Notes under the pieces: model-generated | Database searches by the model: none | The model's input: the letters and a program-made list of their open reading frames with translations, nothing else | Told to the model about the DNA's origin: nothing | NCBI GenBank assembly: GCA_963668025.2 | Contig: CAXXTH010000018.1 | Location: 288,001 to 352,000, forward strand | Direction: 5' to 3' | DNA from: Candidatus Hydrogenedentota bacterium | Lineage (GTDB): Bacteria > Hydrogenedentota > Hydrogenedentia > Hydrogenedentales > SLHB01 | DNA length: 64,000 bases | Position numbers and translations under genes: made by a program | Shown: positions 1-64,000 of the stretch, in pieces | How the letters are laid out: every line of letters begins with the position of its first letter | Position numbering within the stretch: the first letter of the stretch is position 1

Positions 1-340
1 AGACGGCCCTCCCTTTTTCATACTGTCCCTCAAGGCAGGCGGCTCCGGCCTCAATTTGACCGCCGCTTCGCACGTCATCCATTTTGACCGCTGGTGGAAT
101 CCCGCCGTTGAAAACCAAGCCACGGACCGCGCATTCCGCATCGGCCAGAAGCGCAATGTGCTGGTGCATAAATTTGTCACTCGAGGAACCGTCGAAGAAC
201 GCATCAGCGAGATGATTGAGGATAAAAAACAACTGGCGGAAGAAATACTAGGCGGCGGAAATGAAATCAACCTGACAGAGCTGCCGGATGAAGAATTGAT
301 GAATCTGGTCCGGCTGGATGTCTCCCGGGCGGCGATGTAA
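1..340 (+). CDS. SNF2-family helicase, C-terminal part (5' truncated by window)
   Basis: [34 protein letters not shown] = SNF2 helicase motifs V/VI. Confidence 0.93.
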
Positions 341-354
341 GAAAGGAAAGCGGC

Positions 355-1443
355 ATGTATTGGCGCAAATATGTACCTGTAGCGCAACGGCGCGAAAAAG
401 CCAATAAAAAAATGAACAAGATGGTGAAAAGCGGAACAGCCATCCAGCCAGTCCAGCTCGATGGGCGCACCATTGCGCGTAGTTTCTGGGGAAAAGGCTG
501 GTGCGATCACCTCGACACCTTCTCGGATTATGAAAACCGGCTGCCGCGCGGGCGCACCTATGTACGCAATGGCTCCGTATGCCATCTGGATATCCAGCAA
601 GGCTGTATCGAAGCCATGGTTATCGGTTCTGAACTCTACCACGTGAAAATTGAAATCAAGGAACTCAATAAAACCGCATGGACAGCCATCCAAGAGAAAT
701 GTGCGGGCCAGATCGGTTCGATGCTCGAACTGCTCCAGGGACGTTTATCGAGCCATGTCATGGCCATCGTGACCGATACGGAGAACGGCCTTTTCCCGCA
801 AGAAGGCGAAATCAAGTTGAAGTGCAGTTGCCCGGATTGGGCGGTGATGTGCAAGCACGTCGCCGCCGTGTTATATGGCGTAGGCAGCCGGCTCGACAAC
901 CAGCCCGAACTGCTCTTCCTCTTACGCGGTGTTGATCCAGCGGAATTGATCACGGAAGGCCTGGCGCTTCCAACCGCGACAGACGCCGGAGCCGCCGATG
1001 CGCTCGAAGAAAGCCAGCTTGGCGATATCTTCGGAATCGACCTCGACATGGAAGCCAGCGAAACGCCCCCATCGCCTGCAACCAATACAAAAACCGTACA
1101 CGCTAAAGCAACGCCAATAACAAAGGCGAAAACCAAGGCGAAGGCGAAAACAAACGGGAAGAAATCCGTGCCCGCGACCCTCAAGTCCGACGCACGCGTG
1201 AAAACACCAAGCAAAGCCGCCACGGAAAAGACGGAAACGAAAACAGATGCGCCTTGGACCGGACAATCCATTGCAGCGTTGCGGAAAAAGCTGAAACTCA
1301 CCGTATTGGAATTCGCGGAAAAACTGAGCGTATCCGCCGCAAGCGTTTCCCGCTGGGAATCGATCGACGGCCCTCTCAAACTACAGCTCGGGTCAGCAAA
1401 TGCCTTGCTTCGATTGTCTAGAAGCGCTAAGACGCGCAAGTGA
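355..1443 (+). CDS. SWIM zinc-finger protein with C-terminal XRE-like HTH
   Basis: CSCPDWAVMCKH SWIM motif; follows SNF2 gene; Lys/Ala linker then IAALRKKLKLTVLEFAEKLSVSAASVSRWE HTH. Confidence 0.88.
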   Translation: MYWRKYVPVAQRREKANKKMNKMVKSGTAIQPVQLDGRTIARSFWGKGWCDHLDTFSDYENRLPRGRTYVRNGSVCHLDIQQGCIEAMVIGSELYHVKIEIKELNKTAWTAIQEKCAGQIGSMLELLQGRLSSHVMAIVTDTENGLFPQEGEIKLKCSCPDWAVMCKHVAAVLYGVGSRLDNQPELLFLLRGVDPAELITEGLALPTATDAGAADALEESQLGDIFGIDLDMEASETPPSPATNTKTVHAKATPITKAKTKAKAKTNGKKSVPATLKSDARVKTPSKAATEKTETKTDAPWTGQSIAALRKKLKLTVLEFAEKLSVSAASVSRWESIDGPLKLQLGSANALLRLSRSAKTRK

Positions 1444-1470
1444 ATATGGAGCCTATTCAAGCCAAATCTT

Positions 1471-1510
1471 GAAACACTGTAGGGTGGGTTGCCCCACCCT
1501 ACAGTGTTTC
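1471..1510. repeat. GTAG-type REP-like perfect hairpin / bidirectional terminator
   Basis: GAAACACTGTAGGGTGGG-TTGC-CCCACCCTACAGTGTTTC between convergent genes; core recurs near 13324. Confidence 0.75.
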
Positions 1511-1575
1511 AATCATCCGCCTTCCCGCGCGTCTATTCGCGGTTTTTGTAAAAACTCTTTTGCATTATGCAGCGA

Positions 1576-3162
1576 TTAGAAACGCAGCTTCGTTTCCGCA
1601 TATAAATAATCCGCGTCCGCATCATCAAGGCCGCCATTAAATGCCAGGCCATTGAAGTCCACGAAATTGCCCGTATCGAGGCCGGAGCCCGTGAAGAAAT
1701 GGGTCCATCCCGCGCGGAAGGTGAGGTCTTCCGAGTAATGGTAGGCCGCCCATAGGCCCAGCTCCCATCCCAGTTCCTCGTCGCTGGCGGTGGTCCAGAA
1801 AGGAATGCCCGGGGCCACGGGAACGCGGAATTGGCCCAGTTTGATATATACAGGCAAATCGAATGTGGCGAGCGCGGCGAAATAGGACGCATACAAGCCC
1901 GCTTCGATGCTCTCCATCGGATGAGCGTCCACCCCAAACTTCACCGTCCAGAAATTGCTCATCTGGCCAATATCATCCAAGACAGGGCTGTAGAGCGTAT
2001 CGGAGAAAAGCCGGTTGAAGCTGACGCTGGATTCCGGGCGGCCCAACTGGAAAAACGTCGCGAAAACATCATCCCGGTTGTCCTCGCCGTCAAAGTAGGC
2101 CCCCGAGAGGAATGCCCGAGGCTGCCAGGCAATGTCGAAGGTATAGCCTATTTCCGCATCCGCGGCCCACGCGCTATATTCCGCTTCATTATCGCCATAC
2201 AGGAATGGTTTGAACAAGAAACCTGCCCGGTCCGCATTCCCAAATTGATACGCGGCATTGGCATCGAAATCGAAAGCGCCTAAGGTTCCCGAGGCGCGCA
2301 GGGCGATGGTATGGAGATTCGTGGGATCATAATCATCCAGCCCGAGGAAATTCTCGACGCCCTCGGCCCACCACACCAAATTCGTGTCGTTCAACATGCC
2401 TGCATCGCGCAGCCACACCCAGTAAGCCTCGAACAGCACATTCTCGACGGCGCTGCATGAGGCATAAAGGCCCATGAGGTCCGTGTCGCCGTCTTCTTCC
2501 GCAATCCCGGCGTCCGCGAGCTTGGCCGTAAATCCCGAGATGGAATAGGATTCCCCGGCATAAGTGAGGCGGATCGCATCGTAGGATAGCCCGGCGAATT
2601 CGGGGCGGCATGTATTGTTGCCCAGGAGCCACCCGCCTGCAAGAACCAATTCCTGGCGGCCGATTCGGGCTTCAAGCGGCAGGCCGAACAGCTCATCCAC
2701 TTCTATATAGGCTTGGTAGAGCGAAACATCGTCTTCCGCGGAATTCTGCCGCGCGTCCGCGCCCGTAATCCAATTCGAACGAAAATCCTCGCCCCACACA
2801 TCAAAGCTGTCCAGCTCGACATGCGCGGCCACCTGGTTGGTAAAATCCGCGTCTATCCGTAGAATCGTGCGCTGTTCAATTACTTTGTAATCCGCTCCGC
2901 GCTCGCTCCAGTCATAATAACTGGTGATGGCCTGCCCTCCGATGATGTCGCCAATGGGACGGCCCACGAGCCAATTGCCCGGCCAGCGAACGCCTGCGCC
3001 CGCGAAGGCGGGCTGGGTTTGCGAATTGAACGTATTACTCCAATAATTGCCCCGGATACGGAGTTCCCCGCCTACCTGGATATTTTGGAGTTCGGCATAT
3101 GCAGGCAGCGCCACGAAACAGGCTAGTATGAACAAGGATAGCATTTGAGTTTTCCGGCGCAT
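1576..3162 (-). CDS. Alginate-export family outer-membrane beta-barrel protein
   Basis: Signal peptide MRRKTQ...AYA; GGELRIRG, LYQAYIEV, RIGRQEL motifs; C-terminal Phe; GAAGGAG RBS before ATG at 3162. Confidence 0.8.
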   Translation of the reverse strand: MRRKTQMLSLFILACFVALPAYAELQNIQVGGELRIRGNYWSNTFNSQTQPAFAGAGVRWPGNWLVGRPIGDIIGGQAITSYYDWSERGADYKVIEQRTILRIDADFTNQVAAHVELDSFDVWGEDFRSNWITGADARQNSAEDDVSLYQAYIEVDELFGLPLEARIGRQELVLAGGWLLGNNTCRPEFAGLSYDAIRLTYAGESYSISGFTAKLADAGIAEEDGDTDLMGLYASCSAVENVLFEAYWVWLRDAGMLNDTNLVWWAEGVENFLGLDDYDPTNLHTIALRASGTLGAFDFDANAAYQFGNADRAGFLFKPFLYGDNEAEYSAWAADAEIGYTFDIAWQPRAFLSGAYFDGEDNRDDVFATFFQLGRPESSVSFNRLFSDTLYSPVLDDIGQMSNFWTVKFGVDAHPMESIEAGLYASYFAALATFDLPVYIKLGQFRVPVAPGIPFWTTASDEELGWELGLWAAYHYSEDLTFRAGWTHFFTGSGLDTGNFVDFNGLAFNGGLDDADADYLYAETKLRF

Positions 3163-3328
3163 GGCGATATCTCCTTCTTCCCGCCACATGACTGGGCGTT
3201 TATGCGCCTTGCGCCACGTCGCTACCCCCGGCATTCACAAGGCGCGTGCAATACGTTAAATAAACCATAACAGAGACCTCCAAAATCGTCAAGACAGATA
3301 TCTTCTGGAAATCAATGATATGGGTATT

Positions 3329-4678
3329 TTACATCGCATACTCATTCAGTTTGTTGCGCAAGGTGCGGACACTGATTCCAAGCATTTTTGCCGCATGGGT
3401 GCGGTTTTGATTGCAATGTTCGAGAGTGGTGAGGATAAGCTCCTTCTCCATTTCGCCAACGGTGGCGCCCACCGAAACGGGCATCGTATGGCTAGGCGCG
3501 GCCGCGCCCGCATCGCTCAGTGCGAAATTATTCGGCTGCAAGAGCGCCTCCTCCGACAGGACCACGGCGCGCTCGATGGCGTTTTGGAGTTCACGCACAT
3601 TGCCAGGCCAGTTATACTCGAGCAACGCCCGGCGCGCCGCTTCGCTGAAGCCTTGGACAGGCCGTGCGTTTTCCTGTGCGAAGCGCTTGAGGAAATGGCC
3701 CATCAACTCGGGGATGTCTTCTTTGCGCTCGCGCAAAGGAGGCAAATGGATAGGAATGACGTTCAGGCGGAAAAACAGATCCTGGCGGAATTTATGTTCT
3801 TGCATGGCCTGTTCGAGGTCGCGGTTAGACGTGGCGATGATGCGCGTGTCCACCTCGATGGATTGCGTGCCGCCCACGCGCTCGAATTCGCGTTCCTGGA
3901 GGGCGCGCAACAGCTTTGGCTGTAGTTCTAGGCTGATCTCACTAATCTCGTCAAGTAGCAGCGTGCCTTTGTCGGCCAGTTCGAAGCGGCCAATTTTTCG
4001 GTCCAGAGCACCCGTGAATGACCCTTTTTCATGGCCGAAGAGCTCGCTTTCGAGGAGCCCCGCCGACAGAGCGGCGCAGTTGACCTTGATAAAGGGATTC
4101 CCGGCGCGGCGGCTCGAATAATGGATGGCGCGGGCGACGAGTTCCTTGCCCGTGCCGCTCTCCCCGCGAATGAGGACCGTGGCGCGGCTGTCAGCCACTT
4201 TACGCACTTGCTCGTAGACCGCGCGCATGGCGGCGCTTTCGCCGATCATGGCGTGGAAGTCGTACGGCTGGTTGAGTGCTTCACGCAGGTAGCGATTTTC
4301 TTCCGCCAGGCGCTCGCGCTCGATGGCGCGCGAAATGGCTAGCTCAAGCTCATCGGGTGCGAATGGTTTCAGGATGTAATCATCCGCGCCTTCCTTGAGT
4401 GCGGTGACGGCGGTCTCGACCGTGCCGTAGGCGGTCATAATGATGCAATGCGTGCCGGGGCTTTCCTTGCGCAATTCCCGCAGCACCTCAAGGCCGCTCA
4501 TAGGCGTCATCTTGAGGTCCGTAACGACCAAGTCGTAATTCTTGGCGTGGAACCGCTCGACCCCCTCCCGCCCGCTCGAGGCCGTGTCCACCTCGTGGCC
4601 AGCGCGGAGCAGGGCTTCTTCGACATATTCCCGCATAATGGCTTCGTCGTCAATAACAAGGATTCGCAATTTCGGCAT
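3329..4678 (-). CDS. Sigma54-dependent response regulator (NtrC/AtoC; FlrC/FlgR-like)
   Basis: Receiver domain, GESGTGKE, ESELFGHEKGSFTGA, WPGNVREL, Fis-type HTH. Confidence 0.95.
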   Translation of the reverse strand: MPKLRILVIDDEAIMREYVEEALLRAGHEVDTASSGREGVERFHAKNYDLVVTDLKMTPMSGLEVLRELRKESPGTHCIIMTAYGTVETAVTALKEGADDYILKPFAPDELELAISRAIERERLAEENRYLREALNQPYDFHAMIGESAAMRAVYEQVRKVADSRATVLIRGESGTGKELVARAIHYSSRRAGNPFIKVNCAALSAGLLESELFGHEKGSFTGALDRKIGRFELADKGTLLLDEISEISLELQPKLLRALQEREFERVGGTQSIEVDTRIIATSNRDLEQAMQEHKFRQDLFFRLNVIPIHLPPLRERKEDIPELMGHFLKRFAQENARPVQGFSEAARRALLEYNWPGNVRELQNAIERAVVLSEEALLQPNNFALSDAGAAAPSHTMPVSVGATVGEMEKELILTTLEHCNQNRTHAAKMLGISVRTLRNKLNEYAM

Positions 4679-4707
4679 ATCCGCTCCCTAGATGATCTTT
4701 TCAGGCG

Positions 4708-5889
4708 CTATCCCATTTGGGGCAACTGCACAAACACCGTCGAGCCTTTTCCAGGTTCGCTTTCGGCGTATAGGCGTCCGCCATGGCTGTCCACAATCTT
4801 CGAGGCTACGGCCATGCCCAATCCGGTGCCCTTTTCTTTCGTGGTAAAAAACGGCGTACACATGTCTTTGAGCTGTTCAGGCGTCATGCCGCAGCCGGTA
4901 TCAGCAAATACGAAACATACGGCATTCTCTTCGGCTTCGAGCGACACCCGAACTTCGCCTTCACCTTCAATGCTTTGCACCGCATTAAGCAATACATTCA
5001 GAAACACCTGCCGCATGCGGTCCGGGTCGGCCATGATATCCACGTCGGATTGCACCGCATTTGTGATAGCCACCGGGCGGCCATCAAGCTCTAGAAAGCC
5101 CATGGCGGCGTCCACCAAATCGGCGCAACGCGCCATGCGCAGGCGCAGCTCGATGGGGCGTGTATACTCAAGCAGTTCATCCACGACGCGCTCGAGATCC
5201 CGTGCGCCTTGCAGGATTTTGTTCACGAGCCGCAACGGGGCTTCGTCATTCTTGAGATCGCGGGCGAGCAGCGCCGCGAAGCCCCGTATGCCGCCAAGAG
5301 GATTGCGGATCTCGTGGGCCACCGTAGCCGCCATTTCGCCGATGGCGGCAAGGCGGTCTTTGCGGCGGACTTGCTTGCGCAAATCACGCACCTCGGTCAG
5401 GTCCTGGAAAACTTTCACCATGCCGATGCGCGCCGCGTCCCGGTCCGACATGGGCGAATCCCGTTCGCTCACCGTAACGCCACGCCCGTCTTTCGTACGC
5501 AGCTCCATGACACGGCGGCCCGATGGCACGAGAAATTCCCGCCCGAAAACATCGCGGAAGCGGCGTCCCATTACTTCCGGCCCGTGATATCCCAGGACGC
5601 CTGAAGCAGCCTGGTTAAATGTAGTGATAACCCCTTCGGTGTCCACGGCGATGACGCCATCGGACATGCTCTCGAGGAGCGAGTGCAGATAATCCGAGGC
5701 AAGGGCCAATGCGCGGTTTTTCTCGGCCAATTCCTGATCAAGCTCTTGGATGCGCGCTTCGAGGCGGCGATAAGATTCTTCCATGACGCGGGTAGTGCGC
5801 GTGAATTCCTCGAAGGCCATGGCTAACGCGCGCATATTTTCATCCGCGCCATTGCCGGTTTGCTCATTGGGTATTGCGGCGTCTGTCAT
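4708..5889 (-). CDS. Soluble PAS sensor histidine kinase (FlrB/FlgS-like)
   Basis: Coiled coil + PAS; H-box AHEIRNPL; N, G1 (DTGCG), F and G2 (GTGLG) boxes; no TM segment. Confidence 0.93.
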   Translation of the reverse strand: MTDAAIPNEQTGNGADENMRALAMAFEEFTRTTRVMEESYRRLEARIQELDQELAEKNRALALASDYLHSLLESMSDGVIAVDTEGVITTFNQAASGVLGYHGPEVMGRRFRDVFGREFLVPSGRRVMELRTKDGRGVTVSERDSPMSDRDAARIGMVKVFQDLTEVRDLRKQVRRKDRLAAIGEMAATVAHEIRNPLGGIRGFAALLARDLKNDEAPLRLVNKILQGARDLERVVDELLEYTRPIELRLRMARCADLVDAAMGFLELDGRPVAITNAVQSDVDIMADPDRMRQVFLNVLLNAVQSIEGEGEVRVSLEAEENAVCFVFADTGCGMTPEQLKDMCTPFFTTKEKGTGLGMAVASKIVDSHGGRLYAESEPGKGSTVFVQLPQMG

Positions 5890-5892
5890 GAT

Positions 5893-6348
5893 TCATGCTT
5901 TCCGGTCTATATAGCCGGCTTGTTTTTTTTCTGGAGAACGAAATTTATCCAGCATGTTATGGCCTTTGTGCAATCCAACTAAGCCATTTTGTATGCTGAG
6001 CATGTAACGCTTGAGATCCGAGATGCTTTTTTCCCTGGCTTGCTGCAATTGCTGGTCCAGCTCAAAAGCATGCGAGGCCAGCTCCGTGATCATGGCGCGC
6101 TCTTCCACTGCGATAGTGTCGTCTTGCCGCCACTCCCGCAAGAGCAAATCAAGTTCATGTTGGAGCCCCGCCAGTATTTTGTTGTCTTTCTCCCGGCTTG
6201 CATACAGGCCTTCCAGGACGTTTTCTTCCAGCGCCATTTGCTCGATGGAGACGCAAGCCTGAAGCATGGCTTCAAAACAAGCAATGTTGCGCTCGATACA
6301 GGCGCGCATACGCGCCACTATGCTATCTGTGTTATCCATTATGCTCAT
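5893..6348 (-). CDS. Helical protein, FlgN/FliT-like flagellar export chaperone (tentative)
   Basis: 151 aa all-helical, ends GYIDRKA as in FlgN-like proteins; operon context. Confidence 0.45.
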   Translation of the reverse strand: MSIMDNTDSIVARMRACIERNIACFEAMLQACVSIEQMALEENVLEGLYASREKDNKILAGLQHELDLLLREWRQDDTIAVEERAMITELASHAFELDQQLQQAREKSISDLKRYMLSIQNGLVGLHKGHNMLDKFRSPEKKQAGYIDRKA

Positions 6349-9300
6349 CCTGTTGCCGTGGCGGCGCTATTCGATTGCGCCGTGGCTGGTTGAGGTTCCG
6401 CCAATGGTTCCGCGGTCACGGGAAGGCCGCGCCGGAGCTGTTCCGCCCTTCCATACGCCGCTTTGATACGCGCCTGCGCCGCCCATTGGGAATCGGTCTG
6501 GCCAATGGCGTCCAGCAGTGGAATGCTTGTGGCGTAGTCCTCTGTTTCGAGCACAGCGCCCGCCCGCTGGTAGGAAGCCCATTGGGCGTCCTCATCAAAC
6601 CGGCCAGAGGCTTTTTGAGCGAGGCCATATGCGTCAGCCGCGGCGCGGAAATCCCGCCGGGCGTACAAATAATCCGCCCAGGCCAGCGCGGCGTCACGAA
6701 ACAACTCCGTGGTGCAATTGCCTGCCCGTGCGTTCGTTTCAAGCTCCATGACCATAGCCTGCGCACGGGCGGCGCGGCCCGACGCCAAGTAGGCATTTAA
6801 CAGTGCGATCTCATCCTTATCGGTCCGTTCTTCCGCATAGCGCTCATGCGCCTGCTCCATATAGGCTATGCCCTGATCGGGGCTGGCTTGCAGCAAAGCC
6901 TGGCCCGCCACATTCAAGAATGAATAGGCCAGGGCCGGGTCCAGTAGATTTGCATCCACACGCCGGGAAATGGATAAGCCTTGCTCGACTGCACCGTTCT
7001 GGATGAGGGCGGCTGCCGATTGCGCCAATAATTTCGGCTCGGTTGCCACGGCGGCCACTTCTTGATATGTTTGCTTGGCTAATTCGCTGAAACCCAAATC
7101 ATGGTACAACTCTCCAAGGGCCACCTTGACGGCAAGCTGCTGGGGCCGGCCTTCCGTTAATGTGGCCAGATCCTCCAATTCCGACAGGCTCCGCCGTATG
7201 TTCCCCCGCTCATAATCCGCCTTGGCCCGCTCGATGAGCCCTTGAAAGGCTTGGGCTGTGGTGGGATATTGAACCGACAAATGCTCGTAGACTTCCATTG
7301 CCTGATCCCATTCCCCCACTCGGCGAAAATACCGGGCGGCGTCCAGCAGCAATTGAGGTGCATTAGCGCCCGCCTCGTCGGCAGCAAGCAACGCCTGGGC
7401 CGCGCCCACAAAATCGCCTGACAGCACACGCGACGACGCAAGGCTCTGAAGCACGCTGCTATCATTCGGATACTGATGGGCGGCCAGTTGAATGAGCGAA
7501 GCGGCATCGGACCGCTTTCCTTGTTTCTCGAGCACGCTGGCAAGGCGTACATACGCCTGCGGCAGAAGGGGGCTGTCTGGCATGAAGGAAAGCAGATCGC
7601 GATACGACTGCTCCGCGCGATCAAGCTGCCCATTCGCTTCATAGGCTTGGCCTAGAAGCAAATATACTTCATCCTTGCCTTCCATGGTTGTCGAGGCCGC
7701 ATCACGGTTCTCCAGCATCGAAATGGCGGCGCCGGGATTTCCCCCATCCAATTCCATGCGCGCAAGATATACGGCTGCTTGGGCGCCTATCTTGCGGTCT
7801 GGCCTGGCCTGGGCGACTTGAGTGAACAACTCCCGCGCCTTATCTGGACGCTTCTGCAACAGAAAGGCGCGGCCGAGCAGCATGCGGGCCTCATCGGCGT
7901 AAGGCGAAGTGGGAAACTGGGCCACCAGGAGCTGAGCGAATTCCTCGGCCTCGCCGCCCCGGCCCAATTCAAGGGCAAGCCGGCTGGCCTGCACCATGAT
8001 CTTATCCCGTTCTGGCGCGGCCGGATATTGCTCAATGATCTTGCGGTAAATACTCTGCGCTGTGAGAGGCACTCCCGTTTTCACATATAAGAGCGCCTTC
8101 CATTCCATGAGTTGAGGCACGCGCGGATCAGTGGAATGATGCTCGATCACTTGATCAATGGCCGCTTGAACCACATCCGCTTCCTCTTGAGTGGCGCGCT
8201 GCGGCAATGCGGCATGCATGGCTTCGACGCGCAGGAACTCCGCATCGGCTAAAAGAGGATGCTCCCGGGGGGCTTCCGGAATAGCCCGGTCCATTTCTTT
8301 AACCACATCCGCATACGCTCGGGCTTTCATGAAGCGTTTTGCATTTTCCACCGCCACGGACAAGTCTTCCTGGCCGCCCGGCATGAGTTGTTCTATTTGC
8401 ATAGCCCCGTTTTGGTATGCGGGAAGCACGGCATACAATGCCCATCCGGCCAGAACACCAACGAAAAGCGATACCGCCAATTTGGTAATTTCATGGCGTG
8501 GAAACCCGCGAAACGGATTGGGGATCAGAGGTTTTCGGAACCGCTTTTTCTTAGCGGGCGGCACTATGGCTTCCGGCCTTTCCATAAGCTCTTCATGAGG
8601 CAAAGGCGCTTTTGGAGAAGCAATTTGCACAGTGGCTGCCTGCTCCGGCTCCACCGTTTTGCCGGGGGCCGCAAAAAGATCCTTAAATTCTTCTTTGGCG
8701 CTCGCTTCTTGGAGCAGGCTGTCTAGCAATTCTTGCGAAAGCAATGCCTCATTCGAATCATCCAGAGAAACGGAGGCATACCGGTTTTCGGAGCCAACGG
8801 CTTCCTGTTCTTCAAACGGCGCGTCAATAGCGGACTCATAGGATATTTCACCCTCGGCATCTTGCGATTCCGCTTTGAATAAGGCATCTATTTCGGACTG
8901 CTCGATTATGCCTACTGGCTTATCTGAAGGCGGCGCATACGTCCATTCGTTCGGCTCATTGGCAAAGGCCCCGCCATTTTGCACTTGGGCTATGACGGCG
9001 TCGATATCGGATTGATCGGTCATGCCGGAAGGCATGCCCTCTTTGCCTATAACCTCATCGAGATTGGACTCATCCAGTGTGATATTCGAATTGATCTCTT
9101 CTAAGGCGGCATCTAGCTCCGTATCCGTCAACGCTCTCGCGTTAAATTCTTCTATATCCTCCCGCTCATCGAATTCCGCCGAGCTGGCCTCATGCTGCCC
9201 AGGCAAGCCTTTCTCGATGAGTTCATCCAGCTCATGCTGGCTCAAAAACATATCTTCTTGATCAATCTCTTCGCCTAAAAACTCATCTAGACTGCCCGCG

Positions 9301-10070
9301 GAACCACCGTCTTTTTTGGTTTCCGCAATCAACGCTTCAATGGCGGATTGATCGAGTGAAGCGCGCTCTTGTATGGAAGCTTTTTCCTCGGCGGTTTGCA
9401 CCGGCGGCGGCGGGACAGGCGCGGATGGTTTGGCGGGCTGATGGCTTGCGAACAAATCATCCAGCTCGGATTGATCTAAAAGAGTCTCGCCGTTATCGAT
9501 GAACGGAGGCGCATCGATACGTACAGGCGGAGGACTTGGCTTGGCCGTATGAGTAGGAGCAGGAGTAGCAACCGGCGCACTCCGCGCCTGGGCGATCAAG
9601 GCATCTAGTTCCGATTGATCGAGTAGCGGCGGCACATCCGCAAGATCATCCCCCTTGGCATTGGCTGGCTCAATCGTTGGGGAAGCCTTCGGTGCAGCGC
9701 GCTGCTCGAAAAGCGCGTCAAGCTCTGCTTGGTCAAGCAGCTCCGGTTCCTTTGGCGAAGACGGTGCGGCGTTCTGAGCAAAAAGCGCGTCAAGGTCTGC
9801 TTGATCGAGCAGTTCAGGAGCTGCTTCCGGCTCTGATGGCCTCGATGAGGAAGTTTCTGAATTCAAACCGGCAATAAGGGCATCGAGATCATCCTGATCA
9901 AGCAGATCAGGTTCATTTGGCTCGGGAATCGGTGATGGGGGCGGCGCCGGTTGTGGGGCTTCCGCACGCATATGGGCGATAAGCGCATCAAGGTCCGCCT
10001 GCTCTAATAAATCATCATGCTCCTCGGAATGATTCGGCTCGCCTTTGTTTTTATCGTTTGGCTCTGTCAT
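6345..10070 (-). CDS. Single-pass membrane TPR protein with acidic N-terminal LxQxxLDAL repeats
   Basis: About 12 repeats in Pro-rich N-terminus; TM LAVSLFVGVLAGWALYAVL; many TPRs (QYP...A, YLLLGQAYE). Confidence 0.85.
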   Translation of the reverse strand: MTEPNDKNKGEPNHSEEHDDLLEQADLDALIAHMRAEAPQPAPPPSPIPEPNEPDLLDQDDLDALIAGLNSETSSSRPSEPEAAPELLDQADLDALFAQNAAPSSPKEPELLDQAELDALFEQRAAPKASPTIEPANAKGDDLADVPPLLDQSELDALIAQARSAPVATPAPTHTAKPSPPPVRIDAPPFIDNGETLLDQSELDDLFASHQPAKPSAPVPPPPVQTAEEKASIQERASLDQSAIEALIAETKKDGGSAGSLDEFLGEEIDQEDMFLSQHELDELIEKGLPGQHEASSAEFDEREDIEEFNARALTDTELDAALEEINSNITLDESNLDEVIGKEGMPSGMTDQSDIDAVIAQVQNGGAFANEPNEWTYAPPSDKPVGIIEQSEIDALFKAESQDAEGEISYESAIDAPFEEQEAVGSENRYASVSLDDSNEALLSQELLDSLLQEASAKEEFKDLFAAPGKTVEPEQAATVQIASPKAPLPHEELMERPEAIVPPAKKKRFRKPLIPNPFRGFPRHEITKLAVSLFVGVLAGWALYAVLPAYQNGAMQIEQLMPGGQEDLSVAVENAKRFMKARAYADVVKEMDRAIPEAPREHPLLADAEFLRVEAMHAALPQRATQEEADVVQAAIDQVIEHHSTDPRVPQLMEWKALLYVKTGVPLTAQSIYRKIIEQYPAAPERDKIMVQASRLALELGRGGEAEEFAQLLVAQFPTSPYADEARMLLGRAFLLQKRPDKARELFTQVAQARPDRKIGAQAAVYLARMELDGGNPGAAISMLENRDAASTTMEGKDEVYLLLGQAYEANGQLDRAEQSYRDLLSFMPDSPLLPQAYVRLASVLEKQGKRSDAASLIQLAAHQYPNDSSVLQSLASSRVLSGDFVGAAQALLAADEAGANAPQLLLDAARYFRRVGEWDQAMEVYEHLSVQYPTTAQAFQGLIERAKADYERGNIRRSLSELEDLATLTEGRPQQLAVKVALGELYHDLGFSELAKQTYQEVAAVATEPKLLAQSAAALIQNGAVEQGLSISRRVDANLLDPALAYSFLNVAGQALLQASPDQGIAYMEQAHERYAEERTDKDEIALLNAYLASGRAARAQAMVMELETNARAGNCTTELFRDAALAWADYLYARRDFRAAADAYGLAQKASGRFDEDAQWASYQRAGAVLETEDYATSIPLLDAIGQTDSQWAAQARIKAAYGRAEQLRRGLPVTAEPLAEPQPATAQSNSAATATG

Positions 10071-10278
10071 AACTCCCCTGGCAGGTCCCTATTCTCACCT
10101 CAGAGCAAAAGCATAAAAACTGCGTATCTATCTTTGTGCAAATAGTTTAGCATGGACACGCCAGCTTGGCAACAAGAAAATAGGCATTTTTTTCCGCCCA
10201 GAATCGAAAACGAAGGGAAACCTCTATACCACCAATAGACCCGGCAGTATTTTCCGTTTGCACAAACCATAGCGGTGT

Positions 10279-11013
10279 TCAAAATGAATCGAACGGATGG
10301 TGAATAGTATTCATAGTGAGCACAGTAGCAAGAGTCAAGCTCTTGTGGATCGTCAATTCATCGCCTTCACATAGCTCAAAATATTCGGGCGCATTGTCGA
10401 ACGCAAGCACAGCCGGGCCGCGTGTAATACGCACGCGCACTGTAGCGCTTTCAGGAACAATGATATGGTTGGTATGCTCCGATGTGGCCTTGAACGCCAA
10501 GCCCAGGCCCGAATGGAAAACGCCATGCGTGATCTGATTGAAGTACGCCGTGCTTCCAAATGGCGTGCAGACCACGAAACCGTCTCCTAAGATTTCCGCG
10601 CCGTTCTCGTAGGGCGCTTCATCTATCCACACCCGGAACCGCACGGCGGAGTTAATATGCCCCATATGCACATTGAATTCGTTCATCGCGGTCAAGAAAC
10701 ACATGGGATCAGGTTCATCTTGATACGAAATAGCGCATTCCAGCTTAAGAAAACGGGTGGGCGCCAGCATGTTTTCGACAAGATGCCGAATCACCTCCGC
10801 AGGGGGATGTGGAATGCAGCGAATGCCCCGCCGACTGTTCCGAATAGGCAGTTTGGGCACCATGGGCCATGCCAGCTCCGCCGAAAGCAGCGTGCCGTCG
10901 CCGCCGAAACAAATGATGACCTCGGGATCCGTGTCGACTATTTTCAACGAAGGATGCTTGGCTAATTCCGGCCGCAACTGGTCGCTTTGGGCTCCATATA
11001 GGAGTGTTCTCAT
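10279..11013 (-). CDS. nadK: NAD(+) kinase family protein
   Basis: GGDGT, NE and DG...TPFGSTAY motifs; start placed at MRTLLYG. Confidence 0.8.
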   Translation of the reverse strand: MRTLLYGAQSDQLRPELAKHPSLKIVDTDPEVIICFGGDGTLLSAELAWPMVPKLPIRNSRRGIRCIPHPPAEVIRHLVENMLAPTRFLKLECAISYQDEPDPMCFLTAMNEFNVHMGHINSAVRFRVWIDEAPYENGAEILGDGFVVCTPFGSTAYFNQITHGVFHSGLGLAFKATSEHTNHIIVPESATVRVRITRGPAVLAFDNAPEYFELCEGDELTIHKSLTLATVLTMNTIHHPFDSF

Positions 11014-11078
11014 CGTTTTTCCACTATCTTGGTTGTCCGTGCAATAGAGGCGATTATAGCAAAGATATGTAGCCCGGT

Positions 11079-11098
11079 CATGCCAATAATTTGGCATG
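11079..11098. promoter_or_regulatory. Palindrome between divergent genes, putative operator
   Basis: CATGCCAA-TAAT-TTGGCATG. Confidence 0.35.
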
Positions 11099-11200
11099 CA
11101 TGGGCTCGCAGGAGATTCATGACATCCTGGGTGCGCTCTTGATACAATTCCAGAAAACCGGTGTTATCCGCCGTCGGCAACATGAGGCAAGAACGAAACC

Positions 11201-13276
11201 ATGACATATCGAACTTCCCTTTTTCTATCCATCCTGCTCGCATTGGCTCTTCTAAATGGATGCCAAACCACCGCGCCCGCGCCGCCACCCTTGAAACCTG
11301 CGCCTCCCGTGGAGCCGCACGCCTTTTCAATGCCGCCCTTGCCGGACCTTACCCCCGTAGCAGGGCGCATCATCTGCCTCGATCCCGGCCATGGGGGGCC
11401 GCAGCCCGGCGCAGTTGCTAATGGATTGCGGGAATCAGATGTAAATCTGCGGATTGCATTGCGCCTGCGCGAACTGCTGGCGGGGGCGGGCGCGCAACTG
11501 CTACTCACGCGCGACAGCGACACCACCCTTCACTCAGATGCCCTCACGGATGACCTTGCCGCTCGAGCGGAACTGGCCAACAGAAATAGCGCGGATGTGT
11601 TTCTCAGCATTCATCATAACGCGGACATCGTCTCCGGCAGCGCTCGCAACGATCTGGAAGTCTATTACAAAATGTTCGAAGATGGCCCCAGCCTGGATTT
11701 GGGCCAATGCTTGATGCAAGGACTCGCCCTGGGGCTGCGCCCAGATGCGGAAATGAAACGCCTGCTACCAGGCAATTATAAAGTGCTGCGCACGGCTTCG
11801 GTGCCAGCCGCCCTCACGGAATCTTCCTATATGACCCATGCGGCCAATGCGGCATTCTTGGCCACGCCAGAAGCCTCCGAGGCGGAAGCGCGCTCGCTGG
11901 CGAGTGGCCTGGCCGCCTATTTCACCCTGGACCCGCCCCGCGTGGCTTCCGCCAGCGCCGCGCCGCTCGAGGGCGGCAGAGCCCATATGCTCTCCGTAAC
12001 CTTCACGCGCGGCTTGCCGCTGAACCTTTCCTCGCTCACGGCGGATCTGGATGGCCAATCCGCGCCGGGAAGCGCATGCGCCACGGATACCGGCGCGGCA
12101 TGGGTGTTTCGGGATACGCTCGCCAATGGCCGCCACGAGGCGGTGCTGCACGGGCGGAACATGAAAGGCGCGGCATTGCGTGTTCCGGTGTCGTTCGATG
12201 TAGCGCGTCCCGCGCAATCCGTCTCGGTGAGCCCGCTTGGCGGCCCCCTGCCCGCGCCCGGCGCGGAAGCGTGTTATGAAGCCGATGTGCGGGACGCCCT
12301 GGGAATGCCCGTGGCCAACGGCACGCCCGTCGTTTGGACGGGGCAAAACGAAACTTACACCACGATGGAAGGGAAAGCCCGGTTTTACCAAACCATCTCC
12401 GAGCCGCATCCCGTATCCGCGCAAGCAGGTAGCGTCCAGGGCGAATGGACGCCTTCGGCGGATAGCGCCGCGCGCGGCGGTTGCACGCTCCTCATCCTGG
12501 ACGCCCAGACGAAAACTCCCGTATCACGCCCTTCCGCTTTCGCGAATGGCGCGCCCATCGCCATCGGAACGCCGGAAGGCTGGATGGCCTTGCCTGCGGA
12601 TGTGAAGCGCGTACGGATCACCTGCGCCGGGTATGAGCCAAAAGAGGTGGCCTTAACAGGCCCGCACACATCCGCCGTCCTCGACCCCGTGGCGGACGGC
12701 GCACTGCACGGACGGCGCATCGTGCTCGATCCGGCCTATGGCGGGCGCTTGCCGGGATTGGCCGGCCCCACGGGCCTGCGCGCATGCGATATAAACCTGG
12801 ATGTGGCGCGCCAGGCCATGGCGCTCTTGCAGCAAGCTGGGGCGGACGCCACGCTTACGCGTACGGGGGACATCGAATGCACCGACCTGGAGCGGCTGGC
12901 CGCAGCAGAAGACGCCGAACTCTTCATCACTATCTCCTACGGCGCGCCGCCCGACATGTTGCGCGTGCTGGACGACTCGGGCCACCGGCGGGACGATATC
13001 ACCGCCTTTATCGGCCATTACCCGAAGAGCGCCAAGGGCGAAGCATTAGCCAAACAGCTATCCGCCCGGATGAATGGCATCCCCGCATTGGCGTGTTCCG
13101 CGTATATAATTCAACAGACGCCGTGTCCGGCGGTATGGATTCAACCCGCGAGCGTCGAGGATGCCGCCGGTGAATCCCAATGCCGAAGCGCGGCCAGCCG
13201 CCGCTTGGCCGCCGAAGCCATCCGCGATGCGCTAAAGGCATATTTTACGGGACAGGCAACGAGGACGACGAAGTAG
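11201..13276 (+). CDS. N-acetylmuramoyl-L-alanine amidase lipoprotein (Amidase_3, plus second degenerate amidase domain)
   Basis: Lipobox LLNGC; LDPGHGG, E, SIHHN, LTE Zn ligands; second domain LDPAYGG lacks them. Confidence 0.88.
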   Translation: MTYRTSLFLSILLALALLNGCQTTAPAPPPLKPAPPVEPHAFSMPPLPDLTPVAGRIICLDPGHGGPQPGAVANGLRESDVNLRIALRLRELLAGAGAQLLLTRDSDTTLHSDALTDDLAARAELANRNSADVFLSIHHNADIVSGSARNDLEVYYKMFEDGPSLDLGQCLMQGLALGLRPDAEMKRLLPGNYKVLRTASVPAALTESSYMTHAANAAFLATPEASEAEARSLASGLAAYFTLDPPRVASASAAPLEGGRAHMLSVTFTRGLPLNLSSLTADLDGQSAPGSACATDTGAAWVFRDTLANGRHEAVLHGRNMKGAALRVPVSFDVARPAQSVSVSPLGGPLPAPGAEACYEADVRDALGMPVANGTPVVWTGQNETYTTMEGKARFYQTISEPHPVSAQAGSVQGEWTPSADSAARGGCTLLILDAQTKTPVSRPSAFANGAPIAIGTPEGWMALPADVKRVRITCAGYEPKEVALTGPHTSAVLDPVADGALHGRRIVLDPAYGGRLPGLAGPTGLRACDINLDVARQAMALLQQAGADATLTRTGDIECTDLERLAAAEDAELFITISYGAPPDMLRVLDDSGHRRDDITAFIGHYPKSAKGEALAKQLSARMNGIPALACSAYIIQQTPCPAVWIQPASVEDAAGESQCRSAASRRLAAEAIRDALKAYFTGQATRTTK

Positions 13277-13420
13277 CTTCGAGTTTCGTAGGTGAAGTTT
13301 TTCTTGACATGATTGACAAGATAGTAGGGTGGGGCTTGCCCCACCGTTCAAGGCGATAAGCGGCGATACAGCGAAACATTGCACGGAAATACCGGTGATA
13401 TGCGCAAAAAAGAGAACAAT

Positions 13421-13504
13421 AAAGCAGTAGCAAGCTACAACACTCCACATGCGCTCTATGTCCTTTATGAAACTACTTGGAGTGCGGCAGCTTGCTGCCG
13501 CTTT
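13421..13504. repeat. REPIN-like inverted REP doublet, copy 1
   Basis: AAAGCAGT..CACTCCA ... TGGAGTGCGGCAGCTTGCTGCCGCTTT; homologous copy at 18744. Confidence 0.7.
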
Positions 13505-13580
13505 GGGCGCGCGGATTTCGCTGTAATGCGCTGTTTCGATGTCGCGTCGATGCAAACTCGTTAGTAAGGAGGGATCTCCT

Positions 13581-14228
13581 ATGCAGCGGCAGCCTGAACC
13601 GGAATATATGGACTTGGCGGATGAAGCGGACGCCTATGCCGAGGCGGATTTCAATGACGTGAACCAGGTGTTCGCCGAGCGCTTGTTCGAGCTTGCGGAT
13701 GATGCGCCTTACTCAGCCCTCGACCTGGGAACCGGCCCTGCCGACATCCCCCGGCGCGTCACGCTGGGGCGTCCGCACTGGCGCATCGCCGCGTTGGACG
13801 CCGCGTTCGCCATGCTGCGCATCGCCCATGCACGCGGCTGGGACCATGCGTTCATGCTGGTGCAAGGGGACGCCAAAGGCCTGCCGTTCGCGGACCATGC
13901 GTTCGATGTGATCTTCACCAACAGCATCCTGCATCATCTTTCGGATCCTTTCCTGTTTTGGAGGGAAATCAAGCGCGTGGCGAAGCCCGGCGCACTGTTG
14001 TTTTTGCGCGACCTATCGCGCCCGGAAACAGGCGAACAAGCGCATGCCATCGTGGTAAAACATTCGGGCAATGAATCGGAGCTTTTACAGGAAGAATTCT
14101 ACCGGTCGCTGCTGGCGGCCTACACGCCCAACGAGATCCGAGTCCAGCTTACCCAAGCGGGCCTCCATGGGTTGCATGTCGAGCAAATAACGGACCGGCA
14201 TTTGGATGTTTATGGATACATCGCTTAG
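13581..14228 (+). CDS. Class I SAM-dependent methyltransferase
   Basis: LDLGTG, GDAKGLPF...FDVI, LHH, KPGA motifs; AAGGAGG RBS. Confidence 0.9.
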   Translation: MQRQPEPEYMDLADEADAYAEADFNDVNQVFAERLFELADDAPYSALDLGTGPADIPRRVTLGRPHWRIAALDAAFAMLRIAHARGWDHAFMLVQGDAKGLPFADHAFDVIFTNSILHHLSDPFLFWREIKRVAKPGALLFLRDLSRPETGEQAHAIVVKHSGNESELLQEEFYRSLLAAYTPNEIRVQLTQAGLHGLHVEQITDRHLDVYGYIA

Positions 14229-15555
14229 ACGCGGCGCGGCATGGGCGCTGGCCTGCCTGCTGCCTTATCCTGTCCTCGTGGCGCTAGTGGCGCGGTATGG
14301 ATTCGCATTTCCGTATTGGGACCAATGGGAATTCATCGACACCATCCGAAACGTTTGGGCGCATGGGCTTTCGTTTTCAGACCTCTGGGCGCAACACAAT
14401 GAACACCGCCTGGTGTTTCCCCGCCTCATCATGCTCGCGGGCGTTTGGGCCACGGATTGGGACATCCGTGTTGAACTCGGGGTAAATCTGCTACTGGGCC
14501 TGGCCATCTATCTATTCGCACTCCGCCTATCCGTCTTGGCGGCGCGCGCGGCGGGCATGCGGACGCCATATTGGACCTGGCCGCTGCTCTCCCTCTTCAT
14601 CTTTTCACTTGCGCAATGGGGCAATTACGCCTGGGGCTGGCAGTTGCAGATTTTACTCAATACCGCCGCCGTATTAGCAGGCTTCACCGCACTCACCAGC
14701 GCACAGCGGACCTGGATGCGCTGGTGCGCCGCCGTGCTCGCGGGCATCGTGGCCACTTTCTCATTCTCGAACGGCGCGGCGTATTGGCTGGCGGCCATCC
14801 CTTCGCTGCTGCTTCCCCCATCACCGCTCCCCAAGCACACGAAAACCGTGCAAACCGCGCTCTGGATAGCCTGCGCGGCGGCCTGCCTTGGGGCGTATGC
14901 CTGGCAATACGAAAAGCCCTCTTACCACCCCACGCTATGGTATGCCTTACAGCATCCAGCCACTTTTATTGAATATATATGCGTATACTTAGGTGGCATC
15001 ACAGCGTATTACCGTTCCTGGGCGGCAATGGCGGCGGGGGCAGTGGGCATTCTATTTGCCCTGGCGGCATGCTGCTGGCTTGCCCGACGACGAACCTTAT
15101 GGCCCGCCCTGGCGCCCTATGCCGGGCTGGCGCTCTACGCCTGCGCGGGCGCAGGCATCACCGGTGTAGGCCGTAGCGCGTATGGAGTGAACCAGGCGAT
15201 GGCGTCCCGCTATTGCACCGTGGCGCTCCTGTTATGGCTGGCCATCATTGCGTTGCTGGCTTTGATGCGGCATGCGGCCCAGGGGAATGAATGGCCCATG
15301 CGCATGATGCGGCGCTTGCTTCTGGCTGCCGCCGTAGTGCTGGCGCTGTCCACACTGCTGGCTTCCCGGCAAGGGTATTATGAACTCCAAGAGCGGGCGC
15401 GTCATCTGGCCCCCGCCGTGCGGCAATTGGAAACTGGAGAAGGAACAGACCTGTTGACACGGCTCTATCCCTTCACGGACACATTTAATGTGCAAGCTAG
15501 GACAGAGCGCATTCGCTTTTTAAGAGAGCGCCACCTGGGCATTTTTCAGAAATAA
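14206..15555 (+). CDS. Polytopic membrane protein, GT-C glycosyltransferase-like
   Basis: About 11 TM segments; PYWDQW and QHNEHR early luminal loop; SRY motif. Confidence 0.55.
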   Translation: MFMDTSLRRGAAWALACLLPYPVLVALVARYGFAFPYWDQWEFIDTIRNVWAHGLSFSDLWAQHNEHRLVFPRLIMLAGVWATDWDIRVELGVNLLLGLAIYLFALRLSVLAARAAGMRTPYWTWPLLSLFIFSLAQWGNYAWGWQLQILLNTAAVLAGFTALTSAQRTWMRWCAAVLAGIVATFSFSNGAAYWLAAIPSLLLPPSPLPKHTKTVQTALWIACAAACLGAYAWQYEKPSYHPTLWYALQHPATFIEYICVYLGGITAYYRSWAAMAAGAVGILFALAACCWLARRRTLWPALAPYAGLALYACAGAGITGVGRSAYGVNQAMASRYCTVALLLWLAIIALLALMRHAAQGNEWPMRMMRRLLLAAAVVLALSTLLASRQGYYELQERARHLAPAVRQLETGEGTDLLTRLYPFTDTFNVQARTERIRFLRERHLGIFQK

Positions 15556-15584
15556 CACTCAGGTTCTTCACTTATTACCGCTTA

Positions 15585-16118
15585 TTACACGGAAGCAAAA
15601 TAGGTGCGGGCCGTTTCATTTTGCATTACAAGATGGAATTGGGTTGAAGCCGTTGAGGCTTGCGCATACTGCGCCGCAGCGGATTTAGAGTTGAGCTGTT
15701 CCGCCGTTGCGCTCGAGGATAGCTGTTGGAACTGGGCGGCGAGTTCCGGGTTTTCTTCAAACAACGCCTCGATTTTCGCTTTATCAGGGTGGTCGTTGGC
15801 GGCTTCAATTTTACCCAATTCATTGGTTTTCAGGTCGATTTCCTGGGTGGTGTCAATACCATTCTCCGAGAAAACTTTTCTCAGTTCCGTGGAAAAAGCG
15901 GCAAGATTTGCCTGGGTGGAGCTGCTGCTCGGTAGAACCGATTCGGCTGCCTTGGATTGGTTTAGGCGTTTGGCCTCAGACGAAAACGAAGTGGCGTCCG
16001 ATGCCTGAGTGGCGCTTGTTTTCTTGGAGCCCATGGATTTAGCCACGGAAAACATGCTATTTGCTGCGGAACTCACCGTCCGCACTAGGTCTATTCCTAA
16101 CAAAGGCGATATGCTCAT
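15585..16118 (-). CDS. Hypothetical protein (Ser/Ala-rich N-terminus, HPDKAKIE domain)
   Basis: ORF with GGAGGT RBS and sigma54 promoter upstream. Confidence 0.75.
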   Translation of the reverse strand: MSISPLLGIDLVRTVSSAANSMFSVAKSMGSKKTSATQASDATSFSSEAKRLNQSKAAESVLPSSSSTQANLAAFSTELRKVFSENGIDTTQEIDLKTNELGKIEAANDHPDKAKIEALFEENPELAAQFQQLSSSATAEQLNSKSAAAQYAQASTASTQFHLVMQNETARTYFASV

Positions 16119-16172
16119 TGCCGTACACCTCCCCACTCATAGCCACATTGCATTACTTCTTAGATAAAGAGA

Positions 16173-16189
16173 AGCAATGTTTGTGCCAA
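16173..16189 (-). promoter_or_regulatory. Sigma54 (-24/-12) promoter
   Basis: Minus strand TTGGCACAAACATTGCT = TGGCAC-N5-TTGC consensus, about 55 bp upstream of ATG 16118. Confidence 0.85.
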
Positions 16190-16207
16190 ATGGGAAGCTG
16201 TGTAGGA

Positions 16208-17590
16208 TTAACGCCGAATGGATTGGCGGAGGTCGCTTAAAGGGCCACTGGATTCTTTGATGCGCCGGGCGAGTTCGCGCGGCACGCCGCCTTCAAGCAG
16301 CGCCTCTTCCAATGCTTCAACATCCGCGCCCGGATTCTCTTCCATGATGGCGATGATGCGGGGCCGTTCTTGTTCCAGCAGCATATCTAGCAATTCACGG
16401 CGGAAATCGCTAGTCGCTTCGATAGTCAAGCCGACCCGGTTCATCCGGCCTTGAATGCGCCGCTTATCCGATTCAGAAGTATCGGCCTTGCGCATTTGCG
16501 TTTGTAATGCGCTGCGGGCGTCCATGGCGCTTTTATAAATGCCGCCGATCATGGAAAGCGCGCCAGCCACATTGCCGCAGCGGACCATCAAATCGGCATT
16601 CAACAGCACGATCTTGGTATATGTGTCGTGGTTGCTCAAGCGCATGTCGGTGCTGATAGCTTTTTGGAAGCCTGCAATCGCTATCTCCATGGCCTCCCGC
16701 TCATTCAACGGCGCCGCCGGCCAAAGAAATTTAACGCGCTGCAAAAAATCGGCGAAGCTTTCCGCATCGGCCCCTTCCTTCGAGCCGGAGGGTTCCGCAC
16801 CGTGTAAATGCAATTGAGTGGCGTCCTGCTCGCATAATTTACGTATGCGCCCAAGGAGTTCGCGTTCGCGATGCTGCATCAACTCGATCTGAGTGCATAA
16901 GGTGAGGTAGTTATATTCATTCACGGACTGGGATTGCCGCCCCATTTCCACAAGGCGCTCTTCAATGGCCTGCTTCATCTTGGCCGAAACGCCTTCGGCC
17001 TGTTCTAATAAAGACTCCTGCTCGCTGGTTATTTGCAGGATAGACGAAATCTGGGCTTCCGCACGTTCATGATTAACCGCGTTCGTTTGGGAAGACACCT
17101 GGCCTCCGCCGCATTCCCGATACAACCAAGCCGTGCGCAGGTAGAGGCGGGCTATCTTATAATGGTCCCTAATATCTTCTGGCGCGAGCGCATGAATAAA
17201 AAGGGCAAGGAAATGCAGGCATATGGCGGACTCGAATTGGATGTTTTCGTAATCAACGCGGCTCGCCAAGATATTCACCACGGCGCGCCCGTCCCGGTCC
17301 ATCCGCTCGAATTGGCGCAACACCATGGGAATGGCTTCGGAATTGGTTGGGCGGGCAAAATCCTCGGATGTATCGGTATATTTGCAATTCGGACAATGGA
17401 ACAGGATGTAAAATGGAGGGTGAACCTGTTCCAGCCGTTCATTGAGCCAGCGATAATCAAGCACATGCTGATCGGATTCTTTTTCACCAGACATGAACGC
17501 ACGCTGGCGGAAAAAACGTTGCGCATGATAACGTTTGCACGCGGGACACTGGATCTCTTTGGTTACAAAGGGGGATAATAATCCGTTCAT
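16208..17590 (-). CDS. DUF2225-like protein (two CxxC pairs + helical region)
   Basis: CPAC, CPNC and LYLRTAWLYR motifs. Confidence 0.7.
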   Translation of the reverse strand: MNGLLSPFVTKEIQCPACKRYHAQRFFRQRAFMSGEKESDQHVLDYRWLNERLEQVHPPFYILFHCPNCKYTDTSEDFARPTNSEAIPMVLRQFERMDRDGRAVVNILASRVDYENIQFESAICLHFLALFIHALAPEDIRDHYKIARLYLRTAWLYRECGGGQVSSQTNAVNHERAEAQISSILQITSEQESLLEQAEGVSAKMKQAIEERLVEMGRQSQSVNEYNYLTLCTQIELMQHRERELLGRIRKLCEQDATQLHLHGAEPSGSKEGADAESFADFLQRVKFLWPAAPLNEREAMEIAIAGFQKAISTDMRLSNHDTYTKIVLLNADLMVRCGNVAGALSMIGGIYKSAMDARSALQTQMRKADTSESDKRRIQGRMNRVGLTIEATSDFRRELLDMLLEQERPRIIAIMEENPGADVEALEEALLEGGVPRELARRIKESSGPLSDLRQSIRR

Positions 17591-17675
17591 TGAGCCCTTC
17601 CCCCCGGCGTCTGGGCAGCAACATGCTTCCCAGTTGCACGGTGGCTTGTTCCTCTCAAGTTTACCATATAATAGC

Positions 17676-18569
17676 TCAAGCAGGCACGCCTATTTTACTG
17701 CTGGCGCTGGCGGCCCTGCGCTTTCCCGCCGCCCCAAGGGCAACAATGGCCAACGCCAAGACGGCCAAGTCTCCCCAAGGCCCTCCTCCTATGGATGCCG
17801 GCTCAATCGTTCCCATATCGCAAGCGAGAGGCAGCGTGGATTGCAGGCCGGTCTGGGTAGGGTATCCTGCATCAATCCAGCCTTCAATGCCATCGCTCAT
17901 GACAAAAAGCTGGTTGAATCCATTTTCCGCAAGTATGCCCGCCGAATAGGAACCCAACCCGCACGAAGCGCCTGAGCAATATATCAGTATAGGGACATCC
18001 TCTTTGCCTGCGAGGTCATCGGTATGGGTGGCGAGCACTGAGGCGGGAATGCAATGGGCGTCCGGCACATGCCCTTCGGAATACTGGCGAACCGAGCGCA
18101 CATCCAGTACAAACACCCCACCTAGCCACATCGCATATCCTACGTCCACCGTGGTTTCCAGATACGATGCATCACCGGTTTCCACGGAATAATTGGCGGC
18201 TTTCCAGGCATCAAAACCGCCAGTCATGTTATAGAGTTGCGTGAATCCGGCGGCATCGAGTATCGCCGCCGCTTTAGCGCTTCGCGTTCCCGCTTTACAA
18301 TACACAACGATCTCGGCGTTCTCTTTTCCATCGAGTTCATCCAAACGGTCCAGAAGCTCATTGACGTCTATGTTATATGCGCCTGGGACAAAGCCAGCGG
18401 CCACTTCATCGGAGGTCCGCACATCCAGCATAAAAACCCCGTCCAGCCATTTCTGATAGCCTTGCTCCACACTGATATCCGTATACGCCGGCCATGCCAG
18501 GGAGGAATACGTGATTGCAATAGCGATCATGAATACAGCAGCCCAGCCAATCCGAATACTCATGTGCAT
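17676..18569 (-). CDS. Exported double rhodanese-domain protein with C-terminal membrane anchor
   Basis: LDVR x2; YCKAGTRS and YCSGASC active loops; GGFDAW/GIEGW; signal peptide; C-terminal TM + KRR. Confidence 0.88.
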   Translation of the reverse strand: MHMSIRIGWAAVFMIAIAITYSSLAWPAYTDISVEQGYQKWLDGVFMLDVRTSDEVAAGFVPGAYNIDVNELLDRLDELDGKENAEIVVYCKAGTRSAKAAAILDAAGFTQLYNMTGGFDAWKAANYSVETGDASYLETTVDVGYAMWLGGVFVLDVRSVRQYSEGHVPDAHCIPASVLATHTDDLAGKEDVPILIYCSGASCGLGSYSAGILAENGFNQLFVMSDGIEGWIDAGYPTQTGLQSTLPLACDMGTIEPASIGGGPWGDLAVLALAIVALGAAGKRRAASASSKIGVPA

Positions 18570-18743
18570 CCCCCTTGTGAAAACGCATTAAACTCGTTCC
18601 TATGTTTCCCGCCATACCGGCGATAAGGAAAACCGGTGAGAGGATATCACAAGCGCAGGGTATTTGCATGCTGATGAACGATACGCGGCAGGGAGTAATC
18701 GCTGTAAAAAAGGGTGCAGTACCGCTATTGCCGATCTAGGAAG

Positions 18744-18829
18744 AAAGCGGTGGCACGCCACCGCACTCCACATGCGCTCTAAGTCTTTTTTATGTAACTA
18801 CTTGGAGTGCGGCAGTTTGCCGCCGCTTT
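18744..18829. repeat. REPIN-like inverted REP doublet, copy 2
   Basis: AAAGCGGTGGCACGCCACCGCACTCCA ... TGGAGTGCGGCAGTTTGCCGCCGCTTT. Confidence 0.72.
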
Positions 18830-18854
18830 TGGTGTGCGGGTTTCATTTGAATGC

Positions 18855-21425
18855 CTATTTCTCCCCCCAAACCCGCGCGAGAGTGGCCTGGATCTTTTTC
18901 TCGAAGCGGGCGATCAGTTCGCGGTTGGCGTTCACCAGCGCCTGCTCGGCCTCGATCTCGGCGACGATGGCCTGCTGGGTGGATAGGGGCGGGAGGGGGA
19001 TTGGATACTTCTTAAAAAAACCATTATGGAAGCTTTGCACAGTAACACCGGGCTTTATGCCTTCAGCGATGATAGAAGCAGATTTTGTTTTGAGCACATA
19101 GAATAAAAAATCAGAACTCATTTTCATGCTTCTAGGTTGGAAGGCAATTAAATCCTGATTAATGCACATGGGACGTGACAGCATTGCAACTGGGAATGTG
19201 TGCTTAAGAATTCCAGAACGAACAACACAGACCACTGTCTTTGTAGGAAAGAGTTTCGTGGCGCTGCCTGAAACTGCTTCCGGTGATATATGGTCTTCAG
19301 CATCGAAAATGATGTCTGACTTCATATCTTTTGGAGAGACCCATGGAATCTCTCCAGTCCAATAGGTCTGTTTCGTTTTTGATGGCGTGCCTCCACTAGA
19401 CATCAAAAAGTGTTCTCCCAGCTCCACCATGGGCCAATCGGGGTTGATGGGGATGTGGGGGCGGTAGTGGTCGAGGACGGCGCGAGCGCCATCGATGACT
19501 TTCTGGTAACCTTCGATCTCCGCCACGATCTCCTGTTGCACCGACAACGGGGGGAGGGGGATCTTGATAGTTTCAATGTCTGATTGGTTAATACTTGGAT
19601 AAGCGCCTTTCCCACTCATGCTGATCATTTGCTCGACCGATCTATCGTGCCGAATTGCGTTGATGAGAAAGCCAGGGAGCAGTCGGTCCTTTTTTGCCCG
19701 CAGAACAGCGAAGCCTGTAGAGGCAATCGCCCGCGCAGGCACATCAGTAAGAATAACGAAAGCCTTAAGGTTTGGGCGAACTGTAGAAACTATGATGTCG
19801 TATTGCTTTACTGCTCTCCGGGCTCTGCTTGGTGCTTCCTTTGTAGCAACTCTGTTCGCGCCAAGGAATTTCCCTGTTCTGTTTTCAACGCAGGAAATAT
19901 CAATGTAGTTGAAGTAAGAGCCGGGATAGAGGCTTTCGGGAATTGCAGTATCTGAGTTAATTTCGCACACCTCAGCGAGCCTGACATGAGGGAAATGTAC
20001 CGTGGAAGCTGCCCCTTCCTTATACCGCTCTCCGCTGAGGTTGTAGTCGCCGTTTTCGGCTATTTTTGTTTTGGGCACGAGGAGGGCGCCGGGATGGGGG
20101 GCATGGGGCGCAGCGGGGAGAGAGGACGGATCGGACAGATCGGACGGATTAGACGGATGGGGCGGATGGGGTGGATGGGGCGAATGGGAGGTGATGGAGC
20201 TTAGATAGGATTTCAGAAAGGCGGCGGCGGCGGGCAGGTCGTTTTTGTCGATGGCGCGGCGTTGTGCGCCGAGGCCGTAGCCGTCGTTTTCGACTTTGAA
20301 GAAGGCGATCGTGTTGGTTTTTTTGGCGAGTGATTTGTCGAGGATGAGAATGCTGGTTTTGACGCCGGAGTAGGGGTTGAAGCAGCCCGCCGGAAGGGAG
20401 ACAACGGCGACAAGGCCGTTTTCGACGAGCATTTTACGCAGTTGTTTGTAGGCGGTCTGGCTCTGGAAGATGATGCCTTCGGGGACGATGATCCCGGCGC
20501 GTCCGTTTGGCGTAAGATGCTCGGCCATATAGTCCACGAAGAGGACTTCGCTGCGTTTGGCTTGGATCGAGAAGCGTCTATGAGGCCTGATGCCGCCTTT
20601 GGGTGACATAAACGGCGGATTGGCGAGGATGACGTCGGCGTATTCGTTCCAGCGGTCGAGGCTGGTGAGGGTGTCGTATTCGTAGATGCTCGGTTCGGGA
20701 AAGCCGTGGAGGTAGAGGTTGACGAGGGAGAGGCGCACCATGTCGGGCGAGATGTCGTAGCCTTGGAAGTTTTTCGCCAGGCGGCCTTTTTCGTCGGGGG
20801 TGAGGGTGTTGTGGCCTTTGGCGTCGGTGTTGGTGCGCAGGATGTGCTTGTAGGACGAGATCAGGAAGCCAGCGGTGCCGCAAGCGGGATCGAGGACGGT
20901 CTCGTTCTTTTTCGGGTCAACGACGTCGACCATAAAATCGATGATATGGCGCGGCGTGCGGAACTGCCCGGCGTCGCCCTGGGAGCCGAGCACCGAGAGC
21001 AGGTATTCATAGGCGTCGCCGAGGCGCTCGGAATGGTCGTAGTCGAATTCGTCGATGATCTTGAGGAAAGCGCGCAAGGTCTCGGGGTCGCGGTAGGGCA
21101 GATAGGCGTTTTTGAAGATGTCGCGGAAGAGCTTGGGAAGGCCTGGATTCTCGGGCATTTTTGTCATTGCTTCGGCGTAGAGGTTCAAGGCTTCGTGGCC
21201 GCCCAGCCCGGAGCGCATGAGTTTGGCCCAGCCGTAGCGGGCGAATTCACCGGCAAAGAAACAGCGTTTTCCGCCGAGCGCCTCGCTTTCGGCGTCTATG
21301 TCGTCCATGAATTTGTAGATGAGGGCGATGGTGATTTGCTCGACCTGTGATTTGGGGTCGGGCACTTTGCCCACGAGGATGTCACGGGCGGTGTCAATAC
21401 GGCGTTTGGTGTTGGTGTCTAGCAT
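18855..21425 (-). CDS. Fused N6-adenine methyltransferase-specificity subunit (HsdM-HsdS fusion)
   Basis: GQFRTP, DPACGTAG, NPPF; then two AT-richer TRDs each followed by IPLPPLSxQQxIVAEIE. Confidence 0.92.
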   Translation of the reverse strand: MLDTNTKRRIDTARDILVGKVPDPKSQVEQITIALIYKFMDDIDAESEALGGKRCFFAGEFARYGWAKLMRSGLGGHEALNLYAEAMTKMPENPGLPKLFRDIFKNAYLPYRDPETLRAFLKIIDEFDYDHSERLGDAYEYLLSVLGSQGDAGQFRTPRHIIDFMVDVVDPKKNETVLDPACGTAGFLISSYKHILRTNTDAKGHNTLTPDEKGRLAKNFQGYDISPDMVRLSLVNLYLHGFPEPSIYEYDTLTSLDRWNEYADVILANPPFMSPKGGIRPHRRFSIQAKRSEVLFVDYMAEHLTPNGRAGIIVPEGIIFQSQTAYKQLRKMLVENGLVAVVSLPAGCFNPYSGVKTSILILDKSLAKKTNTIAFFKVENDGYGLGAQRRAIDKNDLPAAAAFLKSYLSSITSHSPHPPHPPHPSNPSDLSDPSSLPAAPHAPHPGALLVPKTKIAENGDYNLSGERYKEGAASTVHFPHVRLAEVCEINSDTAIPESLYPGSYFNYIDISCVENRTGKFLGANRVATKEAPSRARRAVKQYDIIVSTVRPNLKAFVILTDVPARAIASTGFAVLRAKKDRLLPGFLINAIRHDRSVEQMISMSGKGAYPSINQSDIETIKIPLPPLSVQQEIVAEIEGYQKVIDGARAVLDHYRPHIPINPDWPMVELGEHFLMSSGGTPSKTKQTYWTGEIPWVSPKDMKSDIIFDAEDHISPEAVSGSATKLFPTKTVVCVVRSGILKHTFPVAMLSRPMCINQDLIAFQPRSMKMSSDFLFYVLKTKSASIIAEGIKPGVTVQSFHNGFFKKYPIPLPPLSTQQAIVAEIEAEQALVNANRELIARFEKKIQATLARVWGEK

Positions 21426-21472
21426 GGGATTTCCTTTGTGATCGGGCGGATCGGGTGGATCGGGCGGATCAG

Positions 21473-22198
21473 TCAAACATCGATGAGGCCTTTGCAATCG
21501 GGGTAGCCGGAGCAGCCCCAAAACTGTTTCCCGGCGCTTTTTCCTTTCTGCGCGGTGCGCAACACCATCGCTTTTCCGCATATAGGGCAAGCGGGAATAA
21601 CCGCAGGGGTATCGTTTTTATGGCGGTTGCGTTCGGCCAGGCGCGCGGCAGCTAATTGTTCACTATACCCGCCTTCCGTAATGAACGCCTCTTCGAGTGC
21701 GGCGATTTGCTTATCGAGCAAGTAATTGGCTTGGTGAATCAGGCAGAGCAAGGCGTTGGCGCGCATGGCAGGGTCGTCGTGTTCGAGCCATTTGGCGTAA
21801 CGGGCGAAGTGATCGGCCGGATCGGTCTGATCGGTCGGATCGGTCGGATCATCATGGTGGCGGCCGATTTGTCGGACGGCCAGCGCTTCTGGGTCATCTG
21901 GCGCCCACATGCGCAAATGGCGGTGCCGCAGAAAATCCTCGTAATCGAGCAGAAGCTCCTCGAGGCTGGCGCGCGCGACGTTGACCAATCGAAGCTCCGT
22001 CTGGGATGAGGTAGCGGCGGCGCGGCTGCCTTCCGCGATGTTCTGCCGTCCACTGCGGGCGGCCTGCACCATTTGATCGCTCATCCGGGAACGCGGCTCC
22101 AGATAGCGTTCGCAAAACCAGTATGTGGCGTCATATATAATGGTGGCTATTTGAAAACTATGCAGCTCCCGGTAGCCCCCGCTCGCTCGAATCTTCAC
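21473..22198 (-). CDS. Four-helix-bundle protein with suffix domain and topoisomerase-type Zn ribbon
   Basis: QMVQAARSGRQNIAEG, ARASLEELLLDYEDFL; CPICGKAM...FWGCSGYPDC. Confidence 0.88.
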   Translation of the reverse strand: MKIRASGGYRELHSFQIATIIYDATYWFCERYLEPRSRMSDQMVQAARSGRQNIAEGSRAAATSSQTELRLVNVARASLEELLLDYEDFLRHRHLRMWAPDDPEALAVRQIGRHHDDPTDPTDQTDPADHFARYAKWLEHDDPAMRANALLCLIHQANYLLDKQIAALEEAFITEGGYSEQLAAARLAERNRHKNDTPAVIPACPICGKAMVLRTAQKGKSAGKQFWGCSGYPDCKGLIDV

Positions 22199-22209
22199 TG
22201 CCCGGCCTC

Positions 22210-24738
22210 CTATGCGACAAATTTGTTCAAGGATACGTAATCCTTGATGTAATTTGGAATAAGGGTACGGTATTTTTCTGGGACAGCGAGATAATCACGC
22301 GAGGGAAAGCTCGCATAGGTGGCAAGTTCGGGGAATCGTTTATTCTCAACGATATGGCGCACTCGGTCGTCTGTCACATATGCTTTGAAATAGGCCTTGA
22401 TGGCCGGTATGGCTTCGGATTCCTCTGGTTTATAATCGGCGACAAATTTGGCGAACTCCTCCTCCAGTAATTCATCCTTGGACTTGAAGCCGGGAATGAG
22501 GCCAAAAACTTTCTCCAGGATTTCACGCAAAGTGAGGCGCCGATCCACGTTAGTGGCCTTGCGCAACTTATCGAGGGAATAATATTCCTCGGGCTTGTCA
22601 AAGACTTCCTGATTCACATACTCAATGACACGGTCCCACTGGCCCGCCTCGACCCAAGTTTCAATAGCGGGGTCTTTTCGGACGGTGTCCTCGAATTTCT
22701 CGAAGAACATGTGGTCCACTTTCATGCCATCGAGGCCTATTTTTTCCTCTTTGACGCTCGATAAGATATCGTCTCCGTCGTGCTCGTAGATGCCGCCGAT
22801 GACGCCACCGCCGCCAGGCTCCCTTTTTTCATGGGGTGCGGGCAGCTTGATTACTTGATCGTAGTTGTATTTCTCTTCGAAGTATTCACAATTGGCGAAA
22901 AAATCGAACATCTTGTAAGTGGTTTTGTCTGGTTCTTTCACGCTCGGCTTGATGGCGTCGTCGAAGAGTTGTTCGAGGAAATCATGTTTTCGGGTGCCGC
23001 GCCCTTTAATTTGAATGAAATCGGTCGGCGAGAAGATCGGACGGAAGAGACCGAGGTTCAGGATGTCGGGGCAATCGTAGCCCGTGGTCATCATGCCGAC
23101 GGTGACGCACACACGTGCCTTGCTGGTTTTATAGGTATCTATAAAATTTGCTGAACCGAGCAGGTTGTTGTTGGTGAAGTTGATGGTGAACTGCTGGGCG
23201 TCGGGGATCTGTGAAGTGACTTGCACGGCGAAGTCGGAATGGTATTTGCCGGGGAACATCTTGTCCGCGAACAGGTTCAGGATTTGAGTCAGCTTGGCCG
23301 CGTGATGCTGGCTGACCGCAAATACAATGGATTTTCCGATTTCGCCCGAGACGGGGTCACGCAGGGCGTGTTCGAGGAAAGTCTTGCACATCAGTTCGTT
23401 CGAAGCATCCGCGAAGAAGCGTTTCTCGAATTCGCGCTGGCTATAGGTTTCTGTATGTTCTACGCCATCACCGTCCGTGATTTCCACGAGGAAGCCCTGG
23501 TCCGATAGAAGCTGGGTCGTGATCCCCGTACGCGCGTCCACCACGGTAGGATTAATGAGGTAACCATCCTTGACGCCATCCAAGAGCGAATACCGAAACG
23601 TGGGCTGGCCGTCTTCACAGCCGAAAGTCCGGTAGGTATCCATCATGAGCCGCCGCTCATACTCGCGAGGATCCCGCGCATTCGCCTTGTCCGGCTCGAA
23701 TTTTTTCAGGTAATCCTTTGGCGTGGCGGTAAGGCCGAGTTTGTAGCCGACGAAATACTCGAAGACCGCACGTGCGTTCCCTCCGATTGAGCGATGGGCT
23801 TCGTCCGAGATTACGAGGTCGAAATCGGTGGGTGAAAAGAGCGCCTGGTATTTATTATTAAAGAGGAAGGACTGGACCGTGCTGACGACGATCTCCGCAC
23901 GCCGCCAGTCGTCACGGGTTTCTTTATAGATCGCGGTATGAAAATCCGCCGAGAGCACTCCAGTGAAGGCTTTCTTGGCTTGGTCCTCCAGTTCGAGGCG
24001 GTCTACCAGGAAAAGGACGCGCCGGGCATTGCTGGTATGAAGGAATAGCTTGATGACTGCGGCGGCGGTCAAGGTTTTGCCGGTGCCTGTCGCCATTTCG
24101 AACAGGAAACGGTCTTTGCCGTCATCGACTGCCCGCTGCAAAGCGTGGATAGCCTTGAGCTGGTATTGCCTAAGGAAGCGCAGCTTATTGGTTTGGATAT
24201 AGGCCGGGCGTTCGGTTTCGTTCTTCCACGCCGCTTCGGATTGGTAGCGAGGCCGTTGCGTAAGGACGATATAATCTTCGTCAATGTGCTCTTCGATGAG
24301 GCGTTGGGGATTCGGCGTGATTTTTTGGTATCCAGTGACGGAATCGGGAGTCGGAAATGACGTGATGAGATAGGGGTTTCCGCGCTCTAAGTCCCAGAAG
24401 TAATGCTGATTGCCATTCGATAGAATAACAAAGCGGCAGTTTTGAGACCGGGCGTACCTTCTGGCTTGTTCCTTGCCAATAAGCGGATTCTTCTCCTCTG
24501 ACTTGGCTTCGAGAACAATGAAAGGAAATCCCTTTTCGTTCAGGAGTACAAAGTCTATGTATCCTTTGGATGCCTGTTCAAAGTTCTCGCCAAGGGCGTC
24601 AACGATTTCCCGCCTGAGCATGACGCCTGGCTCGAGCTGTATGTTCGCAGGGCGGCCATTTTCAGAAAAAAACCGCCAGCCAGCCGCTTCGAGTTGTTTG
24701 TTAATCTTTATGCGCGCCGTGGCTTCTTTTTTGGCCAT
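22210..24738 (-). CDS. hsdR: Type I restriction endonuclease R subunit (EcoAI/EcoEI-like)
   Basis: N-terminal nuclease D..LEAK; MATGTGKT, DEAH, GLTATP, TGYD, QIKGRGTR. Confidence 0.92.
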   Translation of the reverse strand: MAKKEATARIKINKQLEAAGWRFFSENGRPANIQLEPGVMLRREIVDALGENFEQASKGYIDFVLLNEKGFPFIVLEAKSEEKNPLIGKEQARRYARSQNCRFVILSNGNQHYFWDLERGNPYLITSFPTPDSVTGYQKITPNPQRLIEEHIDEDYIVLTQRPRYQSEAAWKNETERPAYIQTNKLRFLRQYQLKAIHALQRAVDDGKDRFLFEMATGTGKTLTAAAVIKLFLHTSNARRVLFLVDRLELEDQAKKAFTGVLSADFHTAIYKETRDDWRRAEIVVSTVQSFLFNNKYQALFSPTDFDLVISDEAHRSIGGNARAVFEYFVGYKLGLTATPKDYLKKFEPDKANARDPREYERRLMMDTYRTFGCEDGQPTFRYSLLDGVKDGYLINPTVVDARTGITTQLLSDQGFLVEITDGDGVEHTETYSQREFEKRFFADASNELMCKTFLEHALRDPVSGEIGKSIVFAVSQHHAAKLTQILNLFADKMFPGKYHSDFAVQVTSQIPDAQQFTINFTNNNLLGSANFIDTYKTSKARVCVTVGMMTTGYDCPDILNLGLFRPIFSPTDFIQIKGRGTRKHDFLEQLFDDAIKPSVKEPDKTTYKMFDFFANCEYFEEKYNYDQVIKLPAPHEKREPGGGGVIGGIYEHDGDDILSSVKEEKIGLDGMKVDHMFFEKFEDTVRKDPAIETWVEAGQWDRVIEYVNQEVFDKPEEYYSLDKLRKATNVDRRLTLREILEKVFGLIPGFKSKDELLEEEFAKFVADYKPEESEAIPAIKAYFKAYVTDDRVRHIVENKRFPELATYASFPSRDYLAVPEKYRTLIPNYIKDYVSLNKFVA

Positions 24739-24776
24739 TCCTGTTCCTTTCTGTGTGATCGGCCTGATCGGTCTGA

Positions 24777-26540
24777 TCAGTCTGATTCCATGGCCTGAAG
24801 TTCGCGCAATTTCGCCATGAGCGCCTCGTAGGCCGCCGGATTCGCCACCTGCTTGCGGAGGCCATCGGGGAGATAGCGCATGTCAGTGCATTCGGCCACG
24901 GCGGCGAGGATTTGCAGTTCGTGGGCGGATTCACGGGAGCTGCGGAAGTTTTGGATGACTTCCGACAGGAGCGGCGCATCGAGCGCCGAGCCGCGCAGGA
25001 GCGATTCCCGGCGCGCGCGCATGAGGACGCCTTCGATGTCTGCCCCGCTCAAGGGGGGAACGTGGCTCAGGTCCGGTAAAGACTCGGGCGTGAGGCTGAG
25101 CTTGGCCTTCTTTCCCATGGCCATGAACATTTCGCGCAATTCATCGGGCGTTTGGGGATAAAACAGGGGGATGTGCTCCTCGCACCGGCCCTGGCGTTTA
25201 AGGTCCACGGGCAGTAAGTCGGGGCGGCACGTGAGGAGAAACCACACGACCCGACCACGGTAGCTGGTGTCGCCCATTTGGCTGGCCACTTGGGCGAATA
25301 CGCGCGCGCTCGTGCCGGAGTCGCCCGACGCGCCCCGGTTGCCCAAGGCGGCGTCGGCCTCGTCGATGATGACGGCCACGGGACCCAGTTCGCGCACCAC
25401 GGAGAGGATGCGCTCGAGGTTGGCCTCGGTTTCGCCCACGTATTTGCTGCGGAAGTTGCGTATCATGACGCACGGGATGCCCGCGCTTCCGGCGTAGCAC
25501 ATGGCGAGAAAGGTTTTGCCGACGCCCACCGGGCCGCAGAGCAAATAGCCCATGGGCACGGCGTCGAACTGGCCGTCGCGCATGAGCCGGGCATCGCTCG
25601 AAAGGCGCTCTTTCGCCGCCGCGAGGCCCGCGACCATATCGAGGTTGTATTTAGGCTCGATGAATTCGAGCAGCCCAGGACATTGGGCTTCCATGAGCCG
25701 CTTCTTCACCTCCATGAGACGCACATCGCTCACACTAGGCCCTTCGGCGGGCGCGGGCGGCGCATCCGCGCCGGTTTTCACCACCTCGCTGCTGGCGGGC
25801 CCGGGCTGGCGCGCGGGGGCGCGCAACAGGCGCATCATGTTGTCGAGGCTCACGAGCGTAAGCCCGGCGCTAAGCGAAGCGAGGCGTTCCGCGTCGGGGG
25901 CGAAATCAGCAAATTGGTTCTGGACGAAGGCGAGGCGTTCGCCTCGGTTCGGCATGCGCAGTTGCACCTCTTCCGTGTGGCCGCTCTGCACAAGGGCGGG
26001 ATGGAGCCGCGCCAGGCTCTCCGTCATGAGCACGAAGATGATGTTTACACGGCGGATGACTGGGCTTCGCGCCCAATTCAGGAACGTTGCGAGATGTTCC
26101 CCGGCCCGGTCATCGGCGGGACAAATGAGGTCGGCGTAATCGAACAAGATAGCCGTCTTGCGCGTCCTGCTCTCTTCGCCCACGAGCAACAGTGATACGA
26201 GCCGGTCGATGAGGCGCAGGCTTTGCGTGGGGTCGCGCGGCAGTTCCGCATCCTGGCCGAGGAGCCGCCCGAGGAGGCTGTTCATCTTTGTCAGGCGCGC
26301 AGGGTCGCCCGCCGTGAAGGGCCGCAAGCCCCTGCCCATGTCGTAATGCAGCACGAGATCGTAGTTGCCGAAAAGGCGGCGCGCCAGAAAATCCGACAGC
26401 GGTTCAGCCGCGTACTTCGCGCCATCCGAACTGCCCGCCACATCGGCTACATTGCCATGCAGCAAAAACATGCTCGCGCCGCCGGAGAGATAGGCGTCCC
26501 GCAATTGCTCCGCCCAAATGGGCCATATACGCTCGATCAT
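24777..26540 (-). CDS. Classical AAA+ ATPase (degenerate N-terminal module + active C-terminal module)
   Basis: GPVGVGKT Walker A, SKYVGE pore loop, IIDE Walker B, LKRQGR SRH. Confidence 0.9.
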   Translation of the reverse strand: MIERIWPIWAEQLRDAYLSGGASMFLLHGNVADVAGSSDGAKYAAEPLSDFLARRLFGNYDLVLHYDMGRGLRPFTAGDPARLTKMNSLLGRLLGQDAELPRDPTQSLRLIDRLVSLLLVGEESRTRKTAILFDYADLICPADDRAGEHLATFLNWARSPVIRRVNIIFVLMTESLARLHPALVQSGHTEEVQLRMPNRGERLAFVQNQFADFAPDAERLASLSAGLTLVSLDNMMRLLRAPARQPGPASSEVVKTGADAPPAPAEGPSVSDVRLMEVKKRLMEAQCPGLLEFIEPKYNLDMVAGLAAAKERLSSDARLMRDGQFDAVPMGYLLCGPVGVGKTFLAMCYAGSAGIPCVMIRNFRSKYVGETEANLERILSVVRELGPVAVIIDEADAALGNRGASGDSGTSARVFAQVASQMGDTSYRGRVVWFLLTCRPDLLPVDLKRQGRCEEHIPLFYPQTPDELREMFMAMGKKAKLSLTPESLPDLSHVPPLSGADIEGVLMRARRESLLRGSALDAPLLSEVIQNFRSSRESAHELQILAAVAECTDMRYLPDGLRKQVANPAAYEALMAKLRELQAMESD

Positions 26541-26542
26541 AA

Positions 26543-26704
26543 GGCCTCCTTTTTAGACCACTAAATAGAGACCACTAAATACACGAAATACACTAAAGTA
26601 ACTCAGTTTGTTGTTGTTTTAAGCTCAATGTTTATACTGAGGACTTTTTAAAAACTTCAAATTTTAGTGTGTTTCGTGTATTTAGTGGTCTATATTTCGT
26701 GGTC
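26543..26704. repeat. AT-rich hairpin direct repeat, copy A (includes RBS of the AAA gene)
   Basis: GACCACTAAATACACGAAATACACTAAA ... TTTAGTGTGTTTCGTGTATTTAGTGGTC. Confidence 0.85.
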
Positions 26705-27081
26705 TATATAATAATCCGTTCGATGGTCACCTTTGGGTGATGGCCGAAATTGACGAGTAATCCCAATCGTAAATTCGTTGCCCGCAGGTAATTGAAGAGT
26801 TGAGCTTGGTGTTCCGCTGATGTTTCGTGAAGCGCTTTTAGTTCGACGATGATCTTGTCGTAACAAATAAGGTCGGGCCTGTAAGTCTGAGTAAGGGCTT
26901 CACCTTTGTAGTGAAGTTTTAATTCGCATTGAGAAACATAGGGAATGCCGCACCGAACCAGCTCCTTTTCCAGGCATTCCTGGTATACAGCCTCCAGAAA
27001 TCCACAGCCCATTTCCTTATAGACTTCAAAGATGGCTCCCTGAATGGCGAAGACCTCCTCCTTGTACAGCAAGTCGGCCAT
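26704..27081 (-). CDS. GxxExxY protein (PD-(D/E)XK-like fold)
   Basis: GFLEAVY, RPDLIC, IVELKA, QLFNYL, GLLVNFG motifs. Confidence 0.93.
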   Translation of the reverse strand: MADLLYKEEVFAIQGAIFEVYKEMGCGFLEAVYQECLEKELVRCGIPYVSQCELKLHYKGEALTQTYRPDLICYDKIIVELKALHETSAEHQAQLFNYLRATNLRLGLLVNFGHHPKVTIERIII

Positions 27082-27084
27082 GCG

Positions 27085-27220
27085 GGCCTCCTTTCTAGAC
27101 CACTAAATACACGAAATACACTAAAGTAACTCAGTTCGTTGTTATGCTTAAGCTCAAGATTTATGTTGAGGTCTAACTCAAAACTTCAAATTTTAGTGTG
27201 TTTCGTGTATTTCGTGGTCT
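27085..27220. repeat. AT-rich hairpin direct repeat, copy B (includes RBS of GxxExxY gene)
   Basis: Near-identical to copy A; about 28-bp inverted arms with 9-bp periodicity. Confidence 0.85.
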
Positions 27221-27233
27221 CTGTTCCGTGATC

Positions 27234-28070
27234 TCATTCGCTGAGGAGAGGCGGCGCTTCTTCACGTTCGAAGACGGGGGCGACATTCAGGCTCTTGATG
27301 GCTTCTTCCGTCGCCGACACGCCTGCGGCGATGCCGTCCACTTGCGCGGAGAAATCGGCGGGGTCCCGCGCATTGAGGCCCATCTCGCTGATGGCGTTCA
27401 CTTTCTGCTCGATGCGGTCAATCTCGACCGCCAGGAAATCGCGGTTTTCCTGTGCGCGGTCATAGTTGGTAAGGCGCTGTTTCAACGTGTCGAGCTTGTC
27501 CTGAATCGAACTAATGAACTTTTCGTTGCGCTGCTGGTCTTGGGCGGACTTCAGGTCTTTCTCCGTATTCGATATGGCCCGCACGAGTCCATCTCGATCC
27601 GTCGTTTCCAGGAAGCGGTCGAGGGCGTCCTGGCTGTAGAGGAGTTTCAGGAACATCCACAGCAGGCGTTCGAGCGAACCGGTTTGGATATTCGACACGG
27701 TTGGATTGTCCAACGCGGTGGGACCGCTGAATTGCTTGCCTATGGCGTCAAGGGAGAGGCAGCGCATGCGTAAGCGCTCGAAGCGTTCCCAGGCGGAATC
27801 GTCCAGCGCCTCACGGATTTTTGCCATGACTTCCTTCTGATCAACGGCACCTTTCCGGGTGACGTTCTGCGCATCTATCGCTTTGCGGAAGCGGGGATTC
27901 GCGGTTAATAGGCCCAAATATGTCAATTCCGCGGCGGTAGCGAGAGGCAACACGACATCGGGCTGGCCGGATAACATGCCCATAACCACTGCCGCGCCAA
28001 AGGCCAGCACGTTCCAACGCCAGAAAAAGGCGGCCCGCGTATACCGCATCAACGTCCGCCATGCGCCCAT
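27234..28070 (-). CDS. Two-TM protein with long cytoplasmic coiled coil
   Basis: N-terminal hydrophobic hairpin, heptad-rich C-terminus; AAGGAGGT RBS. Confidence 0.8.
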   Translation of the reverse strand: MGAWRTLMRYTRAAFFWRWNVLAFGAAVVMGMLSGQPDVVLPLATAAELTYLGLLTANPRFRKAIDAQNVTRKGAVDQKEVMAKIREALDDSAWERFERLRMRCLSLDAIGKQFSGPTALDNPTVSNIQTGSLERLLWMFLKLLYSQDALDRFLETTDRDGLVRAISNTEKDLKSAQDQQRNEKFISSIQDKLDTLKQRLTNYDRAQENRDFLAVEIDRIEQKVNAISEMGLNARDPADFSAQVDGIAAGVSATEEAIKSLNVAPVFEREEAPPLLSE

Positions 28071-28265
28071 CCAGATACCTCCTTGAGAAAATCACCACGA
28101 AGAGCACGAAGAACACAAAGTTTTTTTATGCGAATGTTATCATAATTTCTTGCGTTGTATATTCTTTCACAGATGACGCTGATGACACAGATGATTAATC
28201 TTGAACGGTATAGCCATATATCTAACTTCATATTTTAGTGTGTTTAGTGTATTTAGTGGTCTCTC

Positions 28266-29141
28266 TTAGTCTTTCCCTTCTTCCAGTTTATCTAGTATAT
28301 CGCGCACTTTAAAATGCGTTTCCTGGAACGAAGGTTCGCGCATCATGAGCCTCGCGGGACGGTCTGGCGCGGCGACGAGGAACTGATGCAGTATCGTGCC
28401 CGGTGAATTGCTGAAGATATAGATCCGGTCGCCGAGGTAGACCGACTCGCTCACGTCGTGGGTCACGAAGAACACGGTCGCCTCGACTTCCTTCCACAAC
28501 TCGATCAGCAGGTCTTGCATATTGTGTCGTGTGGCGGGATCGAGGGCTCCGAACGGTTCATCCATCAGGATGATGCGCGGTTTCAATATGAGCGTGCGCG
28601 CGATGGCGACGCGCTGTCGCATGCCGCCCGAGAGTTGGTGCGGGTATTTCAACGCATCTTTGAGCGGGTCGAGGCCGACCCGGCGGATCCATTCGCGCGC
28701 CGCTTCATATCGTTCGTTTTTCGGAACGCCCTGGCATTCGAGTCCGAAGGCGACGTTGTCGAGTACGGTGCGGTTCTCGAATGCGGCGTAATCCTGGAAG
28801 ACCATACCCCGGTCGGGGCCGGGGCCTTTCACCGGTTCGTCACGATGCAGTACTTGGCCTTCCGTCGCGGGGAATTGCGGGGCCAGCCCCGCGATAAGGC
28901 GCAAAACGGTGCTTTTACCGCATCCGCTCGGACCAAGCATGCAGATAAATTCACCAGCGGCATCGAGGTCCTCCACGCGGAAGGTGACATCACGGATCGC
29001 GGTGTAGGCATGTTTTGTGCCGGGGGCATAGGTCTTGGTGACGCCTATAAACTCGACTACCGGCGCTGTGTCCGGCTTGACGGGTGCGCGGTAGGTATCG
29101 ACCAGCGAACAGGGCGGAGCTTTTGTTTCTACGATGGCCAT
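28266..29141 (-). CDS. ABC transporter ATP-binding protein (TauB/SsuB/NrtD type)
   Basis: GPSGCGKS, LSGGMRQR, MDEPFGALD, VTHD. Confidence 0.95.
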   Translation of the reverse strand: MAIVETKAPPCSLVDTYRAPVKPDTAPVVEFIGVTKTYAPGTKHAYTAIRDVTFRVEDLDAAGEFICMLGPSGCGKSTVLRLIAGLAPQFPATEGQVLHRDEPVKGPGPDRGMVFQDYAAFENRTVLDNVAFGLECQGVPKNERYEAAREWIRRVGLDPLKDALKYPHQLSGGMRQRVAIARTLILKPRIILMDEPFGALDPATRHNMQDLLIELWKEVEATVFFVTHDVSESVYLGDRIYIFSNSPGTILHQFLVAAPDRPARLMMREPSFQETHFKVRDILDKLEEGKD

Positions 29142-30178
29142 TATTGTTCTCCTGCGCGGCGATACGGGAAGACCCAGCGCTGCATGCTCAAAACGGTCCG
29201 GTCGATGGCGAAGGCCAGCAAGGCGATGATAATCAACGCCAAGAAGATGTGTTCGTGGTGGCCTTGCCGCTGGCTCATATTAATAATCGCCCCAAGACCA
29301 TTGGCCGCGTTGATGACTTCCGCCAGCATAATGTAACCAAAGGCGAGTCCAAACAAGAGCCGCAGGCTATTGACGATATCCGGCAGCGCAAGCGGAAAGA
29401 GCACTTTCCGAATCACCTGAAAACTCGCAATGGGGAACCATAAGGCGAATCCAATAAGGCCGCCTGTGATAGCCATCATGGCGAGCCCCAAACGCCATGA
29501 AGCCCATAAAGCCGCATCGTCGGGGCCTGGCCGCTGAGCTAGAAAATAATAGGCCCCCGCCAATACAAGGGCGTAGCCCAAACCAGCGTAAATAGATATC
29601 GCCAAGCCTTGCCGGGGAGCGAACCGCGCGCCGAGGGTGTAGGCCGCGTCGAGATAGTTATCCGCCACGCTTTGGACGGCGTTCGTACTGTCGAAGAGGA
29701 TGAACGCCACGGAGGCAAGGAAGATGAACATGACCTTCTGCGACTCGCCTAGCCCGAACCACATGAGCGTGAGCGGGATCAGCGCCGCGACGGGGATGTT
29801 GCGTCCGAAGATCGATAGGGGGCGCAGAAAGGCGTTTAGGCGCAAAAACGAACCCGCCAGCACGCCCAGCGGCACGGCGATGGACGCCGCCAGCAAGAAT
29901 CCGCCCAGCACGCGCCCAAGGCTCCACATCGCGCCGCGCGCCACGGCCCGCTCGAACCACAACTGCGGAAACGAACGCAACGTGTCTCCCAGGCTTGGCA
30001 GCGTGATAGCGTTGATGATACGTTCCTCAGGCGGCCCAGCGGTCAGGACATACCAAAGGGCGACGACGATGAGTACGCTGGCGAACGCGACGGCGGCGGC
30101 TTCGATGCGGCTGGGCCGGTCGCGCACCACCAGCCAGCGATGAACATAGGCCCGCCACCGCGGGGTGGATTCGGACAT
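29141..30178 (-). CDS. ABC transporter permease (TauC/SsuC type) with insertion in the EAA loop
   Basis: SLGRVLGG, PVAALIPL...WFGLGE, AAYTLGA ... KVLFPLALP, AEVI...GLG. Confidence 0.9.
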   Translation of the reverse strand: MSESTPRWRAYVHRWLVVRDRPSRIEAAAVAFASVLIVVALWYVLTAGPPEERIINAITLPSLGDTLRSFPQLWFERAVARGAMWSLGRVLGGFLLAASIAVPLGVLAGSFLRLNAFLRPLSIFGRNIPVAALIPLTLMWFGLGESQKVMFIFLASVAFILFDSTNAVQSVADNYLDAAYTLGARFAPRQGLAISIYAGLGYALVLAGAYYFLAQRPGPDDAALWASWRLGLAMMAITGGLIGFALWFPIASFQVIRKVLFPLALPDIVNSLRLLFGLAFGYIMLAEVINAANGLGAIINMSQRQGHHEHIFLALIIIALLAFAIDRTVLSMQRWVFPYRRAGEQ

Positions 30179-30215
30179 ATCGGAGATCCTCCTGAATCAA
30201 AATATACATGAACTC

Positions 30216-30287
30216 CGTAGCATGGGCGTCTCGCCCATGAAACAAAAGTTTAAACCATCGCTTCATGGGCGGGACACCCATGCTACG
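30216..30287. repeat. GTAG REP doublet (REPIN-like hairpin)
   Basis: CGTAGCATGGGCGTCTCGCCCATGAA ... TTCATGGGCGGGACACCCATGCTACG. Confidence 0.75.
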
Positions 30288-30305
30288 TTCGATTGTAGCA
30301 GGTGT

Positions 30306-32090
30306 TTATTGCACCGCTTCGAGTGGATACACCTTCACTTCCACGCGCCGGTTTTGGGCGTGGTTGTTGGGATCCGCGGGATTGGCGGGCACATCCCAGC
30401 CCATGCCCACCGCGCTGAATTGCTGGGGATCGAGCGACGAGAATTTCTGCACCAGCGCCTCCTTCACGGCATTGGCGCGGTCGCTCGATAATTGTTTTAC
30501 GAGCGCGGGCGTGACTTGCCCCCGCATGCTGCTGTCCGTGTGGCCCTCGATGATAATGCGCGCCGCACCGTATTGCGCCGCCAGCTTGCCGATCTCCTCG
30601 AGCACAAGGTCTACATTCGGATCATACAGCCGCTCGACGCTCTTGCCATTCTCCATGACGGTAATTTTCTTGTTCAAATCGTAGCTATTCGGGAAGAAGT
30701 GGACCGTCACCACTTTAGTGAGAATTTCACCGCTCTCGGCCTTGATGCTCTGTACGGTCTTTGGCGTGAACTTGACTTGGTACTCATTCTTCGAGTCGGC
30801 GTATTTCGGATCACTCCCCAGCTTTTGCAGGATCGAGTAATCCATCACCGTGTCAAACGGCGCAGGCGATGTGATTTTGCCCAACTGGCGGTACAAGAAC
30901 GTGGCAGTGCTCCAGGTGCGCTCGAAGTTCGCCGGATTATTCTGGTTCATGAAGAAATCGCGGTTCTCGGCGTAATTCGTCGAGTGGGCGTCACCCATCA
31001 TGGACATGCAGTCGGTGGCGGGGATGTTATAAACGCTCGACATGAACTGCGCGGCCTTCTGCTTGCCTTCGTCAGTCTTGAGCATCTCCATCCCGTCGAA
31101 GATACCCCGCACCAGCCCCTCGCAGATGTCCATGTTGTCCTTGGCGAAATCGGCCCGCGCGAACCACACGTCCGCGATGAGCTTATTGGCCGTTAACGTA
31201 GTGACTAGCAGATGGTTATCAGGGATCTTCGTCAGGTTGTAAATGTCCGGAGCCCAGCTCACGCACGCCGCGATGTCTTTATTCGTGTTGAACGCCGCCG
31301 CCGCCTGGAAGGCGTCCTGCGTGTACACGAATTCGACTTCGGAAGGCTGCACGCCGCCGCTGATGAGCGTGTTCAACACGAAGAACTGGCTTGGAGAATT
31401 CTGTGCCAGCACCACCTTCTTGCCGCGCAAATCCGCGATGTTTGGCCGTTCCGGATCTTTCGCATGCTTACGCCGTATGACGATGCCATCGCCGCCATTT
31501 GACCAGTCCACCTGCTGAAAGATGCGCGGACGAATGCGGCTGTCCTTCTGCAATTCCTCCATGAACAGCGGCACCATATCGAGCGTCGCCCAGCCGATAT
31601 GCACCTTGCCCGCCGCGAAGGCGTCGCGCATGGAAACGGGATCGTCAATCAGGACCAGCTCGACCTTGAAGGGCTGGCCGTCCGGGGTTGTCCATTGCTT
31701 GCCTGGACCCCGGCCTTCATTAAAGAGGATGATGGGGGCCCAGCCTGCCCAGACATTCAAGGCGAATTTCACCGTGCGGTCCGCGAGAGGCTCATATCCG
31801 CTCACACCGCTCACAGGCGGAAGCTTCTCGCTGGGAACGAAATTATACTCCTTCACAGTGGTGGCCACATTCGCATCCGGCGCTTCCGCGCCTTCATCCA
31901 CGGGCGCGCCAGCGCCCTTTTTAAGGTCGTCCGATGTGATATTTGGCGCGGGTACGCCGCCGCCCGTCGAGCCTTTCGGGAAAATGTAGCCTCGCAGCCC
32001 ATAAGCCGCCAGGCCAAGCACCACGATAAATAGCACTACCCAAAACGCGCCCTTCGGTCCTCCACTTGGCCGTTCTTGTGACATGATCAT
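30306..32090 (-). CDS. Membrane-anchored NMT1/TauA-type substrate-binding protein fused to OmpA-like peptidoglycan-binding domain
   Basis: N-terminal TM; WAGWAP, DWSNGGDGI, DLRGKKV; C-terminal IEGHTD...LSSDRANAV...NRRVE (start may be 32084). Confidence 0.88.
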   Translation of the reverse strand: MIMSQERPSGGPKGAFWVVLFIVVLGLAAYGLRGYIFPKGSTGGGVPAPNITSDDLKKGAGAPVDEGAEAPDANVATTVKEYNFVPSEKLPPVSGVSGYEPLADRTVKFALNVWAGWAPIILFNEGRGPGKQWTTPDGQPFKVELVLIDDPVSMRDAFAAGKVHIGWATLDMVPLFMEELQKDSRIRPRIFQQVDWSNGGDGIVIRRKHAKDPERPNIADLRGKKVVLAQNSPSQFFVLNTLISGGVQPSEVEFVYTQDAFQAAAAFNTNKDIAACVSWAPDIYNLTKIPDNHLLVTTLTANKLIADVWFARADFAKDNMDICEGLVRGIFDGMEMLKTDEGKQKAAQFMSSVYNIPATDCMSMMGDAHSTNYAENRDFFMNQNNPANFERTWSTATFLYRQLGKITSPAPFDTVMDYSILQKLGSDPKYADSKNEYQVKFTPKTVQSIKAESGEILTKVVTVHFFPNSYDLNKKITVMENGKSVERLYDPNVDLVLEEIGKLAAQYGAARIIIEGHTDSSMRGQVTPALVKQLSSDRANAVKEALVQKFSSLDPQQFSAVGMGWDVPANPADPNNHAQNRRVEVKVYPLEAVQ

Positions 32091-32914
32091 GCACTCCCTT
32101 TTTGTTGAGTTAGATTTTGAAAGAGACGGCTTCGATAACTAGAAAGGTCATCATCGGTCATTTGCTCCGGTGCAACAAGCCGGTAATGCTTTTCAGTATT
32201 GATTGCCACGCCATTTTCGTTTTCTTCAAATGCAAAAAGAGCGATAAGGTTATCTCCCATGAATTGAGCCGCTATTGGGCAGCATATCAACTGTGGGAAT
32301 TTCGTGGCGCACAACGCAAGATCCTGTTCAATCTGGACTACGCCAATTTGATCATTGCCGCCTTTCGCTTGAACCGGAAATATGTATTGTGCGCCCCTTT
32401 GATCGACACCTACGTAGATTTCATCTGTTTCAACTTGCCCCATGTTTGGAACGGTTGTCCGAAGATGATTCTGAAGTGAATAACACGTGATTCCAGAAAA
32501 GATGTCAATAAGCCTGTTATACCGTAGTTTTGCCAAAAGTCCTTGTTCGTCATTCATCGCATATTTCGCAATGATACCAGGAGTTGCATCAGGGATTTTC
32601 GTTTCAGCCAGCAGTGTGTTTGGGAGTATTCTCGGCATCGTCGTCAAAGAGAAGCAGTATTTTGCTTGTCCCATGGGACGGATTACCCACTCGAAACCTT
32701 CCGGAGCTAAACGGCGTATGGGTTCTGGTAAAACGGAACGATAACGAAAGCTATATATTATGTCGCCCAAGTTTTTGGGCAGCTCAATTTCTAGCTCTTG
32801 CGCCATTTCAACCAGGTCTTCCCGTTTGAAAGAAATGGTCTTGGCATTTTTTACATACTTCTTCTTGAAGAGGTTTTCGATGAGCTTTGAATAGCGATTG
32901 CTCTCTTTGGTCAC
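32087..32914 (-). CDS. Putative type II restriction endonuclease
   Basis: PD-(D/E)XK-like QVETDE...VQAK; GTGA-coupled to upstream methyltransferase; low GC. Confidence 0.6.
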   Translation of the reverse strand: MTKESNRYSKLIENLFKKKYVKNAKTISFKREDLVEMAQELEIELPKNLGDIIYSFRYRSVLPEPIRRLAPEGFEWVIRPMGQAKYCFSLTTMPRILPNTLLAETKIPDATPGIIAKYAMNDEQGLLAKLRYNRLIDIFSGITCYSLQNHLRTTVPNMGQVETDEIYVGVDQRGAQYIFPVQAKGGNDQIGVVQIEQDLALCATKFPQLICCPIAAQFMGDNLIALFAFEENENGVAINTEKHYRLVAPEQMTDDDLSSYRSRLFQNLTQQKGSA

Positions 32915-34224
32915 TGCGAAACCCCCTTTGGCGCACCGGGCCACTGCAAAACGACAACTTCCTCCCGCATCTGTTTTTGAGTCGCCGTGGCAAGCCGAGT
33001 TCTAAAAAGATCGATACTCACGACACGATAACCTAAAACAGTGGCGATATCCGCGATTAGCTGCCCGGTCTGAATCATTACTTGCAAATAGGAGGCTTGA
33101 TCGCCTACGACGTAACCTAGATAAGCGCCTGGTTTTAAACAGGCGCGTAGTTGCGCCAAATGGCGGGCTATGCCTCCAAAATATAGTTTTGTTACTTTAG
33201 CATAAAGCCGCTCAAAACCAGAGGTTTTGCCCATTGCGATCCGGCGGTTCTCTATCTCGGCCGCAATCTCCTGTATTTCTTTGTTTTCAGCAATCCATAT
33301 ATCATCATCATCGCCTTTATAAACATTCCGGGTATTGGAGCGCAGTAATCCTTTTTTCATCGCTCGCAATTCCTCTTTATTGCGAATAAAGCCCAGAACA
33401 ACAGACTCCAGTCGAGTGGTTCGTGTATAATCTTTTTCGTTTGGATATGGCGGTGAAGTAAATACCGCATCAATGCTGCAAGGCTCCAGTATAGTAGCCA
33501 ATTGCCGCGCATCCGCACGATGTACAATGGCGGTTGCCGTGGAGTGTGGCGCTTTTCGCAGATCAGCGGCAATAGACTTCACTTCCGCCAGCCAAGCTTC
33601 AATTACAGGCGCGTTTTGCTTCTTTGTCCGTAGAACGCCAACCTCAGGGCCAAAATGTAGATTGCTTGAGGAAAACACGAGCGCTTTCGCCAAAGCCAGC
33701 TTTTCATGGCGCTCGAAGCGTGAACCTTGATCGGCATCGAGTTGTTCGAGCAGCGCAAGCGCTTTATGTAAGGGCAAAGGGCTAATCGAGTCTTTCAATA
33801 GCAAAGCATGTGCTTCAGGCGGCAAGGTTTTCAGTACAGACTCAGGCGTAAGTGCGGAAATACCATCGGCCTTTTTCGCAATCATGACTGCATGCTCAAC
33901 CAAACCATCAGGATCGACACCCCAATCAACTTTAGTGGAACTCGCATAATAAGCCATTGCATTTGCTTCGATCCCGATACTTGATATGCCATTGAGCTTT
34001 GCTTCAACGAGAGTTGTTCCTGTACCACAAAAAGGATCAAGGATGATATTTCCAGGCTTCAAAGCAAAAGACTTTATGTATTCTTGAACCAAGTGTGGAG
34101 GAAACGATAATACAAACCGATACCATTCGTGAAAATACCGATCACTATTATCGATTTTATTGATGCAGCTATTTTTTCTAGAAGCTGTTATCTCGATGTT
34201 TTCTGGAAACAGACTCAGTTGCAT
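32911..34224 (-). CDS. Amino DNA methyltransferase (probable m4C)
   Basis: DPFCGTGTT (motif I) before TSPPY (motif IV); low GC. Confidence 0.88.
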   Translation of the reverse strand: MQLSLFPENIEITASRKNSCINKIDNSDRYFHEWYRFVLSFPPHLVQEYIKSFALKPGNIILDPFCGTGTTLVEAKLNGISSIGIEANAMAYYASSTKVDWGVDPDGLVEHAVMIAKKADGISALTPESVLKTLPPEAHALLLKDSISPLPLHKALALLEQLDADQGSRFERHEKLALAKALVFSSSNLHFGPEVGVLRTKKQNAPVIEAWLAEVKSIAADLRKAPHSTATAIVHRADARQLATILEPCSIDAVFTSPPYPNEKDYTRTTRLESVVLGFIRNKEELRAMKKGLLRSNTRNVYKGDDDDIWIAENKEIQEIAAEIENRRIAMGKTSGFERLYAKVTKLYFGGIARHLAQLRACLKPGAYLGYVVGDQASYLQVMIQTGQLIADIATVLGYRVVSIDLFRTRLATATQKQMREEVVVLQWPGAPKGVSQ

Positions 34225-34314
34225 GGATTGTGAAGCTCCATACACAAGACCTTGCCTTTTCTGTTCTGGGCATGTGAAGTAAAGCCGTGTGTTTTAAGTA
34301 CCTCGGTTTGTCAA

Positions 34315-35100
34315 TTAAGAGCCAATCTCTTTCTCGAATTCCTTCAAGGCCGATTCCTTGGCTTCGGGCGGAGCTTCCGCCTCGCCCAGCGTTTTCTCTT
34401 GCGGCTGGACACCCGCGGTTTCGGGTGTTTTGATCCCCATATCCACCTCGAACTGCTGCAGCAAATCCTCGGCCTGCGACGCTTCCATGCGCTGCTCGGC
34501 CTCGATCTCGGCGATGCCTTGGCTCGACAGGTCCGAAGCCACCCGCACCTTCGCCCGATTCACGTCGATCTTATTCTGAATCATATTCTCGAGTTCGCCA
34601 AAATCCGTCGTTACGTCAAAATTAAAGGACTGCGCCAGCTTCGCCATTTCCGCCTCGGCGGAACTCATCTTCAGCTCTGCGTCGTACTTATGAATCTTCA
34701 TCTGTACGTCGTTGAGTTTCCGGCTGGCGCTTTGGATCTTGGTGAGGTTGTTCTGGTAGCTCTTCTCGTGCAGGTCGAGCTGGGCGCGGTTCTCCTCGAG
34801 TTCCGCCTGCACGCGCTTGAGTTCGAGGGCGAACTTACCTGCGGTCGTCCGGTCGTTCACTTTCAGATAGCTTTTAATTTTCGCGGATATCTCGATCGAG
34901 TTCTTCTCGTTCGCCTTGACCTGCCGCGTCACCCGCTCGACCAGCGCACGGTATTGTTCGAGCCCGATGCGCCCCTCCTTGAGCTGTTCGACGGCATTGT
35001 CATACTCCAATTGCATCAGCGCGATGGGGTCGGCTTGCCAGAAAACGTTGGCCAGCTTGTTGACCTGCGCCATAATCACCCGAAAAAACTTGCTGAACAT
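34315..35100 (-). CDS. PspA/IM30 (ESCRT-III superfamily) protein
   Basis: Amphipathic N-helix MFSKFFRVI, ADP motif, long coiled coils, terminal short helix; AGGGAG RBS. Confidence 0.75.
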   Translation of the reverse strand: MFSKFFRVIMAQVNKLANVFWQADPIALMQLEYDNAVEQLKEGRIGLEQYRALVERVTRQVKANEKNSIEISAKIKSYLKVNDRTTAGKFALELKRVQAELEENRAQLDLHEKSYQNNLTKIQSASRKLNDVQMKIHKYDAELKMSSAEAEMAKLAQSFNFDVTTDFGELENMIQNKIDVNRAKVRVASDLSSQGIAEIEAEQRMEASQAEDLLQQFEVDMGIKTPETAGVQPQEKTLGEAEAPPEAKESALKEFEKEIGS

Positions 35101-35217
35101 GGGCGTACTCCCTCTGGGAATGCCGGCGCTGGACCTGAACCCGAGCGCATCGCTGCGCCACCAGCACCGTTTTTCCCGCTCTAGTGCATCCAATCGCGGC
35201 CACTAGGGAGATCCTAC

Positions 35218-35392
35218 TTGTCTAGACGCTTTTGTTCAAGGTGGAAGCATCCAGAATCCAAGCATCCTGGATTCACCAGCGAACACTTGAACGACATCCT
35301 GCGCAAGCTCAATAATAGGCCCAGGAAGAAACTCGGCTACAGCACCCCCGTCGAGGCCCTGCAAGAGAAGGGCACTGCATCCTTGAATCCGC
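35218..35392 (+). mobile_element. IS30-family remnant (transposase C-terminal fragment and right end)
   Basis: LNNRPRKKLGYSTP followed by TTGAATCCGC end-like sequence. Confidence 0.7.
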
Positions 35393-35420
35393 ATTTGTAT
35401 CACAGAAAGGATCCTATCCA

Positions 35421-37409
35421 ATGATAAGACTGATTCCCTTTTCTCTCGTTTGGATCCTTGCTGCCGCGTGTGCATCCTTCGCACAGGCCAGCGGCAACAT
35501 ACCTGATGCCGCCGAAGTGCAGGCCGAGTTCACGATGCCCATTTACCGCAATCCTTCGCAGGCTGAGCTTACGGTGGTCATACCCAAGGCGATGGCCGGC
35601 CTGCGCACCGCTTCGGTCTCCGTTGCCTCTCCCGAAGAAAAGGAGGTATGGAACGGGAGCTTCCAGCTCTCTCCAGGCTGCAACGCCTGTATTCTGAAGA
35701 ACATCGGTTCCCTTACTCCGGGACGCTATATGGCCACCGTTACGGTAGGGGAGACCGTGATGAAGCGCATGCTCCGCATCGAGCGCATCCCCGCCATACC
35801 GCAGCCCGACGGTCCCATCCGCTTCCGCACAATCTTCTTCACGCCCGACGAATGGCTCTTCGAGTCGTCCCGCAACCTCGAGATTCGCTATTCCAAGCCC
35901 ACGCTCACGGCGATCTACCGTTCCTCCAGTCCCGACGTGGTGCGCGTCGACGGCTACTCCTTCCACCGTACTGCCGACGGTGCCTACGTGATACAGGGAG
36001 TTGAGCATCCCTACCGCCGCGGCTATCTCTATTCCAATGAACCCCGTCGCTTCACGATACAGAGCCCGTCCCCCGAGGGCCCCTATGCGCCTATCGACAC
36101 AGCGCCCGAGACCGAACCTTGTAAGGATGTCTTCAAGAGTTACCATATCCTCGGCTCGGCGCCCGGAGGCTGTCAATACGAGATGTACGACCCCGCCCGT
36201 CACGGCGCCTACACCCTGCGCGACATCGGCATCATCCAGAATAATGATCCCTACGACTTCGGCTGCGTGAAGGCTGGCTCCCGCACCTACTGGGTCGTTG
36301 CCCAGACCTCGTCGGGCAAGACCGTCTTCCTCCGCGATACGCCTCTTTTCCGCGACGTCCCCCTCTACACCGGCGACAGCTTCGACGACGGTTTCGCCAC
36401 CAACGACAATTTCGGCAACTCGTGGCTCTCCGATGATGGCAAAACGCTCTTCCTAGCCCGCGGCCAGACCGTCCGCCGTTTCGCTCCCTACGACGTGCCC
36501 TATGACCTGCTGCCCAACTGCAGCCGCATACTCACCATCTACAGCACGGTTGATGGCGTCGACTGGCGCTATCTCCATTCCATCTCCTCGTGCGGTCCTC
36601 TGGACAATCCATTCTCGCAGCAGTACGGCGCCGACATCCGGTTCATGCCCGACGCCGGGCTCCATCTCGCCTTCGTCAACGCCTACGACAGCGAGAGCCA
36701 GCAGGTCTATCTCGACCTCAAATACAGCCGCGACGGTATCAATTTCTACGACTTCACCGACCCCCATCCGTTTGTCAAGACCGACAATCCCTCTGAATGG
36801 TACTTCGGCGAGTTGTACACCGAACAGGAGATCGTCCAGGCCGGCGATCAGTATTACCAGCTAGCCAAAGGTGCTCCGCTGCCGCACTATTTCGCCGAGC
36901 CCCTGTTCCGCCACAACGCGCAGAGCGAGATTACGGCCGACGACTTCAAGTCCATCTTCGCCAAGCGCCGCTTCGCCGAAAGCCTTCCGTACTTCAAGTC
37001 GATGGGCGGCTGGGAAGGCTTGGCCGAGCACGCCCGAAAGGGCCACACCGCCGTGGGTGTGATGTCCTACCGTGCCGACGGCTGGTTCGGCGTCCGCGCC
37101 GGCAGCCGCAAGGGGGTCTTCGTCACCCGTCCCATCCAGGGAGGCGGCGCGCTCTCAGTCAACGCCTGTGTCGCCAAAAACGGCCGGCTCCGTATCGAGT
37201 TACTGGACGCGAAGGGCCGTGTACTCGACACCGCCGCCGTCCAGGGCGACAACATCAAGGCCCCCGTCTTTGCGATGCCCGAAGGCGATTTCCGCCTCCG
37301 CGTCACGATGCGCCGCGCCGACCTCTACACGATGTACATTGATCCGTCCGCCCCCGCCGAACGCAAAAGCAACTCTGAAGATTTGAAAGGTGAAGCCATT
37401 CGCAAGTGA
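35421..37409 (+). CDS. Secreted hypothetical protein, possibly glycoside-hydrolase beta-propeller
   Basis: Signal peptide; STVDGVDW / SRDGINF Asp-box-like motifs; C-terminal R.DGW..V...G...TRP; strong C3 codon bias. Confidence 0.6.
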   Translation: MIRLIPFSLVWILAAACASFAQASGNIPDAAEVQAEFTMPIYRNPSQAELTVVIPKAMAGLRTASVSVASPEEKEVWNGSFQLSPGCNACILKNIGSLTPGRYMATVTVGETVMKRMLRIERIPAIPQPDGPIRFRTIFFTPDEWLFESSRNLEIRYSKPTLTAIYRSSSPDVVRVDGYSFHRTADGAYVIQGVEHPYRRGYLYSNEPRRFTIQSPSPEGPYAPIDTAPETEPCKDVFKSYHILGSAPGGCQYEMYDPARHGAYTLRDIGIIQNNDPYDFGCVKAGSRTYWVVAQTSSGKTVFLRDTPLFRDVPLYTGDSFDDGFATNDNFGNSWLSDDGKTLFLARGQTVRRFAPYDVPYDLLPNCSRILTIYSTVDGVDWRYLHSISSCGPLDNPFSQQYGADIRFMPDAGLHLAFVNAYDSESQQVYLDLKYSRDGINFYDFTDPHPFVKTDNPSEWYFGELYTEQEIVQAGDQYYQLAKGAPLPHYFAEPLFRHNAQSEITADDFKSIFAKRRFAESLPYFKSMGGWEGLAEHARKGHTAVGVMSYRADGWFGVRAGSRKGVFVTRPIQGGGALSVNACVAKNGRLRIELLDAKGRVLDTAAVQGDNIKAPVFAMPEGDFRLRVTMRRADLYTMYIDPSAPAERKSNSEDLKGEAIRK

Positions 37410-37490
37410 GGCTGTCCAAATAAGTTTCGTGGTATCGATTTTTGGAAATATCCGTCAAACGAGGCTTCTTAAACACAAGGACGCAAAGGG

Positions 37491-37534
37491 CGCGGAGTTT
37501 CGCGGAACGGACACGCCCTCCGCGAAACTCCGCG
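37491..37534. terminator. Hairpin between convergent genes
   Basis: CGCGGAGTTTCGCGGA ... TCCGCGAAACTCCGCG. Confidence 0.55.
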
Positions 37535-37560
37535 TCCTCCACGCTATCTCTGCGATAAAT

Positions 37561-38775
37561 TCATTCCGACGGCTGCTGGGCCGTCGCTTCCGCGCGGGCG
37601 GATTCGGGCGTCAATTCGGCGAGTTCCGCAAGAATGCGCTGGGTCTTCTCCGTCATTGGCCACGTGCCGCTTTCCACATACTGAACGCCATGGCGCAGAA
37701 AAATGACGAAAGCGCCCCGACGCCGGCCAAAGTCCTTGTCAGCCCGATGGCCCAGGTCGCGCTCAATAAGGAGAGGAATGTCAGACCCTACCACGCCTGG
37801 GCGATGAGTATAGTCTGAATCGTATTCATCCCGTCCCTCGTACGACGATACCGAGTAAGGATCAGATGATTCGTGCAACACCTGATCTACATGGTCGGAC
37901 AACCGGTGCAAGACGTGAGTTCCCTTCTCATCTTCCACCACCAGATCCTCGTCGAAGGATCCGCCTTCAGCGATCTGCTTGCGATAAGCCTTCGCAAATG
38001 CTTCGACCGCGTCGTCATTGAGCAAGGCGTATCCGAGGTAGAAGTAGCTCTGGTCATCGTAATTACTACTCGGATCATCAGAGATATTGGTTCGATGTTT
38101 TGCGTAGCGTATGGTCGGACACGTAAATGTGGATGGGCCAAGCGTATCGTTGGGAGGAACCACATCCGGCGAGAACATGAGCACGCCAGGTTTTGTAGAG
38201 AGAGGTGGATATATTCCTTGATGGCTCTCCGCGTATTCCTTTAATGAGGTTTCAATCTGTTTCAAATTGCTTCGGCATGCCATCCTCTCGTTCGCCGGAC
38301 GGATATTGTGGAAATATACGAATGATGCACCTGCAAGGATCAGGCTAACGGTGATTGAACCAATGACAACTCCGAATAGAGGACGCCAAAAAACGCGTAT
38401 AGCCTTGGGGACTCGCCTGCTCCTATTAAAGGAAATACATCCTGTAATGATGGCTGCAAACGCCATGATCATCGGGATGCATGCCGCGAGCAAGAGCCCC
38501 GCAATATAAGTATCTTTGTAACCTAGAAAAGACAAAACTGATAGAGATAGATAAAAGAGCATATCAAACAGTGGAATTATTAGTAAACGACACCATGATA
38601 GAATGCTCGAAAGAATGGCCAGCCACAGACTCATGTTGGCCAGTTTCCGGGCGTTCTTGGCGCGCGATGCTTGCGCAAGCGCCTCCGGGTCCGGTCTCAG
38701 CTCTATTCCGCATTTAGGGCAGACACGTTCCTGCTCATCCACCGTGGCTCCACATTCCTGATTCGGGCACTGCAT
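37561..38775 (-). CDS. Zinc-ribbon + multi-TM + pilin-like (DUF1559-like) domain protein
   Basis: CPNQEC..CPKC; 3-4 TM; ACRSNLKQI...YA...YPP, FTCP. Confidence 0.65.
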   Translation of the reverse strand: MQCPNQECGATVDEQERVCPKCGIELRPDPEALAQASRAKNARKLANMSLWLAILSSILSWCRLLIIPLFDMLFYLSLSVLSFLGYKDTYIAGLLLAACIPMIMAFAAIITGCISFNRSRRVPKAIRVFWRPLFGVVIGSITVSLILAGASFVYFHNIRPANERMACRSNLKQIETSLKEYAESHQGIYPPLSTKPGVLMFSPDVVPPNDTLGPSTFTCPTIRYAKHRTNISDDPSSNYDDQSYFYLGYALLNDDAVEAFAKAYRKQIAEGGSFDEDLVVEDEKGTHVLHRLSDHVDQVLHESSDPYSVSSYEGRDEYDSDYTHRPGVVGSDIPLLIERDLGHRADKDFGRRRGAFVIFLRHGVQYVESGTWPMTEKTQRILAELAELTPESARAEATAQQPSE

Positions 38776-39152
38776 CGGATACTCTCCCGTTGACTGCTGG
38801 TTCGCCGTTTTCAATCTCCCGAAATCTTGTTCATCCTGTAAATCATATCTAAAACTCAACCGGTTCGACGCAGCTTCACGTCTCTCATCTTCCCTGCACG
38901 ATGACAATGAACACGAGAAAAATATATACCCGTGTCTATTATTTGTCAAACGAAAACGCGGACAGTCTTCCATAGTATGGACACGAATGACCGGCGAGGA
39001 CGCCGCTCCCACACACCGGGTCCATTCCGCACTTGAAGCGTCATGGACACGTGTAGGGCCTGACCCGAATATAGAATGCGGCGCATGAGCTCTCCACCCC
39101 ATCACAAGGCGGGGCGGAGTTCCCAGCGCCGCATGCTCTCTCTTGAACTGTT

Positions 39153-40478
39153 CTAGAACTCGTAGCCCACTTCCTTGTGCTGCGTCACATCGAGTCCCGT
39201 GATTTCTTCTTCTTCCGCTACGCGCAAACCGATAGTAGCGTTAATACCTTTCAGAATGACATAGGATAAAATGGCGCAATAGGCCGCCGTGCCGCACGCC
39301 GCAAGGATCTGCACGCCGAGCTGGCGGATGATGCCCAGGCCTTCGCCGCTGCCGCCCAGCATGGGCGACATGAAGACGCCGACAAGGATGGTTCCGATGA
39401 ATCCGCCGACCCCATGCACGCCGACCACATCAAGGGCGTCGTCATATCCCATAGCCCGCTTGAACGTAGTGGAAGCCCATTTGCAAACGAGGCCGGAAAC
39501 CAGGCCAATTACCACCGCGCCCAGAGGCCCCACACTTCCCGATGCGGGCGTGATGGCCGCCAATCCCGCGATAGCGCCCGTGGCGAAGCCCAGCGCGCTG
39601 GGCTTCTTGTTCTCGATCCATTCGGAAACCATCCAGGCCAAGGCTGCCACGGAGGGCGAGATCTGAGTAACGAGCACCGCCATGCACGCCTGGCCGTTGG
39701 CCGCCAATGCGCTGCCCCCATTGAATCCGAACCACCCCACCCACAGCATGCCCGTGCCCGCGAGGGTGATAGTCAGGTTATGCGGGATCATGGGCGTGGT
39801 GGGGTATCCTTTGCGCTTGCCCACCAAAATGGCGGCGATTAATGCGCCCACGCCCGCCGTGATATGCACCACGATGCCGCCCGCAAAATCCAGCACGCCC
39901 AAATCCGCCAGCAAAGCGCCTTTGCCGCCCCACACCATATGGCACACCGGCAAGTAGACGAAGGTGAACCATAATCCCGAGAACCAGAGCACGGCGGAAA
40001 ACTTCATCCGCTCCGCGAACGCGCCAATAATGAGGCCCGGCGTGATGAGTGCGAACGTCAATTGGAACACGAAGAAAATAGGCTCCGGAATGGTTCCCCA
40101 AAGAGAATCGCCATGGACGCCCCACAAGAACACTTTGGACAGGCCCCCCACGAAGGAATGAAGCCCGAGCCGCCCCTGCGCCATGCCCGTAGCGTCAAAC
40201 GCGATTGAATATCCATAGATAAGCCATAATACCGTGATTAATGCAGTGATGGCAAAACATTGCACCAGCACGGATAGCACGTTCTTTGTCCGCACAAGCC
40301 CCCCATAAAACAATGCCAGCCCTGGAATCATCATGAACAAGACCAGCGCGGACGCCACCAGTATCCAGGCCGTGTCGCCCGCATTCAAGCCGTCCTCCGC
40401 GAATGCGATTCCTGGCGGCGACAGAAATAATAAGCATGCTGTCAAAATATACCCGATGCGTACTCGATGTATAGGCAT
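39153..40478 (-). CDS. amtB: Ammonium transporter
   Basis: PGLALFYGG, DFAGGIVVH, LWVGWFGFNGGS, DDALDVVGVHG. Confidence 0.96.
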   Translation of the reverse strand: MPIHRVRIGYILTACLLFLSPPGIAFAEDGLNAGDTAWILVASALVLFMMIPGLALFYGGLVRTKNVLSVLVQCFAITALITVLWLIYGYSIAFDATGMAQGRLGLHSFVGGLSKVFLWGVHGDSLWGTIPEPIFFVFQLTFALITPGLIIGAFAERMKFSAVLWFSGLWFTFVYLPVCHMVWGGKGALLADLGVLDFAGGIVVHITAGVGALIAAILVGKRKGYPTTPMIPHNLTITLAGTGMLWVGWFGFNGGSALAANGQACMAVLVTQISPSVAALAWMVSEWIENKKPSALGFATGAIAGLAAITPASGSVGPLGAVVIGLVSGLVCKWASTTFKRAMGYDDALDVVGVHGVGGFIGTILVGVFMSPMLGGSGEGLGIIRQLGVQILAACGTAAYCAILSYVILKGINATIGLRVAEEEEITGLDVTQHKEVGYEF

Positions 40479-40713
40479 AGTGCTCTCCTTCCCGGCAGGC
40501 GCATATCGCCTTGCCAGCGCTCAAAAAAACGTATGATTTCGCCTGTAACCTTCCGGACACATTCGTCCGGGCACAGTCCTACTTTTTTGTGGGTTGTTTC
40601 GCCCAGAAACGTACCTTTTTGTGTGTTCTTACTACCTGAAGGCCCTTCAGCGTAGACAACGAGCAACTTACGTACCATTTACGCGGGATCTTGAGATACG
40701 GCACCCCTAAAAT

Positions 40714-41172
40714 CAGACTTCCTGATCCCGCCGGAAACGAGGATGGCACTTTCTAGGTTGCGATCCGGTGCGCGATGACACGCCTTCGGTTCGGCAGGCG
40801 GCAGGGCATCGTCTTGCGTCAACTGGCTGGGGGCGAATATAGGGCTGAGACCCCCGGCAGATGCATTCCGTTACGCAGCAATCCATGTTCCATAATGGAC
40901 CAATAAGTGCCGGAAAGTGCCAAGAACGAAATCCAGTCCTGTTCTGTAAGCCTCACGATGCCATAGTGTTATGAGCGTTGTGCCAAAAACGTTCCTGGCA
41001 CCAAATTCCTCGTGGGGCGGTTGAATCAGCAGAAATGCAGAGAGGGGCCTTGGGTTGAACGAGCAGCGGGTGGCACGATTCTACCTAGGCCTATGAGGAA
41101 TTTCTCATTGAAAAAGTGCCAACCCCGTTTCCTGAAAATCGCATCAAAAACCAGCCGGGATCAGGAAGTCTG
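40714..41172. mobile_element. MITE / non-autonomous IS, 459 bp
   Basis: 17-bp perfect TIR CAGACTTCCTGATCCCG; 5-bp direct repeat AAAAT at 40709-40713 and 41173-41177; no long ORF. Confidence 0.8.
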
Positions 41173-41405
41173 AAAATACATATTCAAGCTATTTTACAAA
41201 TAGGCACGTATTATGGCTTCGGCGTCTTCACCTATAAGGACGGCATGCGTGAAGATATGGAAGGCTAGGATTCAAGAAGAAAGTATCCCCCAGCAAAACC
41301 AGGGGCTTAATTATGAGAACCACCCAAAGCGGCTGGCGGAAGAGACTCCATCACTGGCCAGGCACCCCAGAAACATTCCCAGAATGGCGCGGCTTGGCTC
41401 CCCAA

Positions 41406-42077
41406 GTAAAAAACCACGCCCAGAGGACGTGGCTTTGCTTTGGCCACTCAGAGAGTGGCTGAGTGCTTGCACCCAAAGGATGCAAGCGTGGGTTGTGTTC
41501 CGCAACACCGCTTGGTTCAGTACTTCAATTTTAGCTGTTCATCGTGACGTTCCGCTTCTTCCTGGAACTTCACGTACTTGCGGATCATTTCTTCGTTAAG
41601 CCCCACGGTATCCACGCAATATCCAGGTGCCCAGAAATGATTGCCCCAATAGGGCTTCTTTTTCAAATGCGGAAACTGCTTGAATATCCGGATCGCCGTA
41701 CGCCCCTTCAAAATGCCCGCCAGATCCGATATCGACACCTTTGGCGGAACCATCACAAGCAAATGCACGTGCTCGGGCTGTACATTCAATTCGAGCACCT
41801 CGCATCCTTGCTGCCCACAGAACATTTGGATACAGGTGTAGACCTCCTTGCCCACCGGTCCCGTCAAAACCCGGTAGCGGTATTTGGGCACCCATACCAT
41901 GTGATATTGGCAATACCATATCGCATGTGATAATTTGCGGAAACGACTCATTGGCATCTCCTTCCTCGGTGTTGCGGAACAACACGAGTGTAGGGGATGC
42001 CGATGGGCTCAAACAGGCTGAGCCAAAGGCCCTATGACCACGTCCAAAGGACGTGGGTTTCTAGGTCGCACCAAAAC
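41406..42077 (-). mobile_element. IS200-type element, intact copy
   Basis: Subterminal hairpins CCACGyCC-nnA-GGACGTGG at both ends; limits set by homology with copy at 48091. Confidence 0.88.
41517..41957 (-). CDS. tnpA: IS200/IS605 Y1 transposase
   Basis: YHMVWVPKYR, HVH (HUH) motif, FWAPGY, catalytic KYV. Confidence 0.95.
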   Translation of the reverse strand: MPMSRFRKLSHAIWYCQYHMVWVPKYRYRVLTGPVGKEVYTCIQMFCGQQGCEVLELNVQPEHVHLLVMVPPKVSISDLAGILKGRTAIRIFKQFPHLKKKPYWGNHFWAPGYCVDTVGLNEEMIRKYVKFQEEAERHDEQLKLKY

Positions 42078-42135
42078 GCAAAGAAAAAGCCCCAAGAGCC
42101 TGCTTTCGCAAGTCCTTGAGGCTAAAGGCTTTAAG

Positions 42136-42212
42136 TGGCGGGAGCGACGAGACTTGAACTCGCGACCTTCGGCGTGACAGGCCGACGTTCTAACCAACTG
42201 AACTACGCCCCC
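42136..42212 (-). tRNA. tRNA-Asp(GTC)
   Basis: GGGGGCGTAGTTCAGTTGGTTAGAACGTCGGCCTGTCACGCCGAAGGTCGCGAGTTCAAGTCTCGTCGCTCCCGCCA; cloverleaf with encoded CCA. Confidence 0.97.
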
Positions 42213-43210
42213 GTAGCTCGATTCAGCACGCATATCATTGCGCCGCCAAACGTCGCGTTTTATATCATATGCTCGAAGAGCAAGTCAAATTTCCCAGACA
42301 CGCTGCAGCGGTGAAGAATAGCGGCGCCCCAGGGTCAGGCGTTGAGGTGATGCGGGTTAGACGGGGGGTGGCGAGGCCGACAGGCGACAGGAGGGGCAGC
42401 GGCTGTGCGTAAAGCCGGTGAATGGATGGGCGAGACGTGTAGGGCGGCGGCGCAACCGGGAACGCGCGGGCGCCCTATGCGGAACTGAAGCGGATCTGGA
42501 TGGCCTCGGTGCAGAGGGCGTCATATTGTTCGCGGGACAGGGTGGCGTTGCGCAGGGCTTCGAGGAGGCGATGGGCAAGGTTTCTGGCGGAGCCAAAGCC
42601 TTTTGGAAAGTGGGCGGCCAGAAGGCTGCCATCCTCCAGGAGTTGCATGAGCAGATGGGCTATCTGCATCAAGAGGTAGTAGATCTTACTGGCCTGTTCG
42701 TTTTGGGTATAGGCGTGTTCGAGGTTGTAGCCGCCGTTTTTCTGCACGTTGAATGCTTCATTTTCAATCTTCCAGCGTAAGCGTCCTCCTTCATTGGCCA
42801 AGGCGGCCGCATTGTGCGCGGATACGGGCACGTTGGTCACCCATTTGAACTTGGTTTTCTTCATCATGCCTTCTGCGTCCGGGCGGGTGTCCACGCATTC
42901 GAGCACGGACGGGATGTGTTCCCGCCGCTCGGAGTCGCGGTAGGGGATGTCGTTGAACCAGCGAAACTGCTGGTGGATTTCCTTCTTGCTGCCGCAACGC
43001 CACGTAAGCTGGTTTTCGGGCGTCGCGGCCGCGAGGCTCTCGAATTCCTCGTTCACGGTGGCCAATTGGTCGTCCGTGAGCATAATCATGAACTTCCAGC
43101 CATATTGCTCGCACAGCCGAAACACCGGTCCCGTGGCGTACAGGCCGTCCATCGCCAACAGCAGCGGCAAGCGGGGGAATCGGGCATGCAGGCGTGGGGC
43201 CAGCCGGTAG

Positions 43211-44579
43211 GGGTGCTCCCTCAATATGATAACCTCAATTGACCCCGTGGCGGGCCACGTGTTGCCAGAACTGGTCCCAACGGCCCTCGGTCATCTCCAG
43301 CGACCTGAGCGCGATCACCGCGCTCGCGCCCGCTTCCTTCCACCGCATCCCGGAGCATGCCAGGCGTTGCTTGATCAGCGTCTTGCACGCCGCCTCCGTC
43401 ACTCCGCTGCCGATGGGAAGGCGCTCCGCCGTGTGCCGCCAGTATTGCATCTTCGAGCGGTGATTGCCGAAGTAGGTGATCGCCTTGCCGAGTTCCTCGC
43501 GGCAAGCCTGGGCGCGCACGCTTGGCAAGCTCGCCTTCATCTCCTCCAGCAAGCGTCCGGCTGCGCCCCTCGTGTGCTTCAGCCGGTGACTCCAGTCCGC
43601 CTCCCACTCCCGGCGGCGCGCGCCATGACCGTGAATCGCCTCCGCCGCCTTCCCCACGTATTCCCGCGCGTGATAGAAATCCAGCATCTGCCGGTCCGTG
43701 CGCGGCGTCAAAAACTTCCAGTTGTCCGGCGCGCCGTCGGCCAGGCCGATATACAGCGCCGCCGGGTGCCTCGCCCTCACGCGCTCCACCTCGCGGCCGA
43801 AGCGCTCGAGGAAAGTCTGCTTGCCGTACTCGGGCGATGCGCCCGCGTAGATCGTGTGCAGCCGCTCCCCGTCCTTGTCGTACAGGCTGATGGACCCGCA
43901 CATCGCCTGACGCCAGCCGTCCTCCCTGAGCAGCATGCAGGTGCCGTCCAGGCCCACGGCCACCGACGCGACCGGCCTGTCCAATTCCGGCAGCTCGTAC
44001 TCCCACGTCTCCTCCCTGGCCTGCGCCAGGGCGCCCACAAAATCGCCGATCTTCTTCACATAGTCGCGCGAGATTGCGCGGCCTGTCGACTCGAGCAGGT
44101 CGCGGCGCATGACATCGGCGCCCATGCGGGAGTATTTGCCGCTGACGATCCGGGCGTAGCGCGGCGTGGCGTTCATGACCATTCGCGCGTCCCGCTCCAG
44201 CGGGCAGAAGGTGCGCCCGCCCGTGGCGGTGTTCTGGTAGACGTGCCGCTCGACGCGGACCGGGCCGTGGGGCGTCTCGTAGGTCTGGCCGAAGCGCCCC
44301 TTGGTTTTGAAGGTGGTGGCGCCGACGCGGATGGGCGAGCCGTCTGTGTCGAAACGGGCCAGGGCCTCGGCCATGACTGCGCGCCCCACCCCGTTCAGGG
44401 CCTCCTGGACCGCCTCCTCCATATCGAGCATCGAACCACGCAGCCTCAGCGAGAAACTCACCTCGAACGTGTCGCCGTCGCGCCTTGTCACCATCGCTGC
44501 CATCGGTCTTCCTCCGTTAAGGGTCCGGCATACTTATCGACCCGACACGAGGATTTCTTTAGCATTCTGCGGGAACACC
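43211..44579 (-). mobile_element. ISKra4-family IS (ends +/-2 bp)
   Basis: Imperfect IR GGTGyTCCCkCA; duplicated AGCCGGTAG at 43202-43210 and 44580-44588. Confidence 0.82.
43235..44503 (-). CDS. ISKra4-family transposase
   Basis: LDG, ADGA, LDFYHAREY, IGSGVTEAACK...GMRW. Confidence 0.9.
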   Translation of the reverse strand: MAAMVTRRDGDTFEVSFSLRLRGSMLDMEEAVQEALNGVGRAVMAEALARFDTDGSPIRVGATTFKTKGRFGQTYETPHGPVRVERHVYQNTATGGRTFCPLERDARMVMNATPRYARIVSGKYSRMGADVMRRDLLESTGRAISRDYVKKIGDFVGALAQAREETWEYELPELDRPVASVAVGLDGTCMLLREDGWRQAMCGSISLYDKDGERLHTIYAGASPEYGKQTFLERFGREVERVRARHPAALYIGLADGAPDNWKFLTPRTDRQMLDFYHAREYVGKAAEAIHGHGARRREWEADWSHRLKHTRGAAGRLLEEMKASLPSVRAQACREELGKAITYFGNHRSKMQYWRHTAERLPIGSGVTEAACKTLIKQRLACSGMRWKEAGASAVIALRSLEMTEGRWDQFWQHVARHGVN

Positions 44580-45186
44580 AGCCGGTAGAAAGCTTTGGTC
44601 TCGCAATCCTGCTTGCGTTGTTGCTCGCTTTTCGCCAGGTCTTTCTCTGGATTCTCAATGAACTCCGTCATGAGCGAAAAGACCCACCCGTTTGGCGTGA
44701 CGATCTTGGACTCCAGCACGGGATGGTAGTAGGTGATCTTGCCGCTCTTGTGCTTGCGCGTGAGGCAATGGGCGCAGTGGCGATGATCATAACTGCGTGT
44801 CCCCGTGGCGTCGATGGCCGCCACGTAGTAGCGCCCGAACAGGCGGTGGGGGTACAACACCTTCTTGTCGATGAGCGTCTGCGTCATGCCGGAAACGAGT
44901 TCCTGGACCGCCTCGAACGGCAAACCGCGAAATACCCCGTTCATCGTATCGCCATGCGGCACGCTGTCCACGTCAAACAAGACCTTGTACAGATGGACCA
45001 TGAACGTCGTGTACAACTGCAGGCGGACTTGCCGGCGCGCCCCGAGCCGGCATGCGAACATCAGCACTCCCAAGAACACCAGCGACGCGACACTGTAGTC
45101 CACGTCGCCGGCTTGCTCGGGTTTGCGGGGATCGGGCAAGCCCGCAAAGCGCTTGCGCACCGGGCCAAAGAAGTGGGTGAACGTCC

Positions 45187-45534
45187 TCAAGAAGGCCCGG
45201 ATGATTTCCGGATGCTCTTCTTGCGGGTTTGCAGGAACTGCCGTTGGGCCGCGCCCATGGCCTCGACGAGCTTCTTGAGCTTTTTCCATTCCTCAATCCA
45301 TTGCGCCACTTCGCGGCGCAATTCACGGGGCACGTGGAGGGTGCGGGTCTTCCCGCCCTCCTTCCACGTCAGCAGGGCCGTTTCATGGATCGGCCCTTCC
45401 TGGACGCACCGGCAGCGCGGGTTCCCGCAGCGGCTGCGGGTGATGGTGAGCGTGGCGGGAAGAAAGGGCCCCAGACGCGCCAGGCGCGCCTGGACCTTGC
45501 GTCCCGCCGAGTTCGTGACAGGTTTCCCTTCCAT
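45187..45534 (-). CDS. DUF6788-like small IS accessory ORF
   Basis: CGNPRCRC..G..H...LTWKEGGKTRT; overlaps transposase in the -1 frame. Confidence 0.7.
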   Translation of the reverse strand: MEGKPVTNSAGRKVQARLARLGPFLPATLTITRSRCGNPRCRCVQEGPIHETALLTWKEGGKTRTLHVPRELRREVAQWIEEWKKLKKLVEAMGAAQRQFLQTRKKSIRKSSGPS

Positions 45535-45776
45535 GTACGGAAGTATATATACTTCCGTACCAGAAGTCAACAAAAAAAAGCGCCGATGCGAAGAAAAAAC
45601 TCCCCGCACCGGCGCATCCTCAACTCATTCAACTGCTTCTACGCGAAAAAAAAGCGGTTCTTCACCGCTGGACACGCTGGGCCTGCGTCAAAAAAGTGGG
45701 TTTTCGTTTCCCCCCCCTTTTTTTGGCCCGATGTATGTAGTAAGATTACTACAATAAATAGAGAGGAGAACCAATC

Positions 45777-46157
45777 ATGGCCAATAAACGCACGCTGGAA
45801 GAAAAACGCTTGGACTTGCTCGAACAATTGGGCGAAATACGAACCTTGAGAAAAGGATCCCTCAATGAACAATGGTTTCCCTCTATCAAGGACGGGAAAA
45901 AAACGCGAGAGTTACGCGGACCCTATTACTTATGGACAAGCAAGAAAAACAATAAGACCGTGAGCGAACGCATTTGCGGCGAGCAAGAATTGAACCGCGC
46001 GCGTCAGGATGAGGAAAACTATAAACGTTTCCGGGATGTATGCAGACAATTCGAGTCGGTGGCCCAAGAACTGGGCGAACTGGAACGGATGCAGAGCGCC
46101 GAACAAGACGCCCTCAAAAAAAAACGCAAGCCGCCATCGAAAAAGACGCCGAAGTAA
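45777..46157 (+). CDS. DUF6788-like ORF A of IS
   Basis: RKGSL...GPYYLWTSKKNNKTVS...YKRF; GAGGAG RBS. Confidence 0.75.
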   Translation: MANKRTLEEKRLDLLEQLGEIRTLRKGSLNEQWFPSIKDGKKTRELRGPYYLWTSKKNNKTVSERICGEQELNRARQDEENYKRFRDVCRQFESVAQELGELERMQSAEQDALKKKRKPPSKKTPK

Positions 46158-47461
46158 CGCGGATTTTCAACGCGGCAAAACGCGCGGCGGGAACGGATCT
46201 CGAAGCATTGGAACAAGCCCTGCGCGGCGCGGCCCTCATGGGAGGGGCCAAGGCGCTCGATGCCTTTTTAAGAAAGGTGGGCGTGGGCCGGCGCGGGGAA
46301 AAAGCGCGTTGCTCATGCATGGCGGTAATGAAAAGCCGTGGCCTGAAGACAAAAACCATCGTCACTCTTTTGGGCAAGATCCGCTTTACGCGCACCGCCT
46401 ACCGGTGCCCCCGGTGCGGCAAATGGCGGTATCCCGGCGACGAGGAGCTCGATGTCGCCAACACGCGCTATTCGCCGGGCGTGCGGCGTCTCGTGGCGGA
46501 TTTCGCCAGCGACGCCCCATTCAAAAGGGTGTCGCAACAACTGAAAGCAGCCGCCGGACTCGTGATCAGCCGCAAGGACTGTGAGCGTATCGCGGAACAG
46601 ACCGGCCAGCAAGCCGCCCACTGGTTCGCGCAAGAACGGGACCGTATCCGATTCCAGGAACCGCCGCCTCCCGATGCCGCCAAAACTATCGAGACCCTTT
46701 ACATCGAGTTCGACGGCAGCGGCGTTCCCATGGTGCCCGAGGCGCTCGAAGGCCGCAAGGGAAAATATCAAAACGGCAAGCCCAAAACCCGCGAGGTGAA
46801 AATCGGATGCGTTTTTTCTCAAACCGCCTTCAACGAAAAAGGCCGCCCCATCCGGGATAGGGGCTCCGCCAGTTTCGTGGGCGCCATCGAGACGTCCGAA
46901 CAGTTTCAATGGCGCATCTACGCCGAGGCCGTCCGCCGCGGATTGTTCAGGGCCAAACGCGTCGTATGCCTCACCGATGGGGCCGAATGGATACGAAACA
47001 TCGTACAAACCCATTTTCACGCCGCCATCCACGTAGTCGACTTGTATCACGCGCGCGAGCATCTCGGGAACCTGTGCAAATTGTTGTTTGGACGCGACGA
47101 AAAACGTTTGGCCTTGTACAAGGGCAAATGGTGGGACGATCTGGATGAGGGAAAGATCGAAACCATCGTGGAAGAAGCCGCCGTGCTGTTGCCAAACAAT
47201 GGGCCGGATGCCAAAGAAGCCGTTACCGCCATCGGCTATTTTGAGACGAACAAAGAACGCATGCGCTACAACGATTTTTTTGCCAAGGGACTATTCGTTG
47301 GCTCGGGAGTCATTGAAGCGGCGTGCAGGACGGTCGTTGGCCAGCGTATGAAGCACTCCGGTATGGAATGGACCGTCCGTGGCGCAAATGCCATTACGGC
47401 GTTGCGATGCCTTATTCAATCCAATCGCTTCGAGGAGTATTGGGAACAAAGAACCGGATGA
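46040..47461 (+). CDS. ISKra4-family transposase (ORF B, probably reached by -1 frameshift)
   Basis: FDG, TDGAEWI, VDLYHAREH, VGSGVIEAAC...GMEW; A9 run at 46116-46124 in the overlap. Confidence 0.88.
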   Translation: MQTIRVGGPRTGRTGTDAERRTRRPQKKTQAAIEKDAEVTRIFNAAKRAAGTDLEALEQALRGAALMGGAKALDAFLRKVGVGRRGEKARCSCMAVMKSRGLKTKTIVTLLGKIRFTRTAYRCPRCGKWRYPGDEELDVANTRYSPGVRRLVADFASDAPFKRVSQQLKAAAGLVISRKDCERIAEQTGQQAAHWFAQERDRIRFQEPPPPDAAKTIETLYIEFDGSGVPMVPEALEGRKGKYQNGKPKTREVKIGCVFSQTAFNEKGRPIRDRGSASFVGAIETSEQFQWRIYAEAVRRGLFRAKRVVCLTDGAEWIRNIVQTHFHAAIHVVDLYHAREHLGNLCKLLFGRDEKRLALYKGKWWDDLDEGKIETIVEEAAVLLPNNGPDAKEAVTAIGYFETNKERMRYNDFFAKGLFVGSGVIEAACRTVVGQRMKHSGMEWTVRGANAITALRCLIQSNRFEEYWEQRTG

Positions 47462-47538
47462 AAACCCACTTTTTTGACGCAGGCCCAGACACGCTAAATC
47501 ATAGAGCAAATAGAACCGTGGAGCAGCCGCCAGAAATC

Positions 47539-47817
47539 CTAATCGGTTTCCCGCCTGTAATACGTGACGCGATCCTCTACAGGATCGGGGAAGCGCAATA
47601 GGCCGCATTCCGGGCACACCATGATGCTGCTTATATATTGCGCCGCTTTCGACAGCGCCTTGCGCCCGTCTTCGCTGCCAGCTTTGCTTGCCAACACCTT
47701 GGCTTCCAATCGGATAAATTTCTGGTAATCTTGTTCGCGTATGGTCGCATATCGTTGGAAAGGGCATGGTTTTTCCATCACATGCTCCGTAAAACTGTAT
47801 CCGCATTTGCATTTCAT
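47539..47817 (-). CDS. Small zinc-ribbon protein
   Basis: CKCG ... CPECG; AAAGGGG RBS-like. Confidence 0.6.
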   Translation of the reverse strand: MKCKCGYSFTEHVMEKPCPFQRYATIREQDYQKFIRLEAKVLASKAGSEDGRKALSKAAQYISSIMVCPECGLLRFPDPVEDRVTYYRRETD

Positions 47818-48090
47818 GGCGAATCCCCTTTATCTAGACCGGTTTAGTTGCCCAAAAGCATATTATGCCTCACGTCATAACACTCCGCAACAGATAATTC
47901 GCAATTTCGCAATCCATCCGATAAAGCGGGGCAATACACCACCCTAACAGAACGGCATGCTCCGGATTGTTTTGAACATGAACGCCAATCGGTTTATCCT
48001 ATTTGCGGGCAGCCCGGCTGGGGTTCCGGAGAGGCTTTGTTTGGGATAGGCAACGCGCCATATCTGGCGGGAAGAAAGGCCAGCGCCATT

Positions 48091-48531
48091 GTAAAAAACC
48101 ACGCCCAGAGGACGTGGCTTTGCTTTGGCCACTCAGAGAGTGGCTGAGTGCTTGCACCCAGAGGATGCAAGCGTGGGTTGTGTTCCGCAACGCCGCTTGG
48201 TTCAATACTTCATTTTTAGCTATTCATCGTGACGTTCCGTTTCTTCCTGGAACTTCACGTACTTGCTGCCCACATAACGTTTGGATACAGGTGTAAACCT
48301 CCTTGCCCACCGGTCCCGTCAAAACCCGGTAGCAATATTTGGGAGCCCATACCATGTGATATTGGCAATACCATATCGCATATGATGATTTGCGGAAACG
48401 ACTCATTGGCATCTCCTTTTCGGTGTTGCGGAACAACACGAGTGTAGGAGATGCCGATGGGCTTAAACAGGCTGAGCCAAAGGCCCTATGACCACGTCCA
48501 AAGGACGTGGGTTTTTAGGTCGCACTAAAAC
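48091..48531 (-). mobile_element. Internally deleted IS200 copy (tnpA pseudogene)
   Basis: Near-identical to 41406-42077 but lacks about 230 bp; junction at CTTGC microhomology. Confidence 0.88.
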
Positions 48532-48868
48532 AAGAGAGCCACCTGTCTTTTTGTCCGAACATCATGGAAATGCGAGGAACTGGCGGCACAAGGTTCAAGA
48601 GGCATAAAAAACAAAGGGCCTTCTTTCGTTTTTTATGTTGTTATGGCGTATTTCATGTCTTTGTTTTAATGCGATTGCCATGGGCATATTACGTGATCGG
48701 GAAATGGAGTAGGGGACGGCTATATAGCGCCAAGGTAATCTAGGCATGCGCGCATGGGCGCGGTGGCGGGAAACCATAACAGCAACTGGATATATCATGC
48801 TGCACCCAAACGCATCGCCAGCAACACTAAAACGCCTCATTCGAGTTCACCCGTTGGAGGCCCGTTAA

Positions 48869-51118
48869 ATGCATCCACGGCCATTTTGGCACATTGCCGC
48901 GGCAGCCATCCTGCTGATGCTCTATTACCGCAACGGCGCCGCCGTTTTAGCCGCGGCGCTGCTTATCGCGCTGCATTTCATTTTTCGAGCTTTTCGTGAC
49001 CGCCCTTGGCTTTCCCGCATACTTGGAAACACCCCCACTGATAACGAAACGGCGAATGAAGAATCCATATTCTGGCTTCTATCGGGCTTCGCCGTCATGG
49101 CCGTGGCCATCGGGATGCTCGAATGCAGGCAGCCGTATTATTTCACCCAGGATGACAATCAAAACGGTTTACTGCCCGTACTGGTGGATGGCTGCCGAAG
49201 CCTTTTTTCCGGCGTTTTTCCCAACTACAATCCGCACCAGTTCATGGGCTGGTCGCCTATCAGCGAGGGTGTTTTCACCCTCACATATCCCCCCGCGTAT
49301 TTGGCGTATGGGTTCTCGCGTTTTATTTTAGGGGATGAATCGCTTACACTCGAATGCTTGGCCGTCTTCAATCTGCTCTTCGGTTTTGGAGCGGTGTATT
49401 GGGCCGCGCGGCAGTGGGGCGCTAGGCCATCCTTTGCCGCTATCGCGGGCCTTTCCTACATGCTGGCGGGCGTAACACTCATCACCGGGCGCTGCTGGCT
49501 TACCTACATGAACGTGCTGCCGTATTTTCCGCTCTTCTTCGGCCTGGCGGGGCGCATGTATTCGGGGCCAGTAGGCTGGCGCTGGGCCATCACCACCGCC
49601 GCCGCCATCGGCCTGGCCTTTCACGCCTCCTTCGTCCAGCTTTGGGCGTATGGCCTTCTGTATCTGGCCGGAGTGATCGCCGTATTGGTTCTTTTGGGCA
49701 GCGCGCCATGGCGGCGCGCATTATGGTTCATTCCCGCATGCATTCTCGGCATCGCCCTAGCGTCTCCCCTGCTCTATGTTCAATGGGCCTACGCCTCAGG
49801 AGTGAGCCGGCACCATCTCGCCAAGGGTGTCAACCTCTCGGATCTGTGGGCATTCCTGCTTCCATATCCACTTGCATCGGCCAGACATCCGCAGGGTTAC
49901 GGACTCGACCAAATCGAGCATATGGGCCAGTTTTTCTACTCTGGAACTTTGCTGTTCGCCGTTACCGCCATTGCCGCATGCAGCGCCTGCGGCGTGCGCT
50001 GGAACCGGCGCATCTTCTTGGCGAATGTATGGACGCTCGGGGCGGTCTTCGCCTTATTGACTTCGATGGGCGATAAAGGCCTTATTTGGCGCGCCATGTC
50101 GTATGCGCCGCTCCTGAACTATTTTCAAAACGCCGAACGTTTTCTGGCGTTATTCAACATATCCGTGGCGCTGGCTGGAGCGCTATTGCTCAGCCGATGG
50201 GTGGGCGCATTCCGTAACCGGCGGTGGATTGAGTGCGGTTGTTTTGTGTTAGCCGCTGCGTTATTGCTATATCATTGCTCCATCGCCACCTGCACGTTTT
50301 CATTTATTGGCGGCAAGCCATACCCCACCATGCCCGCCTACATGGCGGAGCAATTGGCGCAGCCCGATCCCCTGCGTCCGAAGCGGGTCGCCACCTTAAC
50401 GCCCTGGGACATGGTGCCCGCGTTCCGCTCGGGCGAGCCGGACTTTCCGTTGGGGTTGGATAACAACTTCGCATCAGCCTATGGCCTTTACGCCTTTCAC
50501 GGATATGACCCTCTCGTCTGGAGCCACCATTTTTATGCGGATACGGTTCGGCGCATGGCAGTGCATCATGGCGGCACATCGGGCGCGGAACGATTCGCCG
50601 AAGCGGTGCGCATCGAGGCCCAGACGCGCGATGAAATTTATAAGGCATATGGCGTCCGCTGGGCGGTTATCTATGCGCCTTTGGCGCAATATTTTCTGGA
50701 TGCCTACCCAGAACTGGCCAAGGAGCCCGCGAATCAGCCTGTGTATATTAGAACTATCGAAGGCTCCGCTCCTCTGGCCTTTTATGACGGCCATCCGGAA
50801 CAAGGCTATCCTATCCGCCTCGATGGAAGCGGCGCGCATGTCGAATTGCCGTCCAATAGCCAGGGAGGGCCGTTCATCATCAATGTGCTGGCCTGGCCAA
50901 ATTTTAGAGTTTATGCCGATGGCCATTCCGTGCCATTCTGTCCAGATGAATGGGGGCGCATGCGGCTCGAATTGCCGCCTGAAGTTAAAGAGGTGCATGC
51001 CCTATATCGTCCTCCATGGGGCCGGGGATTTGCGCTCATGGCCGTGCTTTTGGCTCTCGGCGCATGCTGGATGTACAGGCAGCATCACAGCGAGACGCGA
51101 AACGCTTCGACGCCTTAG
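48869..51118 (+). CDS. YfhO-like / GT-C polytopic membrane protein
   Basis: QDDN loop, FPNYNPHQFMG, YPP, many TM, ERF, GYDPL, C-terminal YRPP + TM. Confidence 0.65.
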   Translation: MHPRPFWHIAAAAILLMLYYRNGAAVLAAALLIALHFIFRAFRDRPWLSRILGNTPTDNETANEESIFWLLSGFAVMAVAIGMLECRQPYYFTQDDNQNGLLPVLVDGCRSLFSGVFPNYNPHQFMGWSPISEGVFTLTYPPAYLAYGFSRFILGDESLTLECLAVFNLLFGFGAVYWAARQWGARPSFAAIAGLSYMLAGVTLITGRCWLTYMNVLPYFPLFFGLAGRMYSGPVGWRWAITTAAAIGLAFHASFVQLWAYGLLYLAGVIAVLVLLGSAPWRRALWFIPACILGIALASPLLYVQWAYASGVSRHHLAKGVNLSDLWAFLLPYPLASARHPQGYGLDQIEHMGQFFYSGTLLFAVTAIAACSACGVRWNRRIFLANVWTLGAVFALLTSMGDKGLIWRAMSYAPLLNYFQNAERFLALFNISVALAGALLLSRWVGAFRNRRWIECGCFVLAAALLLYHCSIATCTFSFIGGKPYPTMPAYMAEQLAQPDPLRPKRVATLTPWDMVPAFRSGEPDFPLGLDNNFASAYGLYAFHGYDPLVWSHHFYADTVRRMAVHHGGTSGAERFAEAVRIEAQTRDEIYKAYGVRWAVIYAPLAQYFLDAYPELAKEPANQPVYIRTIEGSAPLAFYDGHPEQGYPIRLDGSGAHVELPSNSQGGPFIINVLAWPNFRVYADGHSVPFCPDEWGRMRLELPPEVKEVHALYRPPWGRGFALMAVLLALGACWMYRQHHSETRNASTP

Positions 51119-51163
51119 CTTGCCTCGCTAAATGACAATAACTCGTGTGGAAAGGGCCTGTAT

Positions 51164-52966
51164 ATGAGATTTATTGTCCTAGCATCAATAACAACTATAT
51201 GCGTGGTCCAGAGCCTATCGGCGATGGCCTCGGACTTGGTGAAAAACGGCAAATCCGATTACTCCATCATTGTGGCGTCTGGTGCGATCCTTCCCGAACA
51301 AACCGCCGCGAAAGAATTACAATCCCACCTGAAGGCCGCAATGGGTGTTTTGCTTCCGATTCTCGAAGAAGACGCGGCAGCTTCGCCGGAAAACAAAATC
51401 ATCATCGGGCAATCAAAGCGCCTGGCCGCCACATTTCCGGAGTTGGAACTGGCGGCGCTCAAGCACGACGGCATTGTCATGAAATCCGATGGCTCCACCT
51501 TGTTCCTCGCAGGTGGGTGCCCCCGAGGCTCTTTGTACGCGGTCTATACGTTTCTGGAGGAAGTGGTGGGCTGCCACTGGTGGACCTCGACCGAGAGCTA
51601 CATCCCTCAAATCAAGCAGATGGAAATGCCTATTTTGGACAAGGTCTACACCCCCGCGCTGTTGTACCGGGAATCATTTTACCTCGATGCATTCGATGGA
51701 GTATTCGCGGCGCGCAGCAAGTGCAACGGGAATTTCTGCGAGATCACCCCGGAATACGGCGGCCATTACAGCATCTTGGGCTGGTGCCATACGTTCTACA
51801 AGCTTCTGCCGCCGGATACGTATTTCAACGAGCATCCCGAATGGTATAGCGAAGTTAATGGGAAGCGGACCAGTGAACACGCGCAGTTGTGTCTCACCAA
51901 TGAGGCCATGCGGGCTGAACTCACGAAGAATGCATTGGAATGGATTCGAAAAGAGCCTACGTCGGGTATGATCTCCATTTCACAGAACGATGCAGCAGCA
52001 ACCGATTATTTGGGCATTTGCCAATGTCCTGCTTGCGCGGCCATCGAGAAAGAAGAAGGCGGCCCTTCCGGCCTGCTTCTACGGTTTGTGAACGCCGTGG
52101 CGGAGGACATCCAGAAGGAGTATCCGGATATGCTGGTGGAAACGCTGGCGTATCAATTTACGATCGGCGCGCCCCGCATTACGCGCCCTCGAGAGAATGT
52201 GGTGATTCGGTTCTGCTCGGGTTTCACCAAACCCCTGGCGACGGATCCGGTCAACGCGGATTTCTGCCGGGAAATCCAGGCGTGGAGCGACATAGCGCCC
52301 AGGCTTTACAACTGGGATTATGTCACTAATTTTGCCAGATATCTCCTTCCTCATCCGAATTGGAAGGCCCTTGCCCCCAATATTCGCTTTTTTATCGCCC
52401 ACAATAGCATCGGATTGTTTGAACAGGGCGATTACGGCTCTACTTGCGGCGACTTTGTCCAGCTTCGCGCATGGCTGCTGGCCCATCTTATGTGGGAGCC
52501 TTCCCGCGATCAGGACGCCCTGATTAATGAGTTCCTCGATGGATACTATGGCCCAGCCGCCTGGCCTCTACGGCAATATATTGATTTAATGTCGGACGCT
52601 CTATCAAAGGATAATGATCAACTACTGTATGCTATGCATACGACTTCGCCATGGCTGGTTCTAGATGATTTAAACGTTGCTGAGGCGCTATTCGATCAAG
52701 CGGAACAAGCGGTCCAGCATGATGAAACACTAGCAAGGCGCGTGCGCCGGGCGCGCTTGCCGCTCACCTACGCATGGCTGAACCGGTATTCCGAATTCGT
52801 AAAAACCGCGCATCAACAAAACAAACCTTTCGCAGGCCCCCAAGACCCCTCTGCCGCCAGCCGGGATTTCATTGAGGCTTGCCAGGAATTTAAGTGCAAA
52901 GAATTCGCGGAAGCCAATCCGCTTGAGAACCTGGCGAAGGAGCTGAAAACGCAATTTAACAAATAA
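51164..52966 (+). CDS. DUF4838-family secreted protein, paralog 1
   Basis: Signal peptide; GH67-N-like AAKELQ..., RGSLYAVYTFLE; HPEWY, QLCLTN, WDY. Confidence 0.8.
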   Translation: MRFIVLASITTICVVQSLSAMASDLVKNGKSDYSIIVASGAILPEQTAAKELQSHLKAAMGVLLPILEEDAAASPENKIIIGQSKRLAATFPELELAALKHDGIVMKSDGSTLFLAGGCPRGSLYAVYTFLEEVVGCHWWTSTESYIPQIKQMEMPILDKVYTPALLYRESFYLDAFDGVFAARSKCNGNFCEITPEYGGHYSILGWCHTFYKLLPPDTYFNEHPEWYSEVNGKRTSEHAQLCLTNEAMRAELTKNALEWIRKEPTSGMISISQNDAAATDYLGICQCPACAAIEKEEGGPSGLLLRFVNAVAEDIQKEYPDMLVETLAYQFTIGAPRITRPRENVVIRFCSGFTKPLATDPVNADFCREIQAWSDIAPRLYNWDYVTNFARYLLPHPNWKALAPNIRFFIAHNSIGLFEQGDYGSTCGDFVQLRAWLLAHLMWEPSRDQDALINEFLDGYYGPAAWPLRQYIDLMSDALSKDNDQLLYAMHTTSPWLVLDDLNVAEALFDQAEQAVQHDETLARRVRRARLPLTYAWLNRYSEFVKTAHQQNKPFAGPQDPSAASRDFIEACQEFKCKEFAEANPLENLAKELKTQFNK

Positions 52967-53061
52967 AAACAGACGTTTCATTACCTTAAAATGTATTCTA
53001 AGACTCTTGGCCTCCATTGTAAAAAATCGTGCGCGTGGTAACGTAAGAAAGGAACGAAAGA

Positions 53062-54855
53062 ATGCGATACATTTCGTTGAGCGGGATTGCTGCTATTCTC
53101 TTGTGCCAGAGTGTATCCGCTCTGGCGGCGGATTTAGTGAAAAACGGCAAATCAGATTTCGTCATTGTGTTGGCGTCTGGGGCGATTCCCCCTGAACAAA
53201 CCGCCGCAAAGGAACTACAGTCCCACTTAGAAGCCTCGACGGGCGTTCTGCTGCCGATTCTCGAAGAAGACACGGCAGCATCATCGGAAAACCAAATCAT
53301 CGTCGGTCAATCGAAACGCCTGGCCGCCGCATTCCCGGAGTTGGATCTAGCGGCGCTCAAGCGCGATGGCATCGTCATGAAGTCAGATGGCTCGACGGTC
53401 TTTTTGGCGGGCGGACGCCCCCGAGGTTCTTTGTATGCCGTCTATACGTTTCTCGAAGAAGTGATTGGCTGCCGCTGGTGGACCTCCACGGAGAGCTATA
53501 CTCCTAAAATCAAGCATATGGAAATGCCTGCTTTGGACAATGTGTATGCGCCCGCGCTGTTGTATCGTGAATCCTTTTACCGCGATGCATTCGATGGCGT
53601 ATTCGCGGCGCGCAGCAAGTGCAACGGGAATTTCTGCAAAATCACACCCGAATACGGCGGCCATTACAGTATCTTGGGCTGGTGCCATACGTTCTATCAA
53701 TTGCTACCGCCGGACAAATATTTAAGCGAACATCCCGAATGGTATAGCGAAATCGATGGCAAACGGACCAGCGACCATGCGCAGTTATGCCTCACCAACG
53801 AGGCCATGCGCGCCGAACTCACCAAGAATGCACTGGAATGGATCCGGAAAGACCCCACCGCAGGCATCATCTCCATCTCACAAAATGACTGGTTCGGCAA
53901 TTGCCAATGCCCCACCTGTGCAGCCATCGAAAAAGAAGAAGGCAGCCCTTCCGGATTGCTATTGCGTTTCGTGAATGCCGTGGCGGAGGACATTCAGAAA
54001 GAGTTCCCAGACATGCTGGTGGAAACGCTGGCGTATCAATACACGCGCCCCGCGCCCCGCATCACCAAGCCTCGGGATAACGTCGTCATTCGGCTCTGCT
54101 CGATCGAGTGCAATTTCTCGAAAACCCTGGGAACGGACCCGAGCAACGCCGATTTCCGCCGTGACATCGAGTCATGGAGCGCGATCTCGCCTCAACTCTA
54201 CAACTGGGATTATGTCACTAATTTTGCCGAATACCTCCTTCCCCATCCCAACTGGAAAGTTCTCGCCTCCAATATCCGCTTCTATACGGCTAATCATTGC
54301 ATCGGATTATTCGAGCAGGGCGACGCGGGTTCTTCATGCGGCGATTTTATCGAGCTTCGCGCTTGGCTGCTGTCCCATCTGATGTGGCAGCCCTCGCGCG
54401 ATCCTGACGCCCTGATCAATGAATTTCTCACGGGATACTATGGCCCAGCCGCTTGGCCCCTCCGCCAGTACATCGACCTCATGTCGGACACCGGTTCCAA
54501 GGCGAATATTGATCTGCGCTGTTTCATGAAAACAACTTCGTCCTGGTTGACGCTTGATGCGCTGAACACCGCTGAGGCGTTGTTTGATGAAGCGGAGCAT
54601 GCGGTCCGAAAAGATAAAATCCTTGCGCAACGAGTACGCCGGGCGCGTTTGCCCCTCACCTACGCCTGGCTGAACCGGTATGACGAATTGGTGCAAGCGG
54701 CGCATCAACAAAACAAACCGTTCGCAGGCCCTCAAGACCCCGCCGCCGCCAGCCGGGATTTCATTCGGGCATGCGAAGAGTTTCAATGCAAGGAATACGC
54801 GGAGGGGAATCCATTAGGAAATCTTGCGCGGGAGCTAAAGGATCATTTCAAATGA
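53062..54855 (+). CDS. DUF4838-family secreted protein, paralog 2
   Basis: Collinear, highly similar to paralog 1. Confidence 0.8.
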   Translation: MRYISLSGIAAILLCQSVSALAADLVKNGKSDFVIVLASGAIPPEQTAAKELQSHLEASTGVLLPILEEDTAASSENQIIVGQSKRLAAAFPELDLAALKRDGIVMKSDGSTVFLAGGRPRGSLYAVYTFLEEVIGCRWWTSTESYTPKIKHMEMPALDNVYAPALLYRESFYRDAFDGVFAARSKCNGNFCKITPEYGGHYSILGWCHTFYQLLPPDKYLSEHPEWYSEIDGKRTSDHAQLCLTNEAMRAELTKNALEWIRKDPTAGIISISQNDWFGNCQCPTCAAIEKEEGSPSGLLLRFVNAVAEDIQKEFPDMLVETLAYQYTRPAPRITKPRDNVVIRLCSIECNFSKTLGTDPSNADFRRDIESWSAISPQLYNWDYVTNFAEYLLPHPNWKVLASNIRFYTANHCIGLFEQGDAGSSCGDFIELRAWLLSHLMWQPSRDPDALINEFLTGYYGPAAWPLRQYIDLMSDTGSKANIDLRCFMKTTSSWLTLDALNTAEALFDEAEHAVRKDKILAQRVRRARLPLTYAWLNRYDELVQAAHQQNKPFAGPQDPAAASRDFIRACEEFQCKEYAEGNPLGNLARELKDHFK

Positions 54856-55493
54856 ATTCTGCTATGTGGCATGTAAATATCATGGCAGACCATGCTTGAT
54901 ATTGAGTATGGAATACCAATATCATCTAGAAAAACTACAAGGTAAATATATATATGATTATCGCGCCTTAAATGTAAAAAATCGCATTTTGCTCTTTAAT
55001 ATTATTTTATGTAACAGATGTGCTATATAGCGTTCAAGTTCGTATGCATATCGAGTTGCTAAAGTATGGAGCCGAACAAATGACATCAGATGGGAACGAC
55101 GACAATTTTCAGAGCGTTGTCAAGGGACAATTGCCAGGCGCAGAGCTTGTTATCGGACTTGTTGGTCCTGTAGGAGCAAATCTGAGGTGCCTAGTACAAG
55201 ATCTGACCAAGTGCCTCCAAAAATACGAATACCATGCTGAGGAAATTCACATATCCGATCTGATAAAGAATCTTGCCGAGATTCCGGCACATGATGTCAA
55301 TAGTGAATTTCAACGCACCAATGCCTTAATGACCGCTGGAGACAATGCTCGTAAAAATACCGCTAACAACGCGGTATTGGCGCTTGCAACCGTTTATCAG
55401 ATTTATTCAAAACGACTTGTACAAAATGGAAAAGTTCAACCCCAGCCAAGGCAAGCATATATCATAAACTCACTTAAACATCCAGATGAAGTA

Positions 55494-57315
55494 GAGGCAT
55501 TTGCGAAATAAAGAAAATCCGTATTGACAAGGGTTTACAAAGCGGCGGAATTGGCGCCTACCCCGGAGAATGCGGGGAAAGGGGCTTGGCGGGGGCATGA
55601 ATAAGGATTTTTTGTGAAAAATCACCCCAAATGCCCTCGGCGAGCGGGAAAAGGCGTAACGTCTCCCGTGTGTGATTGTAGTATAGTTGACCACATAACC
55701 ACGCACACACCAAGGAGACGTTTGCGATGGCCATTATACACCAAATGGGGTTGTTCTCGTGGAACCAGGTCGACGCGGCGTCGGATCTGGATCGGCTGAA
55801 CCTGTTGCTGGCGGCGCTGCCGGATGAAGATTTGATGCGGGCGATGGAAGCCGAACGCAAGGGGCGGCGCGACGATTATCCTATCCGCGCGATGTGGAAC
55901 AGCATACTGGCGGGGATCGTCTTCCAGCACGACGGCGTCGAAAGCCTGCGCCGCGAACTAGCCCGAAACGGGCAATTGCGCCAGTTGTGCGGATTCGACG
56001 TGTTGCGGGGCGCCAAGGCGGTCCCGCCCGAATGGGTGTACACGCGGTTCTTCGCCAGATTACTGCGCCACTGGAAAGAAGTGGACCGGATGTTCGACGC
56101 GCTCATCGTCCGGCTGATGGAACGCTTGCCGGATCTCGGGGTGCGTCTGGCCGTAGACTCGAAAGCCATCCAAACCCACGCCAAGCCTCCGCGCAAAGAC
56201 GCGGTCCTGGAAAACGAAGAGCCGGACGGGCGGCGCGACCGCGACGCAGACTGGGGCACGAAAACCTACAAGGGCGTTCACAAGGACGGCACGCCCTGGG
56301 AGAAGGTCAAACGGTGGTTCGGCTACAAGCTGCACCTCATCGTGGACACGAAATATGAATTGCCGCTGGGCTACGCGGTCACGAAAGCCAGCGCCAACGA
56401 CTCGCCCTTTCTGCTGCCCCTCGTGGCGGCTCTCGACGCGCGCCACCCCGAACTCGTCCAACGCGCCGAGTACCTCAGCGCCGACAAGGGCTATGATTCC
56501 GAAGCCAACAACAAGGGCCTCTTCGAGGAACATGAAATCCGGCCCATCGTGGACATCCGGGCGACCTGGAAAGAAGAACCGGAACGGCCCCGCCCTTTAT
56601 ATCCCGAACGGGTAGACACGATCTTCCATACCGAACGAGGTGAAGTCCTCTGCCGGTGTCGTAACGGCGCCCCAAACGAACGCGACAACTATGATTCCAT
56701 GGCCTACCAAGGATTCGAGCAAGATCGGGGAACCTTGAAATACCGTTGCCCAGCCAAGGCACGCGGGAGCGCCTGTACCCAGCAAGACCTCTGCAACCAA
56801 GGATGCCAGCCCGAACACGGACGGATTGTCCGCGTGCCCATCGCTATCGACCGGCGCATCTTTACCCCCCTGCCCCGCAGCGCCAAATCCTGGCGCCGCG
56901 AATACAAACACCGCACCGCCATCGAGCGAGTCAACAGCCGACTCGACGGCGCATACGGATTCGAGCGCCACTACATCCGCGGTATGAAAAAGATGCGCGC
57001 CCGCACCGGATTAGCCCTCCTCGTCATGCTCGGCATGGCCCTGGGATGGCTCGAAGCCGGCCAGGCAGAACGCATGCGCTCGCTCCTCGGACAGCCCCGC
57101 GCCGCATAGATCACATCGAATCCGCACAAGCAATGATGGCCCGAATCAAGGGCAAACCATGCCCATTCGGGCCGCAAGGGTCCTACACGCGAACCTCCTG
57201 CATGATTTATTGCACCCGTAGCGGAGGCGTAATCCCATTGCCACAGGCGAAAACCGCTCCGCGTGTGCCCGCACCGTCCGCGCGTTCGCAAACCACGCTA
57301 TTTCGCAAATGCCTC
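55494..57315 (+). mobile_element. IS5/IS1182-like IS
   Basis: 17-bp perfect TIR GAGGCATTTGCGAAATA; 6-bp TSD GAAGTA at 55488-55493 and 57316-57321. Confidence 0.92.
55727..57109 (+). CDS. DDE transposase (DUF772 + DDE_Tnp_1 type)
   Basis: VDS, WFGYKLHL, ADKGYD, YKHRTAIERVN; AAGGAG RBS. Confidence 0.92.
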   Translation: MAIIHQMGLFSWNQVDAASDLDRLNLLLAALPDEDLMRAMEAERKGRRDDYPIRAMWNSILAGIVFQHDGVESLRRELARNGQLRQLCGFDVLRGAKAVPPEWVYTRFFARLLRHWKEVDRMFDALIVRLMERLPDLGVRLAVDSKAIQTHAKPPRKDAVLENEEPDGRRDRDADWGTKTYKGVHKDGTPWEKVKRWFGYKLHLIVDTKYELPLGYAVTKASANDSPFLLPLVAALDARHPELVQRAEYLSADKGYDSEANNKGLFEEHEIRPIVDIRATWKEEPERPRPLYPERVDTIFHTERGEVLCRCRNGAPNERDNYDSMAYQGFEQDRGTLKYRCPAKARGSACTQQDLCNQGCQPEHGRIVRVPIAIDRRIFTPLPRSAKSWRREYKHRTAIERVNSRLDGAYGFERHYIRGMKKMRARTGLALLVMLGMALGWLEAGQAERMRSLLGQPRAA

Positions 57316-58755
57316 GAAGTAAATGCAATCCGCAGAATCTATGGTAATGGCTTTTTCCTTCTAGGTGTCTATGTGGACCCACAAGTACGTAAGCATCTTC
57401 TTCAGCGAAGTAATAGAGGTATGTCTGAGGAAGAAGCACTCAAGCTTATGTTCCGCGATGAATCGGAAGGGCCAGACTATGGGCAACGCACAAGGGATAC
57501 ATACCACCTAAGTGATTTTTTCGTTCTTCTTGAAGATGGCGATGAAAGCAAGGTCAAGAGAACACAGGCTGCTCTTGAACGTTTTCTAGATATCATCTTT
57601 GCCGATCCATATAGAACACCTCTGTTCGATGAGTATGCGATGTTCATGGCTTTTGCCGCCGCGACTCGTTCGGCAGACCTTTCGCGTCAGATCGGTGCGG
57701 TGATAGCACGAGACGACGAGATTATTGCCACGGGAGCAAACGACTGCCCACGATCAGGAGGTGGAACTTATTGGCCACATCTAGATGATAATGGCCAAGT
57801 TGTTGATTTTCCTGATGGCCGGGATTATCTGCGAGGAGAGGACAGGAATGATATTGAAAAAGCACGAATTATAAATGATGCGATAAAAGCAATGAGAGAT
57901 GCCTTGGAGAAAAATGACAAGGAGGCCCATGCCGAAGAAGAATGGCTAATACTACGAAGAGCTTTGGAGTCAAGCACAATAGATGACATCACGGAATTCG
58001 GGCGTGTGGTGCATGCGGAAATGGATGCTCTTCTGGCGTGCGCTAGAAATAACATCAGTTGTCAAAATGCTATACTTTACACAACGACATTTCCCTGCCA
58101 CAATTGCGCAAAGCATATCATCGCCGCAGGGATTAAGCGAGTCGTATACGTGGAGCCATATCCGAAAAGTAAGGCTCTGGATTTTCATAATGACTCTGCT
58201 TGTTTGGGCTTTGTTACCGTCAATCGCGAGGAAAATAATAAAGTAATCTTCGAACCGTTTGTAGGTGTCGGACCACGTCGTTTTTTTGATCTTTTCTCGA
58301 TGAAACAAGGCTCTGGATACCCCATAAGACGAAAAAATAAAACTACTGGAAAGACATTGCAGTGGGAGGCAAAAGATGGCAAAATGAGGGTGCCGGAATT
58401 GCCTTGGAGCTATCTCGAAAGGGAAGAGATAACCACAAATATTATGAAGCGGTATTGGAAGGTGATGGATCATGAGCAACAAAGAGATGACCAGCCGGGA
58501 CGAAATACAAGTGACGCAATTGAAACCGACTCTGCAGGAAATGCAAGCAGCAATGAAGAGGGCATCTGACAATGCGAAATCGTGGGTAGTCTGGCAGGAT
58601 AAAAAGGTGTCCACTCACACTAAATCCCAAAGCAAATAGCAATTTCAGAGAATCATTCATTAGCGCCGTCACACGAAAAAGCGTCTGGCGGCGTTTTTAA
58701 ATAAATCCGATTATAAAGAGCAGAATCTACAATTTAGCGCAGCCAAAACAAACTA

Positions 58756-58795
58756 GGGAAACCCGCCTATCTGGGGGCTTCCCTTTTTAAAAAAA
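58756..58795. terminator. Intrinsic terminator-like hairpin between deaminase and flgM
   Basis: AGGGAAACCC...GGGCTTCCCT followed by T and A runs. Confidence 0.5.
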
Positions 58796-58809
58796 CGTAG
58801 TGCGTTCGC

Positions 58810-59106
58810 CTATTCGAAAAACTTCATGAGATTCTGGGCCAACTGCTGGAGAATCTCCGGTTGTTTATAACTGCCATTCTCGATATTCTGCTTTGCGGCG
58901 GCGACGCGGTCCGCACGGACATCCGTGCTCGATTTCGCTACTTGTACATACTGGGCTGCCGTAGCGGCCTCTTGAGCTGCTGAACTAAAGCCTACTTGAT
59001 CCGACGATGTGGTCGTTAACGATTCATCCCGCTTCCGATCACGTATACTCGCTGGCCGCTCTTGCACAGGCTCAGGAATTCCACTAATCCCTTGTATCCC
59101 AGCCAT
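58810..59106 (-). CDS. flgM: Anti-sigma28 factor FlgM
   Basis: DQVGFS, DVRADRVAAAKQNIENGSY motif; sigma28 promoter upstream. Confidence 0.85.
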   Translation of the reverse strand: MAGIQGISGIPEPVQERPASIRDRKRDESLTTTSSDQVGFSSAAQEAATAAQYVQVAKSSTDVRADRVAAAKQNIENGSYKQPEILQQLAQNLMKFFE

Positions 59107-59173
59107 AATCACTCTCCTTTGGGCGTGGTTGGCATCCGTGCCGAACACCCAATCCTTATTCTCTTAATACGTA

Positions 59174-59200
59174 TTATCGACGGATCCGGCCAAAACTTTA
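59174..59200 (-). promoter_or_regulatory. Sigma28 (FliA) promoter
   Basis: Minus strand TAAAGTTT-N11-GTCGATAA (consensus TAAAGTTT-N11-GCCGATAA). Confidence 0.88.
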
Positions 59201-59250
59201 GAATTTATTTTCGGCGAAGCTTATCACGGGCGCTATTTTGTTTCAAGCCG

Positions 59251-60414
59251 TTATCGCAAGCCAACTTGCGCAGCTTCATACAGCGCCTGCACCTGTTTTG
59301 AATCCAGTTCGCCCACTTGATTGCGGAATCGGTAGGGGTCCGCCGCCACCTCATCTGCAAACCCCGGCAACAAACGTCCGTCAACGCCAGAATCTTTTGC
59401 GGCGGGCGATACGCCGCAATCCGACAGTATCGCATGCAGCGCTTCTCCGATGGCGGCGCGGGCGGATTCCGGTTCCGGCGCGCATGGAAACCCAAGCGCC
59501 TCGGCCAAAGCGGCCACTTTGCCGGGAATATGCCGCGCGTTGAACTGGAAAAGCGGCGTCAGCAACAAGGCATTGGCCAAGCCATGGGGAATTCCACAAC
59601 GCGTCGTGTATAAATACCCCATGCCATGCACGAGCGTGGTGCCGCTCTGGGCGATGATGCATCCAGAGAGCATTGCCGCATGAAGCATGTACGTGCGGGC
59701 TTCCGCATCTCCGCCATCGGCCACGGCCACCGGCAGCCAGCGCCGGATGATGCGGCAGGCCTCAAGGGCCATCAGGTCTCCCACGGGGGTGGGATGGCGC
59801 GACGCCATACCTTCCATAGCCTGGCTCAAGGCGTCAAGGCCGGTGTTGGCCGTCACCGAACGAGGCATGCTGCGCGCTAAAAGGGGATCCAGCAGCGCCA
59901 CACGAGGAAATAGGCATTGCATGCGGATCGAACGTTTAGCCCCCGTGGCGCTATCAATAATCACCGAATAGGGCGTCACTTCACTGCCCGTGCCGGAGGT
60001 CGTCGGGATGGCGATAATCGGCAGTGCGCCGTTCACAAACCGCTCCCGGCTAAAATAATCCGCGCATGCGCCCGGATTTAAAGCAAGGCCCGCCACCGCC
60101 TTGGCCACATCCATGGGACTGCCGCCGCCAATCGCCACCAGCATATCGCACCCGGCGTTACGGCATAACGCCGCCGCGCGGTCGCATGTGGCGTCACAAG
60201 GATTCTCCTCGACTGCGTCGAAAACTTCCGCACCAGGATATTGGGCCAGCACACGCTCTAGAGCGCCGCTGGCTCGAGCGCTATGCCGCCCCGTGATAAC
60301 GAGCGGCTTCCGCCCCAAAGAGCAGCCAAATTCACGCAAGCGATTTAGGCAATCCGCCTCGAGCACCACCTCCGTGGGCATGCTCCAGCGATAAGGGTAG
60401 CATTCAGTCGTCAT
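59251..60414 (-). CDS. Iron-containing alcohol dehydrogenase
   Basis: GGGSPMDVAK, IPTTSGTGSE, D, H and PHG metal ligands (one His appears replaced by Leu). Confidence 0.9.
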   Translation of the reverse strand: MTTECYPYRWSMPTEVVLEADCLNRLREFGCSLGRKPLVITGRHSARASGALERVLAQYPGAEVFDAVEENPCDATCDRAAALCRNAGCDMLVAIGGGSPMDVAKAVAGLALNPGACADYFSRERFVNGALPIIAIPTTSGTGSEVTPYSVIIDSATGAKRSIRMQCLFPRVALLDPLLARSMPRSVTANTGLDALSQAMEGMASRHPTPVGDLMALEACRIIRRWLPVAVADGGDAEARTYMLHAAMLSGCIIAQSGTTLVHGMGYLYTTRCGIPHGLANALLLTPLFQFNARHIPGKVAALAEALGFPCAPEPESARAAIGEALHAILSDCGVSPAAKDSGVDGRLLPGFADEVAADPYRFRNQVGELDSKQVQALYEAAQVGLR

Positions 60415-60787
60415 CAAGATGCTTATCAATCCATTTGCTGACGGCGCGTTTTTCCTTATACACCTTGGCGATACGGTGGCGCGCCTTATCCGCCGCTTCC
60501 GTTCCAGGCTCCTGGTCCACGATCTTTTGCCAATACGTCACGGCTTCCTGGGTTCGTCCTTGCTTATACAATGCCTGGCCAAGATCCGAATACGCCCGCG
60601 TGTATGTGCTATCTAGCAAGAGAGCTTGACGGAAATGCTTTTCCGCCAGCTCATATTCCCCAGCGTCATATGACTGCCTGCCCTTTTTGATATGCGCCTG
60701 CGCATCAGCATGCTCATCATTGCTGGCCGCCTTCTTTTTGCCGCCGAGCAAGCGTCCAAAGATTCCCTTGATTATTCTGCCCACCAT
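60404..60787 (-). CDS. Small TPR protein
   Basis: Two to three TPRs (AYSDLGQALYKQGR). Confidence 0.8.
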   Translation of the reverse strand: MVGRIIKGIFGRLLGGKKKAASNDEHADAQAHIKKGRQSYDAGEYELAEKHFRQALLLDSTYTRAYSDLGQALYKQGRTQEAVTYWQKIVDQEPGTEAADKARHRIAKVYKEKRAVSKWIDKHLDDD

Positions 60788-60871
60788 ATCGGTAACCTTA
60801 TTTTCCCCCAAACACATGACGTTAGGAAACGATATAAAGAATTATATCTCCCCTTGAAGCCCTCTCGCAAT

Positions 60872-60901
60872 GAGCACGGCTCGTAGGAGCACGGCTCGTA
60901 G
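60872..60901. repeat. 15-bp tandem duplication
   Basis: GAGCACGGCTCGTAG x2. Confidence 0.7.
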
Positions 60902-61079
60902 GTATTCCGCTAAAGCGAAACTCACCCGCTTTCCCCACAAACGCGCACCTGCGGCTTTAATAGGGACGAGCCGGAATCTCCGCGCTTCGGCCCGTGTTTG
61001 CGTGGCAAGAAGAGTTGTGGTGAAATAGACGCTGCCCGGAGCATAGAGCGGGCGCTATCCAACATGAGGAGAAAATAGC

Positions 61080-61457
61080 ATGACAGCGCTACCAGAAAAA
61101 TTTGCTGAGGCATGGGAAGAAAAATTGCCCGAGGTGGTGCTGGCCACTTCGGGTGCAAATGGCATCCCAGAAGCCGTATATGTATCATGCATCAAGCGGT
61201 ATGGCGATGAAAAAATCGTCATCGCAGACAACTATTTCCACAAAACCCGCGCCAATATCCTCGGCGGCAGCGGCGGCGCGCTGTTGTTCATGACGATAAA
61301 AGGCGAAGCCTATCAAGTAAAAGGCGAATTTGAATATATAACAGAAGGCCCTATATATGAAGACATGAAAACATGGCTCGATCCCCAATATCCCGGCGTA
61401 GCCGCCGTGGTGCTTCATGTATCGGAAGTATACAATGGCTCTGAACGTGTTCTCTGA
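61080..61457 (+). CDS. Pyridoxamine 5'-phosphate oxidase-like FMN-binding protein
   Basis: VLATS..G.P, IADNYFHKTRANI, YQVKG. Confidence 0.85.
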   Translation: MTALPEKFAEAWEEKLPEVVLATSGANGIPEAVYVSCIKRYGDEKIVIADNYFHKTRANILGGSGGALLFMTIKGEAYQVKGEFEYITEGPIYEDMKTWLDPQYPGVAAVVLHVSEVYNGSERVL

Positions 61458-61467
61458 GCATGCCGCG

Positions 61468-62952
61468 ATGGTTCTTACCCCATCTCCTGAAAGGCGGTTC
61501 GTTGTGTTTGCAGCAATATGGCGTTTTACGCTCGTGGCGGCCTTGTTCGCCTCGGCGGCCCATGCGGCGATAGAAGAAAAACAGCTTGGCCTGATGAAAC
61601 AAGCCTTCTCCATTCTTTCCTCGGAAGAAAGCCTGCAAGCCGCAGCCTATCTCAACGGCTTGTTGAAAGATACTTCTTTGAAAGACAAAGACTGGCAGAC
61701 CTTTTTCACGGATGGCTTCGAGCCCGCGTGGTATACGCAGACCCTCGAACGGTATTGGGAATATGCCATTACGAGCGCGGGTGAAGGCCAGGAACACGCC
61801 ACATCGATTTCCGTGCTATGTTCGGCGGCGTCCGCCGGACGCGCCCTCGCATACAATGGCATCGCAGGCCAAAGCGCCCCGGGCAGCGTAGCCGATTTAG
61901 CCTTGGCCCGATTGCAACTACTGTCGCCTCGCTTGCGGCCGCAAGATCGCACGGCCGTGCTGGCGCTTCTCGAAGAAACCATGGCGAAAACCACTGAACC
62001 GATCTTTCCCGAGCCTGAAAGCGGGGCTGATGAAAACCGGATGGCCCTGCGCCTGGCCCTGCTCGCGGGCATCTATACCGCCGACGCGGCAGGCGGACAG
62101 GCCCGAGTCAGCAGCCTGTTGCATCTCCCGCCCCGGTATAGCGATTTCTGGCAAAAACACGCGCTTTTTTTATTCGATAATGGCGCTTTAGCAGATGAAC
62201 AAGTGGAAAGCTTGGACATGCTTCTGAGCGTCATCCCGGTGGAATTGCACCGTATAGTGGCCGTGATTGTCCCGGAGGCTACCGGCATCAACAGCCAAGA
62301 GCCTGGCGTCCAGACGCCCGGACAGCTTGTTTTTATCCCAGCCATTCCACTCAGCCAAACCACGAATGCAGCGGAATTCACCGCCCGCTCGGGCCAGCCC
62401 GTGGCCTCTGATTTCACCGTTTTCGCGGCGCAACAAATCAGCCGCGCCATTCAAGCAGAACAACTCGAGCGCCGGCCCGGCCTTGCGGTGCAACGCGACT
62501 GGCTGCTGAGGCGCGCGGGCTCCCAGCAAGATCGATACCTCCGCAAGACGGTTCCCGCTGCGTTTTTCCAGCAAAATCCGGATGAACTGCTCCCTTCCAT
62601 CGCCGTTTTATGGTTTATCGACACCCGCGCCACGTTCAAAATGGCGAAGGATCTGCTGGATATCGGCGTCGGCGACCCCATGGACACCTTTATGCTCGTA
62701 GCGGATTTGTTCTCCGACGGGAGCGACACTACGCCCATTTTTAAGACCGACACGGAAGGGCGCGTTATCATGAACCGCGCGCCATTATCCCGCATCGCAC
62801 TCGAACGCGTCGCCATGCCGCCTCCCTCGGACAACCAGCTCGAAGTCATCCAACAAAGCCTGACATTCGCTTCCTCAATCGCTTTTGACGGCCGTTCGTG
62901 GAATTTCAAACTCAACAGCAAGGGAAGCATCACGGGGCTGATTTCCCGGTAA
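61468..62952 (+). CDS. Secreted hypothetical protein
   Basis: Long ORF, signal peptide ending AHA; start uncertain. Confidence 0.65.
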   Translation: MVLTPSPERRFVVFAAIWRFTLVAALFASAAHAAIEEKQLGLMKQAFSILSSEESLQAAAYLNGLLKDTSLKDKDWQTFFTDGFEPAWYTQTLERYWEYAITSAGEGQEHATSISVLCSAASAGRALAYNGIAGQSAPGSVADLALARLQLLSPRLRPQDRTAVLALLEETMAKTTEPIFPEPESGADENRMALRLALLAGIYTADAAGGQARVSSLLHLPPRYSDFWQKHALFLFDNGALADEQVESLDMLLSVIPVELHRIVAVIVPEATGINSQEPGVQTPGQLVFIPAIPLSQTTNAAEFTARSGQPVASDFTVFAAQQISRAIQAEQLERRPGLAVQRDWLLRRAGSQQDRYLRKTVPAAFFQQNPDELLPSIAVLWFIDTRATFKMAKDLLDIGVGDPMDTFMLVADLFSDGSDTTPIFKTDTEGRVIMNRAPLSRIALERVAMPPPSDNQLEVIQQSLTFASSIAFDGRSWNFKLNSKGSITGLISR

Positions 62953-62957
62953 ACGGC

Positions 62958-62983
62958 TCAGGGGCGGACACGTCCGCCCCTGA
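62958..62983. terminator. Hairpin between convergent genes
   Basis: TCAGGGGCGGAC-AC-GTCCGCCCCTGA. Confidence 0.6.
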
Positions 62984-63000
62984 GATCAAGATATGGCAGT

Positions 63001-64000
63001 CTAAGCTTTCTTAACCCGCCGGATACGGCGCGGACGCGTTTGTTTAGGTAGAAAGTCCCGCTGCACATCCAGCGCTAGAACAGATACATCATCCTTGAAA
63101 CGCGCGCCGCCGCACCAATCCTTAACCCGTTGCATGGTTCCAGAGAGGGTGTCTTCGATGCTCTCATCGCGGTAATCCATCAGCGTGCGGATCGCCCGCT
63201 CCTCACCGAAGAGCTTGCGTTGGCGGTTCATGGCGTCCGTAAGGCCGTCTGAATAGATCAGCAAGCGATCACCCCCCCGCAACTGGATGACTTGTTCCGT
63301 ATAGGGCTCCTGCGAAATACCGATGGGGAAGCCCGAGCCCTTCAATGGCCCTGCTTGCCCATCCTCATTCAACAGTAAGGGCGGGGGATGGCCCGCGATC
63401 ACATAGCGCAGCTTGCCGGTCTTTGTGTTCAAGATGCTATAGAACAGCGTGAAAAATTGGCCGCGATTGGCATCCCACGCGAACCGCTGGTTCAACTGGT
63501 TGGCCACTTCCGCCGGAGGCACAATGCGCCTCGCGGACGTATCGCTCTGATGCAGCACCAGCGAAGTGGGGCTGAACGATGGCGACAAGAACCGCCGCAC
63601 GGTCACGGACAGCAGCGCGGCGGCCACGCCATGGCCGCACACATCCAGCACATACGCGCCGATGTGGTCGTGATCGAGCCGGAACACATTCAGAATATCG
63701 CCAGCCAGCTCATCACAAGGTTCTAAACGCCATGCGAAAGAGCCCCAAGCGAACCGAGGCATCTTCGTCGGCAGCAAGGCCTTCTGCACTTCCGCCGCGG
63801 CATCCAAGTTCCGTTTCATGCGCTTATTGGTGGCTTGCAATTGGTCGCGCGCGGCGCGCAGACGGTCTTCCGTGCGTTTAATCGCCGTAATATCCGAATG
63901 AACCGCTACGAAATGCGTCAACCGGCCTTGTTCATCCCGAACCGGCGTCACGGAAACGCGGTTCCAGAATGGGGTGCCATCTTTGCGGTAGTGCAGCATC
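63001..64000 (-). CDS. PAS/PAC + SpoIIE (RsbU-like PP2C) phosphatase, 5' truncated
   Basis: YRKDGTPFWN PAC; GD, DVCGHG, AGHPP, YSDG, DD motifs. Confidence 0.92.
   Translation of the reverse strand, partial: MLHYRKDGTPFWNRVSVTPVRDEQGRLTHFVAVHSDITAIKRTEDRLRAARDQLQATNKRMKRNLDAAAEVQKALLPTKMPRFAWGSFAWRLEPCDELAGDILNVFRLDHDHIGAYVLDVCGHGVAAALLSVTVRRFLSPSFSPTSLVLHQSDTSARRIVPPAEVANQLNQRFAWDANRGQFFTLFYSILNTKTGKLRYVIAGHPPPLLLNEDGQAGPLKGSGFPIGISQEPYTEQVIQLRGGDRLLIYSDGLTDAMNRQRKLFGEERAIRTLMDYRDESIEDTLSGTMQRVKDWCGGARFKDDVSVLALDVQRDFLPKQTRPRRIRRVKKA

What the first reader, a model, noticed from the sequence alone, without database searches (positions are those of the whole stretch)
6345..10070. Membrane TPR protein displaying about 12 FliM/CheZ-like CheY~P-binding motifs, heading a flagellar-type sigma54 operon
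Seen: the ~450-aa acidic, Pro-rich N-terminus (about 8700-10015) repeats LLEQADLDALI, LLDQDDLDALI, LLDQADLDALF, LLDQAELDALF, LLDQSELDALI, LLDQSELDDLF, SLDQSAIEALI, FLSQHELDELI, MTDQSDIDAVI, IIEQSEIDALF and LLSQELLDSLL. One TM and ~650 aa of TPRs follow. Known: LSQxEIDALL is the CheY~P-binding peptide of FliM/FliY, and the CheZ C-terminus is similar. Downstream genes are an FlgN-like protein and an FlrB/FlrC-like pair. Inference: a multivalent CheY~P sponge or scaffold tethered to a periplasmic motor structure, i.e. a candidate new chemotaxis/motor component.
Basis: partly seen in the sequence, partly recalled or inferred. Interest (0 to 1): 0.8.

Follow-up and report, generated by a model that had tools for sequence, protein, structure and literature searches.

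The report
Membrane protein with repeated CheY-docking motifs
A large membrane protein, found only in flagellated members of one little-studied bacterial phylum, carries eleven copies of the short peptide that flagellar switch proteins use to dock signalling proteins, which points to an undescribed way of holding such proteins at the membrane; no binding has been tested.

Summary
ORF 6345-10070 (-) encodes a 1,241-aa protein with three parts:
- a 530-aa acidic, disordered cytoplasmic N-terminus carrying 11 short helical copies of the FliM-N/FliY 'EIDAL' docking peptide (shuffles give 0.06)
- one TM helix
- a ~690-aa periplasmic TPR domain

In this 6.1-Mb genome a tight form of the motif occurs only in FliM, the FliY-like switch protein and this protein.

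The family was found only in Hydrogenedentota. It is present in 102 of 110 genomes that have FliM or FlhG, and in 0 of 25 that lack both. It usually heads an operon with a weakly FlgN-like protein, a soluble PAS kinase and a sigma54 response regulator. That regulator has the same flagellum-linked distribution. Two rod-gene regions here carry sigma54-type promoters. Similar arrays elsewhere are fused to FliN and to FliL-like domains.

A flagellar role is therefore well supported; the binding partner is not. In studied bacteria EIDAL peptides bind CheY~P and FlhG, and nothing here settles which applies.
- Best reading (0.45): a membrane-tethered multivalent CheY~P dock.
- Main rival: an FlhG tether linked to sigma54 control.

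No paper found describes such arrays. This scan noted similar ones in other phyla. New variant of a known kind; interest 0.6.

The parts
10144..10172 (-). Sigma70-like promoter candidate of the operon (TTGCCA, 17 nt, TAAACT, with TG before the second hexamer)
   Evidence: Pattern scan and sequence. No GG-N10-GC sigma54 site lies in the 200 nt upstream. This is a consensus match only.
6345..10070 (-). Gene for the 1,241-aa EIDAL-array / TM / TPR protein (P0001)
   Evidence: There are 31 full-length relatives, 29-45 % identical, with E-values from 9e-178 to 4e-89.
8481..10070 (-). Cytoplasmic, acidic, Pro-rich, mostly disordered N-terminal region (residues 1-530)
   Evidence: Net charge is -79. 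The single-sequence AlphaFold2 model has mean pLDDT 51, with short helices only at the motifs.
9978..10010 (-). EIDAL-type motif 1, LLEQADLDALI (residues 21-31)
   Evidence: Predicted helix 21-36.
9873..9905 (-). Motif 2, LLDQDDLDALI (residues 56-66)
   Evidence: Predicted helix 59-70.
9780..9812 (-). Motif 3, LLDQADLDALF (residues 87-97)
   Evidence: Predicted helix 90-98.
9708..9740 (-). Motif 4, LLDQAELDALF (residues 111-121)
   Evidence: Predicted helix 114-121.
9594..9626 (-). Motif 5, LLDQSELDALI (residues 149-159)
   Evidence: Predicted helix 152-160.
9450..9482 (-). Motif 6, LLDQSELDDLF (residues 197-207). It is nearly the same as the FliY-like protein's ALDQSELDDIL.
   Evidence: Predicted helix 201-208.
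9327..9359 (-). Motif 7, SLDQSAIEALI (residues 238-248)
   Evidence: It lies within predicted helix 227-251.
9216..9248 (-). Motif 8, FLSQHELDELI (residues 275-285)
   Evidence: Predicted helix 278-287.
8991..9023 (-). Motif 9, MTDQSDIDAVI (residues 350-360)
   Evidence: Predicted helix 353-364.
8877..8909 (-). Motif 10, IIEQSEIDALF (residues 388-398)
   Evidence: Predicted helix 391-399.
8712..8744 (-). Motif 11, divergent, LLSQELLDSLL (residues 443-453). It is the conserved last motif of the family.
   Evidence: Predicted helix 446-457.
8481..8552 (-). Basic juxtamembrane patch (residues 507-530, KKKRFRK...)
   Evidence: There are 9 K+R in the 25 aa before the TM helix and 0 in the 25 after. 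The sequence is shown.
8415..8480 (-). Single transmembrane helix (about residues 531-552)
   Evidence: Hydropathy is 2.21 over 531-549. AlphaFold2 helix 525-553 has block pLDDT of 72-87.
6348..8414 (-). Predicted periplasmic TPR domain (residues 553-1241)
   Evidence: Pfam TPR families match at 696-1113. TIGR02795 (YbgF-type TPR) scores 96.3 bits over 4 stretches. The periplasmic side is inferred from the positive-inside rule.
5893..6348 (-). 151-aa all-helical protein (P0002). Its start overlaps the stop of P0001 by 4 nt. It is weakly FlgN/FliT-like.
   Evidence: The model from alignment A3 has pLDDT 86 and three long helices. FlgN PF05130 is matched by 7 of 17 orthologues, best E 6.8e-5, but not by this copy.
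4708..5889 (-). Soluble PAS-HisKA-HATPase histidine kinase (P0003)
   Evidence: It has no hydrophobic segment; maximum hydropathy is 0.86.
3329..4678 (-). REC / sigma54-AAA+ / HTH_8 response regulator (P0004)
   Evidence: Its orthologues follow the flagellar distribution.

Best explanation
P0001 is a bitopic inner-membrane protein found only in Hydrogenedentota and belonging to the flagellar system.

Anatomy:
- The first ~530 residues lie in the cytoplasm as an acidic, disordered chain.
- This chain carries 11 short helix-forming copies of the EIDAL docking peptide known from the N-terminus of FliM and from FliY/FliN.
- One TM helix follows.
- About 690 residues of TPR repeats lie in the periplasm.

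Proposed mechanism:
- The TPR domain fixes the protein at an envelope site, possibly at or near the basal body.
- The cytoplasmic array captures several molecules of the chemotaxis regulator CheY~P at once.
- The protein would therefore act as a membrane-tethered store or sink that shapes how much CheY~P reaches FliM.
- It is made from one operon together with a small FlgN/FliT-like helical protein and a soluble kinase / sigma54 regulator pair. That pair is the best candidate for the activator of the sigma54-dependent rod genes.

Shown here: the motif array and its excess over chance; its restriction to switch proteins plus this protein in the genome; family conservation; co-occurrence with flagellar genes; operon conservation.

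Inferred: the topology (positive-inside rule), the partner (CheY~P), the place in the cell, and the effect on switching.
For: (1) Motif identity.
- 216 Q-anchored copies in 32 family members give the consensus [LP]L[SD]Qx[DE]LDAL[IL].
- Asp at the eighth position is kept in 202 of 216 copies.
- That position aligns with FliM Asp12, which forms a salt bridge to CheY K119 in E. coli (passages of bioRxiv 10.1101/781468).

(2) Genome-wide restriction. A tight pattern hits only FliM (ILSQEEVDLLL), the FliY-like protein (ALDQSELDDIL) and P0001 (7 hits) among 36,518 ORFs.

(3) Conserved arrays. The core pattern gives 2-15 copies (median 7.5) before the TM helix in all 32 members. In 31 of 32 the count exceeds all 300 shuffles. 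There are 264 copies in 15,460 N-terminal residues, against 22 in 21,844 C-terminal residues.

(4) Helices. Each of the 11 motifs coincides with a short predicted helix in an otherwise low-confidence chain.

(5) Cytoplasmic side. There are 9 K+R before the TM helix and 0 after it, and there is no N-terminal hydrophobic segment.

(6) Flagellar link.
- The TPR domain was found in 102 of 135 genomes of the phylum and FliM in 107.
- 100 genomes have both. The 2 with the TPR domain but no FliM match (G097, G126) have FlhG.
- 0 of the 25 genomes lacking both FliM and FlhG have the TPR domain. These 25 come from four families.

(7) CheY is present.
- A 119-aa CheY lies next to the CheA/CheW genes.
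- Its best NCBIfam match is CheY, at 106 bits, below the 189-bit cut-off.
- It keeps Tyr99 and Lys112, which correspond to E. coli Y106 and K119 by the model offset. Both are invariant in 27 orthologues.

(8) The same kind of array sits on motor proteins elsewhere.
- P0040 has about 14 copies plus a FliN SpoA domain (PF01052, E 1.1e-20).
- P0051 has 4 copies, PF01052, and is named FliN/FliY by its source.
- P0043 has an array, a TM helix and a FliL-like end (PF03748, E 4.9e-4, below the cut-off).
Against: - No binding test exists.
- The EIDAL peptide is also the FlhG-binding site of FliM/FliY (passages). The motif alone cannot name the partner.
- Within this phylum FliM's own peptide reads SQ[ED]EVDLLL, while the array copies read ELDAL[IF]. 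This systematic difference could mean another affinity or another partner.
- The operon partners are a transcription system, not chemotaxis genes. No che or motor gene lies beside the operon in this window.
- The TPR domain has no specific likeness to known motor scaffolds. FlcA scores 28.9 bits against a cut-off of 300, and PDB matches are generic TPR proteins.
- Copy number is not held constant; it ranges from 2 to 15.
- Eight genomes with FliM or FlhG show no copy of the gene. These are G091, G106, G114, G120, G131, G038, G041 and G043, which are 66-95 % complete.
- The FliL label of the array proteins is below Pfam's cut-off.
Confidence: 0.45

Rival explanations
1. FlhG tether. The array docks the MinD-like ATPase FlhG, not CheY. 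By holding or releasing FlhG at the membrane, the protein would set flagellar number or place. It would also couple C-ring assembly to sigma54-dependent flagellar gene expression, in the manner of the FlhG / FliM-N / FlrA partner switch and of HubP in polar flagellates.
For: - The EIDAL motif of FliM is reported as necessary and sufficient for FlhG binding in Shewanella (passages of bioRxiv 10.1101/2022.04.21.489128).
- FlhG also acts on the sigma54 activator FlrA/FleQ and meets the membrane landmark HubP (passages of PMC12826062).
- Here the array protein is co-operonic with a sigma54 activator in 16 of 20 sampled genomes.
- A MinD-type gene lies directly after flhF and flhA.
- Its orthologue is in 109 of 135 genomes, including 101 of the 102 with the TPR protein.
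Against: - The adjacent regulator has a receiver domain (FlrC/FleR/FlgR type). It is not the FlrA/FleQ type on which FlhG is known to act.
- Arrays fused to FliL-like domains would sit with the stators of finished motors, where FlhG has no known role.
- FlhG is named here only by MinD-family likeness, below the cut-off, and by gene position.
- No binding test exists.
Confidence: 0.22
2. Accessory sensor of its own two-component system. The periplasmic TPR domain senses an envelope or assembly cue. The cytoplasmic tail controls the soluble kinase or holds the receiver domain of the sigma54 regulator, with the EIDAL-like helices docking that receiver instead of CheY.
For: - The kinase has no membrane segment, so it needs an input partner.
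- Gene order TPR / small protein / kinase is kept in 18 of 20 sampled genomes. These include the two most distant, where the TPR domain is only 23-25 % identical.
- The genes overlap or are 3-29 nt apart.
- In CheY, the face that binds FliM-N includes K91, Y106 and K119. From general knowledge of receiver domains, not from a call, this face is a common interaction surface in the whole family.
Against: - One docking site would do for a 1:1 sensor-regulator pair, so 11 copies are unexplained.
- The same motif arrays occur on FliN and FliL-like proteins that have no such kinase partner in view.
- In family f2 and in G024 the regulator gene lies elsewhere.
Confidence: 0.12
3. Generic acidic repeat region. 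The helices are not specific docking peptides. They would be part of an acidic, flexible spacer or landmark region, as in HubP/FimV-type proteins or the ParP-binding acidic motifs of some CheA linkers. The likeness to EIDAL would then be convergent.
For: - The region is strongly acidic (net charge -79) and of low complexity.
- Giant acidic repeat proteins without any flagellar domain also share the motif (P0042, P0046, P0048, P0049).
Against: - Position-by-position conservation goes beyond acidity, with L2, Q4, L7, D8, A9 and L10 all kept.
- A tight pattern hits only FliM, the FliY-like protein and this protein in the genome.
- The array recurs on FliN proteins.
- No LysM or FimV domain is present.
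Confidence: 0.12

Closest known systems
N-terminal EIDAL peptide (LSQxEIDALL) of FliM, also present in FliY and some FliN proteins
   Same: - The residue pattern is the same at every position, including the Asp that pairs with CheY K119.
- It is a short helix in a disordered cytoplasmic segment.
- In this genome the tight pattern is shared only with FliM and the FliY-like protein.
   Different: - There are 11 copies instead of one.
- It is carried by a TM/TPR protein with no FliM or SpoA domain.
- Array copies read ELDAL[IF], whereas this phylum's FliM reads EVDLLL.
- Binding is untested.
FliN/FliY proteins with several N-terminal EIDAL copies
   Same: They carry tandem EIDAL-like copies separated by Pro/Ala-rich linkers. 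P0040 has about 14 copies and P0051 has 4.
   Different: Those arrays sit directly on the C-ring through a SpoA domain (PF01052). Here the array hangs from the inner membrane.
HubP/FimV polar landmark proteins
   Same: - They are membrane-anchored proteins of the flagellar placement system (passages of PMC12826062).
- From recall: they are bitopic, with a long acidic repeat region in the cytoplasm.
   Different: - The orientation and domains are opposite: HubP has a periplasmic LysM domain at the N-terminus (recalled).
- No LysM or FimV model matches here.
- The repeats here have the EIDAL pattern.
Flagellar sigma54 two-component pairs FlrB/FlrC, FleS/FleR and FlgS/FlgR
   Same: - There is a soluble PAS kinase plus a REC / sigma54-AAA / HTH regulator.
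- The regulator follows the flagellar distribution.
- Rod-gene regions have sigma54-type promoters and flagellin genes have sigma28-type sites.
- rpoN is present.
   Different: - Curated models do not reach their cut-offs: FlgR 343.6 of 750 and FlbD 416 of 750. The best match is AtoC at 520 of 714.
- None of these known pairs is described with an upstream EIDAL-array gene (from recall and from the searches listed under novelty).
Periplasmic TPR scaffolds of flagellar motors (PflB of Campylobacter, FlcA of spirochetes) and the Vibrio TPR membrane protein SflA
   Same: They are large TPR domains in the periplasm of flagellated bacteria. This is recalled; FlcA is also in NCBIfam.
   Different: - Only a generic TPR likeness is seen: FlcA 28.9 bits against a cut-off of 300.
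- No cytoplasmic EIDAL array is known for them (recalled).
C-terminal CheY-binding peptide of CheZ
   Different: It was not compared here, because no CheZ sequence was on hand. It is a single copy on a phosphatase.

Membership tests
FliM-N/FliY-type EIDAL docking peptide | Sequence pattern LSQxEIDALL | tested here: met
   The consensus of 216 copies is [LP]L[SD]Qx[DE]LDAL[IL]. A tight pattern hits only FliM, the FliY-like protein and P0001 in the genome.
FliM-N/FliY-type EIDAL docking peptide | Short helix within a flexible, cytoplasmic segment | tested here: met
   Helices are predicted at all 11 motifs in a chain of mean pLDDT 51. The cytoplasmic side follows from the positive-inside rule, with 9 K+R before the TM helix and 0 after. 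Both are predictions.
FliM-N/FliY-type EIDAL docking peptide | Carried by a switch protein (FliM or SpoA/FliN domain) | tested here: not met
   P0001 has no PF02154 or PF01052 match; only TPR families match.
FliM-N/FliY-type EIDAL docking peptide | Binds phosphorylated CheY | not testable with these tools
   This needs a binding assay with BeF3- or acetyl phosphate. Only the presence of a suitable CheY with the Y106 and K119 equivalents was shown.
FliM-N/FliY-type EIDAL docking peptide | Binds FlhG | not tested
   FlhG is present. No interaction test was run.
Flagellar sigma54 two-component system (FlrBC / FleSR / FlgSR type) | Soluble sensor kinase plus REC / sigma54-AAA+ / HTH regulator | tested here: met
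   Pfam domains. The kinase has no hydrophobic segment. GSFTGA is present in the regulator (sequence).
Flagellar sigma54 two-component system (FlrBC / FleSR / FlgSR type) | Passes a curated model of a flagellar regulator | tested here: not met
   FlbD scores 416 bits (cut-off 750) and FlgR 343.6 (cut-off 750). The best match is AtoC at 520.3 (cut-off 714).
Flagellar sigma54 two-component system (FlrBC / FleSR / FlgSR type) | Occurs with flagellar genes and is lost with them | tested here: met
   The regulator is found at E <= 1e-120 in 99 of 135 genomes. One of these, G122, matches only through a 46 % identical paralogue. It is found in 0 of the 25 genomes without FliM and FlhG.
Flagellar sigma54 two-component system (FlrBC / FleSR / FlgSR type) | Flagellar middle genes carry sigma54 promoters | tested here: inconclusive
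   2 of the 42 TGGYAYN5TTGCW sites in the genome lie 191 and 666 nt upstream of rod-protein domains. A looser site lies 69 nt upstream of a hook-type gene. These are pattern matches only. Which activator serves them is unknown.
FlgN/FliT flagellar export chaperones (for P0002) | Match to Pfam FlgN (PF05130) or FliT (PF05400) | tested here: inconclusive
   The window's copy has no match at E <= 1. Among the orthologues, 7 of 17 match FlgN (best E 6.8e-5) and 2 of 17 match FliT (best E 3e-4).
FlgN/FliT flagellar export chaperones (for P0002) | Small all-helical fold like solved FlgN/FliT | tested here: inconclusive
   The model has three long helices and pLDDT 86. Foldseek against the PDB gives no match at E <= 0.001. 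FliT entries appear at ranks 10 and 38 with E of 1-2.
YbgF/CpoB-type periplasmic TPR module | TIGR02795 above its cut-off | tested here: met
   The score is 96.3 bits against a cut-off of 90.1, but it is summed over 4 stretches. This shows the type of TPR unit. It does not show orthology to CpoB, which is a ~260-aa protein (NF008068 profile length 263, score 26.4 against a cut-off of 383).
Flagellar collar protein FlcA | NF047371 above its cut-off | tested here: not met
   The score is 28.9 bits against a cut-off of 300.

The most novel reading that the evidence does not exclude
Membrane-tethered arrays of EIDAL peptides form a separate, recurrent class of flagellar component. On this reading they arose several times: on this TPR protein in Hydrogenedentota, on FliL-like proteins, and on FliN. 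They would place tens to hundreds of extra docking sites for CheY~P (and perhaps FlhG) beside the motor. In this phylum the array protein would also feed the occupancy of those sites, or the periplasmic state sensed by its TPR domain, into the co-encoded kinase / sigma54 regulator. Chemotaxis signalling or C-ring assembly would then be coupled to flagellar gene expression.
Probability: 0.25. Interest if true: 0.85.

Novelty: new variant of a known kind. Interest (0 to 1): 0.6.

Why it matters
The EIDAL peptide is the point where chemotaxis signalling (CheY~P) and flagellar number control (FlhG) both touch the motor. It is treated as a single-copy feature of FliM/FliY.

This finding is different:
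- The family is phylum-wide and flagellum-linked.
- It carries 2-15 copies of the peptide on a membrane anchor.
- It is encoded with a sigma54 regulatory pair.

Together these suggest an unrecognised layer of control: buffering, concentrating or sequestering a switch-binding protein at the membrane.

If binding is confirmed, it would give a defined and easily testable system for asking how multivalent docking shapes motor sensitivity or flagellar number. Testing needs only peptides plus CheY or FlhG. It would also give a first functional handle on motility control in Hydrogenedentota, a phylum for which the paper searches here turned up no study of motility control.

Tried and rejected
- **Complex prediction of CheY with residues 50-80 of P0001** (CheY given as alignment A1). 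Scores were 0.29 and 0.26, under the mark of 0.32. The controls were not run. The verdict was 'no answer'. It counts neither for nor against binding.
- **Literature.** None of the papers listed or read describes tandem EIDAL arrays.
  - 'CheY-binding motif' + 'repeats': 0 papers.
  - 'EIDALL' anywhere: 215 papers, nearly all unrelated words.
  - 'EIDAL motif': 2 papers.
  - FlhG + FliM + EIDA: 3 papers.
  - Hydrogenedentes + flagell: 19 papers, 15 listings seen.
  - CheY + EIDAL + multiple: 107 papers, 15 listings seen.
- **ESM Atlas** with residues 1-560: no usable hit.
- **PDB sequence search** with the TPR part: only OGT and designed TPR proteins.
- **Fold search of the P0002 model:** nothing at E <= 0.001.
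- **Word-index search with the FliL-like end of P0043:** only itself in the near length range. Shorter proteins were not searched, so the FliL label stays weak.
- **FliL (PF03748):** not found in this genome. In 21 genomes (this one and 20 relatives) it was found in 7, only at 23-37 bits. The model is therefore of little use in this phylum.
- **A sigma54 promoter in front of the operon:** rejected. The GG...GC spacing is one base short and no pattern hit lies within 790 nt.
- **The downstream Alginate_exp-type porin (1576-3234) as part of the module:** rejected. It is found in none of the 20 related loci.
- **Flagellar genes next to the operon in this window:** none. The neighbours are an NAD-kinase-like gene, an amidase, a methyltransferase, DUF2225, a rhodanese and a type I restriction system.
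- **In G066** the operon lies 7.5-13 kb from fliM, fliY, a sigma factor and fliK. A peptidase gene and a GAF kinase gene lie between. This is only loose linkage.
- **First look-up of earlier findings by place:** nothing.

Full report
**What is there.** The minus-strand ORF 6345..10070 encodes a 1,241-aa protein, P0001. Ten fit a Q-anchored pattern and start at residues 21, 56, 87, 111, 149, 197, 238, 275, 350 and 388. The eleventh, LLSQELLDSLL, lies at 443-453. Neighbouring copies start 24-75 residues apart, with Pro/Ala/Glu-rich linkers between them. Residues 1-530 hold 116 D+E against 37 K+R, a net charge of -79, and 57 Pro. There is one strongly hydrophobic segment, 531-549 (hydropathy 2.21; the next best is 1.21). 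A KKKRFRK-type patch precedes it. Sixteen TPR-type Pfam families match between residues 696 and 1113. NCBIfam's YbgF-type TPR model reaches 96.3 bits over four stretches.

**More than chance.**
- 2000 shuffles of the N-terminal region give 0.06 pattern hits on average and 2 at most, against 10 observed.
- My first pattern hits no other of 66,401 six-frame stretches in the 6.1-Mb genome.
- A tight FliM-like pattern was run over 36,518 ORFs (5.09 million residues). It hits exactly three proteins:
  - FliM, at its true N-terminus (MADILSQEEVDLLL)
  - the 332-aa FliY/FliN-like protein encoded next to FliM (ALDQSELDDIL)
  - P0001, with seven hits

In this organism, then, the motif belongs to the flagellar switch proteins and to this protein alone.

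**Shape and topology.** A single-sequence AlphaFold2 model of residues 1-560 has low confidence (mean pLDDT 51), as expected for a disordered chain. Its only helices before residue 500 lie on or beside the motifs; all eleven motifs coincide with a helix. The TM helix 525-553 is the one confident element. The 25 residues before the TM segment hold 9 K+R and the 25 after it hold none. There is no N-terminal signal-like segment. By the positive-inside rule the array is cytoplasmic and the TPR domain periplasmic. This is an inference, not a measurement. YbgF-type TPR units fit a periplasmic place; I recall them from periplasmic proteins.

**The family.** The word-index search returned 31 full-length relatives (E 9e-178 to 4e-89) and two unrelated TPR proteins. 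Every relative that carries a source name is called Candidatus Hydrogenedentes or Hydrogenedentota. All 32 members share the plan of acidic N-terminus, one TM helix and about 680 aa of TPR.
- The Q-anchored pattern finds 216 copies before the TM helix. Their consensus is [LP]-L-[SD]-Q-x-[DE]-L-D-A-L-[IL], and Asp at the eighth position is kept in 202 of 216.
- A shorter core pattern gives 2-15 copies per protein (median 7.5).
- In 31 of 32 proteins that count exceeds all 300 shuffles.
- There are 264 copies in 15,460 N-terminal residues, against 22 in 21,844 C-terminal residues.
- The last 150 residues before the membrane have a fixed order: an ISQDMIDALIA-like copy, a GSENLAAAA-like box (26 of 32), a final LLSQxDLDxLI copy, then the basic patch.

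**Link to flagella.** Among 135 genomes of the phylum, the TPR domain is found in 102 and FliM in 107. Comparing the row lists gives:

| | FliM found | FliM not found |
|---|---|---|
| TPR domain found | 100 | 2 |
| TPR domain not found | 7 | 26 |

- The two TPR-only genomes (G097, G126) and one of the 26 (G120) do have FlhG. FlhG is found in 109 of 135.
- Twenty-five genomes lack both FliM and FlhG: 21 of family f3, two of f8, one of f13, and G134 of f1, which is 100 % complete. None of them has the TPR protein.
- In f3, the only two genomes with the TPR protein (G024, G025) are the only two with FliM and FlhG.
- Eight genomes with a flagellar marker show no copy. They are 66-95 % complete.
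- Related genomes are not independent, so I count this as joint absence in four families, not as a statistic.

**The operon.** In the window the genes are packed. P0002 overlaps P0001 by 4 nt, the kinase follows after 3 nt, and the regulator after 29 nt. No terminator-like site lies on that strand between 10070 and 3329.

In 20 loci taken from 20 genomes:
- The kinase lies directly downstream in 18, at 45-68 % identity.
- The regulator is adjacent in 16, at 59-74 % identity, plus one fragment.
- The TPR domain itself is only 23-41 % identical.
- A 143-167-aa ORF fills the gap between the TPR gene and the kinase in 16 of those 18.

The small protein:
- It is predicted as three long helices (pLDDT 86).
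- The window's copy matches no Pfam family at E <= 0.01.
- 7 of 17 orthologues match FlgN, best E 6.8e-5, and 2 match FliT.
- A fold search gives nothing significant.
- 'FlgN-like' is thus a weak label.

The kinase and regulator:
- The kinase has PAS, HisKA and HATPase domains and no membrane segment.
- The regulator is REC / sigma54-AAA+ / HTH_8. It scores best on AtoC, and all curated models, including FlbD and FlgR, stay below their cut-offs.
- The regulator's orthologues nevertheless follow the flagellar pattern. It is found in 99 of 135 genomes at E <= 1e-120 and in none of the 25 genomes without flagellar markers.

Supporting signs in this genome:
- rpoN is present.
- Two of the genome's 42 strict sigma54-type sites lie 191 and 666 nt upstream of rod-protein domains.
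- Three regions upstream of flagellin-family genes carry sigma28-type sites.

A flagellar FlrBC/FlgSR-like role for the pair is the best reading, but it rests on distribution and pattern matches. The operon's own promoter candidate is sigma70-like. 'Sigma54 operon' should be read as 'operon that encodes a sigma54 activator'.

**The same array elsewhere.** A full HMMER scan of 1.84 billion representatives with residues 1-530 gave 16 proteins at E <= 0.001. Five are the family itself. Ten of the other eleven were scanned against Pfam; P0050 was not. Among the eleven:
- P0040 joins about 14 copies to a FliN SpoA domain (PF01052, E 1.1e-20).
- P0041, P0043 and P0044 have an array, one TM helix and a ~100-aa end. 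For P0043 that end matches FliL over nearly the whole model, but below the cut-off (21 bits, E 4.9e-4).
- P0045 has an array, a TM helix and faint TPR signals.
- Four are giant acidic repeat proteins with no known domain.

The search among shorter proteins gave one hit, a 287-aa protein that its source names FliN/FliY. It has four copies ahead of its SpoA domain. So the array is a module that recurs on proteins of the motor.

**What could bind it.**
- Passages of PMC6946799 state that CheY binds the N-terminal EIDAL motif of FliM. They also state that full or degenerate motifs occur sporadically in FliN and FliY.
- Passages of bioRxiv 10.1101/781468 name CheY K91, Y106 and K119 as the binding surface, and the FliM Asp12-K119 salt bridge.
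- Passages of bioRxiv 10.1101/2022.04.21.489128 state that the same motif is necessary and sufficient for FlhG binding in Shewanella.
- The review PMC12826062 links FlhG to FliM-N, to FlrA/FleQ and to HubP.

Both candidates exist here:
- A 119-aa CheY lies beside the CheA/CheW genes. It is 70-88 % identical across most of the phylum matches. Tyr99 and Lys112 are invariant in 27 orthologues. They correspond to E. coli Y106 and K119 by the +7 offset of the CheY model match.
- A MinD-type gene lies after flhA and flhF.

**Weighing the readings.**
- I favour CheY~P (0.45). The array also occurs on FliN and on stator-side FliL-like proteins, which belong to finished motors, and high copy number suits a store or sink for a small, abundant, monomeric signal protein.
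- FlhG (0.22) is favoured by the sigma54 regulator in the operon and by the known partner switch of FlhG between FliM-N and a sigma54 activator.
- A role as input partner of the soluble kinase, or as a dock for the regulator's own receiver (0.12), would explain the tight gene order but not eleven copies.
- A generic acidic landmark region (0.12) is hard to square with the position-specific conservation.
- The array copies (ELDAL[IF]) differ systematically from this phylum's FliM peptide (EVDLLL). That keeps the question of partner or affinity open.

**Known or new.** The motif is known; the protein is not. It fails the membership test for a switch protein because it has no FliM or SpoA domain. 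It matches no flagellar scaffold model: FlcA scores 28.9 of 300 bits, and PDB hits are generic TPR proteins. My six literature searches found no description of tandem EIDAL arrays or of this family. The library lacks most subscription journals, and I saw only listings for most hits. Supplementary files were not open to me; I did not ask for them, and the FliM/FliN/FliY survey of PMC6946799 may hold relevant cases there.

Earlier AI notes of this scan (unchecked by me) describe comparable arrays:
- on a planctomycete membrane protein beside stator genes
- on a gammaproteobacterial flagellar-cluster membrane protein
- on an epsilonproteobacterial CheZ

One note reads similar repeats in a CheA linker as ParP tethers. 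The scan has therefore met this theme before on other DNA. The present case adds a phylum-wide family, its flagellar co-distribution and its operon.

**Limits.**
- All partner assignments are inference.
- Topology is by rule.
- 'No match' in incomplete genomes is weak evidence of absence.
- For CheY, the phylum search scored only 33 candidates per genome, so its absences mean little.

Noticed in passing
window 8784-8795 (residues 426-429, GSEN) and the same place in relatives: A short box, xEN[LFVIA][AE][AS][AG] (typically GSENLAAAA), lies between the last two EIDAL copies in 26 of 32 family members. In the window's copy it is degraded to GSENRYAS. Its role is unknown.
   Followed up: partly
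G000:C12:73911-74909 (-), in L001 178..1176: The FliY/FliN-like switch protein has its EIDAL-like peptide (ALDQSELDDIL) in the middle of the chain, at residue 208 of 332, just before the SpoA domain and not at the N-terminus. In G066 the same place reads ELSPDEMNDILSG.
   Followed up: partly
G000:C17:507366 and G000:C23:322943; G000:C17 flagellin-family genes: Strict sigma54-type sites (TGGCATN5TTGCT) lie upstream of two rod-gene regions. Sigma28-type sites (TAAA...GCCGATA) lie upstream of flagellin-family genes and one hook-type gene. This suggests a sigma54-then-sigma28 flagellar hierarchy in this phylum.
   Followed up: partly
P0040, P0051 (FliN with 14 and 4 EIDAL copies); P0041, P0043, P0044 (array, TM, FliL-like end); P0042, P0046, P0048, P0049: Proteins from other organisms carry the same motif in tandem on FliN, on possible FliL domains, or in giant (570-1,593 aa) acidic repeat proteins with no known domain. 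P0044 also starts with a zinc ribbon.
   Followed up: partly
whole genome G000 and 20 relatives: Pfam FliL (PF03748) finds nothing in this flagellated genome. In the 21 genomes searched (this one and 20 relatives) it finds only 23-37-bit matches, in 7. FliL is either very divergent or missing in this phylum.
   Followed up: no
window 1576-3234 (-): An Alginate_exp-type outer-membrane porin gene follows the regulator after 94 nt, with its own sigma70-like site at 3292-3264. It is not found next to the operon in any of 20 related loci.
   Followed up: yes
window 18855-24738 (-): A type I restriction-modification system is present. It consists of a fused N6-methylase/specificity gene of 911 aa and an HsdR-type helicase of 842 aa, followed by an AAA ATPase gene at 24777-26540.
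   Followed up: no
L130 (G066:C17:10000-28000): In family f10, fliM, fliY, a sigma70-family factor (probably FliA), a DUF6115 protein and a FliK-like protein lie 7.5-13 kb upstream of the array operon on the same strand. A peptidase M28 gene and a GAF kinase gene lie between.
   Followed up: yes
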